A stretch of DNA of 62,317 bases, the filler included, from Hausera hauseri (Eukaryota): assembly GCA_046269625.1 (NCBI GenBank). It is 11 parts of 11 records of this genome, joined end to end, with 100 filler letters (N's around TTAATTAATTAA, not from the genome) between each part and the next. Parts side by side here need not be neighbours in the genome. Positions count along the whole stretch, not along the records: positions 13,727 to 22,206 come from JBJURY010629885.1; 10 more parts are not named here. One strand, written 5' to 3'. This document shows, one piece after another, positions 1-62,317 of the stretch; positions within the stretch are counted from its first letter, which is position 1; each line of letters starts with the position of its first letter. A program made the position numbers and the translations under genes. The notes beneath the pieces are model-generated. The model did not search any database and was not told the DNA's origin. It saw only the letters and a list, made by a program, of their open reading frames with translations.

Positions 1-885
1 CTGCAGCATTGCATTTTGTTGTTGGTTTGTTGTTAATGCCGCAGAGATAGTTGATGCTGTTTGTGAGGTCAGTACTTCGTAAGCTTTGTCCGCCAGTTCG
101 GCTAGCTTGTCCAGAGCCGTGGAGTCCTCGATCACGGTAAGCAAAGCTCTTATTTGAAGCGGCAATGCATTTAAGAAATAGAGACGAAGAAGTTCTGGGC
201 TATGCTCAGATGTCACGACAAGGGTGTTGAGGTCAGACAAAGATATGCGTAGGAATTCAGAAGGCTTCGGAAGGCCCATGGTGTTATCGTTGAAGAACGT
301 TTGAATGATTGAGTCGATTGAAGGCTCAGTAGGCTTCAGAACGCCATTATACAGTTGAGTATATAAATCATTGTGCTGAAGGATATCGATTATATTGGTA
401 ATTTTAGTTTTGATGGAAGCTGGTAAGTGGAAAAGAGGTTGTTGGCCTTGGATAAAGAGTCGACGACGTTTTGTTATTGGAGCCAAAATTGGTGCAGTTT
501 TAGCCAAGTTTGTGTAGAGTTTTGGCTGTCGAGGAAGTATTCGGTGCACGTGAATGAGTGAGGAAGGTGTGTTGTGTAGAAATGTTGGAAGCGCTGTGTT
601 TGGGTAAATGAATGACAGGGATCTCTGGTTTGGTGATTTTGTCAATGGTATCGATTGTGGGTGATGAATCCATGCCACCACGGATACAGAAGTGAATGTA
701 AAGACAAATGTAGGTTGAGGAAGATTGTAAAGTTCCAGCGAAAAGCACTATAGATCCGTTGTGTGTAAGGTAGAAATCAGAGGAATGGAGTGAGGTAGAG
801 ATGAAGGTGTGAATGGCTGCAGTGTGTAAATGTAGTGCTGTGTATGAGTGTATGTATTTGTTATGTAGAAAAAGAAAGGTGGAGT
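1..885 (-). pseudogene. gag: Ubiquitin-like domain + Gag (degenerate), copy A1
   Basis: ...DFYLTHNGSIV...CLYIHFCIRGG|MDSSP followed by sequence homologous to gag of A3/A4; frameshifts present. Confidence 0.75.
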
Positions 886-1004
886 AGGGAGAGGTGATAT
901 GCCCGGGGGCGTGTTGTGGGCAGCAACGAAAGGCGTTATCTGACCCACTGGTGCATGGTGGGCCGCGGGACCTCAGCCTCTCCGCGGCGGGTCCCAAATT
1001 TCGG

Positions 1005-2750
1005 GGTAAGAACAACAATGACATTTTTGTTCTTTGAATCGACTGAAGCAAATTCTCATTAAACTTACAAGTAGGAATACGTTTAATATCCAAAAACACT
1101 CGATACCCACGGAGTCGTAAATGTACCATTAATAGGCTGGCTGAGATACGTTACTCCATCGATATGAGATAAATACGTCTATATTCTTTATAATTGGTTT
1201 ATTGTACACAGTATCATCAGCATGATTAAAAACAAAATTATTAATTTGTACACTGGTGGATGACAATTGACATGGCAATTCTTTCATATAATCGACATAA
1301 TCTATTCGTTGAGTAGCAACAGCAACCTTAGAGTCCTTCGTAAACTTCACTTTACAATCTTCTGCTGCTTTTAGAATTCGCGCTCGATGGACAGAATTCG
1401 TTACACAGCAATCTTTGGCCAGTAAGTCATCAGTTATGTTCGAAACAAACTTTCGATCCACGCCCGCTTTGACAAATGAATATGTGTAATGACAGTAATC
1501 TGATCCAACATGCATTTTGAGCCAGTGACAAACATCTACTTTCCAAATAGAAACGGAATGTGAAGGGCTAAAAGGAATATTTTCATTGAAAATTTTTAAT
1601 ATTTGGCTGGCACATTGAGCAGCTATTCGAAAAGTATTAGAGGCGACTTTTCTGAGACAATCAATAGCTCCGATATCGCTAAATATGTTTTTCCTTGCCT
1701 ATGCTTGATGCGGGCTTCCATTACAAAATGAAATGAAGCCAATGAAACAGCTTTAATACTGTCCCTTTAAAAATTGGTAAAAGCCGCCTCAACCACTTGG
1801 ATGATTGACCTTGTAAATGCGACGGTTCAATTTCTGCGAAGTTATATGGCGAATGATTTTGTAAAAACGAAAAAACTAGTTCTAATGTTCCTGATGAATA
1901 AACCATATCAGCTAGTTCTCTATGGGCTGATAGGACTAAAATAGTCATACAGGCATAATACTTTATAACAACGTCTTCGTTAAGAGCTAACGGAAACAAC
2001 CAATCTGCAATTTTATAATGACCCATTGTCATCTGGGTGTCAAAATTTCTGAAAAGACCCAAGTTAACTAACGCAAATACAACGTGCCGAAGAGTTGCAT
2101 TGTCGGTCGACCTGCATGAATAGCTGAGACTTTTCTTCAGTGACACAACCTACGTTGCATCGCTGTTGCAGCACGGCACGTCCAGTCCGGATTTGTAAAG
2201 TTCCTCAAAGCTCGGCTCATTCCATGCATGAATATGCGCTTTCCATTTACATATAAGTCCGTTCCAACCACAACGACTCATCTTGAGGAATTTGCTTGGC
2301 GTATGTGGCTGAAATTGATGTCTATTTTGTTTCGATACATTATGAAAGTAATTCTTGTAACATTCCTTAGATTTTTCTTTATCAATGTCGGACTGTCGGC
2401 GTGCAAGGACATAAATGTTTTCTTCGATCTGTATAGACTTTTTGCTTTTCTTACATTTATCCGAATACTTCATTAAATCGATTTCTTTTTCGTCATTTAA
2501 AATAGACTGATTAGCCCAGCTGATGCTGTTTCTTCTGTTCATGCGCTCATTCACTGCAGAATTTCGATATTCGGATTGTAATCCTTGTGAAATTTCTTAG
2601 TCCTCCGAGATATATTACGAGTGCTGTTGCTTTGATCGATTAATTTATTCTGTTTCACATGCTTTTTTGGGTAGACTGTTTAATAGATTCTATCTTGTGC
2701 TCAAATGATGCTTTTTAACATAAGGATAGGATAACATTTTGTTTTCCACC
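1005..2750 (-). pseudogene. SARM1: SARM1 (ARM-SAM-TIR) intronless fragment, internally deleted and 3'-truncated
   Basis: LRHVVFALVNL, WLFPLALNED..IKYYACM, HLQGQSSKWLRRL, IFSDIGAI, SAM2 VHRARIL, TIR DVFISYRWS..VHLRLRGYRVFLDI..KFNENLLQSI; stops and frameshifts. The 5' boundary is uncertain. Confidence 0.9.
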
Positions 2751-2818
2751 ATTCCCTTAGAATTGTGACTCCTCACTCTACTTAAGAATAACAATGTTTT
2801 CTGGGGATTTTCCTTACG

Positions 2819-3433
2819 TCATCTCTGCATATTGTGAATGGAAACAAGAAAAATCTGAAAAATATCTCGAATTTTAAAGTTTAATTCATCAAATTTATCG
2901 TAACGACGCATGGTAAACTCGACAAGAGATGTTTTTAACTCAGCAATTTTAAATAGTAATTTTCCGACATCTTCGGCATTTAGTTTATTTTCCATATTCA
3001 TGCAATTAAATTCACCAACCTGTGATCTGCGTGTTGGCTACGGCATGCTCAGTCCGCCGAAAATGAGCACTTGGATGGTCGGTTGGTTTCTGAATCCACA
3101 AAATCAGAACGGCTGCGTACAGGAATGTGGCTGAGATTTCTGAGACTTCTGACACAAATTATTATTATTTGCTTGATGTTTGTCTCNNNNNNNNNNTCTC
3201 ATCCAGCATTTCTTTGTGGCAATAGAAAAAAATAAAAATGCACCATTGAATATCGAGTTGAATGAATCTGTTAATTCCTTGTTCGGTGTATTGTAGTTTC
3301 TGCAGCTTGTTTCAAAATCTTTAAGAACCAAAATACCATCGACGTCGGTGATACAAACCATGATATTTTTGAGAATAATATCGTCGACTTTAAAACTCTC
3401 AAGATTTGTTAGAAACTGAATAATATCCATCAT
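2819..3433 (-). other. Unassigned sense-oriented coding fragments within the A1 LTR cargo
   Basis: Met-initiated ORFs 2819-3001 and 3104-3433 with protein-like composition; family not recognised. Confidence 0.3.
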
Positions 3434-3944
3434 TTTAGATTGAATTATATTACGACCGATAAATCATAAAACTAGATCAGATCAAAATTATCCGTACAAC
3501 AAATACCAAAATGAAGATTGTGAAAATTTTCAATTTGAACAAAAATTTTTTAAAATGGCAGGTAGAAACTTTGTAACATCAAAATTCAAAACGCAATTTG
3601 TGTATTTATCTTTTTTTACCATATTCAAACAAATTTTATATTTTTTATGTTCAAAAAATTTTACTATGAAACGATACAAGTCAATCATCTGCAACATTTG
3701 AAATAATCAGTCTATAGACTTGAAAATAAATCAGAGATAGATTTCGTCATCTTGGCTTTTCTTTTCTTTACTGAGATTATCTTCTTCAGATGAAATATAT
3801 TCTTCCAATTGTAGCATAAGCGTTAGACTCGATTCATCTTTTGACAACTTCAAATCATTAGTGAAAGTCAAATATTTTCATCAAACTGTTTTTGATATTG
3901 TTTGAGTCTCTGTTTTGCACTGAATACTGTCTTTTTCTTGTAAT

Positions 3945-4379
3945 AGAGAAGTGTTCTTTAGCAACTTTCTCGCCACTTTCGTACGATACTTCTCATCGAC
4001 TGTCGAGATTATTCTTCTTACCGATCAACATTTTCTCAACATCAGCATTAGCGTGTTCAGCAATATTTTGCATCCATACATTGATGTTATTGAAAGAATT
4101 GGAATTTGTAACGTCGTATACCAGTAGACTTCCAGTTGCACCCCTGTGATGCGATGTAGTGATCGTTCTGAATCGTTCTTGGCCATCAGTATCCGAAACC
4201 TGCAATTTTATTTTCTTACCATCGATTTTTATGGTTTTAATTTTTAAATCAATACCAATAGTTGTGATAAATGACGGTGAAAATTGGTCATCTGAAAATC
4301 TGATTAAGAGACTAGTTTTTTCAACTCCTGAGTCTCCAATTAATAGTAATTTAAATAAATAGTTGTAATCCTTTGACAT
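3945..4379 (-). pseudogene. RAB8: Rab8/Rab10-family GTPase, intronless, 3'-truncated
   Basis: [44 protein letters not shown]; G1, G3 and G4 motifs damaged (GVEKT, SDTDGQ, KKNN); premature stop at 3993. Confidence 0.88.
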
Positions 4380-4529
4380 AAACTTCTGTCTTGATTTTTA
4401 TACAGATAGATAATTATATCGCTGAGACGAGAGATCGGGGACCACCTATGGGCCCGACGCGGCGGCAGTGAACGTCCGGCCGTATCCAACCAAATAGATC
4501 AGAGGGCGCCGGCCACTGTGGGCACCACA

Positions 4530-5950
4530 CTTCCTACCATGCAGTGATTACCGTCAGCTAAACACTTTAACTGTTATGGATGCATATCCTTTACCATTAT
4601 CTAATTATATCCTGCATCGGCTCGATTCCACTACAGTATATTCAACCATAGACTTAGCCAAGAAATATCATCAAATTCCTGTAGCACCGAAGACATCGAA
4701 AAACTGCCGTTACGACACTTTTAGACCTTTACGAATACATTTATATGCTTTTTGGTTTACGCAACGCTGCGCAGACTTTCCAACGTCACATCGATTCCAT
4801 CCTCTCGGATTTCACTTTCACGCATCCATATATCGACGATATCTTGATCCTTTCATCTTCAACTAAACAGAATGAGTAACACCTTCGTTTTATCTTCCAA
4901 CGACTTAACTATCATAATTTACAAATTAATTTTACGAAATGTCACTTCTGCCAAAAGCGTATTAACTTTCTCGGACACACCATTTCAGTAAATGGTCATT
5001 CTCCTCAGACAGAACGATTTGAAGCTGTCAAACATGTACAACTACCTCGAACAACAATAGAAATGAGGAGCTTTTTGGGAACTCTGCACTTCGTTCACAA
5101 GTATGTGCCGTACTGTTCTGAACTTACCGCACCATTTGCTCACTTAAGCAGCAGCAAAAAACATCAGCCAATCCAGTGGACACCTGATCTGGTTGGTAAG
5201 TTTGATAAGCTACGCGAAGGAATTAAGACCGTCGACATTCTCGCTTTCCCGAAGCCTGAAGCGGAACTCCTCCTTACTACAGATACTTCAACCACTGCGG
5301 TAGGCGCTGTGCTTCATCAAATACGCAAAGGAGAAAATCAACCACCAGAATTTTTCTCTTGTAAGCTAACATCCCCTAAAACTCGATATTCAACGTTCGA
5401 TCGAGAATTATTGGCCATAGTACTCGCCTTGAAGCATTTCTCCCACCTACTTGTCGCTCGCCGTTTTACCATACAGACCGATCACAAGCCCTTGTTAAAC
5501 ATCATGACTATGAAACATCCTTCTTCACGCCAAGAACGACAGATATCATACCTATTAAACATATTAACGGGGTTAATAATTTGGTTGCCGATTTCCTATC
5601 TAGGAAGGTTGGTTCGATTAATTTTTCACAAATCTTCTCTCGAGTACAACTCCAACAGAACCAGCCACCTCAGGACATGCTTAATTCTTTTAAGTCTTAC
5701 ACATTTGTTGACGGCGTGACTTTAGACACTTCCAAACCAGGTCATTCCGTAATAATTCTCGCACCACATTTACAACGGCAAGCGTTTAACAGTGTACATT
5801 CACTGCACCATCTTGGTGCTAATGCAACTTTTCGCTTACTCCACCGGCTAGTAGTATGGCCGACTATGCGTTCTAATGTGCAAACATGGGTTAAGGAGTG
5901 CGTGGATTGCCAGAAATTTAACATCACCAAACATTTGAAGCCATCAATAT
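4530..5950 (+). mobile_element. pol: Gypsy family A copy A2: RT-RNase H-integrase N-terminal fragment, target of the A1 insertion
   Basis: PCSDYRQLN..DAYPLP, DLAKKYHQIPV, YIDD, RSFLG, TDTS, RELLAI, TDHKPL, integrase HHCC; frameshifted. Confidence 0.9.
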
Positions 5951-5951
5951 A

Positions 5952-6051
5952 NNNNNNNNNNNNNNNNNNNNNNNNNNNNNNNNNNNNNNNNNNNNTTAAT
6001 TAATTAANNNNNNNNNNNNNNNNNNNNNNNNNNNNNNNNNNNNNNNNNNNN
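5952..6051. other. Assembly spacer N-TTAATTAATTAA-N (contig junction); also at ~13671, 22251, 26619, 31105, 35333, 39406, 44805, 49447, 54535
   Basis: Identical all-frame-stop linker flanked by N runs. Confidence 0.97.
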
Positions 6052-6107
6052 CGAAGGAAGTAGGTACCAATTTCTTTGTTGTTTGTTTGCCTAATTTGCT
6101 TTCTTAG

Positions 6108-6278
6108 TGGAAATGGAGAATTAATTGGACCTCTGAAATTGGGCTGTAAAACGTTGTTCCTTTACGATTTTCAGAACAAACAAATTGAAGTTAAACCGTT
6201 GTGCATTATGGATTTTACATCCACGAGTAGAAACAACGGCAGGGTTTTGGGAGACGGTTGTTTGACTTTATGTTGGAG
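6108..6278 (+). pseudogene. ATAT1: Alpha-tubulin acetyltransferase exon with a frameshift and a stop
   Basis: LIG.LKLGCKTLFLYD...VKPLCIMDF/YIHE*KQRQGFGRRLFDFMLE, flanked by ttcttag and gtaatt splice sites. Confidence 0.8.
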
Positions 6279-7479
6279 GTAATTGAATTTGTTTTCGTTT
6301 GGTGTAGTTTTAGTTAGGTTGGTAATTTTTGTCTAAATGACTTCATAGATTGGGGCAATGTACTGTAGTTTGGTTAATTTGTGTTGTGTTTTATTGCTAC
6401 TTAAACATCAGATTTTCTCAAGTTTTCTTTGGATTATTTTTGGGTCTCTTATCAGACATTATATATGATTATTATTCGAATGGACCAATGTTTTTTGTAT
6501 TCCGATAATGAGAATAAAGTTGTAGTTCATGTCAGCGACTATTTTTTTGACTATCGTTCGTGTACGTTATTTTTATGATAATAGAAATATTACATTATTC
6601 TTATCACTTGCGCTGTGTTTCGTTTGTGTCGTTTTTCACTCTCCCTCTGACTGACTAATTGACTCAGTCATTCACAGTCATTTTGAGTTAGCTGTATCAA
6701 TAAGAATTTCTTTAATGAAATTACGTATGAAAATGAGGTGTTTTTACCATTTACACCGTTTGGTGGGATTTGTTTTCAACATTTCTGCTCTCCACCTCTC
6801 GTTTGTATGCATATTTTCACAATCGGCCAGTGGTTTATTTGAATAAGACTGATCAGCTTGATCGTTTACAACAGTTTTTAATGTGGATTTCTGTTTTCTA
6901 TCTAATATTGAATATACCCAGAGTTTGATCTCTTATCGCTGTTTATAATCATATCAAGTTGGCAGCAATGCGTATTATTGTTAGTAAACTATTTTCTATT
7001 ATACGTATTACAATTATTGATCTGTCTATGATTTTATATGAAATTTATGAATAACTAGATTAGTATTTTATTAAATGTCCAGTTTATTTTCATGAATTTA
7101 TTGAGGATTATCATCCATTATTTGTGATTATCTGCAAATGTGGATTAAACAGTTGCCCACGCATGAGGTGATTTTTCAACAAATTCATGCATCTAACCAG
7201 TATTTGGATCAATGATGTATTTGTTATGGAACAAATAGTATCCTTTTGTGCTTTCTGCATACATTAGAATAACGGAACGAATATTCTATGTATCACTTGT
7301 CGCCGATGATGTAAGTTGATGCTGAAGATTGTTTTTTTATTCTCTTTGGGTGCATAGTTCTGACTGTTCGTTTTTATGGTTTGACATGGTGAGATAGACT
7401 CAGTCACGCATGCTTTATCCAATAATTCTTTTTAGAAGTTTAGAGAAATATCGCCTGATCAGTATCTCCTTTGCGCATC

Positions 7480-10400
7480 ACTACTCTTCCGATAGCAGTT
7501 AGCGTTGTGGATCAATCGTTGATCGGTTAATGTACGAGGGTTTTAGATATGAAACTGAGTTTGATTAGTTTCCGTGGGGTGACAATGGTTGGGGAGTGAC
7601 TCGCTAACCGTGTCAAATTTAGAATCGATGGGTGTTTCAACGAGCTTCTAATGCGTCGCCTGGTTGCATGCAGCGTACGCGTTGTGTATTAGAAACATGA
7701 GCGAGTGTCTGTTTTGGCATTGGGTTTGATCCCCACCTGTTTTGGTGCGGCGTTTACGCTACGTGTAACCAGGCATTTGCTTTTTGGTTACTGTAGGGTT
7801 TTAATGAAGTCGGGATATCTTAGATGCAATCCTGGTGTGACTCGATACCTGTACGGCATGAGTTTGTTTTCGTATTGTCGTACGTTCCGTTTCCGGAAGT
7901 ACGCGCGTTGGGGTAATATGTGTTTCAGTTTGAACCGGGTCAGGTCAATTTTCTCAGTTTTCTCAAAGATTGTCTATTTCTGACATGCTGGCTACGTCTT
8001 TTTGCATAGGATATTCGGTATCGGAATCATTATAGCCGAATGCTGGTTTTATGTTGGATAAGTGGACTATATGTTTATCATTGTCTTGCAGTATTTTGGT
8101 GTTATGCTCAGTGATTTCTATGAGCTTGTAGGGGCCCGTGGAGTATGGTTCAAAACCGTGTCTTTGTTGGCTTTTGAGCAGACAACGGATGCATCTTGTA
8201 CATTCTTAGGCATGATTGGTTTTTTGTGATTGTTGTGGAGCGCAGGGTTCGTGTCTATTGACAGGAAATGCTTCCGAGCTTGATTTAAATAGGGGATTAA
8301 AATTACTTCGTCGTTGCTCACCAGATCTTGTGGGAATGTGAGGTGGGCACCAAATAATAGTTTGCCGTAGATGTATCGATGCTAGTGTTTGGAGTGTTTC
8401 TCCACCCTAATAGCACAATGAGTAATGCATCCAGCTAGTTCTTGTTGTCGTGGCATAGGATTTGTAGAGATGATTATAGTATACGATGAAATCGTTCGAT
8501 AAAACCATTTGCCTGCGGGTGATAGGGCGATGTGTATATGCTTTGAATCAAGCGATTTAGTTAATTGGTTAAACACGGCTGATTCGAATTACGTACCTTG
8601 ATCTGTTATAATGTTTTTAAGTACTCCAAGCCGAGAAATCCATGTATTTAGCAATACAGCCACAACGCTTTGCGTTGTTATTTGGCAGATTGGAATGGCT
8701 TCGGGCCATCTTGTTTCCCGGTCGAGAATGGTTAAGATGTACTGATATACGTTAGATTCAAGGAGTAATCCTACTTTGTCAATGTGGATGGTTTCAAACC
8801 CTGAGCCAGTAGGATAGTGTAGGATTGTTGGTTGTATAGTCTTGTTGATTTTATACTGTTGGCAAAGTGAACATTCTTTTGTCCGACGCTTTAATGTCGC
8901 TTAGCATGTGACGCCAACAAACTCTACTGATTAATAGGCGAGCTGTGGCTTTTGATCCAGACTGATGGATGTTGTGAATGGTGTCAAACGCCTGTTTCCG
9001 TAGGTTTTCTGCCAGAATTGGGTGTGGACAACCATTGAAGATGGTATTGTAATGTATTCCATCCTTTCTGTCGACTGTTTTGAAGAACGTGACATCCTCT
9101 TCATGTGAAGGGTTCGATCGAAAAACCTTTTCCATCAAAATTGGGTCAAAGGATATTGTCGATATCACAGTTTTGGAAAAGAAATCAGCAATTGTGTTAT
9201 CATTTCCAGTTGTGTTCTATCTGGAATGAGAATTCCGACAGAAATGAAATATGTCGCTCTTGACGAGGCGATGGGTTTTTCATACTCATCATGCGAATGA
9301 GTAGTTTGTGAGCCGTGCGGATTGTGAACACATTTCCTTCGAGGAAATGCCTGAAGTGTTTGACACTGAGAATTATGGCTAGTAATTCTCGGTTGAAATT
9401 AGAATAGTGTTGCTCAGCCGAATTGAATTTGTGGAAAAAGAATTCAATGAGAGTATTTTTGCAATTTATTGATTGGGCAAGCATGGTACCTGCAGCGATG
9501 GTGGATGCATCTGTTGTTAAGATGAACGGTGCATCTTGTTTAGGATAGTGTAGCGTAGGCATGTGAAGAAGCGCCGTTTTTGCATTGGCAAATGCTTGTT
9601 CAGCCTCATCCTTCCAGTTTACCCGGGATTTCTTGGGTCCTTGGCTTAGAGCAGATAGAGGTGACAGGATTTCGGAACAGTGCGGAATGCAGCAATGGCA
9701 GAAGTTGATTGTGCCAAGGAAACTGCGAAGTCCAGTCACTGTGGATGGCTTCGGTATTTGTTTGATGGTTTCTATTCGTTCAGGAAGAGGACTGTGGCCA
9801 TGTGGTGTTAAGTGAAGTCCAAGAAATACGGCTTCTGTTTTAAAGAATGAACATTTGTTTATGTTTAACTGTAATATGTTTTCATTCAACCTATGAAACA
9901 TATGTTTGAGGTGTGTTTTGTGAGTTGCTTCATTGGGTGATGTAATCAATATGTCATCTATATATGGGATTACATAAGGCATGTCGATGAAGACTTGGTT
10001 TATGTGATGTTGGAATGTTTGACCTGCATTCCGTAAGCCGAATGGCATGTGTAGATACTGAAACTAACCAAAAGGCGTTATTACGGCCGTTTCTGGAATG
10101 TCTTTGGTAGCCACTGGGATTTGGTGATATACCCTTTCAAGATCGATTGTGCTGAATATTGCCGCACCATGTAGGCGATGCAATATGTCGGTTACCAACG
10201 GTGTTGAATATGAATTGTGGACGGTGACGCTGTTTAACATTCTATAGTCACCACAAGGATGGTACGAACCGTCCTTTTTGAGAACCATGTGCAATGGTGA
10301 TGTCCACGGTGATGCAGAGCGGCGTATTATGCCACCTTCTTTAAGGTGTCGGAATTCGGCTTCCGCGGCTGCTCTCTTGAGTATGTCAAGCTCCTTCCGG

Positions 10401-12624
10401 GTTTTCCGAATCAGTCAATCACATGATGTGACGAGAAAGTGTGATGATTTCACCTCTTTCTATGTTGGTTGTGTTGAGAGTTTCAACAAGTTAGGGTATT
10501 GCGCTTGCAGCAATGGTTCGATGTCAATGGGGTTTCCGATTTTTATACCTGTGACGGCGTTTATAGTTAGCGTGACTGATGTTAGAGGCAATGGATTTCT
10601 CCCGCTAGTGGGTTGTTGATTTCGGCAATCAACTGAGATTGCAGTGATCTAGGAAGTCAGAATCTAGGATTGGTTACATGACATCGGCCAATATGAATGA
10701 CCAAGCGTATGGTTGGCCTTTCAGATGAATATGTAAGTACAGTGTACCTGTGGTTGCTATTCGCGTGCCCTTGGCAGCTTTGAGCGATGCATACGAAGCC
10801 AACGTAAGTCTAGCGTGTTCGCTATGTATCAGCGATAAAGCTGCACCTGGGTCGATTAGAAAATCGAGTTGTTTCGAAATGTCAGAGTGTAATGGCTTAG
10901 CCTCGAGAGTCAAAATAGCATCGACAATGCGTTCGCTATTTGTATATGGCAGTTGTGATGATTGGGTTTCCAGTCGACGTGTCCTTGGTCGTCTGGGCCT
11001 ATTTAGTTTGCAGCCGGGTCAGCAGATTTTTTCATCTGGACCGAAATGATTGTGTCTTGCATTTTTATATTTGTGGATGGCTTGTCGAATTGACAACCAT
11101 GGTAATATTTTTAGGAAGATTCTCCAAATCGTGTGTGAAAATAACAAATTTAGGACAATTTGCCTTTCTTTCTCTTTGGGATTGGCGCCGAAATGACGGT
11201 TTGTCTCTGGCTGGAAGATTCTTGTGAGTTACAAGTGCCTGCAGTGCGGCAATGATCATGTCCAGATGACTTTGCTGGGTCGCTGTGACGGAGTTAATGT
11301 TTTCCGTTAGTGCGGATTCTACGGTGCCTTTAGTGCACTGGTATATTTAGTCGGCTTTCGATGCCATATTCTCCAATGTTGTGTCGGGCCGTAATAGCAC
11401 AAGGGCCGCTTGAATTTGGTTTGTCAAACTACTCAGGAAGTAGCGCCGTAGTATGTGCTGGTTGCTGTGGAGGTCCAACTCAGAATTGTTGAGGTCTGAG
11501 CGTAACTTTTGAAGCAGAGCAGAAGGTTTCAAATTCCCTGTCTGTCGCTTGGTGAAAACCAAGTTGAACTAGTCTTGTTGGAATGGCAGATACACTTTTT
11601 ATGCGGCTGCTTTGATTTTGTCAAACGGCTTTTCATCTGACAGTAACGTGTCCAGATTTGTTATTTCTGTGAGCCTTGTTGGCTGCAAGTATTGTATTAA
11701 TGTTAAGGCTTTGTTTAGTCGGCCGGTAATGCTGCATTGAGTGGTCCATGTTTCAAACACATGGAACCACTTCAATGGAGTTCCGTCCGAACTTATAAAG
11801 AAGGTGGGACAAGCTAATTTGGGTGGTTTAGCCGGTGATGCTAAAGCAGTTTCTACTTTTTTGTCGGGCGTATGGGTGTCAACGCCTCCTTTTAGTTTTG
11901 GAGTCACCAGTATAATGTTATTTTCTGCCAAAATTGTATAGCCTGTGCAATTATTTTTGCGTAACAATTTCCCATTATGAGAAAATATATGCTCGGGATA
12001 TCGTTGGTTTAAAACTTCCAGCATTCCCGACATATCTAGAGTGGATGGAAAGCGATGAGCTTTTGTATGACACCAATTTTGTACAATGAGTTGTACTTTG
12101 TTTGGCGTACTATCGGCCGGTGTTGTTTCACAATAGGGAATTTGGTTGACGAGTTCAGTCGACTAACGATTGGGTGAATGGTTAAATGGCGACTTTTCGC
12201 TTGTGTGTGATATTTTGTCGCGGTTAGTATAATCGTGTTTGTATTTCGATTTGACGGTGTTGACGCATGTGTTAGTGCTAGAATATTTTGGCACTTGTTC
12301 AATGTCACGCGTTGTAATTTTTTGATTGCAGTTGATTTTGTTGATAAAACTGTCAGTGGGTATTACATGATCATGTTTGGTGATGCACAAATGTGTGACC
12401 GGATTAGATTCCACGGCACTTGTGTCAATTTGAGCCTGACTGCTATCAACGGTTGTGAGCAATGTCTGAGCCGGATTTATTTCAACAGCTGCGTTTGTGT
12501 TATAAGGCATGAATGCGGTAACCGCTGCCACCACTTTCGAGTTCTTAGTCTTGCGGATGGAACTTTTTGATAAAAAACGGAAAAGTATGTAAATGCAGTC
12601 GAATAAAACGACGGAAACAGGCAC
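7480..12624 (-). mobile_element. Gypsy (CsRn1-like) family B internal region: N-terminal extension, UBL, gag, protease, RT, RNase H, integrase (degenerate)
   Basis: FLIDPGA protease, PCGDYR, MPFGLRNAGQTFQ, YIDDIL, TDAS, RELLAI, integrase core ~8400-8830; possible PPT GGAAGAGTAG near 7480-7490. Confidence 0.85.
11884..12096 (-). CDS. Ubiquitin-like domain preceding family B Gag
   Basis: Open frame VQLIVQNWCHTKAHRFPSTLDMSGMLEVLNQRYPEHIFSHNGKLLRKNNCTGYTILAENNIILVTPKLKGG (71 aa). Confidence 0.75.
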
Positions 12625-12919
12625 TGATAAGACGAGAAAACAATGATAGTAATTTTTATTAAATTATCGCAAATCGTCCGCCGAGGCGTACGAGTCCTCG
12701 GTTGAGGAGAGGGCCGAATTTATTTTCGGACTAGAATTAATTGATGTTGGTTCACGTCTTGTCGGTTCTAGCCGGCGTCGACGGCGCCGTATTGGGATTT
12801 CGCTGGGCTGGAGCTCACTGTCCTAGTCTGCCGCTTGTCGTCGATTCGACGGTCAGGAATCAACTGGCTCTCCGATGGAACCAGCAACTCTAATAGGCGA
12901 TCTGCAGCCGCCATCAGTC

Positions 12920-13513
12920 TCATGAATACCGGTAGGAAAATCGACGAGTCGAAAAGTCGTCGATTTTCCCGTCGTCGTAGAACCGGTTGAGCGTTCCCAC
13001 AGGTAAGGAGTAAGGATCATCTCGTCCCAACCTGGCTAGGTGCCGTATGAAACGGCTCCGTTGCAGCAGCTTCCGTATTTCCAGAAAATCCGAATAAAAT
13101 CGGTATGGGGCTTGCTTGTCGGTGTTGCGGCGTTGTCTTCCGCGGGAAACGGTATCTCTTCGGGTCAGGCACGGCTGTTCTGGCTGGAGGATCGAGACTT
13201 GATTGTCATCTGGGTACTGTATTCTCGCCCGTTTTGGTTGGGATCGCTTAGGGATCCGGTGCTCCGATGTCAAATTGATAACTTTGTTTAGTTCAACTTC
13301 AAAATTGGCTTCAGGTTTCGATACGATTGCCGTTCCTTGTTTTCGGGTGATTGGTTCACCAGTTTTGGGCTTGGTGGGAGGCAGCATAGGCACAATTGAC
13401 TTCTGCGTCGTCTGGCCCTTTCCGACTGTTTTCGATGTTTCTGGCATGTTTTTCATTGTTCGAGTTTGTTTTTCTGTTTCTAACTCTTTGTATATATTTT
13501 TGACTAAAATCAA
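12920..13513 (-). CDS. Unknown 197-aa ORF upstream of family B gag
   Basis: Open frame with a low-complexity N-terminus and basic C-terminal region; no family recognised. Confidence 0.35.
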   Translation of the reverse strand: MILVKNIYKELETEKQTRTMKNMPETSKTVGKGQTTQKSIVPMLPPTKPKTGEPITRKQGTAIVSKPEANFEVELNKVINLTSEHRIPKRSQPKRARIQYPDDNQVSILQPEQPCLTRRDTVSRGRQRRNTDKQAPYRFYSDFLEIRKLLQRSRFIRHLARLGRDDPYSLPVGTLNRFYDDGKIDDFSTRRFSYRYS

Positions 13514-13726
13514 CTGGTTTTAAGCTGTGGATTTAAATAAATGAATTTAAATCCACAGATTTTTGTTGTTGATCACAAAGTGCTGGTCACTTCGGCACTT
13601 GTGATTCTCCTCTTTTGATTTTGCTANNNNNNNNNNNNNNNNNNNNNNNNNNNNNNNNNNNNNNNNNNNNTTAATTAATTAANNNNNNNNNNNNNNNNNN
13701 NNNNNNNNNNNNNNNNNNNNNNNNNN

Positions 13727-14170
13727 ACAATTTGGTTGGAACATACAAAGTATAAATCTGGTGATGTAGTTAACGTTACACCAAAGATTCCAATGTACAT
13801 ACCAGTATTTTCATCAAGTATAAACAATATTGAAGTGAATATTCGTTCTGATAACGGCAATATCATAGATTTCGGATTTGATGCAAAGTCGTTGTTAACT
13901 TTACATTTTCAAAGAAAATGACTCAAAGTGAAATAATAGATTTGTATAGCCGACCACAACATGGTGGAGACTTACCATACTTTGTTGGGCGACAGTATGG
14001 TGGTAATTGGAAGGAGACATTGGGTAGAAATAACATTAATGTTGGGTAGAAAATTTGGTTTTCCAGTAGCTAAAAGTATAGGTTCAACTGTGGTGAAAGT
14101 TGCAAAGGACGACTATGAAAGACAATGAGGAATTCTTTTCAGACACTGGATCAAGGGCACTTGACGGTAG
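13727..14170 (+). mobile_element. Polinton/Maverick fragment: minor capsid C-terminus and core-protein-like ORF
   Basis: PMYIPV.SSSINNIEVNIRSDNG..LTLHFQRK then YSRPQHGGDLPYFVGRQYGG; homologous to 42860-43200. Confidence 0.8.
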
Positions 14171-14333
14171 ACTGGTTGTACGTTGAGATTGAAGGCGCAA
14201 TTTTTCACTGTTTGCTACGATGATATTTGATTCGTAAACATAAAATGTGCTACTAAATCTGCAGATGAAATCCGAACATAAACGTCGGGCCAATTTTGTC
14301 GAAAAAATTATTTTAAAATTCTTTCGAAGCGGA

Positions 14334-14432
14334 AGATCGGAGTTCCGCCTATGGGCCCGATGCGGCAGCAAGGGACGCCCGGCCGTGCCCGACCAAATGG
14401 GCCAAAGGGGATTGGCCGCCGCGGACGCCACA
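14334..14432 (-). repeat. Start of the 3' LTR of copy A3, preceded by PPT GGGGGTGG (14433-14440)
   Basis: The PPT is followed directly by TGTGGCG; ~100 bp homologous to 4434-4529. Confidence 0.75.
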
Positions 14433-17400
14433 CCACCCCCGTGGCAAAGTGAAGACTATAAAGATTAAAACAAACGGGACAAAGAAACAAGCGCTAAACT
14501 AAAAATTGTCTGTGTCAGTCGGTCTTAGTGTGGACAAGACTTTGGGTGCCTTCTAGTGATTTTTCCATGCTATACTTGCTGAATGTTACTCTGCGTGTTT
14601 TGTCTTTATGCGGTGTGTTTGCTTGTAGAGTTTGAAGTTGGGGAAAATATTGTCGGATTTTGTTGTGAGTGTTGTGATGTGCGAAGACCAGTCAAAATGA
14701 AGAGAAGAAGAAGGTGAAGGAGGAAGCGAGATTGTTGAAGACGGATGATTAAGGGTATTCAAGATAGTGTTAGAAGACGAAGGAATGGTAAAATGTGTAG
14801 TGGCGGATAAAGGAAGAGAGAAAATGTTAAAGTAGAAGTTAAAATTGGACTGGGTAAAAGAGTGGAAGTGGAAGATGAAATAGAGTTTGTGGTAGAGAGA
14901 GAGGAAGAGAGATAGGTATAGAAGTAAAGAGAGGAGAAAGTTGCGAAGCGGAAATGAAATGGGTAAAAGACGATGTGTGAGGAGAAATGGGGAAAAAAAG
15001 CACCGAAGATGAGGAAGGTGTGGAGGAAGAAAGAGAGAGAAAACACGACGAGGAGGGACAAAGCGGAAGAGAGCAAGAAGATGGAGAAGGCGAAGGAAAG
15101 TAGTTGGAAGGTGGTATGCAAAAGGTTGGAATGATGAACGGGGTAGATAAAGAGATTGGTGAAGTCGAAGTGATGTCTGGCGGAAGAGGTGTTGTAAAAG
15201 GAAAAATAAAGTTGTCACCAGGGGATGAAGTAGGTGTGCGACGGCTTGAAGGTGCAAAATCGGATGGGGAAAAGAGCCTGAGCTGTCGGAAGAAATTGAA
15301 GTAGAAGTCTTGTGAGAAAATGTAGGGGAAAATGGGTTAAAGAATTGAGCAGAAATGGAAGGTGAATTGTTGGATTTCTGCACGTCGTGTAAAGATGTTA
15401 GTGGAGAAGTGGTTTCGATGGGAGACCTGTCGTCAATGAAGAAAGCAGGTTAAGCGTTGTTGATGTGGACTGTTACTTCTTTGTCGTTCTTGAGAGTGAT
15501 GATATTGTGAGAGTGTAAACGAATTACTTTGTAAGGGCCAACATACTGAAGTTGAAAGCCACACGGCATCTGATTCCTTAACCCTACGAACTTGGCAGTA
15601 TATAAATCGTCGGGTATGTAAAGTTTATTTCCGTGTAATAGTCTACAAAATGAGTCTGCTGATCTCAATGATATGTCGCTGTGCCGCTTGTATGGTTTCA
15701 TCTGAAGGAATATTGTCCAGATCAGTCACCTACCAAATAATGCTTCTGCAGGCGAACAGCCTGTATAAGTAGATGGTGTGTTCCGCCATCCAAGCAGAAC
15801 GTACGGAAGGAGTGTAGTCAAACTGCGATTAGACTCAGCAGGGATTTTGAGAGACATTTTCACCGTTTGGTGAAAGTGTTCAAGAAGGCCATTCAATTGA
15901 GGATAATATGGTGACATGTGAATGTGGTTAATTCCTAATCGATTGATAAGAGCTTTAAACATGTTGGATTCGAACTGCGGACCTTGGTCCGAAATGATGT
16001 GGCGATGTGATCTAAACCTGCTGATCAAAGTGCGGATGAAAACGACTGCGATTGTTTCTGTGTTGGTGCTCCGAAACGGGACAGGCTCTGGCCATAGCGA
16101 GGAACGGTCAATCATTGTGAGGATGAACTGATGGCTGTTATCTAAGGGTAGTGGGCCTACAAGGTCAATGTGAACAGATTCAAAACGAGACGTGCATGGC
16201 AAATGATATAGTGGTGGATTTAAGTGCTTAGTAACTTTGTATTTTTGGCATGTCACACACTGCCTAACCAATGCCTGCACGTCGGAGCGCATAGACGGCC
16301 ATATTACTTGGCGTTGTAAGAGTCGAAAAGTGGCCTTGACACCGAGATGATGCAACGAATGAATGCTCTTCAATGATTCTTTTTGAAGCGATTCAGAAAG
16401 GATGACTTTAGGATTTTTGGGTTTGGAGGTATCAAAGGCCACACCATCGATGGTTTTGCACGATTTAAAAGATTTAATGATATCTGGAGGTGGCTGGTTT
16501 TGTTGACATTTGGACTGAGGGAAAACTGGTCTAAAATCAATCGAGATGATGGATCGGGACAAAAAGTCAGCTACTAAATTGTCCACTCCGTTTAGGTGCT
16601 TAATTTCAAAACTAAATGTGGACAAATACGATATTTGCCTCTACTGAAGTGAAAAGGCGATTTCATGGTGAGAATTTGGAGCAAGGGCTTGTGGTCCGTT
16701 TGTATTGTAAAAGTTCGTACAGTTAGTACATGTTTAAAGTGTTTTACGGCAAGGACCATTGTAAGCAACTCTCGGTCAAAGGTGAAACATCTTTGCTCTT
16801 GTGCCGTGAATTTTCGAGGGAAGAATTCTAATGGCTCACGGGATCCATTTCTGACTTGATGGAGGACAGCACCTGCAGCTGTTGTGGATGCATCCTTGGT
16901 TAAGAAGAATTCTGCATGGGAGTATGGATAGGCTAGGATTTCCACGGTTTTAGATTATATTTAAGGTGATCGAAAGCTTTGACTGGCTTGGCGGTCCACT
17001 GAATAAGCTGTTTTTTCTTACCAGAGCTTAGTGATGCAAATGGAGCCGTTAGAGTGGAGCAGTGTGGAACATACTTATGAATAAAGTGCAAGGTTCCGAG
17101 GAAAGAACGCATCTCTGTTGATGTACGTGGTAGCTGTATGTTTTTAAGATGTGTGATGAGCTCTGGCTGAGGTGAATATCCGGAGGAGCTAATAACATGT
17201 CCTAGGAAGTTGACCTTATGCTGAAAAAAGAGCATTTGGAGAAATTAATTTGCAAGTTGTTTTAGTGCAAACGCTGGAAGATTAAACGTAAGTGCTCGGA
17301 TTGTTGTTTCGAGGAATATTATGCAATTAGGATATTATCGATATAGGGATAAGCAAAGTCTAAACCTGAAAGAACTGTATCAACATGCCTTTGGAAGGTC

Positions 17401-20015
17401 TGGGAAGCGCTTCGGAGTCCAAAAGGCATGAAAAGGTATTCGAAAAGGCCGAAAGGTGTAATGACAGCCGTTTTCAGAAAGTCTGCTGGGGCCACCGGAA
17501 TTTGGTGGTATGCTTTGTGCAAATCAAATCAGGAAAAGATGGTCGAACATGGAGCCTGTGAAGGATATCGTTGATTAATGGTAGAGGATAGGCATCTATT
17601 GATGTTGTGATGTTGAGTTGGCGGTAATGAGCGCATGGGCAAAAGGTACTATCTTTTTTGGAACTTCATGTAGTGGTGAAGACCAAGGGGATTTGGATCT
17701 TCTGATTATCCAGTTCGAAAAACTCAGCCTCCACTACCTGTCTGCGGCAAGACGATAGCGGGTGGACCTTTTGACTTATTAATCTTTGATGTGCTGTTAC
17801 TATGTGATGGAAGGTGGATTTAGGTGGTACGAATGATTTGCCCTTTTGCAACAGACATGTGCAGGAAGACGAAATATATTGCTGTAAGTCAGAGGGCAAC
17901 GATGAAAAGTTTTCAGATGGTGTCGGTGCATCGTGGCTGGCTGCAGTTGAGGTATGAGTTGTAGACGAAGTATTGTGACAAGGTGGTATTAGGTGCAGGA
18001 TGTTTGTATTGAAGATGGTGTTGACAGCTGTATTATCAGTAATAGGTGCCACGCAGTTGGTAATATCGTATTTGTTGCCGTAATAAAAATTTCTATATAA
18101 AGAATGATTATAAAAATAATTTAAATCAAAAGTCGTTTTCTTTAGTATTGACTTGATAGAAGCGATCACCCGGGTGGTCACCAAAATGCTGCTAATTTAA
18201 TTAAAATTATTTCCGATCTTTAAGGAACATCGTTTGTAGTCTACAAGTAAATTGTAGTGGGACAGAAAGTCTAAACCCAATATAGGCGTGCATACATTGG
18301 CTACTGTAAATTTCCAAGTGAATATATTTGGGAAATTTGGAAGGGTAAAAGTTAATTTAGTAACACCAAAAGTTTGTAAAGGTTTACCGGACGCAGTGAA
18401 CAGTTCCTTTTTTGAAGTGAAATTGTTTTGAATGTGCTGTGTTGGTGGTAATAAAGAGATTGCTGCGCCGGTGTCTACGAGAAAATTAATGTTTTGCTTT
18501 GTTGGAGTGACGACTGCTGCTTCCAACGTAAATACAGCAAAAGAAATGTGTCGGCTATCTTTTTTTAGGTTATTGCCTTTGCTAGAATTTGCCGTGTGTC
18601 CTAGCGGAAAAATCAGTTTTTTGTATCTGGTGAGTTTGGCCTACTACTTTGTGTGGGTTTAATAGTGTTGATTTTATTGTGCGCATTGTAGTTACAGCCA
18701 GGTAGGCATTTTTGTGCTTTTGTTCCAAATTTTGCGTAATAGAAGCAAACGATGTTGCTTGTATTAAAATCAGGGGAGTAAAATTTACAACCGATGCAGC
18801 ATTTCTAAGCATTGTTACCAAATTTGTCGTGATAGTAACAAATAGGCGACCGCGCGAGCGAAGGCGACCGTCTTTGTCGTTGATGAAATACATTAAGTGA
18901 AGCAGCCCTAGAAAAACCTTGTCGAGGCAGCGTTAACTCATTTAATTTCTCGTTTATTTCATTTATTGTTTTTTGAAAAATTTTGTTTTCTGAGCGTAAT
19001 TGCCCAATTTGTTGCTGCAGCAATATATTTTGTTATTGGTGGTTTATTGTTAATGTCGCAGAGACAGTTCGTGCAGTGTGTGAGTGCAGCACTTCATGGG
19101 CTTTGTCCGCCAGTTCGGCTAGCTTTTCCAGTGCCGTGGAGTGTTCGACCACAGTCAGCAAAGCTCTTATTTGAAGGGACAATGCATTTAAAAAGTAACG
19201 ACGAAGTTCTGGACAATGGTCAGATGTTACACCAAGGGTATTTAGGTGAGACAAAGATATGCGCAAGAATTGAGAAGACTTCTGTAGGCCCATGGCGTTG
19301 TCATTGTAAAACCTTTTAATGATACAGTCGATTGACGGATCAGTGAGCTTAAGAACGGCATTATAAAGTTGAGCATATAAATCGGTGTGGTGAAGGATTT
19401 CGATGATGTTTGTAATTTTAGTTTTGATAGAAACAGGTAAATAAAAAAACAGGCTGTTGACTTTGGATAAGGGGTCGACAAAGTTTTGTGATTGGAGTTA
19501 GAATTTATGCAGTTTTAACCATGTTTGGGTAGAATTTTGGCTGTCGAAGAAGTATTCTGTGCAAAGTGAATGAGTGGGGAGTGTGTGCTGTGTCGGAGTG
19601 TTTGAAGCATTTTGTTTTTGTAGGTAAGTGATGGAGATCGGTGGTTTGGTGGGTTTGTCCGTGGTATCAGTATTGGGTGATGAATCCATGCCACCACGGA
19701 TGCGAGTGTATGTGAAGGTAGATATAGGATGAAGAAAATTGTAGGGTTCCAGCGATGGGTATTGTAGAGCCATTGTGTGTGATATGAAAGTTAGATGACT
19801 GAAAAAGAGTGAAGATAATGTTGTAGATGGCCGCAGTGTTTAGGTGTGTTAGTGCATTTGTGCAAATGTTTATTATTTGAGAAAAAAGGAAATGCAGAGG
19901 TCGCGCGGCTGGGGGCGTGTCGCGGGGCGGCAACAAACGGTGCCGTCTGACCCAATGGTGTAAGGTGGGCGACCGGGGCTTCAGCCTCGCCGCGGCGGGT
20001 CTCAAAATGCGGGGT
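14433..20015 (-). mobile_element. Gypsy family A copy A3, full internal region (leader, UBL-gag, PR, RT, RH, IN, low-complexity tail), degenerate
   Basis: CHCC boxes, [59 protein letters not shown] motif. Confidence 0.92.
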
Positions 20016-20049
20016 AGCCGAGTTCTCTATGTAATATTTCTCCGTTGGT

Positions 20050-20110
20050 CACTCTGGCCCACTGATTTGTGCCGTATTTTATTATGGCTGATGTAAGAAC
20101 TTCATCCTCA
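20050..20110 (-). pseudogene. CDC5L: CDC5L Myb repeat 1 fragment
   Basis: EDEVLTSAIIKYGTNQWARV versus canonical [20 protein letters not shown]; short match. Confidence 0.7.
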
Positions 20111-20154
20111 ATATATCTAGGCACCTTATTGGGCTCATTAGAATTGATACCGGT

Positions 20155-20910
20155 TTTGTTCAAAGTGCTCAAAAGTGTGATTAGCTTTTTTGATTTGCAT
20201 ATTCGCATAAATTTATGTGATACATTCGGAATCAAATTGTGCATATTTTCGCTTTTAACAGTGGAAAATATATCCGTCGGAACAATATCACCACATGCTT
20301 CGGTGACCTGTTTGGTAATCGTTGGGTTGCAAATAATTAACTGACTGACAATCGGTTCCTTATTAACTGGACGAGATGTCTGTATAGATGTTTTAGCCAA
20401 AATGTCCGATACGACACTTTTCAAACTCATCAATTTTATATCACCTAATAATGTGGCTTTTAATAACAGACGGAGGCGATACTATAAAATCGCATGGAAC
20501 AAGATCTTTCGGGTTATTTAATATAACGCTGTTCAGATTCAAACTACGGCCGAAACTAATTATGACATTATTCGGTTGGTTGCAGAGATTCCACGTTGGC
20601 GCAATAACAATAGGCTTTGGGGTACTTTCGTTCGTGGGTAAAGACGACTCGTTACACATTTTATTCATCAGCAGTAAAGTAAATGCTAATGTTTTGTCGC
20701 CACGTGTTTCATCGCAGATAATCGTGTTACATTCGTGCAAAATGACGCGAACACTTAAGATCTGAATATTCATAGGTTTCACATATATATATCGGTAGTA
20801 AGTGCCTTTCAATTTCCATTGACAGCTCCAAATAGGAAAAACTGATTTTTGGCGGTTGCCACGCAGATGATTTATTTGTTGTATTAATAGTGAAATGGTT
20901 ACCGTCGGAC
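20155..20910 (-). pseudogene. DDX28: DEAD-box helicase fragment, DDX28-like
   Basis: GNHFTIN..SFSYLEL, Q-motif KPMNIQ, degenerate Walker A ETRGDKTLAF, IAPTWNLCNQ, MHNLIPNVSHKFMRI. Confidence 0.7.
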
Positions 20911-21960
20911 TCAACAGTCAAACAGAATGGTGTGTTGTTAGTCTGCAATTCAACTGTAGAAAATTGATTCGACAATTTCAACTCACTGCCTTGATATTTC
21001 TGGATGTAGAACTTGTAGAACAATCTGAAACTACTGAGCAAGTCCGGAAACAAATTGAATTCCACCGGGTTAGAATTTATAGGCCAAGACCAATTTGTCA
21101 GTACCATAAACTGACTGGTAAAGGACATCACGATATCGGGATTCTGAATAAGATAATCGGAGAAGGATGTGTTCAACTGGGATATGAGTTGAATGTCATT
21201 GAATATCCGTTGGAACGGACCGGTATATTCAAGACCGCACACACTTTTAATTTGGTTGATGACATTTTCCTAGTTCTTCATCACCAGATTCTGGCTATAA
21301 ATGAGCCGTTTACACAAAGATCACTGGTAGTGTTTCTGAAATGCGTCCTTATCCTCAATGTACTTGAAGAGGATGATGAAATTGTTTATGTCCTTCTCGA
21401 ATTCTTGATCGTTAAGAGATTTGGCCTGCTTCTTCAGAAGATTATCAACGTGCCTGTTTAACAAATCCGCTGGTTTAGGTATCTTCGGTCTAAATAATAT
21501 TATGTTGCTGCTAATGACCATACAACAGACGTCGATAAATAGGGCGTTTCAGCCGATACTGAAGAATCTGTCTGGTCCATTGATTGTTCAGAAAATGACT
21601 CTGATTTACTAATGGACGCCGTCACATTACGAAGAGAATTAATCTCCTGTTTTTCATTTATGGCCTTGGTGAATGCTTTATCGATGGCATTTCTGAATTG
21701 AGTATCTTCGTCGAAAATCTCTCTGTTGAAATCATAGAAACGATTTCTGGCATTTGTCAATTCTGATACAAACAGATTGTGAGCACTCTAATAACATTAG
21801 ATGCGTTCAATAGGGCAAAATAAATTTCAGTCATGCAAATGTTTCGCATACATGTTAAACATACATTTATATTGGTTAATGTCACAAATATATTCGAACT
21901 TCTTTCTGCATCAGGGAATATTCGTTCACTGCCATAAAGGAGCAGGAATGGTCACCAAAT
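20910..21960 (-). pseudogene. CUL2: Cullin (CUL2-like) internal fragment
   Basis: AIDKAFTKAIN, LL.RHVDNLLKK, ILFKYIEDKDAFQKHY, CGLEYT..QRIFNDI, FY..KYQG. Confidence 0.85.
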
Positions 21961-22754
21961 ATTTATAAATTATTAATATTATTATTATTTGCACGTCTCT
22001 CTGATCATTCGCAATGAAAACTTTGAAAGTGCTGCCCACATACATCTTCTGGACAACAGTAGAATCAGATCATTCTTCACTAACTTGTAAAATTAGAGTA
22101 CATATTCACGGGGAAATACATATGAAAATAATCCACAATTTGATAGTTTTATTATACAGTATGTTTCATAAAAAAGCTGTCACCATGTTTGAAGGTTTAA
22201 TTAGAANNNNNNNNNNNNNNNNNNNNNNNNNNNNNNNNNNNNNNNNNNNNTTAATTAATTAANNNNNNNNNNNNNNNNNNNNNNNNNNNNNNNNNNNNNN
22301 NNNNNNAACGTTTGACAAAAGTATTATCTCGCCGATAGTCTATAAATAGATAATGCGCAGTTTGACCTTCACCGAACACCCTCCTTTCAAACGGTTCCTG
22401 TAGTCCACCATTTATTTGTAAAATCCGAGTTTTGTCGGCTTCCTCTCAATAACGATACCATGTAAATCCCGTGATAACTCGTTTCCGTTTGTCCGTTGAT
22501 ATGGATATAAACGTTCAAAGAATTTTTGCGGAAATCGCAGAAATAATCGGTACACCCGTTATAAAACATCACAGATTCATTGAGTGATGTTCAAGACTAA
22601 AAGTGCCATCGGGACATTTAAAATACCGAGAAGATAGAAAATTTACGTGATAGATAAACAGATTATCAAATACATTAATTTAATTACTCCAATTTACAAC
22701 AATGAGTAATTTAATAATTACGATCTATAAACGACATTTCAATCCCAACTACCT

Positions 22755-23260
22755 TTATAGAAGAATCCTCTGATCCTGTAGCCACTAAGTGCCCACTTGA
22801 ATTAAATGCAGCTGCTCGGCATGCACCTTTATGAGCTGTCAGATAAAATGTCTCATAATGTGCTGCATCGGGTGCATTTGGAATATCTGGTGGAATTGAA
22901 TGAAAAATTAAAGAAAATCATATTATACATTCATTTTCCGTATCGAGATCTATTGACGTTCCTTGAGGAATGGTTTCAAAATCCTTCGTTGGACCGCGCT
23001 CGAAATCATCTGAGGTAAATAAATTTATTTGATGGTTTCAATAATATTACCATCGGAGATCGAAAGGCCAAGTTGAGTTAATTTCAATAAGCGATTTGAT
23101 GGACCACATGTTGTTGGAGGATTATGAATACTGATAAGGCTCTGAGCAACATTGTGGTAACCATCAAACAAAAGTTGACTAAATAAATTTAACAAGATAT
23201 TTATATTATACAGCAACACCTTATCATTAATCGATACAATAAATCTCGATCTTTGTACAT
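22755..23260 (-). CDS. CSTF1: Cleavage stimulation factor 50-kDa subunit, 5' exons with ~40-nt introns
   Basis: MYKDRDLLYRLMIS/QLLFDGYHNVAQSL..PSNRLLKL..YETFYLTAHKGACRAAAFNSSGHLVATGSEDSSIK; GT-AG introns; no lesions seen in these exons. Confidence 0.88.
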
Positions 23261-24974
23261 ATTTCGCGAAATTTTAAAAGATCTCAAAGTAATAGAATAT
23301 TTAAACAAAAAAAACTTATCAAGTCACAATTTAAATTTAAAATACTATATCTACTTGTATACAGTGTGTATCTAAATTAACACCCAAAAGAAAATAAAAG
23401 ATTTAAATTTCCGGACATGTTTAAATTAGTGCAGTAGCATTAACAACTTTGTTGAGAAATAATACAGCTCATTTAATACTGCATATAATTCGCATCGCTT
23501 CTCATGAGCAAACTAAATCATCTACAAAATCAAATTTAACCATATTTACTTATTTTGAATATGTTTAACTCTAATATTTAATATAGGAAAGCTTATAAAT
23601 GAAAACTAAGAAATGCTTGTAAAAGTTTTGGAAATTATGGTTTTTAAATAAATTTCCATATAACATAAATAAATTTCCTCTCTCCATGATGTGACCAACA
23701 TGCATCGTGTCCCTCGTCTCATTCTTGCTGGGTGCAGCAGGGAGTTTGTTTTAGCCCAGTTGGCCAGATAGCCGGACCCGATGTTACCCTTCGTTTTTGT
23801 CTTGCCAGTAGTTGCAAAAGGACTGGTAAAAGCCGGCCCCTCATATTTTCAAAAAATTTTGAAAAACCGATTTATACCAGCCCTTTTATAACTACTCTCG
23901 ACACTTCAGTTTTAAAAATATACAATAAAAATGGATAACCCGCAACCACTGATTTTAAATCTTCCTATATCACAGGTCAGGAAATGAATAAATTAATAAA
24001 TGGCAATAATAAAATTTTTGTAACATTTCCAAACAAATCTGAAGGAATAATTTCTTGCGACAATCTACCTGTGAGGAGGAATTGAAAGGAATACTCAATA
24101 AATAAATATAATTTAATAAACAGCCAACAGAATGTTAGCAAATTCAGCAAAGAAGGAAAATAAGACTCATTTCCGGAATGGAGGAGATAATTGTTCTATA
24201 TACTTTTATAATAAATCTTTTATGGATAATTCTATCTTACAATCATCGAGTGACGTTGAGGTTAAGATGGTAGAAACGCGATCTACTAACAATGCCAACA
24301 AGTTACGGTTGCTTGTAAAGCTTAAACATTCACCGGTATTCGTTTCAACTTAAGCCTCTACTTTTGTTGAAACATCCAACTTCTATAATTATAAAAATAT
24401 TTTATGCATAGGCAATATGGCTTCATGATTGTGTACCATTGGTAAATATACTTGTACATGAATAATATTGTTTGTACATCAGTAATCATGATTTTATGCA
24501 AACACACGGATTGTAAACAATTATGCAAAAACATCTATGTCACTTGAATGAGCATTGAATTTTAACACATAAATATTTTCCCCTGCCGTCAAATTGACGG
24601 AATCGCATAGTTAATCTTGATAGTGTTTTGAATCATATTAAATCATTTGGCTTAAAAATACAGAAACGATCAAAAGTATAACTGAAATAAATATAGGTAT
24701 TGATTTCCAATGTACTATGTATAAATAAAAATAATTTGTCGACGTCGGGCTTTTCACACCAACTAAAATAATGAAATTAGAGCGATAGGATGATAATGTA
24801 AATTTGAAAAATCCAATCTTATAACAATAAAAAGAGTTAAAACAAACAAAATCATATTTAGATAATTTGACAGCACACATAAAAATAACGTTTCGCATCA
24901 TATATGTCATTTTTATTTCACATAATTTTAATCTAAATAAGTTAACAACTATGGAACAAGAAGAAGAACAACAA

Positions 24975-25325
24975 CAATGTCTCAATGCTAATGTGATTAC
25001 AAAAGAGAATCCAACATCATCTTCTCAATTCAAACCAACAAAATGTATTTTGCATACCATATCAATTTCTTGAAATATCCAATTTCTGTAAAATTCAAAA
25101 ATCCAATCACACTTAAAACATGTAAGTTTGGGTATTTGCTGAAGAATGTTAATGACGATGATTTGATCTTCCTGGATGAGGTACTAAACGATACGGTGTT
25201 TAATTGGATTTTCGAATTTTATAGAAAATGGATATTTCAATAAATTGATGTGTTATCCAAAATACATTTTGTCGGTTTAAATTGAGAAGATGATGATGAT
25301 GATGGTGATGATGATGACGACGACT

Positions 25326-25366
<41 letters not shown>

Positions 25367-25400
25367 TTCTCTTTTGTAATCACATTAGCATTGAGACATG
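24975..25400. repeat. Long inverted repeat (arms ~24975-25108 and ~25203-25400) with a (GAT)n expansion in the right arm
   Basis: Arms are reverse-complementary by direct reading; both strands translate CLNANVITKENP. Confidence 0.9.
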
Positions 25401-26673
25401 CAATTTTTTTACAATCACCAGTTAAGCAGTAATTATTATATCCATTCGTACGAACGGCTAATTCATAACTGCTACGACGTTCTAAACATGAGTTCATCAA
25501 GATAAAACAAAAGTAAAATAAAAGAGAAATGTAAAATTTTGGTTCGTGTTTCATCTGGCAGGTAACAAATTCATTGTCATTGAGAACTGAACATACCCCA
25601 TGTAGATTAATTATAAATTCTTAACATTAACAACGATAATTTCTTAATCTAAAACTTTACTGCTACGGCTTAAATTTTCATGTTGATGACTACATCATAT
25701 TTCCTTAATTAAAACGTTGAAACTCCGAAGTCTTAAAATAGTGTCTAGATTAAAGTACAAACCCGAATTCTGACTTTAAACCATATTTACCAGTACTTAT
25801 CAAAGATTCGATCGAATCTCAAAGAATATTTGCACACTAATAATTTTGCATGCTTACAAATAGAGATAAATCCATGTAATAAAATTCGATTAATTGTTGA
25901 TGTATCGCATATGCATACATAATATTTATTACACCCGCTACGTAGGTGTGTGTTGGTATACTGTAAGTAGGATAAGAATACAAGTATCTGACCAAAAATT
26001 ACAATCTGCGTTAACAGTAACCTGGCTTTACGTCGTATCTATTTTTAGTGTTTTCGATAGTTATTGGAGTTTATATTATTTAAAATGTTATAGATTTTGT
26101 GACTTATGCTGAAATAAACTTTAGTTAAGTGATACTGTTTAGAATAAAAGTAAATAAAATGAGTGTGAATCAAAATTATCAATTCGAATTAGTTTGAGGA
26201 TAGTAACCTATTTACACATGATTTCTCGCTTTCAAACGACCTTCAAATTGATATTATAGCTGGCCAACAATTTACGATGAACTACTTGGCGTAGCTAATA
26301 TCTCACGATAGTAATGTTTGGAATTGAAAGAAGTTATCAATTTAATAACTATACAGCCTCTAATAGTTTGTCGGAGTTTCACCAGTTCTACACGTTCTAC
26401 AAGTACGTTTCTAGACTCGATAATCTTGTCTATGTATTAATATTTTATTGAGTATAATAATATGGAAAAATCACAGATGATGATGATGATTATGATGAAC
26501 AGACAAATCAAAATTTATCGACTTAAAGCCAATCTAATTATTTGTTATAAAATCACTCATATTTACAGTAAAATNNNNNNNNNNNNNNNNNNNNNNNNNN
26601 NNNNNNNNNNNNNNNNNNTTAATTAATTAANNNNNNNNNNNNNNNNNNNNNNNNNNNNNNNNNNNNNNNNNNN

Positions 26674-29110
26674 NGTGCAAATCAGTGCAGGAAAAAATTG
26701 TCGAACCATGGAGCCTGTGAAGGATATTGTTGATTAATGGTAGAGAGTAGGCATTCATTGTTATGATGTTGAGTTGGCGGTAATTACCGAATGGGCAAAA
26801 GATACCATATTTTTTAGAACCATATGCAGTGGTAAAGGCCACGGAAATTTGGATCTTCTAATTATTCCTAATTTTTCCAGTTCGAGAAACTCAGCCTCCA
26901 CTGCTTGTCGCCAGCGAGGCGATAGCGGGCTATCCTTTTGACGTATTGGTCTTTGATATGCTGTTACTATGTGATGGAAGGTGGATTTAAGTGGTACGAA
27001 TGATTTGCCCTTTTGCAATAGACGCGTTTAGGAAGACGAAATATATTGCTGTAAGTCAGAGGGCAACGATGAGAGGTTTTCCGATGGTGTCGATGCATCG
27101 TGACTGGATGCAGTTGAGGTATGAGTTGTAGACGAGGTGTTGTGATTAGGTGGTATTAGGTGTAGGATGCTCATTTTGAAGATGGTGTTGGCAGCTGTAC
27201 TATCAGTAATAGGTGCCACGCAGTTGGCAATATCGTATTTGTTGCCGTAATGAAAATTTCTATATAATGAATAATTATAAAAATAATTTAAATCGGAAGT
27301 TGTTTTCTTTAGTATTGACTTGCTGGAATCGATCGCCCTGGTAGTCACCGAAATGCTGCTAATTTGATTAAAATTGTATCCGCTCTTTAAGGAACATCAT
27401 TTCCAGTCTACAAGTAAACTCTAGTGTGACAGAAATCTGAACCCAATATAGTTGTGCGTACATTGGCTACTGTAAATTTTTAAGTGAATGTGTTTGGGAA
27501 ATTTGGAAGTGTAAAAGTTAATTTAGTAACACCAAGAGTTTCTAAAGGTTCACCGGACGCAGTGTACAGTTGCTTTTTGAAGTAAAATTGTTTTGGATGT
27601 ACTGTGTTGGTGGTAGTAAAGAGATTGCTGCGCCGATGTCTATGAGAAAATTAATGTTGATCTTTTTGTAGGTTGCTGCTTTTTCTAGAACTTTCCATGT
27701 GTCCTAGTGGCGAAATCAGTTCTTTGTAGCTGGTGCGTTTGGCCTACTATTTTATGTGGATTTAGTAGTATTGATTTTATTGTGTGTGTTGTAGTTGCAG
27801 CCAGGTAGGCATTTTTGTGCTTTTGTTCCAAATTTTGCGTGTATTAAAATCGGAGGAGTAAAATTTAAAACCGTTGCAGCGTTTCTGAACATTGTTACCA
27901 AATTTGTCGTGATAGTAACAAATAGATGACCTCGCGGGCAAAAGCGACCGTCTTTGTCGTTGATGAATTCCATTAGGGGAAGCAGCTCTAGAAAAATCTC
28001 GTCGAGACCGTTAACTCATTTAATTTCTTGTTTGTTATTAATTGTTCTTTGTGAAATTTCATTTCGTCTGAGCGTAATTGCACAATTTGTTGCTGCAGCA
28101 ATGCAATTTTTTGTTGGTGGTTTGTTGTTAATGCCGCAGAGACAGTTGGAGCTGTGTGTGAATGCTGCACTTCATAAGATTTGTCTGCCAGTTCGGCTAA
28201 CTTTTCCGGTGCCATGGATTCCTCGACCACAGTGAGCAAAGCTCTTATTTAAGGAGGCAATGCATTTAATAAGTAACGACGAAGAGGTTCTGAACTATGC
28301 TCAGATGTTACGCCAAGGGTATTGAGGTGAGACAAAGATGTGCGCAAGAATTCAGAAGGCTTCTGAAGGCCCATGGCGTTGTCATTAAAAAACCTTTGAA
28401 TGGTAGAGTCGATGTACGGCTCAGTGAGCTTAAGAACGGCATTATAAAGTTGAGCATATGGATCGGTGTGGTGAAGGATGTCGATGATGTTTGTAATTTT
28501 GGTTTTGATAGAAGCAGTTAATGAAAAAACAGGCTGTTGGCTTTGGATAAGGGGTCGACGACGTTTTGTGATTGGAGCCAGAATTGATGCAGTTTTAGCC
28601 ATGTTTGGGTAGAATTTTGGCTATCGAGGAAGTATTCTGTGCAGGTTGAATGAGTGGGGAGTGTATGCTGTGTCTGAGTGTTTGAAGCACTTTGTTTGGG
28701 TAGGTAAGTGATGGAGAACGGTGGTTTGGTGAGTTTCTCCGTGGTATCAATAGTGGGTGATGAATCTATGCCACCACGGATGCGGAAGTGTATGTGAAGG
28801 CAGATATAAAATGAAGAAGATGGTAGGGTTCCAACGAGAGGTACCATGGATACGTGGTATGTGAAGTAAAAGTCAGGTGAGCGAAGAAAAGTGGAGATGA
28901 TGTTGTAGATGGCCGCAGTGTCTAAGTTTGTTACTGTGTTTGTACAAATATGTTGATTATTTAAAAAAACGAAAAGGAGATATAGAGAGGTCTTGTAGCT
29001 GGGGGCGTGTCGCAGGGTTGCGGCGAACGATGCAGTTTGACCCAATGGTATAGGGTGGGCGGACGGGGCTTCCGCCTTGCCGCGCCGAATCATAAACTTT
29101 GGGATGACCG
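26674..29110 (-). mobile_element. Gypsy family A copy A4: leader, UBL-gag, protease, RT start (degenerate)
   Basis: Colinear with 17520-20015; CLHIHFRIRGG|IDSSP. Confidence 0.9.
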
Positions 29111-29365
29111 AATTCCCCTCATGCAATGTTACTTCTTCACTACTTTTACTTTGTGCGTATTTTGCCATATTGCCCATTTTAGAACCGTTTTTCAGATTGG
29201 GCGAGGACTTCCTTGATTGTTGCTTGCGTGGGGCGAATAACTCCTTGCCTCTGAGTAGCGTTTGTTTGTCAGCCATCCAAGGTAATGATGCCTTCAGTAG
29301 GGTAAATACTTTGATGAGAGCAATATCGATCATATCGTTAGCATCCTTATTAAGGGCTACATGGA

Positions 29366-30115
29366 TTATGAGCGACGTTTTTTATGGGTTATTTCTAATG
29401 TGTATAAACCGATGTCAACAATGCGGTCCTTTGTTAATCCATCAGGCATATGTGCATTCCTGCCGTATACTTCAACATATCTCGGAACATTACGGAGCTC
29501 AGTAGAATTGATACCAATGCGTATACTAACAATTACTGAGTCCGGTCGCCTGTTGCTACTGGCCAATGATACTGGGTTTTTGCAAACAACTGCAATACTC
29601 TGTTCCTGATTAGCCGTGCGACTATTAAGTACATCCTGTAAGTACAATTCCAACAGCCGATCTGTACTGAGCGCAACGTAGTTCGTCTGTTCACAGTACT
29701 TAAAAAAATCAAAGGGAATATGATCATATGATGGGTCATCAAGAAAAATGATATCTTGAGTCTTGTGTTGTTTTTGTTGACCCGCAATGCTTGTTGTTGG
29801 ACCATCCGTAATAAGTTTAAACAAAATTGCGCAATCCAAACAATGATATAAATATGAATTTCTGAATGAGTCGCGTAGCCAGTACAACCCATTAGAAATA
29901 GCGACCATAGATGCTGTAGCAGTGAGACTACCTCCGTCATTCATTATGCGCCGTGAAAAGGTGATAGCAGCCGTAACTTTGGTGAGACTGGCTACCGATG
30001 TGGCACACATATCCAGTGATACTGGCCTAGCACCACCGTGCCTCTCCGCTACCCAATAGGCAAATCCGTCAGACCCAACAGCCAAGCAGAATAGAGTGTT
30101 GTTATATGCGCACAC
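29366..30115 (-). CDS. Unknown 249-aa ORF at the 5' LTR position of A4
   Basis: Uninterrupted ORF, sense to the element; shares a 46-bp segment with the A3 upstream region. Confidence 0.4.
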   Translation of the reverse strand: MCAYNNTLFCLAVGSDGFAYWVAERHGGARPVSLDMCATSVASLTKVTAAITFSRRIMNDGGSLTATASMVAISNGLYWLRDSFRNSYLYHCLDCAILFKLITDGPTTSIAGQQKQHKTQDIIFLDDPSYDHIPFDFFKYCEQTNYVALSTDRLLELYLQDVLNSRTANQEQSIAVVCKNPVSLASSNRRPDSVIVSIRIGINSTELRNVPRYVEVYGRNAHMPDGLTKDRIVDIGLYTLEITHKKRRS

Positions 30116-30160
30116 AGGCCGATAGTAAACCTGGTAGGGAGGGAACAGATGCCCACCCGG

Positions 30161-30874
30161 TTAAAGCCAACGGAGAGCGGCCACCAGCGTACCGAGAAAG
30201 CAGCCGGTATCGACGTACAGAACATCAGCACCCGTTTGCAAAAAGGGGTAGAATGTATATTTGTTATTATTATTATTAGAATTTCCAAAATTTGAAACGG
30301 ATGGAAATAAGAGCATTATCTTTGTGGGAATATGCATATCCGAAAGGTACAAATTTTTCTGACACCATTTATTATTTCGTCTAGTTCTGCATAAATTTGC
30401 TGCGGGTATGATTTTCTCATTGATTTTAAAATCGGTCATTTGAGGAATGTAAACCTGTAGAGCACTGTCGCCTTGTGCTTTACTACTTTTCTTTTGGTGA
30501 AAAGATTCTATTTTTCGAGGATCTGAAGGGTTGAGACTGACCGAAAGTGTGCGATTATGTCCAAATGAAAATAATTTGACTTCAACGTCAATTAACGACT
30601 GTATTGGCACGTATAAATATTTGTCACGAGTTAATTCATGTAAACATCGATCACCATAATATTTTTCGTCACATCTTAGAAAACACTTTGGGTCGGATAC
30701 GTTGTACAATGGCTTAATACGCAATTCCGTGTCTTCTACTGTCATATTTGGTCGTTCGCCCGGCAGAATAACGATACTATCCGTTATGTGTAATGATTTT
30801 CGACGCTCTTGGGCAATATATTCGTCTGCTTCGTTTATCTTTCGATTTACGTGCATTTGGGAATTATCAGACAA
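30161..30874 (-). CDS. Unknown 237-aa ORF at the 5' LTR position of A4
   Basis: Uninterrupted ORF in AT-rich DNA, sense to the element. Confidence 0.4.
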   Translation of the reverse strand: MSDNSQMHVNRKINEADEYIAQERRKSLHITDSIVILPGERPNMTVEDTELRIKPLYNVSDPKCFLRCDEKYYGDRCLHELTRDKYLYVPIQSLIDVEVKLFSFGHNRTLSVSLNPSDPRKIESFHQKKSSKAQGDSALQVYIPQMTDFKINEKIIPAANLCRTRRNNKWCQKNLYLSDMHIPTKIMLLFPSVSNFGNSNNNNNKYTFYPFLQTGADVLYVDTGCFLGTLVAALRWL

Positions 30875-33199
30875 AATTACTGTTTATCGACACTTTGTAC
30901 AGGGTTTCATAAAATGAATTAATTCAATAAAGCTTGACCGAATTCTGATAATAAAAAAACAAATTCTTCGCAAATATATGGTAATAAAAGTCAAATTAAA
31001 ATTGTCGAATCTTCAAAATTGAGAAATACAATGTAAGTAGAGAATGTAGTATGGCGCTAANNNNNNNNNNNNNNNNNNNNNNNNNNNNNNNNNNNNNNNN
31101 NNNNTTAATTAATTAANNNNNNNNNNNNNNNNNNNNNNNNNNNNNNNNNNNNNNNNNNNNTAAAACAAAGAAATCTTAAATATTTAAAATATGCATAAAA
31201 ATGGAACCTTCTGTCAATATTGCAAGTTTAGGAATTATATTTATTATAGATTAAAATTTGATATTTAATTTTGAACATTTTGCTTATCCTATTAAGTAGT
31301 GGAAAATGGGCACTTTTACATAAACCCATACCTTCATCCTCTTAATTAAAATGATTTAATAAAACAAAATGTGTGACAGATAGGTGATTTGGAATTAGTA
31401 CATATTTCTTACCCCCTGCTATCTTGCGTGCCTTAATGGCTATTGGCAATTGATTTGGTTTGCGACATAATTCTATTCTGGTACTATACATCTGGTATAT
31501 GAGAGTGTGGAGGGAACACGAATTCGGGGGTGAATGTATCTGTCTACCGTGAGTCCAAGGGAGGTAGGGTAAAATAAATTACCTGCATCCGAGCGATTTC
31601 TTTGTCCTGGCACCTAGAGCTAGAATCTTCTGAGGTGTTGGGATTCTTTAATTGAAAACTTACCTTAATTGAGACCCCTTATTTGACTAATAACACTAAC
31701 TATTTGACTGATAATAATTTTACTAACAACAATAACAATAAGTTTGTATGTACTTTTTATGGACATTTAATCATGTAAATTAAACCCTGTTTGTCCTTCT
31801 CTGTTTTCATGTAGCACTTCTGATGGGTATCATATTCAACAACCTGTGTTTTGTATGTGTGATGTGAGCCTAACGACGATTTGGACGGATCCATAGAAAG
31901 AGAACAATTTGAAACGTAAGAAATGAATAATAGACATTAAATTTATAGGCCAAAATAAGGTCAGAAAGAATTTAATAAATGAATAGTGAACAACCTAGTG
32001 TACGAACGACTGAACAGAAGGTATTCTGAAAAGCATTTTGAAATGAATCACAATATGATTCTAACAATAGATAAACTTCTGAAAAGCATTTTTAAAGTGA
32101 ATCAATATGACTAGTAACAATTTTAACAATAGATTAACTCAAATAGCCTGTCGGCCATCAGTAAACTTAGAACAGATTCAAACAAATTTATTAATGCAAA
32201 CAGAAAATCGACGGCATAATTACAAAAAAATGGACAACAAAAACAGTATTTAAACACAACATACTAGTAAGTAAAGACGCTCACACTTATCTGACTACTC
32301 AAAGAGAATTTTTACAAAAACAGATACCTATTCTTGATTTACTAAGGAACCTTAAGGTAGGTTTCCAGAATCATTAGATTATAATTTGCTTATAATAGAC
32401 GATTATATTAAGCAGTACAAAGAACTCGACGCATACATTATCACTCGAAAATTCAATCCAATACCACACTAATAATCAGAGAAACTCGAAATCTATACTG
32501 ATAAATGGCCGAAAGAAATGAGAATAATTTGTCATACTCGAATTTGACACATGCAAATCATTTGGGTTAGCTATGTTGATTATTAGTCCATCGTCCTTCA
32601 TTTTATATTTGTTAATGTATTATTGTTATGAAATACATATTTGCACATAATAAATAATGGTTGAATGATGCGTAAGAACGATCAAAATGCGGGATGGCGA
32701 AAGAGGTTGTGTCCAACGAACAGGTTATATATATGGAAGGGACACAGATGTTCCTATGAAATGAACATAAAGGAGTTAGATCTCAGCGAAGTTGATTGTA
32801 TAAAATCGCCACGGGCTAGAAAATCAACGCCATGAGTCCGAGAAGGTCAAGCTTATCGATGAAGGAGCTCAGGTATTATCAATGACCTGATTATATTTTT
32901 CGATACCTAATTAAATCCTTCATCGGGTTGATCTATAAAGAGGTTTTCTGTTACCAGTCAATGATTCCGAATTAATGATTCCATTTTTGATTAATAATTT
33001 CTTTCTTCATTGATTTCATTGAAATATTATGTTAACGAAACCTTGAATAATGATTTTTATACTAATCTTTCGCAGATCTGATTAGCCAAAATTTTATTGT
33101 ATACCAATGATTCCGGTTATGGATTTTGATTGTTATTTCCCTCTTTCCCAATGATTATTGTTGTAGATTCTGCATGGGTTTGGATTTGATGTGTCAGGA

Positions 33200-35280
33200 G
33201 TGATAATAAGTATTAAGAATCACGATTAACGGCTTTTATCACCAATTACCTAGTGTTCAAAGAATGAACCCAATGGACAGAAAATTAAAAGGGTGGACGG
33301 CATAGTGATTGTTTATAAAGAATTTCGGAAAAGCTGCACATGGACAGTTTTATTCAAAAAGGTATTGTGCCGTGATTATGATAATCTTCATAGTACAGTA
33401 ACTAGGAATTGAATACAACTTTGGGGATGATTGTTGTTACGGTTAATACGGGAGATCCCAGGACACATGATCATTACTAATGAGCCGATGCGTCAGTACG
33501 CAATGGATAAAAATTCAGGGTTCATGTCGTCATCATTATTAATCGAGTTCTTAGATTCCATTGGAATTTGGTTTCGAGACGATATCTTTGAGGGAGTTAT
33601 TTTTTAGGTGATGAACAGTAGTAATATGTTTTGAGCCATTATAATATAGGGAGTAAAGGTGGTATCCCAAATAAACACAACGTGAGTAAAATGAAGATTA
33701 AAATGTGGGCAGAATGAAAAGAAGACTAGAACTTATAATTCGTGAACAACCGTATTAGAGATATTCTAGACGAACAGAGACACCCTAATGTAATTAACGC
33801 ATAAATCTATTAACGATGAAGAATTAAGTAGAGTAACGCAGCCCTAAAATAAAGACCTTAGAGGAAAAATTTAACGATAAACAAATGAGAGAATGCCTAT
33901 GTGGTCATGCTAGTAAAGAACCCATACGAATGCATTAATGCCCCGTTAATTTTTTTATGTGGATAATTATTAATTCACATTGACTGACATCCGAATTTTA
34001 TTATTTTTCTTGTACATCGTGATATATTGAGTATATATTTATGACCAAGAAGATTGGATGAAGGGACATGTACAGTCCAAGTAATGAATTGAATTTAAGC
34101 GATCCTGCATGAGAAGGATAGCGGACTTCTTGGATCCTCGCGTGATAAAGATTCAGAGGTGGGATTTAGATAGACTTATCACAACTCGTCGTAACAAAGG
34201 CCAATGCGATGGGATAATAGCAAGAGTAGTTGCTACACCGATAATGTGGAGTAGAAGTTCTTCTGTGACGAAAGGAGAGCCTTCGATAATGAATAATGAG
34301 ATGTGATTGTACATTTCAAATACCCATACTATGATTAAAGGTCCTTATGACAATTTGATCAAAACGCTTCATAATTTTTATATTATTTGCTGGATGTTGA
34401 TGGTTGTTTTTGCTTATTTCTGGATGTTCGGTCAATTAAGCTATTATAGATAGTTTTATGAGAATTTTTTAGTAACGCTTAACTCCTGTAGAAGGTCGAT
34501 CTTACAGCCAAGGAATGACCGAGATAATCGATTAAATAATCATGTTTATCATCTTAACATAAATGTGTTTGTGTAATGGTAACTGCCCCTCCATCTCGTA
34601 TGTAATAATTTTTAATTTTTATTCATATACGAGTATAGTTGACCTTAGTGATGTCTACACGAGATTTGGAACTAGGCTATGATAAGGTAAATAAGGATAC
34701 AACGTCATCACAATCCTCAGTGATGGTTACTGATGGTTGTTTTGATATCGTTGCTGACTTACTGATACTCGGTGATTCGATTATCTTGAGGTGCAACCTG
34801 AATAAATATAAAGTCCTCCAATTTACGGCAGACAACGAAGAATTAAGCTAAAAGTCGACAGGATCGATAATATGGGAATTTGTATTTCATATGAAACAAC
34901 TCATGTAACGAACCTAGTGATTTACTTGGAACACAGCAAAACAATTTGAGAAATTTGACGGTTGAAGCTGTAATATGAACCTTTCCCGTGTATATAAGTT
35001 ACTATCAATAATCCAAACAAGATTATGACATCGAATAGGTGAGTATACGGTACTAGAGGAATGCGGAGTTATACTTTAGGGTATAAACGGGAAATCTGCT
35101 GTAGATTAGTAACATTAATGGTTGTGATTGTTTATATAAAGTAGACGTAAATTTTTAACACATTATCGGTAAAGATCGATATAGCGATAACCTTGCATAA
35201 ATGTGAGAGTAGATTTCGAACGCATTATTGCAGTGGCAAAATGGAAAACATGATTCTAATCGAGTATAAATCAGATGTCA
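33200..35280 (-). mobile_element. Highly decayed Gypsy pol remnant
   Basis: Scattered motif remnants only (CVD..KVN, TDAS, HPQS-like); no long ORF. Confidence 0.3.
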
Positions 35281-35389
35281 CAACCGGANNNNNNNNNNNN
35301 NNNNNNNNNNNNNNNNNNNNNNNNNNNNNNNNTTAATTAATTAANNNNNNNNNNNNNNNNNNNNNNNNNNNNNNNNNNNNNNNNNNNNA

Positions 35390-38300
35390 TCGAGAAGCAA
35401 ATGATTGTAATGAAAAACGAATAAGCGAAAAATATAAAATGTTACCCTGACTTCAGCCATACGAAAAGAAAATATCTGGATTGGAAGATTTTATATATAA
35501 ATATCATTTTCTAGTAAAGGCTGTACATTGGAATTATATTAAAAAAATATCCCTCTAACCAGCACACGTTAATAACAATTTGAGGCCAGCCCTAACCCAA
35601 TTACGGCAGGTAGATGATGAAACGTGGGAAGATTACGGAGGAAAGGTATTACAGAATCAACAAAAAGTTATCTAAGGAAACCGATATCAAAAATTTTATA
35701 ATCGCAAACAAAAGCCCAATAAAGAAGTACTTAACTCTATTAACAAACTTAGAACTGCGATGAACAGATACTTTGGTTTATCCCTACATGCTTTTCAAAC
35801 TATGATAATGAAACATTTTGTTCTAGGACTTCAACAACGTCATCGAGTGGGAGGCAAGTTTTACACAGCAGACAATTTTGATGAATTAGCTGAATATACT
35901 CGCCGGATGGCAACAATAATAGATGAACCACCTACTTGGAATAACCCAACACAGATGGCCACAGTAACCACAAAATCAATATTAGCAAGACCAGATGTAA
36001 CAAATCGAAGGAATTCGCTATTGAGAAATCCTACCAGAAGCCCAAGCCTGAGAGACTAAAGTAATATCCGACCAGAAAGAGGTAGAAACCTAGAAAAAAA
36101 TGTTTACAGTCAACGACCAAGAGATTACAGCAATGATAGAAGAAATTCCTTTTACCGAGAAACGGTCAAAAGACAAGATGATAATAGACAACGAAACTAT
36201 TCGGGATACGATAGATCCAGAGACTCTTCAAGAGGTAGAGACGATAATCAGAATAGATTCCCCAGTAGAGAGCAATATCATAGAAATTGAAACCAAAACG
36301 AGAGAAGTCGATTTGACACTAGAAATAACTTGATAAGTCCATACTACAATGGACGAGACGATTGCCGATCAAGATATCCCTATAATAGACAGAATGAGAT
36401 AAGAAATAACTGTTCAGGTAATAGGCAAAACAATAGTAGTGAAAGGTTTAATAACTATGATAGGAACAATAGAAGAGAAAGAGATGATATACGAAGATAT
36501 AATTGAAATAGATATAATCAGAAAAGTGATAGTATGGATGTGGTGCCTCGGATTCGGGCGCCACCAACAGTTTCGGTAATCTCGCAATAAAGGAAGGTGA
36601 TCATCTCGAAGTTTATTCAATGAAAGACAATAAGAGTTGTTTAAAAGCAAAGAATCTACGAACGAAAAAAGAATGGTTTTGTTCGACTTATTTTGAGTTT
36701 CATTCGACTTATTCGGACTTCACTGAATTGAAGCAACATTGAAATTGCTTTTGTCAGGTGTTAAAAATGAAACATATGTTATAAGGCCTAAAGAAAAAAT
36801 GCAAACCCCATTTACATTTGCAAGTCCAGGTAACGCAATTGGAGATTTAATTGTGACAGTTTTTCACAATTTTCCTCAAGTATGTCTATGCATGTGAAGG
36901 CTGCAAGGGTTTCTTTAAACGAACAATTCGAAAACAACTTGAGTACAAATGTCGAGAAAATAATTCATGTATAGTCGATAAAAAATATCAATAAATAATT
37001 GAATTAGAGTTTTGAGTTTTGTTGTGAACAAAGCATAATTGGAAATAGTGTGGTGCCGCGGACTCGGGCGCCACTATGGTCTAGTTGCAACCAGTATAAC
37101 GTTTAGTATTACCGTGATACGAATAATTCCGAAGAAGATTTACTTTAGTAAGGACTTGAAATGAGCAACGGTGCTTTTGGCAAACATCAATTAAATTATC
37201 TAGACCTATAAATACGAAAAACAAACGAGTTTTAGCTTAACTCAAATGCTTGAAGGCCATCAACAGCCGACATCAAATCATTTTCGTCAACAAACCGTTC
37301 TCAACACCAGTCCAAGTAAAAACATAGATTCTCGTACATTTGATAATAGACTTATTGTTGAATTCGAATGTTTCACCTCAAACATTTAAATTTAATGTCC
37401 TAACTAAGGCTAGAGGAAATGACAATTATAACGTCAAGGCACAAAAAATGACTGAATTCCCGTCCACACCTCATTTACCTCCAGTGATGGACCAAGTTTT
37501 TCAAAAATAGAAAAACCCGAACTGTTGGTTGGCGAACCATAATCTGAATTCTGGGAAATCAAATGATTCTGAAGCTACACAAATAAAGCATGCGAGAAGC
37601 TTAATCTAAAAGAAATCATTGTTGACACGAATGTGAATTTTGATGGTATTTCCAATTTCAATGTTAATGAAGTGGACGCTACTTGTCGTGACAGTCTCAG
37701 CTGGATCTGCGTTGATTTATTTTTTACTTCCAATGTCTTGGTGCCGCCTAAATTTTTGTTTACTATAATCATTATTACTGTTGATAGTATTTATTATTAA
37801 TTCTTGCACGTTATCATATGTTCATCATTACTTTACCTGAATGATGAAAGCTGGAGTTCATTTTGTTTGTATTTTAATTGTAAATATCTACGTCATTAAC
37901 GAACGTTTTTCATACACCGACAGATTTAATATTGACATTTATTTGCCCTAAACTACAGTTTTGTATAAATGTATTTTCTTTTATTAGACCTGAAAATATG
38001 GTTAAAACAATAGGAATTGATTTATGGATATGAGTTTTAAAACGTTTGAAATATAAGAAATAAAGTTGTAGTTCTTAACGTCTATTTGTTCTGTTTTGGA
38101 ATTTACACTTTTCTACACCTTTTTTGGAATTTATGAGATACAAAGTGTTTAAAAATTACTAGAAATAATAATGGATAGATACAATAATACAAGATTTAGA
38201 GATTACGGAGGAAGGTGGGACTATACCCCGCCTCGTCACGAATTTAACAGGTATAATAGAAATCCTAGTCATTATCCACAGAATGGTCGAAACCGAACAC

Positions 38301-39360
38301 CGTCGCCGGGACAGAGGTATAATAAGGATGGGTATCCACAATTATCGGATAGAAACTCGAGAAGGAAAGACAACGTAGTTATCAGAAATACATCTCCATT
38401 TAATATCAATAGAAATTCAGCAGAAGAATGTCCTAAACATTCTGCTGCGAAAAGAAGGGAATCGTAAAATTAATCACACGACAATCTTTCGAAAGAAAGA
38501 TGAAGTACCACAGAAAAAATAAACTATAATGAAGATAGAAGTATTTCACCACATCGATAAGTAGCCTTTAACGGACAAACGAAACGTGTCTTTACAGGGA
38601 CACTAATGGTCAAAACAGTGCATGAGCAGCAAGCAATTATTGTCAAACCTTTAAGTAATGTTACTATTCAGGAAAACCCCTTCATAGCACAAAAGGATTT
38701 AGATAAAGCCGAACGGAAAATACCAGATATTTAGAGTAGTACACTCCCATATATGATATGGCCAGAAAGAAAGGAATTAAACGATGCATTGTTAACTTTT
38801 ATCATTCTACAAAAAGTTAAAAATGATGATCACGAACCAAACATGTATGAATTAAGATTAGAAAACGGTAGGAATAATTTAATATTAGAATCACAAACTG
38901 TGAATATTAAAAACGAAAAGNNNNNNNNNNGAATTTAAAACAACACGTCCTCGGTAAAATTATAGTAGGCATTAACCTACCTTAGCTATTTAGACAAATA
39001 CCCTTAAAGGAAACGGATATTTTCGGAACGTTTATTGTTAGTAAAAATTTTAACCATCCAGATGACCAATGGAAGAGGAAAGGTAATTTAGTTGAACAAA
39101 TAATGTAGTTACGTCAAGAATACTTTCTCAAATTAAATCGGCAAGGATCTCCTTACTGTATTCTCCATAATAGACCAATGTATCTAGAAAGTAAGAATGA
39201 TCGTCAAGAAATAATTTATAATACAACCTTGATTCCGGAAGTAAAGCTACGACAAACAGATAAAGAAATAATCAAGAATTGGGATAAAATATTTAGTAAT
39301 AAGCAATGTACTCGATTAGAATTTGACGACCTAGCTGAACAAGGATTAATTTGCATGGAA
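35390..39360 (+). mobile_element. Decayed retrotransposon gag-like region with an Arg/Ser/Asn-rich tail, interrupted at ~36539-38160
   Basis: MKHFVLGLQ..NFDELAEYTRRM followed by RS-rich low-complexity coding sequence that resumes at 38171. Confidence 0.45.
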
Positions 39361-39974
39361 ANNNNNNNNNNNNNNNNNNNNNNNNNNNNNNNNNNNNNNN
39401 NNNNNTTAATTAATTAANNNNNNNNNNNNNNNNNNNNNNNNNNNNNNNNNNNNNNNNNNNNTCACACATTCAAAGCAATATCATTTCATTGAATATAACG
39501 CATGATAAAAGACAACTTGCATATAAGCAAATATGAATTGTAATAGTCGCATAATTCCTTACTTTTAATGTTGAATTCACCCATGTAACTATTATTAGAC
39601 GTTATAAACTGTATAATTTACTATATATTTACTGTCTTGGTTTCTATGTAGCTATTGCTCAATTTGACAATTGCACGAAACTGTCAACCTACTGTTTATA
39701 TATTGTGTCTCTTAATGTATATTACATTCAGATAAATTTTTATAACTTTGAATGTAACACATGTTACGAGACACGTACCACGTATACAATGCGTTCTCTT
39801 TGATTTCAATTAAAATAGAGAATTTTCAGCTTCTAAAATCAATTTATAAACTAACAAAAGTTATTTTAGAATTTTTCATATTTTTAAATTTGAATTTTTG
39901 ACCACAGAATGAATTAAGTAGGTAGAAGTGAGCTTTCAACCCCATTTTCCAAAAGTGCTCAGTTCGACCTTGTC

Positions 39975-40375
39975 CAAGTTTCCCCCACCTAGCTCGCAAT
40001 TCTGAGCATTTCATGTCTCATCGTCGGAAGACTCCTCGCCAGGTTGGAAGCACATGTCATACGTCGCACATGTCACCGAGTCAAATCGGTAGAGCTCGAC
40101 AAAGCGAGAAAAATTTTATAGCGCAGAAAAACTCAAAAATGTTACGGGGCGCCGCTGGAAGCAGAAGAAGCAAAATAGGAAATGTGTTTCAAGAAACAAG
40201 GCACATGTTACTGGCGAAACAGTTTTTGGTTGAAAATGTTAAATCAATGTCGGGAAATCGAGTGCGCACAATTGCAACCTTTTCTGACCATGGAAACATG
40301 GGGAAAATCAATGGGAAATTTTCAAACAGGTAAAAATTCCTCCTGGGCAAGTCAGCTGGTGGTGAAAATTCTTTC
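39975..40375 (-). repeat. Gypsy 3' internal end (integrase C-terminal-like region and PPT), homologous to 60960-61290
   Basis: Shared GGAAAATCAATGGGAAATTTTCAAAC block and flanks in opposite orientation; purine tract AGGTGGGGGAAA. Confidence 0.5.
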
Positions 40376-41336
40376 AGAAGAAGGCCAAAAAGGAGATGAG
40401 CATTTCATATTATAAGCGTCTCACAATCAGATGATTGTAAGTTGATGAAAAACGCGTTCGTCCGTTGGTGTAACAACAAAAACGAAAACGTCTAAATCGA
40501 AATCATCATCATCATCATCATCGTCACAAAATGCGAATCGTCATAACAAAATTTCGAATAGTCCAAAATTTGTCACGTCACACAAAATCTTCATCGTCGT
40601 CACAAACCTTGAGCACGACAGGTATGGGAAAGGTGTCTACAACATGAAGTAGTGGGGTGTGACATGAAATAAATGTGTGTTACGCAAATGTTAGCACGAG
40701 ACGGGAAATGTGCCTGCCTGAATGCATGCATGCATGCAACATGAAATAGTGAGTTGTGACGTGGAAAAATTGTGTGTATGTTTGTGGAAAAGGGACGTCG
40801 AAGTGGTGAAAATGGTAACACACACAAACACATGTGTGACAAAATACTGTATTTCTCAAAATGAACACAAAGTAAATAGTAGTAGTAGTACAACCATTGT
40901 TCATCCAAATGTCTGTAACGTTAGCCATAATAAGCAATAATGTCCACACAACGGTTAGTGGATGTTGATAATGAAGTCGGTTGTATTCAACACGGTATGA
41001 CGATGGTTATTGTCGTTAAATTTGCGAAACTAATGATGACGGATAATAAAATCCGAGCGGATCGAATACCTTGACGACGGTAGGATCTACGTACACAGCA
41101 ATTCAATGTTCGCCCGGTAGCGATGACGTGTGTGTATTGACAATGAAGCTGTCGCCTTGTCGAAAGTCACGCGGAACACGGTTCAGCGGAAACACCGCGG
41201 AATTTCGCGCCCATGAGCAGTTTTCCGTAGCGGCTTAGCTTGGTGGAGCTAAATGTAAAACGCGGGATTAAAGCATAACAATGTTATTAATCAATTACTT
41301 CATACTATTGAGTAGTAGTGACTCATAAGATTTTAT

Positions 41337-42592
41337 TTATACAATGACGGTTCCGTTTTTCGTTATTTCCACCTCGGCATCAAATACACCGTAACTGTAC
41401 ATCACGATCGACTGTCCCAACGCTTTGATAAAGTGAACCTCCATTCGCAGGTTGCCCTGTGAGGTAGCTAGGCCTGATCAACATCATAGTCCTGATCCAG
41501 GGCAAAGGGGAAGAATGGATAAGTGGACTTGAACAAATCCATCGATTTGCCATTGTTGATATTTTTGTTGAGCAAACCCATGTTGTGCACGATAGATTGC
41601 ATATATGTGCAAACATAATCGCTAGACTCAAAGTCTTGTTTGTACGTCTCAACGAAATCCGCATTTTGATCCAAACTGATGTAATTCACATTGCTATGGG
41701 TAAACGTTTCCGAATCGGTCGAAATAACTGCTCGTTTGTTGAACAGTCCTTTGAAATGTAACGAGCACAAATTTCGGCAATCGCCTGTCTCCAAACAGTG
41801 AATCTTTGTAAAATGTAGTTGAACCTCTTGGAGTGGTGTAAAAGACGAGTTTTGTGCGTTGTATCGGATAACAGGCATTTTGCGTTTCCAAGCCCAATCG
41901 ATGCCCCATGAGCACAGATGGTTCCACCTTTACTCGATGTACCTATAATCGTGCCTCAGTAATTTTCAGTACGGGTTTGAGATTTGCAACGGTGGTTTTT
42001 AAACAAAAGACATTGTCGCTGCGTTTGAGACGAATCATGGCTTTAACACCGGGCATTAGGTATTTCGGCTGATCGAAAAAGTCAAAGTACAGGGGTCCAC
42101 ACATTGTAAGTGGTTTTGATTCTACCACCCATGCCTGACGGTTTGCCGCTGTGGTATCGTTCCGATGGTTTTCGTCAAATGAGTCGTTTTCGTGTCAGTA
42201 CTGTAATTCAGAGCCGTTTTAATGAGTGCTTTGATACTGTATACACTGGTGTTGCCTTCGATTTTGACGCTGTTTAGAGTCAATGAAGCCTCTTGGGACA
42301 GTGTGAGGAAAAGGTAATTGGCCGGCATGACAGTGTTTGTTGCAACGAGAACCGTTGACGAATCCTTTTTAGCAATGACTTTTACATAGAGTAGCGTATC
42401 ATTCAAATCCAGGTATTTATTGTCCGACGCCATAATGTTGATTTGAATGTCCATGTTATCGGCCGTTGAAATCGAATCAACGGGGTAGATTTCTTCAAAT
42501 ACCGCATTGTCAATAACAATTTGTGGCACGCCTTTGTCAAATATACAATTCAGATTTTGCAAATGCCATTTGTCTGCCTGTCTGTCTGTCAA
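41337..42592 (-). pseudogene. Polinton/Maverick major capsid protein (frameshifted)
   Basis: YLDLNDTLLYVKV, PLYFDFFDQPKYLMPGV..IRLKRS, LPKFVLV, NVNYISL, YPFFPFAL..D. Confidence 0.88.
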
Positions 42593-42635
42593 TCAATCAA
42601 TCGAAAATTGTACGACGACAACGTTTGTTTACAGC

Positions 42636-42962
42636 TCATGAACTCGTTGATGCTCTACGGCGTTTTCTCATCATCGAGCCACTGCCAGCGAATTGTTTTT
42701 TGACTGATTCAACGACTCCCAGTGCAGCGCTTTTTATTTCCGACAAAGCGTGTTCCTTCAGCGATGTCAAAATCGATTTGTTTTCATTTGGTACATCCTG
42801 TGCTGTTTTTGCTACCACTGTACCGATATACATCAACATCGGAAATGCTAAACGTTCCAATGTACGCAATTATCCTGAGCCATACTGTTTACGAACGAAA
42901 TACGGCAGTTCACCGCCCTGATTGGGTTTACTGTAAATGGAAACGATTTCAGAATCAATCAT
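42636..42962 (-). pseudogene. Polinton core-protein-like small ORF
   Basis: YSKPNQGGELPYFVRKQYGSG*..basic tail RKRRR; lies between minor and major capsid genes. Confidence 0.65.
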
Positions 42963-43007
42963 GTTGTTGTTGTTGTTGTTGTTGTTGGATACGACAGAAA
43001 TGAAGAG

Positions 43008-44056
43008 TTAGACTGTTGTGATACCGTACGGAAATTCAATAAGGTAGTCCGCGTCACATCGGATATTCACTTTAATATTGTTTACAGATGTAGATGCCAC
43101 AGGTAGGTACATTGGATTATCGAGTTTGACAGTGACATTGTCACCGGCAGTATACTTACTGCTTTCCGGAAAAATTGCACGGAGTAGCAGTACACGTACT
43201 CCACAAACCAAAATCGGTTCGGTGACATTCACGTAAATGTACATTTGACTTAGTCCCGTTTTCAGTTTGGGTTTGAGTATTACAACATTTGCTGCCGCCG
43301 CCATCTTCGATGCCACAAGCAGCTGTTTTTCAAAACCCAATACCATGGCCAAAGCTTTGTTCAGTGAATTGTCAAAAATATCCTTAGCCAGTTCAAATTT
43401 AATGTACCCATTTGCATCTGACTCGAAAACTTTAAATATCGCCATGTACTTTTGATTTGAAGAAAAAAAGTGTTGACAGAGATGTGCTGCAGATTCGCAA
43501 TAGACATTGTCTCCAATTGATACATATATTGTTGACACCCTTTCTGTTGTATAGGTAAATTTCACCATTGTCTGCTGATATACGGGACTTAATCTAGGAG
43601 CAACTATATTTTCACTTTTAATTTTTGTACCTTTGTACTCTATATTATGAATCCAAATTTCTGCGCCATCTCAGAGAACGGAAAGGTAACAATAAATTTA
43701 AAATCTGCCATAAAATGTAAGTATTCCCCTGAAATAAAAACACCGATCTTGCCGTATACATTGTAATTTTTACTGGTCGTGCAAATGCCCGATTCTCCAA
43801 CTGTTATTTTATTGTCAGTAAGTGTCAGAGGACAAGAATGTATTTTGGTTTCAGTAACAGTCTTTTTGTACGTTATTTTCATACTACCTGTCAATGTCAC
43901 CAGTGCGTAGGAAAAGTTAAATTCCGTCAGTGCAACCTCCCATTGTCCAGCAGATAAATCCAAAGGATTGTTCCAATCTATAACGTATTCACTGGCGGAA
44001 TTGTTCGGACGAGTCGTCAGACAACTGTTGTTTGGCAACACCATGTAAATACTCAT
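43008..44056 (-). pseudogene. Polinton minor capsid (penton) paralog 1
   Basis: YMVLPNNS..PNNSASEY..PLDL..QWEVALTEF N-terminus; MYIYVNVTEPILVCG..LLR..PMYLPV C-terminus. Confidence 0.85.
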
Positions 44057-44112
44057 GATCTCGATGATGATGATGATGATGATGATGCTGGTGATGATGA
44101 CGCTGTTGCTTA

Positions 44113-44760
44113 TTATCGACGTTGACGACGTCGAACATGTAACGTCAAATGTGTCGTTGACCCGAACAGAAATTTAAAGGGTTCCCAAAAGTCATCAAGC
44201 ATATGCACGGGAATACTGTGCACAATATTGTGAGACAATGATAAATATGTGAATTTGAACATCATAACGCGAACAGTTCCACCCGATGTTTTGTACGTGT
44301 CAGAATCAAGTTCGATAGAAGCCAGCAGTCGTTTACATTCTCCACCAACGAGTACGGATTCGGTTAAGTCCGTTAAAATGTTGATTCGGTGAAATGCTCC
44401 ATAGAGTTGTGCTTTATATTTGGCAACAATAGATCGTCCAACAATGTTTTGATAGAATTCTCGTTGTGAAAAACCCAGATTCCGAGCCAAAGATTCATCA
44501 AAGGCAAAATATGTAACATTGTCATGCAGTATAATCGATATATGACCATCTGCGTTTATTTCACATGTCTTTACGGCTAATGTAGCCGTTTTCGTGACGT
44601 ATTCCGTTTCCATTAATAAATCGTGTGGTATAATATAATAGCGGAAGATTGATTCTGACTTAGTCCACTTTACTATAATGTCGGATTTCGCATCGGACGA
44701 AAGGTCCAATTTTTCACCAATTATAACATGTCTACCTAGCCGTAGACGATTTGAGTGTAC
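44113..44760 (-). CDS. Polinton minor capsid paralog 2 (5' end cut by gap)
   Basis: LARNLGF..INILTDLTESVLVGG..LLASI..TYLSL..LTLHVRR. Confidence 0.75.
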   Translation of the reverse strand, partial: VHSNRLRLGRHVIIGEKLDLSSDAKSDIIVKWTKSESIFRYYIIPHDLLMETEYVTKTATLAVKTCEINADGHISIILHDNVTYFAFDESLARNLGFSQREFYQNIVGRSIVAKYKAQLYGAFHRINILTDLTESVLVGGECKRLLASIELDSDTYKTSGGTVRVMMFKFTYLSLSHNIVHSIPVHMLDDFWEPFKFLFGSTTHLTLHVRRRQRR

Positions 44761-46339
44761 NNNNNNNNNNNNNNNNNNNNNNNNNNNNNNNNNNNNNNNN
44801 NNNNTTAATTAATTAANNNNNNNNNNNNNNNNNNNNNNNNNNNNNNNNNNNNNNNNNNNNCCATTGCTTACTGAATATTTTATCTTTACTTGACCTAGTT
44901 GTTGTGGGAGTTTCTAAAACTGTTGAGTGTTAGCTGTTGAAAATTGATACAGCTCAACCTTCCTACACTTATCATATGAGAAATCATATAGAGCTGAAGC
45001 AAGTTCCAGTGGCTTTCATGAATCCCAGAATTTTTACAGTACATGTATGATACTTTGTCTGGTCAAGTGGTCATGATAGTAAGTCAGATTTATTAGCTGA
45101 TTTTTGCACCTTTTCTTTTTGTTTTGAAAGCAGGAAATATAAATAGTCCTTTGAAAGACAAATCATTAAAAATGGCAAAATCAAACTGTTTTTATAATGA
45201 TACACATTTTCTTGTATATTGTAAATAAAATATCTCATTATCTTTAATGACTCTTATTGCAGTTGCTTTCCTTTGAACAACTTTAACCAGTCGTACAATC
45301 TAAGATCGCATCTCTTCCTACTGTAATGGCTTTTCAGTCCTCAATGTTTTTCATGACTGTTGCTGGTTGAATTTGTCTGACCAAAATGGCACAAGGGGTT
45401 TACCCAGCCTCAAGAATGGCACACGGGAAATTTTCCTGGCACGTGAAGGTGGCCTGGCATTATGTTGACAACATAACTCAGTCATGTGCCGTGTCAAGGA
45501 AAAATGTGGACACTAACTCCCATTTCCCTGTACGCACAGCACCCATTAAGGAGACAGGATTCAGTGAATGGCAAGTGTAATATTTGTCTCACAGCGCCCT
45601 TTGCATTTCAGAACTCTCTGCTGGTAATCGCCTTTACATCCGTTGACAATGTAATTTGTTGTTTGTCCACATGGTTTCTGGATTCCAGGCTTCACATCCT
45701 CGGTAGACTACTCACAATAAACTATAGAACATGCTACTTATATGTCAAATGGTCAGGATAAAAAAAACCTAGCCACTTATCAAAAATGTTTCCCTGAAAA
45801 GTCAATACTAGATAAAGTAGAACTCACTGCCATTTCAAGGCAATGAAGTTAATTTGTCTTATAACCTTTCCTCAAAATGCCATGGAGGAGCCAGAATTGA
45901 CTGTGAAGAAGGACAATTGTAAACTATGTTATCAAGCTAATAAAACAGTAGTGAGGGCAAAAGTTATACGCACTTATTAATAAACTTACTTGTATTTTAA
46001 TTTTGATAAGAGCTGTCTTTCAGATGAACTCAAGCATTTCAAATGAATTGAAAATGTGTATTGTTGCATTTATCTTTACCATTGAAGTCATCTAGTTCCT
46101 GCTTTGTTGCATTATTAAAACAGAAAATAAAATATCCATCATTTTGTCTGGCATTTTACCACACACATATCTGTAATACTCATAGAATTTATATGTATGG
46201 AGTTTTTTATAGTGAAATAGAAATTCGAAAAGATGGATTAATTATCGCATAAACGGTACCAGTAATTATTGTTGCATGTTAATATGAAGTAAGTTTTAAT
46301 GGAATTATATATTTTATACATATAGTACATTTCAGATTG

Positions 46340-46620
46340 AAAAGGCCTTAGCAGACTCCGAAATTTCCGTGGAGTATATCCTTTGAATAGAGTTCCAGAC
46401 CATGTACTCAGTAGAGGATATGTGATTANNNNNNNNNNAGAACACTGGATATCGATATATATTTCACCAGATCATATTCAAATGTTTGATCCACTTGGTG
46501 AGGAAATCGGAACGTATGCGGAAACCTGTAGTATACAATGGCACTATGTATCAACATCCATTGACATTTATATATGGGAATCATTGTGTGGACTAACTTA
46601 GACGTCAATGTAAATAAAAA
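46340..46620 (+). pseudogene. Polinton adenain-like cysteine protease fragment
   Basis: YVI...EHWISIY....MFDPLG...SLCG. Confidence 0.6.
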
Positions 46621-46667
46621 TGTTATAAACGTTGTCATTGTTGTGTTAATAAATGTTGTTGAAATAA

Positions 46668-47155
46668 TGGCTGTCTTCTTTATTGTCTTGGAGGGATTTG
46701 TGGCTAATAATAATGAATACATCATACAGGAGCTGTGTATAATGCCAGTGGATAATATGTTTAATCCACTACATTATGTGTTTGCGTAAGTGAATTTTAG
46801 TATAGTGCATGTACTGAATGGTTTTTTAGACCTACAATACATTGTCGCACAAACAAGGCACAAGCAACAAATGCCTACTGACGTGGGAAAAGTATAATAC
46901 CCAGTTCTGCAAAGATTTCCTCATGCGAGACATTGACATTATGTGTGATATACCCGAGGCCACATTCTATGTCAGGGATCATGCAGATGGGCGGACAAAG
47001 AAGATATTTAACAGTATATTTCAATAATTATGAATATGTACATATGAATGCGGCAAATTTGTACAGAGAACATTACATGTATTTATCGTAAACATGGTTC
47101 ACATTGTGCTTATAAAAAGTGTTTATTGTTATGTCAAAGTTATGTTGCTACGAAA
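46668..47155 (+). pseudogene. Polinton small DEDD-exonuclease-like ORF with a Cys/His tail
   Basis: IVLEGF..YIIQELCI..HYVF and C-terminal CIYRKHGSHCAYKKC. Confidence 0.5.
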
Positions 47156-47329
47156 TAAATGTATTATGAAAAATATTTGTATAGTTTTACTTGACCTATA
47201 TAGTATTTAATTACTTGGCCTTATCCTATATCCCACATTATTTTATCAAAAAGGCAACAATTTTTCATAAGATTTATTGATATAGCAATGAAATACGTCT
47301 TAAAAAATACTTAACAATATTTTCATTAA

Positions 47330-49300
47330 TGCAGCATTGCATCATATATTATACCACTCCACGAGCTTTTTCTGCATCCTTACTGTTTGGATCTCATGAG
47401 CCCTAGATAGGATTCTTCGCATCTATGATATGATATGAGTCTGCTCCTGCAGAACTCTCACGTAATCCACAAAAGTAATCATCTTGGCTTAGGTCGCCCT
47501 TTGAATCCCTTTAGGCCGCTTCATTACATGGCCACATACATCGATGGCATACATTTTGCTCCGCAGCGCCACAAATCCCGAGCTGATTGCCCCATTTACT
47601 TCGTCTTTGCAAGAACCTTCTTGTTGGTGATTGAATAGGTGGGATGCTCCTTTAGGTAGTCAAACGTATCCGTATGATGAGCCAATTTAGCAAAGTCTGC
47701 AAAGATGTCCTTTGTACGGATCTGACATATAAAAATGTCAGTATCCATGTACATCAGCTGTTTAGACTGGAATGTGGAAACCATGATGTTGTAATGAAAG
47801 TCGTACATCAAGGTCTTTGACAACTCAAATATGGACATGCCCACTTATATTGGCTTACTGAACTCGAGCGATGTTTTCAGCATTTGGATGCTGACCAGGT
47901 TCTAAGCATATATGGTGCTGCTGTGGAAGTTTGGCTTGACAAATAGCTTCTTGGCTCGCTACCACTCGCATACCAACTCGATGTTGATCACGTTGTAAAT
48001 ATTTGTCATGATCTTGCCAAAAACGCTATTATTACACAGCTTAAATTTATCCTTTCTAAGTCGTTTTTGGCATTGGCCCGCAGCTTTGTATTTCGGTTTA
48101 TGTACTGCTGCAGCCACTTGGACTGGCCGAACTGCAGGGTCCGATGGATATTTGTAATGTGGAGTCTATTTCTGATAGCTTGCTGGAGATTTATATAGTG
48201 GACTACATACCTCTGCCTGCTATCCAGATGGCACAGCAGCTTTCAATGTTTTCAATGAGGCGGAGGCTTGCTCTCAGGAAGGAAAAACAGTTGTTCATGC
48301 CTTGTGTGGATGGAAGCTGGATATTCAACATCCATCTCGAGTATGCAGCCCGAATCTCCGCTGGGATACATGTCCAGTACGGAGATGTCTTCGGGATGCT
48401 CGATCCACTTGAAGTCATCATATGGTAATGGGGCGCTTATTGCCCATCCACGTAAGTTGTTGGTATCTAGGTATGTAATATATAAAGATGTTTTTGCCTA
48501 GTCGTATTCGGCCATATACGTATTATTGGCCTCGCTATAGGGGTGAATGGCCTGACATATTCCTCTTCTAATGCCTCCCTAGATCATAAAGATCATGTCG
48601 TAATCCTTCACAATCTGCAGCCTAATACCGATATATCGCAGCATTGCTACCCAGCTCATCCCTGGAGCGGTAAAGAAATAAGCCGAATCTAATGTATGAC
48701 TCTTCATCATAAAATCCGTGAAGCTCTGAAAGACAATCGTTAGTAGCAGCACATTCGTGAGGAGACATAAGTCACTGTGTTCCCAATTGCCATGCATTGT
48801 AATGTATGCCAGACGTTCTGCACATGCTGATATTCCGCTTCGCAAGATCGCTTCACAGTCGCAATGGATGACTATTTGGATCTTGATATTCTTTTCAAAC
48901 TCCTTGAATTCCATGTAGTTCTCCTTGAGAAATTCTGATCTGATACAGTAATTGTTTCTGCAGTACATTTTGTGCTCTGCAAGCTTGTCCACTGCTGTAT
49001 CACCACTAAAATGAGACAGACATCGTTTACATATTTCTATTCTTTCCTTATGTTTCGTAATTTGGGATCTGACCAGACGCTCGAAATTCTTTATCCAAAC
49101 ATAATGCTTCTTTTCTCCATCGCCTAGTAGGAGCAGATCCCTATGATCTTCCAATTCCACGTCACACACTTATAGCGGACAGAATTGATCTTCCTCATCC
49201 AATCAAAAGATATTGATGGAAATGTTGTTGATTCATCCTAATTTTTTGACTTCATCTATGGATGGCGGGAACGTCATACAATGGAAGTCATAGTTGTGCT
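47330..49300 (-). pseudogene. polB: Protein-primed DNA polymerase B (Polinton), degenerate
   Basis: HYVWIKNFERL, CKRCLSHF, TAPGMSW, RRG, YLDTNNLRGWA, KLCNNSVFGK, GMSIFELSK.LMYDFHY, YMDTD. Confidence 0.9.
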
Positions 49301-49512
49301 GCAAAAATATTATATAGCCAAACTCGTTGTGAGGAGGAATTCAGGCAGCCAATATAAAGTGAGGAAATTCATAAGAGGAGGAAAATAAGGTTCATTTACT
49401 GANNNNNNNNNNNNNNNNNNNNNNNNNNNNNNNNNNNNNNNNNNNNTTAATTAATTAANNNNNNNNNNNNNNNNNNNNNNNNNNNNNNNNNNNNNNNNNN
49501 NNCATAATGAAT

Positions 49513-49632
49513 TGAGTCGGAAAAAAGTTTTAAACTGACTCAGTTTTGGACATCTGCAAATTTGGACTTGCCAAAGTGAGTAGGTTCGGAAAAAATTTTA
49601 TGCTGGCCTAGTTTCGGACACCTGCAAATTTA
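49513..49632 (+). repeat. Two imperfect ~65-bp tandem repeats, possibly Polinton subterminal
   Basis: TCGGAAAAAA..AGTTT.GGACA.CTGCAAATTT occurs twice. Confidence 0.5.
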
Positions 49633-50145
49633 ATTAATACGTCGTTTTCATTTTCTTCTCATTTCATCCTCGATACGTTTTACGAAGATAGATCTGACTA
49701 GTAATTCAATATAATCTCGCCTGCTCATTATTCTCGTTTCTGTGAGCTCACATAAAAACTGTACATCAAACATGTCCGGTCGGAATGTCATCGGTCAATC
49801 TCTGAATTTCACTTTCAATATACTCTTCCATTTGATTTAGAGTAGTAGTAATGTTGATAAACGTTTATAGCCGATTTAGGCGACGTCTGAAACTGCAGTA
49901 AGGGGAAAATTATGGTATATTGTAGTTAAATTTATTTATTTATAATTAATACGTTTTTATTTGTTTTTACTTTAATTTGTTTATCATTCAGAATTGTTCG
50001 CAATATCCGTTGTAGTGCGTTTCCCGTATACATGAAGGCGGACAATTCCACAAAGAAATAGCCAAATATTATTCAGTGGCCAAGGACACGTACCTGTGTC
50101 CCGTGTTTTATTTAAAACACATGTCCGTACGCCGACTTTTATGAG

Positions 50146-50400
50146 ATGCACAAGCATATTCTTGGTCCGTTCAGGAGATCCAAGAAGATGATGCATGTGC
50201 ATTGCTCCACATACCCACGTTACTGTACGTGTAAGGTGCATGACGTTGATGGTTGCCATAGTGCAATGGAGCAGTACTATGGTGCTATAATGGTGCACCG
50301 TAAACAGGCCTATGCATGTTCCGGTTGTTCTATAGTTGAGACGCAAGTCAACTATGAACAATTCTACAACAACCGCAAGGACCTCTTGAATCAGTTTTAG
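50146..50400 (+). CDS. Small Cys/His-rich ORF upstream of pPolB
   Basis: HCSTYPRYCTCKVH..CSGC; position within the Polinton. Confidence 0.4.
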   Translation: MHKHILGPFRRSKKMMHVHCSTYPRYCTCKVHDVDGCHSAMEQYYGAIMVHRKQAYACSGCSIVETQVNYEQFYNNRKDLLNQF

Positions 50401-50611
50401 GGGTCCAAAAGGAAATATTAATGGACGCAGCAAGAAGCAGCAGCAAACGTCAAACATCAGCAAGCCTTGACGAATACTTTCAAAACAACGGAAGTCAGCA
50501 GCAGCAGCAGGAGGAACGTGAACCGCCCATGACTGTCAAGTACGACCTGAACAGATCGTACGTGGACATGAAGGTGGACATGTCGGCGAAAACAGCAAGT
50601 CAAATTGAAGG

Positions 50612-53600
50612 ATGTACCCGCTAATGTGCGTAACCGGTTGGAATCAGAGGTGGCCAAATTCCAATAACACCACCACCACTTCAGTGCAATATTATGAATT
50701 TGCAGAATTTGAAAATCTGCAGGGTGACAGGAAACAATGGTACCTGTCACATCGAGCCGTACCATACTCTGAGGATTTTATTGCCTATGTAGGCGAAAAG
50801 CTTGACGAAAAAATTGCCAACTACACAGAAAAGGGCAGTGGTTGGCGAATTGTAAAGATTGTCACTCTCGGCTTTATTCTGACTTATTCGGTCGTTTATT
50901 CATACCGACACCTGCATCATTGAAGCAGTCTCTGGCGGTAGTGAATGTACAAAATACTAACGACGAATACTACTTTATTTACAGCATTCTGGCCATATTG
51001 AAATATGATCAAGTGTCCAGGCATCATGCAAATTGTCCAAAGCAGCACAGTATTTCTCAGAATTGGACTACAATGGGTGTTGGATGCCGATGAAACTCAA
51101 AACCATTTCGGCTTTTGAACGGCGTAATCTAACACTGACAATCAACGTGTTCCGGTTCAACACAGTCGTAGAGGATTCTTGAGGAAATTTACAAGAATCC
51201 TAACGTGGACATAATATACCGCAGTCGAAATCCAATTGGAAGCCCAGTAAATTTGTTGGTGTTGGAGAATGAAGAAAAATTTCATTACACAGCCGTGACC
51301 AATTTTGACAGATTGTTGAACATGGAGCATGAGCAGTTCATTAAAAAGCATATATGGTGCAAATGGTGTCCCGTGTGTCTGCATGGATTCCGGTCAAATG
51401 AGACATGGGAAAAGCATGTGGCGCTGTGTAGGCAAACCTCGTCAGGAACCACAATGTATGTTATGCCAGTCAAAAAGGACTTGAGATTCAGTGACTAGTC
51501 AAAAACGGACAGTCCGTCATATGTGGTGTATGCCGATATCGAAGCAATTCTACCACGGCACAATGTATGCGATCAAAAGCACGTTCCGATTTCCGTCGGT
51601 ATGTTGCTAGTACCAATAACAGCCGCCGGACAACCGCAGTATTACGTTTTTCATGGTTTGAACTGTGTACGTGATTTCCTGCAGCAGTTCGAAACTATAG
51701 TGGAAACGGAAATCGCGCCGTAGTATTGCAGCAATTGCAATAATCCATTGATTTGGGCAGACGAATATCAACCGTTGCTTTTTGCTGTCACCGATGAATG
51801 CTATTTGTGCCACAAAATAATCCCATTTTATGCGCAGGAACGGCTCGTACCGGATCACGACCATTTCACCGGTTGATACTTGGGCGCAGCATGCAATGTA
51901 ACAAGGCGAGTGCGACCATTCCTGCCGGTGATCTTTCATAATTTCCGAGGTTATGACTGTTACCATATTTTCAAATGGGCCATTCCACACTGGGAACTCT
52001 CCATAATTCCAACTACAATGGAGAAATACCTGTCACTATCTGCTCGTATTACCCACTTCCAGGTACGATTTCTTGATTTCTTGCAATTTCTCAATGAATC
52101 TCTGGCAAAACTGGTAAATGCCTTGCCAGATGTGCTGCTAACATTGACTCAGTTCTCCACACATATTGCAAATAGCAAAGGCACATTCCCATATGACTGC
52201 GATATCGTACGAGCAGCTTCAGACGACAGACGAATTACCACCGCAATGGCCCGGTATTACAGAAGAAGAATATCACAAAGCACAATCGTTTTGAGCAGAG
52301 CTCGGCTTCAGAAACCTGTTGGAGTACATGCTTCAGTATCTGAAATGGGACGTGTACCTATTAGCCGATGTGTTTCAGACATTTCGAGTTAAAGCGTTGG
52401 CAGAAGATAGGTTGGAGCCACTTAATTTTTACTCAATACCCGGAATGAGTTTTGCATCAGCTTTGATGTCACTGAATCGGGATATTGAGCTATTGCAAGA
52501 CCCGGAAATGTACCGAATGTTTGATGTTGGTATTCGTGGCGGCATGACATTTGTCAACAAGCATCAGGTCAGTGCTATCGTTACCACATCACTGATGTAT
52601 ATTAATATTAATAACCTGCACGGCTGGGCACTTTCGCAATCCTTGCCGTACGGTTCATTTGAAGGGGTTGTCAACAGACAAGATCTGGACGACATAATGG
52701 TCAACCTACCATGAGCAGACATAGCAGGCTCAGTCGGACAATTTTCCCGTCGCACCATTTAACCAGTGTCCAGCAAGCTCAAAAAGGAAGAAACTGCTCA
52801 TGACGCATGAACTGAAGCTGAATAACATGGTCCATTGGCGTCTGCTACAGTTCTACGTGCAGCTCTGTGTTCGCGTTGCACAGCTGCATCGTGCAATCCG
52901 ATTTTCTTAGGCTCCAATATTAAAGGCATACATAGATGGAAATTAGAAAAAACGGGCCGCAGCTTGTACAAAGTTCGAAAAGACTATTACAAACTGAAAA
53001 ACAATTCTCTGTACGGAGAAGCAGTGGAGAATCTGAAAAAGCGGTTCAATGTACGCCAAAACAATAGCGAAAAGCGCTTGGTCACGTACAAGAGCAAGGC
53101 ACAGTTCAGGAGGTCAATGCACATTGCCGATGGATTGGTTGCGGTGCTTTTAAACAGGAAAGATGTCGTTCTGTACCTGCCAAGTTACATCGAACAAGTG
53201 GTATTGGACCTGAGCAAGTTGCGAATGTGTGAATTTCGGTATGTACTAGCTGCAGTATCACAACTTGGCACGATACCGGCGAATGTTTGACGGCTGTGAC
53301 ATTAGTATAATTGCCGGAGACACAGATAGTTTTTCCTTGCGGCTGAAAAAAGTCAATGGCGAACAGCTACTGCAGCAAATTCAATCAGATAGATTACTGG
53401 ATACGTTTAACTACCCACCGGATCATCCGTTGTACAGCAGCGCTATCCTCAATAAAATCGTCTGCATAAAAGATAAAAGTGAAGGTCGTATCTGGTATCG
53501 GGAATGGATATTCCTACGCCCAAAGTGCTGCAGTATTCTGACAGACTGTGGACCGAAAATTCGGGCAAATGGAGTCCAGCTGAGACAGATTGAAATCAGC

Positions 53601-53651
53601 CAGGGTGATGATCGCCGTATACATAAAGCGAAAGTGGGTAGGGCGAAATAA
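50612..53651 (+). pseudogene. polB: Protein-primed DNA polymerase B (second Polinton), degenerate
   Basis: KGSGW, VVNVQN, HYTAVTNFDRLL, VYADIE, DHDHFTG..GAACN, FHNFRGYD, FLDF, GIRGG, KLKNNSLYG, GDTDS, LRPK. Confidence 0.92.
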
Positions 53652-53996
53652 GAGTTGGGTATATGTTCATTAGAGGTTGAAATAAAACACGTTCGGTGGT
53701 GTCAGATCAGATAAGATCAGATACAAGTAATTCAATCTGGTCGGGATATTGTGACAATTACTGACAATGATTACCTTTTGTACATTGTTTTATTTCAATG
53801 TTAATAATATACTTTGTTCAGTGTCTTTTGTGTTTTGTTTTCGGTTACTTACTTAACCTATTATTATTAAGTAAAATTGAAGTAAAAGTAAAACAATAAC
53901 CTTGTACGAGAAAACAAAATATGTAACATGAATACATTTATTTATTGATCGGAGAAAAACTAAAATTACAAAAACACAAAAAGTAAGTTAGTTAAA

Positions 53997-54266
53997 TCAT
54001 AGTAAACTTCCCATTTTCCATATTAGGTATTTGACGCCGCTCCTTTCGTTGTATCCTTTGAGCTTCAGTCTCAGGTAGCCTTTAGCTCTTTCCGGTGACA
54101 AAACTGCTGCTGCTTCTGCGCTATGTGAACTGACAATTTTTTCCATATTTCCATTAAGAAAAATCGTCGATGTATCTCGGATATCGTTACTCAGCGCCAA
54201 ATCACTGTCAACTTTTCTAATTGTGTCTTCCATTGTATCCAAATCATCATCGCGGATCTTTTTCAC
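53997..54266 (-). CDS. Unknown ORF convergent on pPolB, probably Polinton accessory
   Basis: Position and open frame only. Confidence 0.3.
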   Translation of the reverse strand: MKKIRDDDLDTMEDTIRKVDSDLALSNDIRDTSTIFLNGNMEKIVSSHSAEAAAVLSPERAKGYLRLKLKGYNERSGVKYLIWKMGSLL

Positions 54267-54590
54267 AATAGACCATATTTCACCGGTTTGATTTTGACCC
54301 TTTGCGTCAATGGCAATTGAATAGCGTTGCGCAGATAATGTATGTTGTATCCATTATACAATCGGGAATTCCTGAGCTAATATTAGCTGTACCGTGGCTT
54401 TTTGAGAAACTGTCACCTGCTGAATTGTTTTCCAAAGACATTTTTTAAATAAGACAAACGTAAAATTAAATTGCATTTATATTTATATCANNNNNNNNNN
54501 NNNNNNNNNNNNNNNNNNNNNNNNNNNNNNNNNNTTAATTAATTAANNNNNNNNNNNNNNNNNNNNNNNNNNNNNNNNNNNNNNNNNNNN

Positions 54591-55341
54591 GTAATATCAC
54601 CGAATTGAGTTGTATCTATTTTACCATTACTTGATTTTAAGTAATCCCATAAGTTACTGGATAGATGTGTTTGTTTCCAATAATCATATGACGGTTTATA
54701 CTCAAAAGCGAAAATGTAAGGTTCATTTGCTAGAACCTCAGTTACACCTGTTTGGAAATTTAAGTGGTCATAATATTTTTCAATTGTAGCAATGTTATTT
54801 TTGTGATCTTTTACAATGTCTAATTTTCTAGTTGGTACCATTAGTGGTGTAGATAGTGTCGTAGATGTTCCTGATGTTGTCCAACCATTAATATATGCAT
54901 CATCTTTCAATAATCCATTCCGATAAGCTAGCAAACCTGTTTTACCAGTTATATCGATATTTGGTCTATTTTCGAAATTGTTAAATATTTTTTATCAACG
55001 AAAAATTGTAAGCGACATTCAGGGTTTATACCTTTGTAGTCCACTGTACCTGTTTGATATATGGGTAGAGCATTCATAAATTTAACTGAACATTTGAGAG
55101 GTTTCCAATATTCATAATAAGCCATAAAGTCATTGAATTCTTTTGTCCAAATGTATGGTTGGAAATATGCTAATTTGAATTCAGCCCACTCTGTACTGTC
55201 GGGATAATAGGCAATACTGAATGTCATATTTATTGGGAAAGATATCTGTATTTCGTTAGCCATATTCATATGGTATCTGAGACGATCCTCCAGTTTACCA
55301 CCTTCCACTACACTTGGATTGATAGAATCAACTTCAGTCAT
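54591..55341 (-). pseudogene. Endogenous ssDNA virus (parvo/densovirus- or CRESS-like) capsid fragment
   Basis: FNDFMAYYEYWKPLKCSVKFMNALPIYQ, ..LQFFVD..Y jelly-roll-like strands; frame break at ~54940. Confidence 0.55.
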
Positions 55342-56044
55342 GTTTAATGAATTTACGTCTTTTTTTACGTTTATATATTCTATGTAAGCGACTCAAATGC
55401 ATAAGTTTTTGAGTTCAATTGGTTGGTAATTTTGTTGGGATGTCAGAATGTATGGATGTTGTTGAATTGTTGTTATCTATGCCAGTGTCAATTGTAGATG
55501 TTTCATTCGCCCCAGGTTTAGGTGGATTCGAACCTGGTATCAGTGACAGACTTAGTCCAGTAGCAGCACCCGCCGACGCTCCCATCCCCAGCGGAGCCCT
55601 CAAAGCTTCCCTCATTGACGCTTCGTCAAAAATCCCAAAGGACTATATACGGAGAACTTGTCACAGCATCCGGACCCGAATTGAAAAAGAAGGCACACTT
55701 GTCGAGTGAAATGGTAAATAAAACTGTTGTCATTATTTTTGCTCGTTAATCTTTAAAAATAAATTTCCGTAACCTTCGTAATCAAAGGTTTTTCTTGATT
55801 CAGTACAGTAGCATTTTTGTTGGTGCACCCGGTAAACGTAAATAAATTTACTTGACACCGAATTTCAACTGAACTACTTTCCAAGAATATCTACGTGTCA
55901 GTATGCGCATATGAAACGATTAGTTTAAATCAAAAATTAGATTGGTTTCAAAAAACCTTCACCCCAAATAAAACTATACGTAAGTTACTAAGTAAAGTAA
56001 CTTAAGCTCATTATGATAATTTCTACTACACTCCTTACAAAGTA

Positions 56045-56542
56045 GATTTATTCTTATTTCGAGCCTTGCCATTTCTCGTTATGCTAACATCGACCTGTAT
56101 TATCATCATTAAACTCCGTTGTCGACAACATGATCTCACGAGTCGATTGCGAAAGTCCCATTCGAATAGTGCATCAGTGAAGGAGTTTCGAATGTTTGTT
56201 ATTCTGATTTCCATGAATATTCTGACATTGGTTACAAATCCGCTGTTCGGATTGTTTGAGATAATCGATGGAGTTGGCTCAGAGGGTCATGAATACGGAT
56301 TAGTCACTGGTGATGTGTGTTTATCTGATTTACTGCGTCTGATGTTCAACTGTTTCATCTACTTTAATAATCAAACTAATTGGATATTTTATATCGGAAT
56401 TGGGGCAAAATTTCGAAAATACGCCATGCTCATTATGAAGCATCTGTTTTCCAAACGAACGTCTCATGATCTTTCATCCATGCGTTTTACCGCTCGAGCA
56501 CCGGACAGTTTGACGTATGAAGTTGCAAATTCGTTCAAATAA
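56045..56542 (+). CDS. Rhodopsin-family GPCR terminal exon (TM5-TM7 and tail)
   Basis: LPFLVML..IIIIKL, TM6 ..LVTNPL, TM7 NNQTNWIFYIGIGAKFRK. Confidence 0.75.
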   Translation, partial: DLFLFRALPFLVMLTSTCIIIIKLRCRQHDLTSRLRKSHSNSASVKEFRMFVILISMNILTLVTNPLFGLFEIIDGVGSEGHEYGLVTGDVCLSDLLRLMFNCFIYFNNQTNWIFYIGIGAKFRKYAMLIMKHLFSKRTSHDLSSMRFTARAPDSLTYEVANSFK

Positions 56543-56813
56543 TCGCCATGAGTATATTCCACGTTTGTGAAGGGGTAATCGATATTCAGACAGACATTGT
56601 TTTATGATCCAGTTCCTTGGAGTTTGTTTGGTTTGACTTGGCTTTGCTTGTAAATATAGATAGCTTACTTTCATTGCGTCGATATTGGACATAATCAATG
56701 ATCAATTTTTATACTATACTATCAGTACTACATCATACGTACGTTACAAAATAATTAAATTAACGAAGTAATTAATTCGTTATTATTTTACAGCTGAACT
56801 ACTAAAAAACTAA

Positions 56814-58760
56814 TTAACCCTTAACGTGGCAAAGTGACTTACATATGCACGAAAATTTTTTAACACATTTTTTCTGTTGAACACATTAAAATAAAAATAT
56901 CTGTGATGCAATTTTTTGTATCCATTTGGATACATTGCTTGAATTCGGAATAATAACAAAACAGTAATCATAAATTTCAAAATAGTCTACACAACTAGTC
57001 AACATTTGTACGACATACAGATGCAGTCCTATGCTATTTGTCCACCATTTTCTATAGTGGTAATTAACAAAGCAGTTACGACTTTGTGCAATGCACAACC
57101 GTACTCCACATTTCGAGTACTTCATTCTGGTTTGTCCTTTCGTACAATTTCGGCATTAACTCTTCACAGTCTTTACAGTGTCATGACCCACACCATCAAA
57201 TTTTGTTGCATCTCCCACTGGCGCTTTGAAAACCGTCTTTTTTAAAACAGGCGCAGTTGCGAGACTAGGTCGTCCACGCTAACCAACTTTGGTTGCATTA
57301 ATGAAGGTACATGTGATTTCTAACCTAAAGTTTTTCAAAGACAACTTATGATGGATGTTGTTACCACCTTTTTCGTTTTCAAATAAGCCAGCATAATCTC
57401 TCTTGTACAGTAGCCAGGCACTGACTATACTAATGTCCAACAACTGAACAAAAATCCCAAGATGCCACCTTTTGGACTTTATTGCAGTTTGATATAGCGC
57501 AATAAGCATATTCGACAAATCGACTCCACCCATGTGTTTGTTTTATTGTGTTACAATCGCCAGACATGATACATCTACTTTGCTTTTGGTTTCCTTACTG
57601 TAACGATTCATTATCCTAACATGTTGCACTGCAACAAATCAGCTGGAGAGAGTTACAGTTTTAGTGTCAACCCATCGTACAACTGCTAAAGAATTTCGAT
57701 TGTCTACAGCACAATGAAAAGTTCCTCGTCCACGTTTTTTAATTGGGACAGTTGCGAATTCTATTACTGTGCAAAGTACCCAAACTGTCAATATGCGCTG
57801 CTTCCTTCAGATGACAAATAAGGTCAAATGAACAGAAAAAGTTGTCAAAAAACGCCACTGAAGCTTTAGGATTTAGAATTGATTGGCATAATGCCACTAC
57901 AATCTTTCCACCCACTCCGAGATTGGCTGCTGCTGGGCTGAAATGTTTTTCCAGTATACATTAACATATACACAATCCCTGAAGCACCAGAACGCACAAA
58001 CATTTTGGAATGCCACTTCACTTGTTTGCTAGGAATATACTGCCGCAAAGCACCAGATTTTTTCCCTTTGTATGGTATCATCATCTCATCAACTGACATG
58101 ATGGCTTCATTTTCAATGATATTGCACTGAGCTTTGATGCTTTCAAGCAGAGTGTGTATTTTTACAAATAAATTATCAGATGTGTCAGTATTGTCCCTAA
58201 AATGGATGTACCTCTTTATCTTCTGAAAATGTTTCAGTGACATAGCATCCGCTATGCGATCATACCGACAATGTTTCAATAGTCTGTCACAGATGACATG
58301 GCAACAATCCCCATCATCAACTATATACCCACAAACACTTATTTCTACCTCAGACACGTTTATGCAGCTTCCTGAACCTTGAGTTAAATACAAGTTTGTA
58401 TGCTGAGTAATTTCGCTAATCATAAAAATAAATAAATAATTTCAGAAAGTAGTCTGATTGTGATGATAGTTCATCTGCTTGAATAAAAGTGACATCATCG
58501 TGCACTGTTTGCTTGGTCAAAACCTACCATATGTCCACCTGTAAGTGCTTCGTCTACTGCATGAGTCATCATATGATGGTGTTCAGCACTCAGGAATGGA
58601 ATAAGCATCTGTTTCATCGGAGGAAATATCATCATTATTTCTAATAACTTCTTCATCTTCCCTAGACGAACCGACATCAGACACCTGGTGCACCTTGATA
58701 TCGACCGTAAAATTATGAAACAGAAAACCAATGTGACAAAAGTTAGACATGACATCAAAA
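56814..58760 (-). mobile_element. piggyBac-family transposon, degenerate transposase
   Basis: MSLKHFQKIKRYIHF, SVDEMMIPYKG..LRQYIPSK, FFDNFF, MGGVD, C-terminal Cys-rich C..C.V.LC...CF..YH; TTAA-CCCT terminus at 56814. Confidence 0.9.
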
Positions 58761-59699
58761 TATACTAACCATCATCCTTCATTTAGAATGTAAAATAAAG
58801 CTGAAAGTATAGACATAACTTATGCATTTACAAACATGCAAAATGTATGTACAAAATCAAAAAATTAATCATCTAAAAGATATGTGAGCAGGCAATTGCA
58901 GACACTGGACAGGATAGCCACGACTATAACAGAAAATTAATACCGATTCCATTGCCTGAACTGCCAAAGTATATAATTGGATCACGACACTTTGTACGCA
59001 AATCACTAGTAAATCGCGCTAATGCAATCACCTAAACTGAATATCATATGTTTGTTCTACATCTAAATATTTCAAAACATGTATTTGATTCACAAAAACT
59101 GCCTTAAAAGGTTCACAAACATTTACAAAACATTGCCTATTTTGACGGATTTACATAAACTCTGAACCCTGCAAGAACTTTAACACTTAGTTCGCGTTCA
59201 GTTTTGTTTTGCGTGTAAATACAGATAGTAAACAAGCAAAGGAACGTAAGCTTAAGTATCCAAGAGAATACATAACTATGTTGAGTCACGCAGTTGTGTT
59301 GGGCGCAATGGAAAAGTAGGTATCCATTTGGATTCCAGGTAGAGTTAAAGGTTAATGAATACTGTCTATGGATAATTGAATTGAAACTGTTCACAATTAT
59401 AACAAAATCCATGACCTTGCGTTTTTGTACAATTATAATGTAAGGTCGGGTAAAGTTGGCAGTGTTAAATAAACCCTCCACAACTCCGTTGAATTTAATG
59501 ACTTGATAATTTCGGCCATTTACAAGATGTTTATAAAGAACTTGGCGGGTTTCACACTTTGCTCTATTTATAATTTAAGTATTGGATAAATCGGACTGTT
59601 TCAAAAAATAATGCAACGAAATAAAAAATCACTGTGCTAAATTGATAGACGCCGATTGTTTCTTATTCCCGAAAATCACATCCGGTTTTGTGCAATTGT

Positions 59700-60130
59700 T
59701 TTCGAAACTTTATGAAATTTATTTAATTTATTGGACTGCATTGAACGTAACGAGAGATGAAATAAGCCAATTGATTTCGAAGCAACTGAAAGCGATTATG
59801 AATAAAAACTGTTTTAGAAGCAGCAATTGGCTAATGGAGAATAGACCCCCATGAATTTCATTGTTTTCTGGATTCGGCGATTTCGATAATTTCAAATGCG
59901 AAATATTTTCTGGGATTAATTTGATCTTGTTGTTCAATAAATTTAACATCAATTATAATTGTTCTAATTCGGGCAAATTGGGAACGATTTTTAATTTAAT
60001 GTGATCCAGTAGCAGTTCGTGCAGAACCATTTGTAATCCGGTTAAAGACTTCATCTCTTCAGTTTAATTGTTTTGTAAGTTGAATGTCATTAGCTTTAGA
60101 AAAATGGAAGACGTATTCGGCATTATTTTG
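59700..60130 (-). pseudogene. Leucine-rich repeat protein fragment
   Basis: LHELLLDHIKLKIVP..LMLNLLNNKIKLIPENISHL; in-frame stops. Confidence 0.6.
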
Positions 60131-60959
60131 ATTTCATTTTGAGATGGATCCAAATGAACCAGGTTTTGGAATGAATGAACGAATAGCTCTTATTAAAGCA
60201 GAGATCCTCCGAGGAGAGAAAACGAGCCCCGGAAGGCGGTGCAACCGAACTGAAACTACGGCGCCTAATTGCTTCCGGCCGAAAAACTCCAGGGTGCCGC
60301 AGCACAAAAAAGACACCACAATAATAGTATAATAATAACATTGTTGTGGCCGCGTGCGGTTCCCGATTTTTCTTCACAGAGCATTTGAATTGTTAAATCA
60401 AACATTTTAATTAAGAGTTCGTGCAAGCAGAAAAATAGTATTTTACGAATCGGCCGGATTCGCTGGACCAATTGGCGATTTTTAATTTAGCGTTTTTTTG
60501 TTTAAAACGTTAAATTGAAATTGGACTGAGAATTTTGAAAGAAAATTAAAATTTGTTTAATAATTTATAAACTTTATATACATGTCTTTTTGAGGACAAT
60601 AATGTTGCAGAAATTGTTTTATGCAACGTTCTAATATTTCGATTTTATTAAGATCTTCGTCAGAGAACATCGGTCGGGCAATTATTTCAACACGAACTAA
60701 ACAAGGTCTACTCATCTTTTTGAATCTCGCACACAATATGTTGCACTATAAGTAAATGTAGATACCCAACTATCAATAGAAAGGTAATCTCACAAATGAA
60801 GACGTTTTTGACAAAATCATTTGTTTAACCAATTTCTATTGAATGTTGTTTTTGATAAAGCCTTGTCCAAGCTGATGACATTGCAGGCAATAAAAAATAA
60901 CAATAGGATTCTTTTGGAACAACATATTAAGTTATAAACTTATGGGCAATGTATTAGAC

Positions 60960-61590
60960 CAATTTCCATCACCGGCAGACTTGAATATGGGGAAAATTTA
61001 ACCGTTTGAAAATTTCCCATTGATTTTTCCCCATATTTCCATAGTCTGACCAAGTTGCAACCGTATCCATTGCAATCGCCAATATCGATTTACCCCTTGT
61101 ACACATTTGCCGAGAGCTAGCATTATGTTTCGCGTTATACGTGGAGCATTTCCTGTTTTGCTTCTTCCTCTTCTAGCGCCTTTCACTTACATTTCTGTAA
61201 GCCGCACCTCGGTTAACTTTTGCTCACCTCATCACGCGCTATCGACATCACCTGGTCCGGACCTCTTTGCTCGACCTTATTTTCTAGGGGGGGGGGAGTT
61301 GTGAGAAAATTTTAGTGAAATGTTCAGAATAGCCAATCATGGGGGAGGGGGACTGGTCAGCGGACCAATCAGAAAAGTGCGATGGAGAGCTCACTTCTAC
61401 CTACCCTAACAATATGTTTGCTGCAAAAAGTTTGTTCGTCATAGTAGCATTCGTTTTCTATGTCAATGTTACTTCATCGCCATTTATTTACAATCCGTGC
61501 AATTTGCCCCGTACTGTAAATCATTAAGATTAATCGGATTTACCTACAACGATAGGTGCAATAAATGTACGTGTCTACCTTCTGGAAACA
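60960..61590 (+). mobile_element. LTR element 3' end: internal remnant, PPT and LTR (~61299-61590)
   Basis: AGGGGGGGGGAG then TGTGAG; two CCAAT boxes, a G-rich box, AATAAA at ~61560, CA at ~61590. Confidence 0.55.
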
Positions 61591-62317
61591 GTGCTGTACG
61601 AGGAAATATTGTGAGCCTGCGATACCTGACCAATTCAAATTAGTCATCTTGAAATTTATTTCAAATATATGATGTTCATCAGAAAATTACTAAATGAAAA
61701 CTAATTTTGTTAAATGATTACATTTTTGTATACTTTAACGTCTATGTTAAAACCTCACTAAAACTCGGATACTCAGAGGGCACTGAATTTAACTCCTGCA
61801 GATATTAACTGATTTTCATTCAGTTCCTGATTTGTTCCGATTTTTGTCTCTATTTTAAATCTGTACAGTAACTGACCTCGAAATGCCTTAAAACTAAATC
61901 CTGTTTGTATCTCTCTGCAGAGTTCGACCGTTTTTTGGCAGAACGAGCGAAAGCAGCCGAGCGCCTGCCGTCTCTGCGAGCCTCCTCACAAGACCTCCAC
62001 TCCTCTGAGTCTTAATCTGATAAACCCGGTGAACTAACATGACTCACGGAGCGCCGGCACCCCTGGCTTTGATGTTGATGGACGGTCGAGCAGAACGTGT
62101 CCAAATCGCATCCTTTATTCGAGGAACCACCTTATACTTGTTTGTGTAATATGTACTAGAGAGGAAACATATTTATAGGTTTATTATCCGTAAGATGTCA
62201 GTCCGAGTTTCGAACCCAGCCAATCCATCGTTCACGACCTAAGTTAATGATAAGATCCATGTTTTTGTTTTTTTTTTTTCAAAATACATGTCAAAATACA
62301 AAAAGGTCATATAAAAG

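What the first reader, a model, noticed from the sequence alone, without database searches (positions are those of the whole stretch)
11884..12096. A second, divergent Gypsy family also has UBL-Gag (…PKLKGG|VDT)
Seen: a 71-aa open frame VQLIVQN...IFSHNGKLL...NNIILVTPKLKGG aligns by eye with ubiquitin (MQIFVK...LIFAGKQL...LHLVLRLRGG) and is in frame with Gag. No Met follows the GG, so this Gag must be translated through the UBL or from a downstream start. Extra coding sequence lies upstream (to ~12624). Inference: UBL-Gag is a lineage-level trait under selection, not a one-off accident.
Basis: partly seen in the sequence, partly recalled or inferred. Interest (0 to 1): 0.75.

Follow-up and report, generated by a model that had tools for sequence, protein, structure and literature searches.

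The report
Ubiquitin-cut Gag retrotransposon lineage
This decayed jumping gene belongs to a broad lineage of Ty3/gypsy retrotransposons that place a ubiquitin-like domain ending in Gly-Gly directly in front of the capsid protein Gag, likely so that the host's ubiquitin-cutting enzymes free Gag from a variable leader, a strategy I did not find described for retrotransposons.

Summary
Confirmed and extended. The 71-aa frame (11884-12096, minus strand) is a real ubiquitin-like domain (UBL). A profile of other Gag-upstream segments scores it above all 500 shuffles. Its model (pLDDT 85) matches ubiquitin/SUMO.

An intact relative keeps PKLKGG. 30 of 149 Gag relatives carry such a UBL. On Gag trees they group with window families A and B, on a branch separate from CsRn1 on the RT tree. 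This favours one inherited origin over two independent gains.

In related loci ORF1 starts inside the LTR and reads through a tRNA-Leu primer site and an AT-rich leader kept free of stops (8 of 11 loci), then UBL-GG, then Gag. The leader drifts and can hold host-mRNA pieces. The UBL is under moderate purifying selection, fresh ubiquitin was recaptured at least once, and the residues after GG look like a mature N-terminus.

Best reading (0.7, cleavage inferred, not shown): host deubiquitinases cut after GG and release Gag with a fixed N-terminus, as in pestivirus ubiquitin-NS3. This copy is dead (stops, frameshifts, no 3' LTR found). The host is an unidentified animal.

The parts
11884..12096 (-). 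Ubiquitin-like domain ending PKLKGG, in frame with Gag
   Evidence: 48 of 71 residues identical to intact relative P0003
11004..11883 (-). Gag (DUF7041-type capsid region, two CX2HX9CX3C-like knuckles), decayed: stops at 11601, 11571, 11349 and frameshifts near the knuckles
   Evidence: capsid part 135 of 168 identical to P0003
12097..12520 (-). Leader between primer site and UBL, read in the Gag frame; one stop (12163-12165) in 146 codons; in-frame ATG at 12510
   Evidence: (P of at most 1 stop in shuffles 0.005); the intact relative is open across it
12521..12533 (-). Primer-binding site, 13 nt complementary to the 3' end of tRNA-Leu(AAG)
   Evidence: single copy in the window; tRNA probe sequence in PMC7997516; same position reads MVAA in P0003
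12534..13001 (-). Probable 5' LTR; the 3' edge is set by the primer site, the 5' edge is uncertain (TGTGG at 13001, alternative at 13557); frame broken by stops at 12666, 12825, 12855
   Evidence: summed contig depth falls from about 1900 to 190 across 13135; no partner LTR found
10674..11018 (-). Aspartic protease region of Pol, decayed
   Evidence: open frame with a D-x-G-A motif read by eye; no Pfam match
7807..10639 (-). RT, RNase H and integrase in Ty3/gypsy order, with stops and frameshifts
   Evidence: Pfam; tblastn with intact Pol P0172, 81% over 10639-9212
674..889 (-). Family A UBL (copy 1), ending IRGG before M-D-S; in one open frame with an upstream SARM1-like fragment
28770..28985 (-). 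Family A UBL (copy 3), ending IRGG
19690..19900 (-). Family A UBL (copy 2), frameshifted, IRGG-M retained

Best explanation
The segment is a ubiquitin-derived domain fused in front of Gag in a whole lineage of Ty3/gypsy elements, and it likely acts as a cut-here signal that host deubiquitinases would cleave after Gly-Gly to release Gag with a fixed N-terminus. Shown from sequence: ORF1 opens inside the LTR and runs through the tRNA-Leu primer site, a fast-drifting leader and the UBL into Gag; Pol follows in an overlapping frame. Inferred: ribosomes start at the LTR AUG and make leader-UBL-Gag (and its Pol extension); a UCH- or USP-type enzyme cuts after GG; the leader-UBL piece is discarded. 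This would free the LTR and leader to serve RNA roles, to duplicate and to take in host mRNA pieces, on the single condition that the frame stays open. The UBL erodes over time and has been replaced by freshly captured ubiquitin at least once.
For: Fold and homology: (30 of 31 segments pass leave-one-out). The tail is conserved while the body is not: mean column identity 26%, but L/I at the Leu73 position in 29 of 31 and R/K at the Arg72 position in 24 of 31; GG itself was my selection criterion there, but it is also present in 16 of 18 loci fetched by capsid motifs alone. The residue after GG is S/A/T/G/M/V in 25 of 31, never Pro, and bulky/basic/Pro in 1 of 31 against 30% in the linker (P 2.6e-4); the next residue is Asp in 14 of 31 against 11%. 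Ser then Asp are also the commonest residues 2 and 3 of 104 ordinary Met-started Gags. The leader is open in the Gag frame in 8 of 11 loci (62-167 codons, 19-29% GC, shuffle P at most 0.006 each); all 8 have an in-frame Met 5' of the primer site and 3 of 8 have none between primer site and UBL; the primer site is crossed in all three phases. The LTR is bounded by a polypurine tract plus TGT and by the primer site. dN/dS: Gag 0.03-0.16, UBL 0.16-0.49, leader 0.41-1.0. Precedent: pestivirus S27a-fragment/truncated-ubiquitin/NS3 is cut by host UCHs to give an authentic N-terminus (PMC8310069, passages).
Against: No cleavage, RNA or protein data. The window UBL is far from ubiquitin (10-16% identity in ubiquitin structural matches) and the Arg74 position is variable (R in 9 of 31), so recognition by an ordinary deubiquitinase is not assured. 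At least one clade member (P0012) goes from a Met at the primer site straight into Gag with no UBL, and four others start at a Met close to the core. Family A and 3 of 31 proteins have Met right after GG and could start there. 3 of 11 loci have stops in the leader frame, and in 2 of the 8 open loci a second frame is also open. The loci come from one subclade and include near-relatives, so they are not independent and are not family B itself. The start of transcription is unmapped, so the LTR AUG is not shown to be on the mRNA.
Confidence: 0.7

Rival explanations
1. The released leader-UBL, now ending in a free GG, is itself a product: it is conjugated to host proteins or soaks up ubiquitin readers, carrying captured host domains with it, to blunt host control of the element. 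Compatible with cleavage, but puts the selected function on the N-terminal piece.
For: The free GG tail is what conjugation needs (established knowledge). Near-canonical ubiquitin in 4 loci and P0033 (PF00240 72-91 bits). Leaders carry pieces of CNOT1, Rrp44, H2A, cohesin SA, Hsp90, Arp8, SARM1.
Against: The UBL body is only 26% conserved, even fresh copies drift (50-66% identical to each other), the cargoes differ from element to element, and leader dN/dS is near neutral.
Confidence: 0.12
2. The UBL is not cut by the host. It stays on Gag as an N-terminal folding, trafficking or proteasome/ESCRT-contact domain, or is removed by the element's own protease.
For: Many host proteins carry integral UBL domains, and the low-confidence single-sequence model matched ubiquilin UBLs first. 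Burro gypsy elements carry an internal SUMO-like motif (PMC6431247, passage).
Against: Integral UBLs do not need a GG tail (established knowledge), yet the L-x-GG tail is the conserved part and the residues after it look like a mature N-terminus. An uncut Gag would carry leaders from tens to about 900 residues of unrelated sequence.
Confidence: 0.1
3. Gag starts downstream (Met after GG, non-AUG start or splicing) and the UBL is a hitch-hiking relic of an old mRNA capture.
For: GG-Met in family A and in P0008, P0009, P0018; UBL-less P0012.
Against: UBL dN/dS under 0.5; leader held open; 28 of 31 proteins have no Met at the junction; in run X1, 12 of 28 listed UBL differences are synonymous against 22% expected (P 0.012; only 40 of 66 differences were listed).
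Confidence: 0.06

Closest known systems
CsRn1 clade of Ty3/gypsy (CsRn1, PwRn1, AgCR; PMC2582038, passages read)
   Same: Gag of the DUF7041 type with CX2HX9CX3C knuckle; PR-RT-RH-IN order; nearest named RT relatives (CsRn1 Gag-Pol P0278).
   Different: Primer is tRNA-Leu, not tRNA-Trp; two knuckles in most members; separate RT branch (42 rows, SH-aLRT 98, beside a 23-row branch with CsRn1); UBL-GG and translated LTR/leader ahead of Gag; the paper has no mention of ubiquitin.
Cytopathic pestivirus ubiquitin insertions (BVDV Osloss, CP Rit; PMC8310069 and PMC13517609, passages read)
   Same: Captured host ubiquitin mRNA, often with other host fragments in front, used as a host-cleaved signal giving a viral protein its authentic N-terminus; repeated captures.
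   Different: There the inserts are recent, sporadic and near-identical to ubiquitin in an RNA virus; here the domain is fixed in a deep retroelement lineage, mostly eroded beyond Pfam detection, and sits ahead of a capsid protein.
Ubiquitin-ribosomal fusions, esp. FUBI-eS30 (recalled, no call)
   Same: Diverged UBL with GG removed by cross-reactive deubiquitinases to release a mature protein.
   Different: Host genes; the UBL is at the very N-terminus, with no variable leader.
Burro giant gypsy elements of planarians (PMC6431247, passages read)
   Same: Gypsy elements with a SUMO/ubiquitin-like motif among extra domains.
   Different: The motif lies downstream of Gag between MATH and BCL-2 domains; no GG-Gag junction described in the passages read.
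Ty1 GAG starting within the LTR, and LTR-mediated capture of host mRNA (both recalled, no call)
   Same: ORF1 starts in the LTR and crosses the primer site; intronless host fragments inside an LTR element.
   Different: In Ty1 those residues are part of Gag; here a UBL separates them from Gag.

Membership tests
Ubiquitin-like (beta-grasp) domain | Beta-grasp fold | tested here: met
   predicted model pLDDT 85; Foldseek prob 1.0, TM about 0.7; VIA Z 7.7, rmsd 2.7, 67 aligned; the alignment used included two ubiquitin-like rows, but the single-sequence model gave the same family weakly
Ubiquitin-like (beta-grasp) domain | Sequence homology to ubiquitin | tested here: met
   transitive only: held-out profile scores P0001 18.7 bits (0 of 500 shuffles) and PF00240-positive P0033 43.4; direct Pfam search negative
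Type I (processed) ubiquitin-like proteins | C-terminal di-glycine after the last strand | tested here: met
Type I (processed) ubiquitin-like proteins | Cleavage after GG by a protease | not testable with these tools
   indirect only: residue pattern after GG
Type I (processed) ubiquitin-like proteins | E1 activation and conjugation | not testable with these tools
   none
Ty3/gypsy LTR retrotransposon | gag then pol in PR-RT-RH-IN order | tested here: met
Ty3/gypsy LTR retrotransposon | tRNA primer site after the 5' LTR | tested here: met
   13-nt match to tRNA-Leu(AAG) at 12521-12533
Ty3/gypsy LTR retrotransposon | Paired LTRs and target-site duplication | tested here: inconclusive
   no second LTR in this copy; related loci show one LTR between polypurine tract and primer site
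CsRn1 clade | CX2HX9CX3C Gag knuckle | tested here: met
   P0003, twice; definition from PMC2582038
CsRn1 clade | tRNA-Trp primer site | tested here: not met
   tRNA-Leu(AAG) here, tRNA-Leu(CAA) in the loci
CsRn1 clade | RT groups with CsRn1 | tested here: not met
   separate starred branch in a quick LG+G4 tree with a long-branch warning at the root

The most novel reading that the evidence does not exclude
The ubiquitin spacer turns these elements into gene-capture expression platforms: because host deubiquitinases reset Gag's N-terminus, any host mRNA piece spliced into the LTR or leader, with its own start codon, can drive Gag, the cargo is made as a cargo-UBL-GG protein that may itself be conjugated or act on the host, and the lineage renews the spacer by recapturing ubiquitin when it erodes. 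An unchecked note on another genome reports the same layout in a BEL/Pao element, which would make it a convergent design across LTR superfamilies.
Probability: 0.3. Interest if true: 0.92.

Novelty: new variant of a known kind. Interest (0 to 1): 0.78.

Why it matters
LTR retrotransposons are thought to start Gag at its own AUG and mature it with their own protease. A lineage that depends on host deubiquitinases would add a new host factor and a new Gag expression strategy. It would explain how an element can load its LTR and packaging leader with host mRNA fragments without losing Gag, and so offers a route to chimeric genes. It also gives a natural series from near-canonical ubiquitin to 10-15% identity domains with a kept tail, useful for asking how little a deubiquitinase needs to see. 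The main claim can be tested with a small reporter.

Tried and rejected
No own genome is held. Pfam and PDB sequence searches with the single UBL found nothing. The Atlas listed a ubiquitin cluster at 0.90 with 149 of 256 features for P0003's UBL, a lead only, and nothing for the family A UBL (0.76). The single-sequence model was weak (pLDDT 64; Foldseek E 0.5; VIA Z 4.0). P0003 found no loci in metagenome or viral contigs, nor did the subclade alignment in viral contigs. No RNA holder was listed. No 3' LTR was found for this copy (best local score 40 against shuffled maximum 46). A search of viral contigs for a tRNA ending in the primer-site complement gave a phage tRNA-Met in 2 of 3 loci and nothing in the third, so the Leu assignment rests on PMC7997516. 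An independent origin for P0043's UBL, suggested, was dropped: forcing it into the clade is not rejected (p-AU 0.76). More than one ubiquitin recapture is not shown (p-AU 0.11 for the five fresh copies as one clade); the UBL tree in that call did not finish. Three GG-bearing Gags (P0068, P0087, P0125) failed the UBL profile and were not counted. Host identification failed: none of 20 UBL-clade Gags looked up carries a species name. No complex prediction was run (enzyme-substrate pair, host unknown). Literature searches listed no paper whose title or abstract start describes a UBL-Gag retrotransposon; the library lacks most subscription papers and Repbase reports. PMC3248453 (no 'ubiquitin') and PMC10144533 (passages) gave nothing relevant. 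No supplements were read.

Full report
Setting. The window is a string of contigs joined by N spacers; the finding lies in the piece 6052-13626. On the minus strand this piece holds a decayed Ty3/gypsy element (family B): Gag, protease, RT, RNase H, integrase, with many stops and frameshifts. Three copies of a second family (A) and a fragment of a third element lie on other pieces. SARM1-, SLBP- and UBR4-like fragments point to an animal host; it could not be named. Public run X1, which may be the source sample, has 6287 contigs that lie on this piece, so family B is a multi-copy repeat there.

The observation. The 71-aa frame is as quoted and runs into Gag. One close intact relative exists, P0003 (648 aa), found in both word-based searches. 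It has a 272-aa leader, the same domain ending PKLKGG, and a Gag with two CX2HX9CX3C-type knuckles. Identity to the window copy is 46% in the leader, 68% in the domain and 80% in the capsid part. Single-sequence searches do not recognise the domain.

It is a ubiquitin-like domain. phmmer with P0003 gave 2381 hits, of which the best 150 were returned. Of the 149 other than P0003, 48 have at least 45 residues ahead of the capsid core and 33 of these have a GG 3-40 residues before it. 30 of the 33 match a common profile; 3 do not. One, P0033, is plain ubiquitin by Pfam (81.5 bits) and P0043 also passes the cut-off. A profile of 25 segments, without the window rows, P0003, P0033 and P0043, scores the window domain above all 500 shuffles with or without the GG, scores both family A domains likewise (0 of 500 with GG, 1 of 500 without), and scores P0033 at 43.4 bits. 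Leave-one-out with near relatives removed passes 30 of 31 rows. The 31-row profile retrieves ubiquitin from the PDB at E about 1e-16, but it includes P0033. The model built on that alignment has pLDDT 85 and matches ubiquitin and SUMO along its whole length.

One lineage. On a Gag tree of 143 rows (9 hits dropped because they begin inside the core) 32 of 33 UBL-bearing rows, families A and B among them, fall on one side of a branch with SH-aLRT 94, with 5 rows that show no UBL. A 64-row subset gives 97, and forcing the outlier P0043 in is not rejected. On an RT-RNase H tree of 72 rows (58 of 120 Pol hits, chosen by me, 11 loci, 3 window pieces) families A and B share a starred set, and all UBL-linked Pols lie in a 42-row branch apart from the branch with CsRn1. 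Family A is represented there by its RNase H only, and four Pols were linked to their Gags by equal contig length, an inference. The knuckle is CsRn1-like but the primer is not (PMC2582038, passages), so I file the lineage beside CsRn1, not in it. All 20 clade Gags looked up come from unnamed ENA, JGI or Logan contigs, which may be why it has gone unnoticed.

How ORF1 is laid out. Eighteen related loci were fetched by capsid motifs, not by the UBL (L019 is unrelated). Sixteen show a full UBL ending in GG; one starts 3' of it and one is frameshifted. Their primer site matches tRNA-Leu(CAA), and the window has a single 13-nt match to tRNA-Leu(AAG) at 12521-12533 (probe sequences in PMC7997516, one passage; the CAA-type 12-mer is also the Steamer primer site, PMC8905726, one passage). 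In 11 loci the primer site lies 5' of the GG on the contig. In 8 of these the 62-167 codons to the UBL are free of stops at 19-29% GC (shuffle P at most 0.006 each); the other 3 have stops in that frame, two of them with a neighbouring frame open. All 8 have an in-frame Met 5' of the primer site, 3 have none between it and the UBL, and the site is crossed in all three phases. Where pol ends on the same contig, a G-rich tract and TGT mark the LTR start, and the Met lies well inside the LTR. P0003 fits: Met1 is 128 codons 5' of the primer-site peptide. The window copy has one stop in 146 leader codons (P 0.005). These loci are one subclade with near-relatives, so the counts overstate independence.

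Selection. dN/dS is 0.03-0.16 for Gag (5 pairs), 0.16-0.49 for the UBL (8 same-type pairs; 0.84 for one mixed pair, 2 saturated) and 0.41-1.0 for the leader (6 pairs). In run X1 none of the 40 listed differences (of 66) falls in the KLKGG codons, and 12 of 28 in the UBL are synonymous against 22% expected. Across the lineage the UBL body is 26% conserved but the tail keeps (R/K)-(L/I)-x-G-G. The residue after GG is small in 25 of 31 and never Pro; Asp follows in 14 of 31; Ser-Asp is also the commonest start of ordinary Gags after Met. That ubiquitin-Pro bonds are poorly cut and that such N-termini are stable is recalled, not from a call.

Recapture and cargo. Four loci and P0033 carry near-canonical ubiquitin (72-91 bits) while sister elements score 24 bits or less. 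They are nested among eroded types, so at least one recapture is implied; more than one is not shown. Six of 31 proteins carry host fragments in frame in the leader, and each family A copy in the window has a different set upstream of its UBL, one in frame.

Mechanism. Shown: domain identity, order, open frame, selection pattern. Inferred: translation from the LTR AUG, cleavage after GG by a host deubiquitinase, disposal of the leader-UBL. The closest tested precedent is the pestivirus case, where an S27a fragment plus truncated ubiquitin is cut by host UCHs to give NS3 its authentic N-terminus (PMC8310069 and PMC13517609, passages). Against: no expression or cleavage data; strong erosion of the UBL; UBL-less and GG-Met members; transcription start unmapped. 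I put 0.7 on this reading, 0.12 on the released piece being the selected product, 0.1 on an uncut or self-cut domain and 0.06 on a relic.

Novelty. Six searches listed no paper describing UBL-Gag; Burro elements have an internal SUMO-like motif elsewhere in the polyprotein (PMC6431247, passages). An unchecked note of this scan reports a similar layout in a BEL/Pao element of another genome (e1-7907883); I did not test it and do not count it as support. Verdict: a real feature, a new variant of LTR retrotransposon architecture; interest 0.78.

Noticed in passing
window 900-4530 (minus): Family A copy 1: an LTR-like start (TGTGG at 4530, 66% like the sequence 3' of integrase in copy 2, 14254-14433) is followed by intronless Rab, SLBP and SARM1-like fragments; the last SARM1 piece is in frame with UBL-Gag. 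The fragments may lie inside a multi-kb LTR; the primer site of family A was not identified.
   Followed up: partly
window 20000-21300 and 29366-30160 (minus): Cullin, DEAD-box and Myb-like fragments upstream of family A copy 2, and a UBR4-like fragment upstream of copy 3: each copy carries different host cargo.
   Followed up: partly
P0011, P0016, P0020, P0042, P0009, P0018: 6 of 31 UBL-Gag proteins have recognisable host pieces in frame in the leader (Rrp44 and CNOT1, histone H2A, 5'-nucleotidase, cohesin SA, Hsp90, Arp8); in four of them a piece lies 5' of the primer-site peptide.
   Followed up: partly
L007, L012, L013, L014, P0033: Near-canonical ubiquitin nested among elements with eroded UBLs; L014 (fresh) is sister to L008/L009 (eroded type) on Gag and RT trees, suggesting recapture plus module exchange.
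   Followed up: yes
window 4537-5951 (plus): RT-RNase H-integrase fragment of a third element of the same lineage, back to back with family A copy 1.
   Followed up: partly
L008, L010, L013: Contigs with terminal overlaps and a single LTR between pol and ORF1: collapsed high-copy assemblies or one-LTR circles.
   Followed up: no
P0012: Clade member whose Met overlaps the tRNA-Leu primer site and leads into Gag after 16 residues, with no UBL: a loss or the ancestral state.
   Followed up: no
window 57866-58441 (minus): piggyBac-type transposase fragment (PF13843).
   Followed up: no
window 24977-25399: Inverted-repeat element of about 420 bp around a GAT microsatellite.
   Followed up: no

Follow-up and report, generated by a model that had tools for sequence, protein, structure and literature searches.

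The 5′ LTR position of A3, a decayed retrotransposon copy in Hausera hauseri, is occupied by pieces of CUL2, DDX28 and CDC5L joined head to tail and sense to the element, with two short islands shared with the cargo of a sister copy at their joins. This cargo is multi-copy, and different cargos are joined at the same point in two sister copies. We consider it probable that the pieces were acquired when reverse transcriptase (RT) switched template onto co-packaged host mRNAs within the LTR, gag-pol being kept.

The window analysed, a stretch of 62,317 nucleotides, consists of 11 contigs separated by ten artificial linkers (each N44, 12 bases, N44). The contig carrying A3 covers positions 13727-22206, with the mosaic at its upper end; it stops at 22206, and the start of the A3 5′ LTR is outside the visible sequence. 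The host is probably a flatworm: the nearest named relatives of the cullin fragment are flatworm proteins (40-58% identity), and 5 of the 9 cullin clusters looked up bear neodermatan names, in databases that favour parasitic species. Protein searches did not find the parental proteins of the cargo, the best cullin being the one 40-58% identical, and no further loci of the mosaic were found in metagenome or viral contigs. A tRNA search of the window found none. Rfam gave no match at gathering level within the window, and one chance-level match in 13700-22200. A ribozyme or structured RNA at the GC-rich ends was considered and rejected, as Rfam gave nothing beyond this and folding z-scores ranged from -2.45 to +2.18 (1 of 8 notable).

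The internal region of A3 (14441-19993, minus strand) comprises a leader, gag, protease, RT, RNase H, integrase with a GPY motif and a low-complexity tail, and is interrupted by stops and frameshifts. Pfam matches place the protease at 18200-18640 and the integrase at 15729-16640; the RT and RNase H/integrase stretches lie between them (motifs, tblastn), and the GPY motif lies within 15480-15620, beyond the integrase core. The order gag-protease-RT-RNase H-integrase is that of Ty3/Gypsy elements, and the relatives found for the integrase are unnamed or generically named. The CsRn1 clade is characterised by a gag CHCC motif, a GPY integrase motif and a Trp-type primer binding site (PBS) (PMC2582038), and by LTR termini TGTGGYG ... 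MSYYAMA (PMC3601003). The CHCC spacing, CX2HX9CX3C, is found in the A3 gag with a stop inside the motif, and was not found in the A4 or A2 copies. An LTR start TGTGGCG, exact to TGTGGYG, is present at 14432 and also at 4529 in copy A1, this 7-mer occurring 17 times in the window; at 14432 it is immediately preceded by a short, imperfect, G-rich purine tract, as a polypurine tract would be. At the other end, a putative LTR 3′ end and degenerate tRNA-Trp-type PBS occupy 19994-20014 (minus strand, CCCCGCA at 20014-20008). The LTR end agrees with MSYYAMA at 6 of 7 positions, by itself a weak indication, as each of the 5 windows scanned contained a 6/7 match. Filed by its motifs, A3 is a dead minus-strand CsRn1-type Ty3/Gypsy element. 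The PBS agrees with the published CsRn1 Trp PBS at 7/11 positions in A3, 7/11 in A1 and 6/11 in A4; its degeneracy in all three copies counts against the template switching explanation.

Two partial sister copies allowed the edge of the element to be located. Identity to A3 is 87.1% and 83.6% for A4 (26675-29115) and 76.8% for A1 (1-1008). Homology among A1, A3 and A4 ends at 1008, 20016 and 29103 respectively, and for the A3-A4 pair at 20041/29133, beside a 6/7 end-motif match and the 6-7/11 PBS match. The different cargos of the three copies are joined within about 30 nt of one common point. Between the LTR end and the A3 cargo proper lies a tail of about 27 nt (20015-20041, minus strand), weakly similar to A4 29133-29106 and common to these two copies. 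The C-over-G skew also distinguishes the two sides, with +0.34 in the A3 internal region and about 0 in the cargo.

All the A3 cargo is on the minus strand and, read in the sense of the element, runs CUL2, possibly a WW domain, DDX28 and CDC5L, with the degenerate PBS a few bases on. Pfam and PDB matches thereby confirmed the original prediction of three unrelated gene pieces placed head to tail. The most distal cargo (21913-22206) is AT-rich, without a named match (no Pfam match below E 0.03). It is followed by a decayed CUL2 fragment (20941-21912; Pfam Cullin, E 2e-20), whose start at 21912 is weak (6/300 shuffles) and which has suffered two stops in 21476-20941, three in 21868-21788 and one frameshift. 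A cullin HMM built from 47 of 67 full-length matches aligns over 21868-21635 and 21518-20931 (HMM positions 302-563 for 21868-20931). In a PDB search with the fragment alone, CUL1 came slightly above CUL2. The nearest full-length relative, P0003, falls in one cluster with P0151, a protein matching CUL2 at 469 bits and CUL1 at 275; we label the fragment CUL2 because this cluster member of its flatworm relative is clearly a CUL2.

Downstream of the cullin piece and island 1 (see below), about 50 nt (20850-20901) resemble a WW domain, a lead only (PDB Prp40 WW, E 0.082; Pfam WW_TCERG1, E 0.038). The DDX28 fragment, frameshifted and with an approximate left boundary, covers about residues 149-388 (20152-20849; Pfam DEAD, E 1.9e-6). 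It was matched in PDB in two frames (E 7.6e-4 and 1.7e-3), which cover residues 149-236 and 298-388, and in one search of this region the best match was another DEAD-box helicase, mt-LAF2 (E 4.9e-4). Finally, 20042-20107 encodes an N-terminal Myb piece of CDC5L (PDB residues 10-42, E 7e-5; Pfam Myb only E 0.09). The joins CUL2 to island 1, DDX28 to island 2 and island 2 to CDC5L are in phase, and ORFs do run continuously through the junctions, as had been proposed, over 20727-21269 and 20002-20481. Switching at similar codons may account for the in-phase joins. Nothing points to a fusion protein under selection in A3, whose pieces are now broken by stops and frameshifts, and the suggestion that exons were shuffled into a working protein is unsupported for this copy. 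No poly(A) run was found at the cargo joins. These are partial gene pieces, sense, devoid of poly(A) and fused to LTR-element sequence, as LTR-mediated retrocopies are.

Which kind of template was copied depends in part on introns. A 77-nt intron at 21864-21788 had been taken as a hint of pre-mRNA or DNA templates. We rejected it: the cullin HMM aligns straight through this segment, which is coding sequence with 3 stops. The anchors flanking it are 140 nt apart, compared to 150 nt in the homologue P0003, and therefore leave no room for an intron of that size. The idea of an unspliced template nevertheless survives through another segment, a 41-nt GT-AG intron kept in the CUL2 piece (21490-21530, minus strand). 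This pair is one of 11 frame-restoring GT-AG candidates, and a single contig of the public run X1 skips exactly these 41 nt, with the intervening sequence marked not known; a form of the mosaic lacking the intron may thus exist. In the native CSTF1 gene, on the next contig, two introns measure 41 and 42 nt and fall within about 350 nt. As the 41-nt intron was retained, one template was an incompletely spliced RNA or DNA. Elsewhere, 545 nt of the CUL2 piece align to the homologue without an intron-sized gap. Retention of this intron counts against the template switching explanation, as does the fact that the intron-skipping joint rests on a single contig.

The joins of the A3 mosaic contain sequence of another origin. 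The CUL2-DDX28 junction had been placed near 20910, but CUL2 ends near 20941, and the stretch read as 'NNTPFCLTVESDG' is a 39-nt island (island 1, 20902-20940, minus strand) in common with the A4 cargo, where it corresponds to 30104-30066 (33/39, 85%). Likewise, the supposed linker between DDX28 and CDC5L turned out to be mostly DDX28 (residues 298-388) plus a 44-nt island (island 2, 20108-20151, minus strand) corresponding to A4 29515-29472 (36/44, 82%). Both alignments are gap-free; strand, order and codon phase of the islands agree between A3 and A4, and the distance between them is 750 nt in the former copy and 550 nt in the latter. Blastn of A3 against the A4 cargo gave E 5e-6 for each island, and each scores 48 versus a maximum of 35 in 60 shuffles; in 11 other pair-and-strand cargo comparisons nothing went beyond shuffle level, the LTR start itself excepted. 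The A3 cargo is different from that of A1, as predicted, with no local match above shuffle level.

The 5′ cargo of A4 (29098-31060, minus strand) contains both island counterparts and a fragment of UBR4 (PDB, E 3.5e-4, ORF residues 130-246). Island 2 is inside the UBR4 match (ORF residues 216-230); island 1, though it belongs to the same 264-codon frame, lies beyond the part that matched. Searches of A4 29100-29381 and 30164-30883 yielded neither a UBR4 match nor another name. The 14 differences within the islands fall 3, 5 and 6 times on codon positions 1 to 3, as for neutral decay, and the islands have diverged to the same degree as the A3/A4 bodies (83.6% and 87.1% identical). Given this body-like identity and the position of the islands, at the CUL2 end and at the DDX28-CDC5L join, ancestral cargo was probably overwritten piecewise. 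The simplest reading of these sequences is that A3 and A4 would derive from a common ancestor with UBR4 cargo, later overwritten by out-and-back switches. Alternatively, the islands may have been picked up separately from UBR4 mRNA, which would need the same process.

We then asked how widespread the cargo is, using contigs of one public run, X1 (library type not on record), placed at 80% likeness. X1 contains the A3 stretch at 0.39 of sampled words. Summed contig depth, which is no copy number, was 5,700-55,000 over the A3 body, and fell to 328, 200, 138, 77, 59, 65 and 22 in successive cargo bins away from the element. All 30 bins were covered. Depth was lowest in the distal cargo, where one contig is identical over 21896-22206. 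Among the variants listed (40 of 1,035), contigs are stacked up to 23 deep at 20348, 11 at 20845 and 9 at 21204. No contig among those listed spans the whole A3 cargo; variants listed at 20093, 20129 and 20845 are 39-78 letters away from contig ends, an indirect sign that nearby joins are covered. One X1 joint, 20308-21648, might be a deleted copy of the mosaic, with a side of 26 letters that is below the caution limit. The many divergent DDX28 contigs and the steady fall in depth fit a cargo amplified with the element, with the fastest turnover at the distal end.

We conclude that the A3 cargo is multi-copy, not copy-specific. Of the proposed recurrent, copy-specific capture, recurrence at the 5′ LTR position stands, whereas copy-specificity does not, given X1 and the islands in A4. 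Recurrent capture from several genes is borne out by three copies with one joining point, by the remnants of older cargo, and by orientation: all 7 identified cargo pieces are sense (chance 1/128 were orientation random), and none of 38 antisense cargo ORFs has a Pfam match.

Copy A1 shows what precedes such cargo. Its inferred complete 5′ LTR (1000-4529, minus strand), about 3.5 kb (3,530 nt from the LTR-start block to the PBS), would consist of the LTR start, Rab8-type, kinase-like, SLBP and SARM1 pieces, and the LTR end with the PBS. The block at 4529-4432, upstream of the cargo, is homologous to the A3 3′ LTR start, with a score of 93 versus 32 for the best of 500 shuffles. Plus-strand pol homology, oppositely oriented, starts at 4537 and abuts this block, as expected at an insertion edge. 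That the block is a solo LTR was rejected, since the interrupted pol does not resume beyond it (by eye). The Rab8-type piece starts at its ATG and is unbroken for 117 Pfam positions from beside the LTR start. The kinase-like piece is a lead only, searches with 2822-3037 gave no usable match, and SARM1 similarity appears to run, frame shifted, into the LTR-end motif; like the in-phase joins of A3, this may hint at microsimilarity at the fusion points.

On the 3′ side of A3, the purine-rich tract and LTR start occupy 14277-14440 (minus strand), of which about 100 bp are clearly common with 4529-4432. Both LTR starts share GTTTATG near nt 150 and then continue into foreign sequence, a weak coincidence (215/5000 shuffles). 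In A3 this foreign sequence is a very high-copy segment (13727-14276, plus strand, antisense to A3), the deepest in X1, of which 13730-14028 has 50% amino-acid identity to window positions 42852-43175. Pfam gave it no label, and we take it to be Polinton/adintovirus-like. It may be LTR cargo, a later insertion or the target site; its antisense orientation, unlike the all-sense cargo, counts against the template switching explanation. The 706 nt visible on this side do not match the 2.2 kb of 5′ cargo of A3, contig breaks cutting both ends. For cargo in the LTR to be compatible with such a mismatch, the LTR would have to be longer than about 2.9 kb or to have been interrupted at a later time. 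We also considered a pair of short, diverged LTRs, as the post-PBS leader and the LTR start looked alike, but rejected it (42-436/500 shuffles). The window holds no element with both LTRs complete.

According to the explanation that we find probable, the family LTR would be conserved over its first 100-150 bp or so and over at most about 30 nt at its end, and pieces of host transcripts would make up the dispensable stretch in between. RT, beginning minus-strand synthesis at the PBS, would move through the LTR region, quit the element RNA for a co-packaged host RNA, copy part of it and come back, each round overwriting some of the older cargo. In the A3 line, CUL2, (WW)/DDX28 and CDC5L pieces would have replaced most of the UBR4 cargo, the 39-nt and 44-nt islands being what is left of it at the joins. 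With gag-pol untouched, cargo would be amplified along with the element, perhaps in both LTRs, as part of either U3 or R/U5. Cargo near the PBS would be overwritten least and be common to most copies. Only the integrase-bound ends would have to survive, so that cargo may reach almost to the PBS. RT switching to host RNA and back is described for LTR-mediated retrocopies (PMC5131818; review PMC5470649), and the former also provides a precedent for switching at microsimilarities and for multi-gene chimeras.

The main competing explanation, which we regard as unlikely, puts the cargo outside the duplicated LTR, at the 5′ end only. Strong-stop DNA would prime on cellular mRNAs, and the multi-gene cDNA so made would join the 5′ end of a pre-existing element, either by recombination or through 5′ transduction from an LTR lying upstream. 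Yeast Ty1 retrosequences do enter by recombination. A common breakpoint beside the PBS, a degenerate PBS, a 3′ LTR start of A3 that gives way to unrelated Polinton-like DNA and a 6/7 end-motif match at 14301 are all in keeping with such a 5′ chimera. What it accounts for poorly is the multi-copy gradient and the inheritance of islands by A3 and A4, which need repeated propagation of cargo with the element; the A3 3′ LTR and the A1 LTR start also seem to switch at the same motif near nt 150, within the weakness of that match.

Even less probable in our view is capture at the DNA level, whereby gap repair at breaks in the LTR would copy genomic gene segments that the element then amplifies. Gap-repair capture has been proposed for Pack-type DNA transposons. 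The intron retained in CUL2 would be explained, and out-and-back switching is possible in DNA repair too; against this, all seven pieces are sense, identified cargo is nearly all coding sequence, and intron-free stretches are long for a host in which the one native gene available (CSTF1) is interrupted by 41-42-nt introns. That the element merely inserted into, or deleted between, neighbouring genes or a pseudogene graveyard, the mosaic being a local deletion product, is very improbable: repeats are dense in this genome and the pieces have decayed, but a local deletion cannot bring A4 cargo pieces to the A3 joins, and the breakpoint shared by 3 of 3 copies and the many contigs stacked over DDX28 largely refute it. 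An assembly or library chimera, which the fragmented assembly with its artificial linkers, the limited share of sampled words in X1 and the lack of a spanning contig among those listed might suggest, is the least credible reading of all, as the islands differ by 15-18% from A4 and hence are not copies of the A4 contig, the joins keep codon phase, and X1 covers every bin and, by the indirect evidence of variants near the joins, apparently the joins themselves.

Capture of several genes by LTR elements (Tan et al., Bs1) and foreign retrotransposon sequence in an LTR (BARE-2) are already known. In the LTR-mediated retroposition described by Tan et al. (2016) in Drosophila, some of the internal ORF sequence gives way to the retrocopy, leaving a non-autonomous product (PMC5131818). 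The A3 cargo resembles it in its partial sense host-mRNA pieces, with at least two genes per chimera, amplified and often in frame, but A3 keeps gag to integrase, its cargo takes up the LTR position as far as the PBS-like site, and older cargo is overwritten in successive rounds. As in maize Bs1 and other plant LTR-captured genes (PMC5131818, PMC13317346, PMC3726574), fragments of three unlinked genes are found in one LTR retrotransposon; in Bs1, the cargo is flanked by the element and forms one chimeric gene, whereas here it is decayed and varies among sister lineages. The barley BARE-2 LTR chimera also owes foreign sequence in the LTR region to abnormal template switching, but from a single event with the retrotransposon Wis-2 as donor (PMC13317346), compared to many host-gene donors here. 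With the CsRn1 clade (PwRn1, AgCR; PMC2582038, PMC3601003) A3 shares CHCC, GPY and the PR-RT-RH-IN order, and perhaps the TGTGGYG start and a Trp-PBS remnant, while the LTRs of that clade (381 bp for PwRn1; about 330 bp as model training length) differ from the 3.5 kb, mostly host-derived, deduced for A1. Pxyfem of Plutella xylostella likewise involves LTR-element-linked, multi-copy partial host-gene cDNAs, with the particular feature of silencing RNAs against its parent gene (PMC9674220). Small-RNA effects of captured genes have precedents in PMC9674220 and PMC3726574. Trains of several host-gene fragments are also found in Helitrons and Pack-MULEs (PMC6431247), but these DNA transposons differ in their termini and enzymes, and nothing of the sort flanks the A3 cargo in the window. 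For LTR elements, the same review describes captured ORFs as lying downstream of pol or between the LTRs. Among the papers covered, few of them subscription ones, we found no animal Gypsy element that is coding-complete and has its LTR position filled by a kilobase-long host-mRNA patchwork with layered overwriting.

By capturing sequence in a dispensable LTR middle, an element could stay coding-complete while it goes on sampling and multiplying host exons, free of the cost of known LTR-mediated captures, most of which deprive the element of its coding region. The layered remnants and the copy-number gradient would form a datable record of successive template switches, so that a single genome could reveal the rate of switching, its need for microhomology and its frame bias. 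More tentatively, and on balance we doubt it, the LTR middle of the whole family may be a continuously overwritten record of the germ-line transcriptome. Hundreds of coding-complete elements would then bear, in each of their LTRs, kilobases of mRNA pieces from the host; these pieces, mostly fused in frame and transcribed with the element, could serve as a source of chimeric exons or of small RNAs directed against housekeeping genes. If this were true and the host a neodermatan, the record would be kept in a lineage reported to lack the Piwi pathway (PMC8191739). If transcribed, the cargo would place copies of essential genes (CUL2, CDC5L, DDX28, UBR4, Rab8) in transposon RNA, a possible silencing target. 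Captured cargo would also inflate the number of false paralogues in gene annotation.

The host-gene cargo of A1, a partial sister copy of the decayed Ty3/Gypsy copy A3, lies on the minus strand within 1000-4529 and is made of Rab8-type, kinase-like, SLBP and SARM1 pieces, the kinase-like assignment (Atlas 0.90) being a lead only. It also contains a stretch that gave no usable match (2822-3037, minus strand) and an N10 gap at 3187-3196. From 4530 to 5951, the RT-RNase H-integrase region of a related Gypsy element was found on the plus strand (64% to A3). This pol runs in the opposite orientation and is broken off at the A1 LTR start, which marks a nested insertion. A2, a decayed Gypsy element on the minus strand (6052-13626), is more distant than the other copies. 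No host-gene cargo was identified in A2, and a 199-codon ORF upstream of its gag (12920-13519) had no match in Pfam.

At the apparent boundary with foreign sequence in both LTR starts, of A3 and of A1, GTTTATG occurs on the minus strand (14283-14277 and 4383-4377, respectively). The same motif is found at the PBS position of A4, another partial sister copy, just after 29098, and 7 copies are present on the minus strand across the window. Inside the A3 3′ LTR region, a 7-mer resembling the end motif is followed by a PBS-like stretch (14301-14284, minus strand), which may be due to chance or be the remnant of a tandem element.

At position 20806, close to the frame change of the DDX28 piece in A3, most aligned contigs of the sequencing run X1 differ from A3 by a single base, which argues that the frameshift is probably decay private to A3. 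Depth of these contigs over the compared A3 region was highest at 13727-14009, a segment related to decayed genes located at 39462-44760, 47500-49200 and 50600-53650. We take the latter to be Polinton/adintovirus-like; DNA polymerase B2 matches (Pfam) fall within them at 51877-52711.

Other features include a native-looking start of the CSTF1 (CstF-50) gene (22307-23273, minus strand), with introns of 41 and 42 nt, a rhodopsin-family GPCR piece (56006-56542, plus strand, Pfam E 0.003) and a PiggyBac-type transposase piece (57866-58441, minus strand, Pfam DDE_Tnp_1_7, E 2.5e-13). ORFs at 54000-55392 (minus strand), which resemble a parvovirus/densovirus-type capsid, gave no meaningful match in Pfam. 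Two similar GC-rich motifs are spaced by ∼510 bp (36539-36580 and 37049-37090); the minus strand of the first resembles a PBS of another LTR family. Contigs are separated by an artificial linker, N44-TTAATTAATTAA-N44, at 5952-6051 and nine similar places, and the contigs flanking a linker in the window are unrelated sequences.
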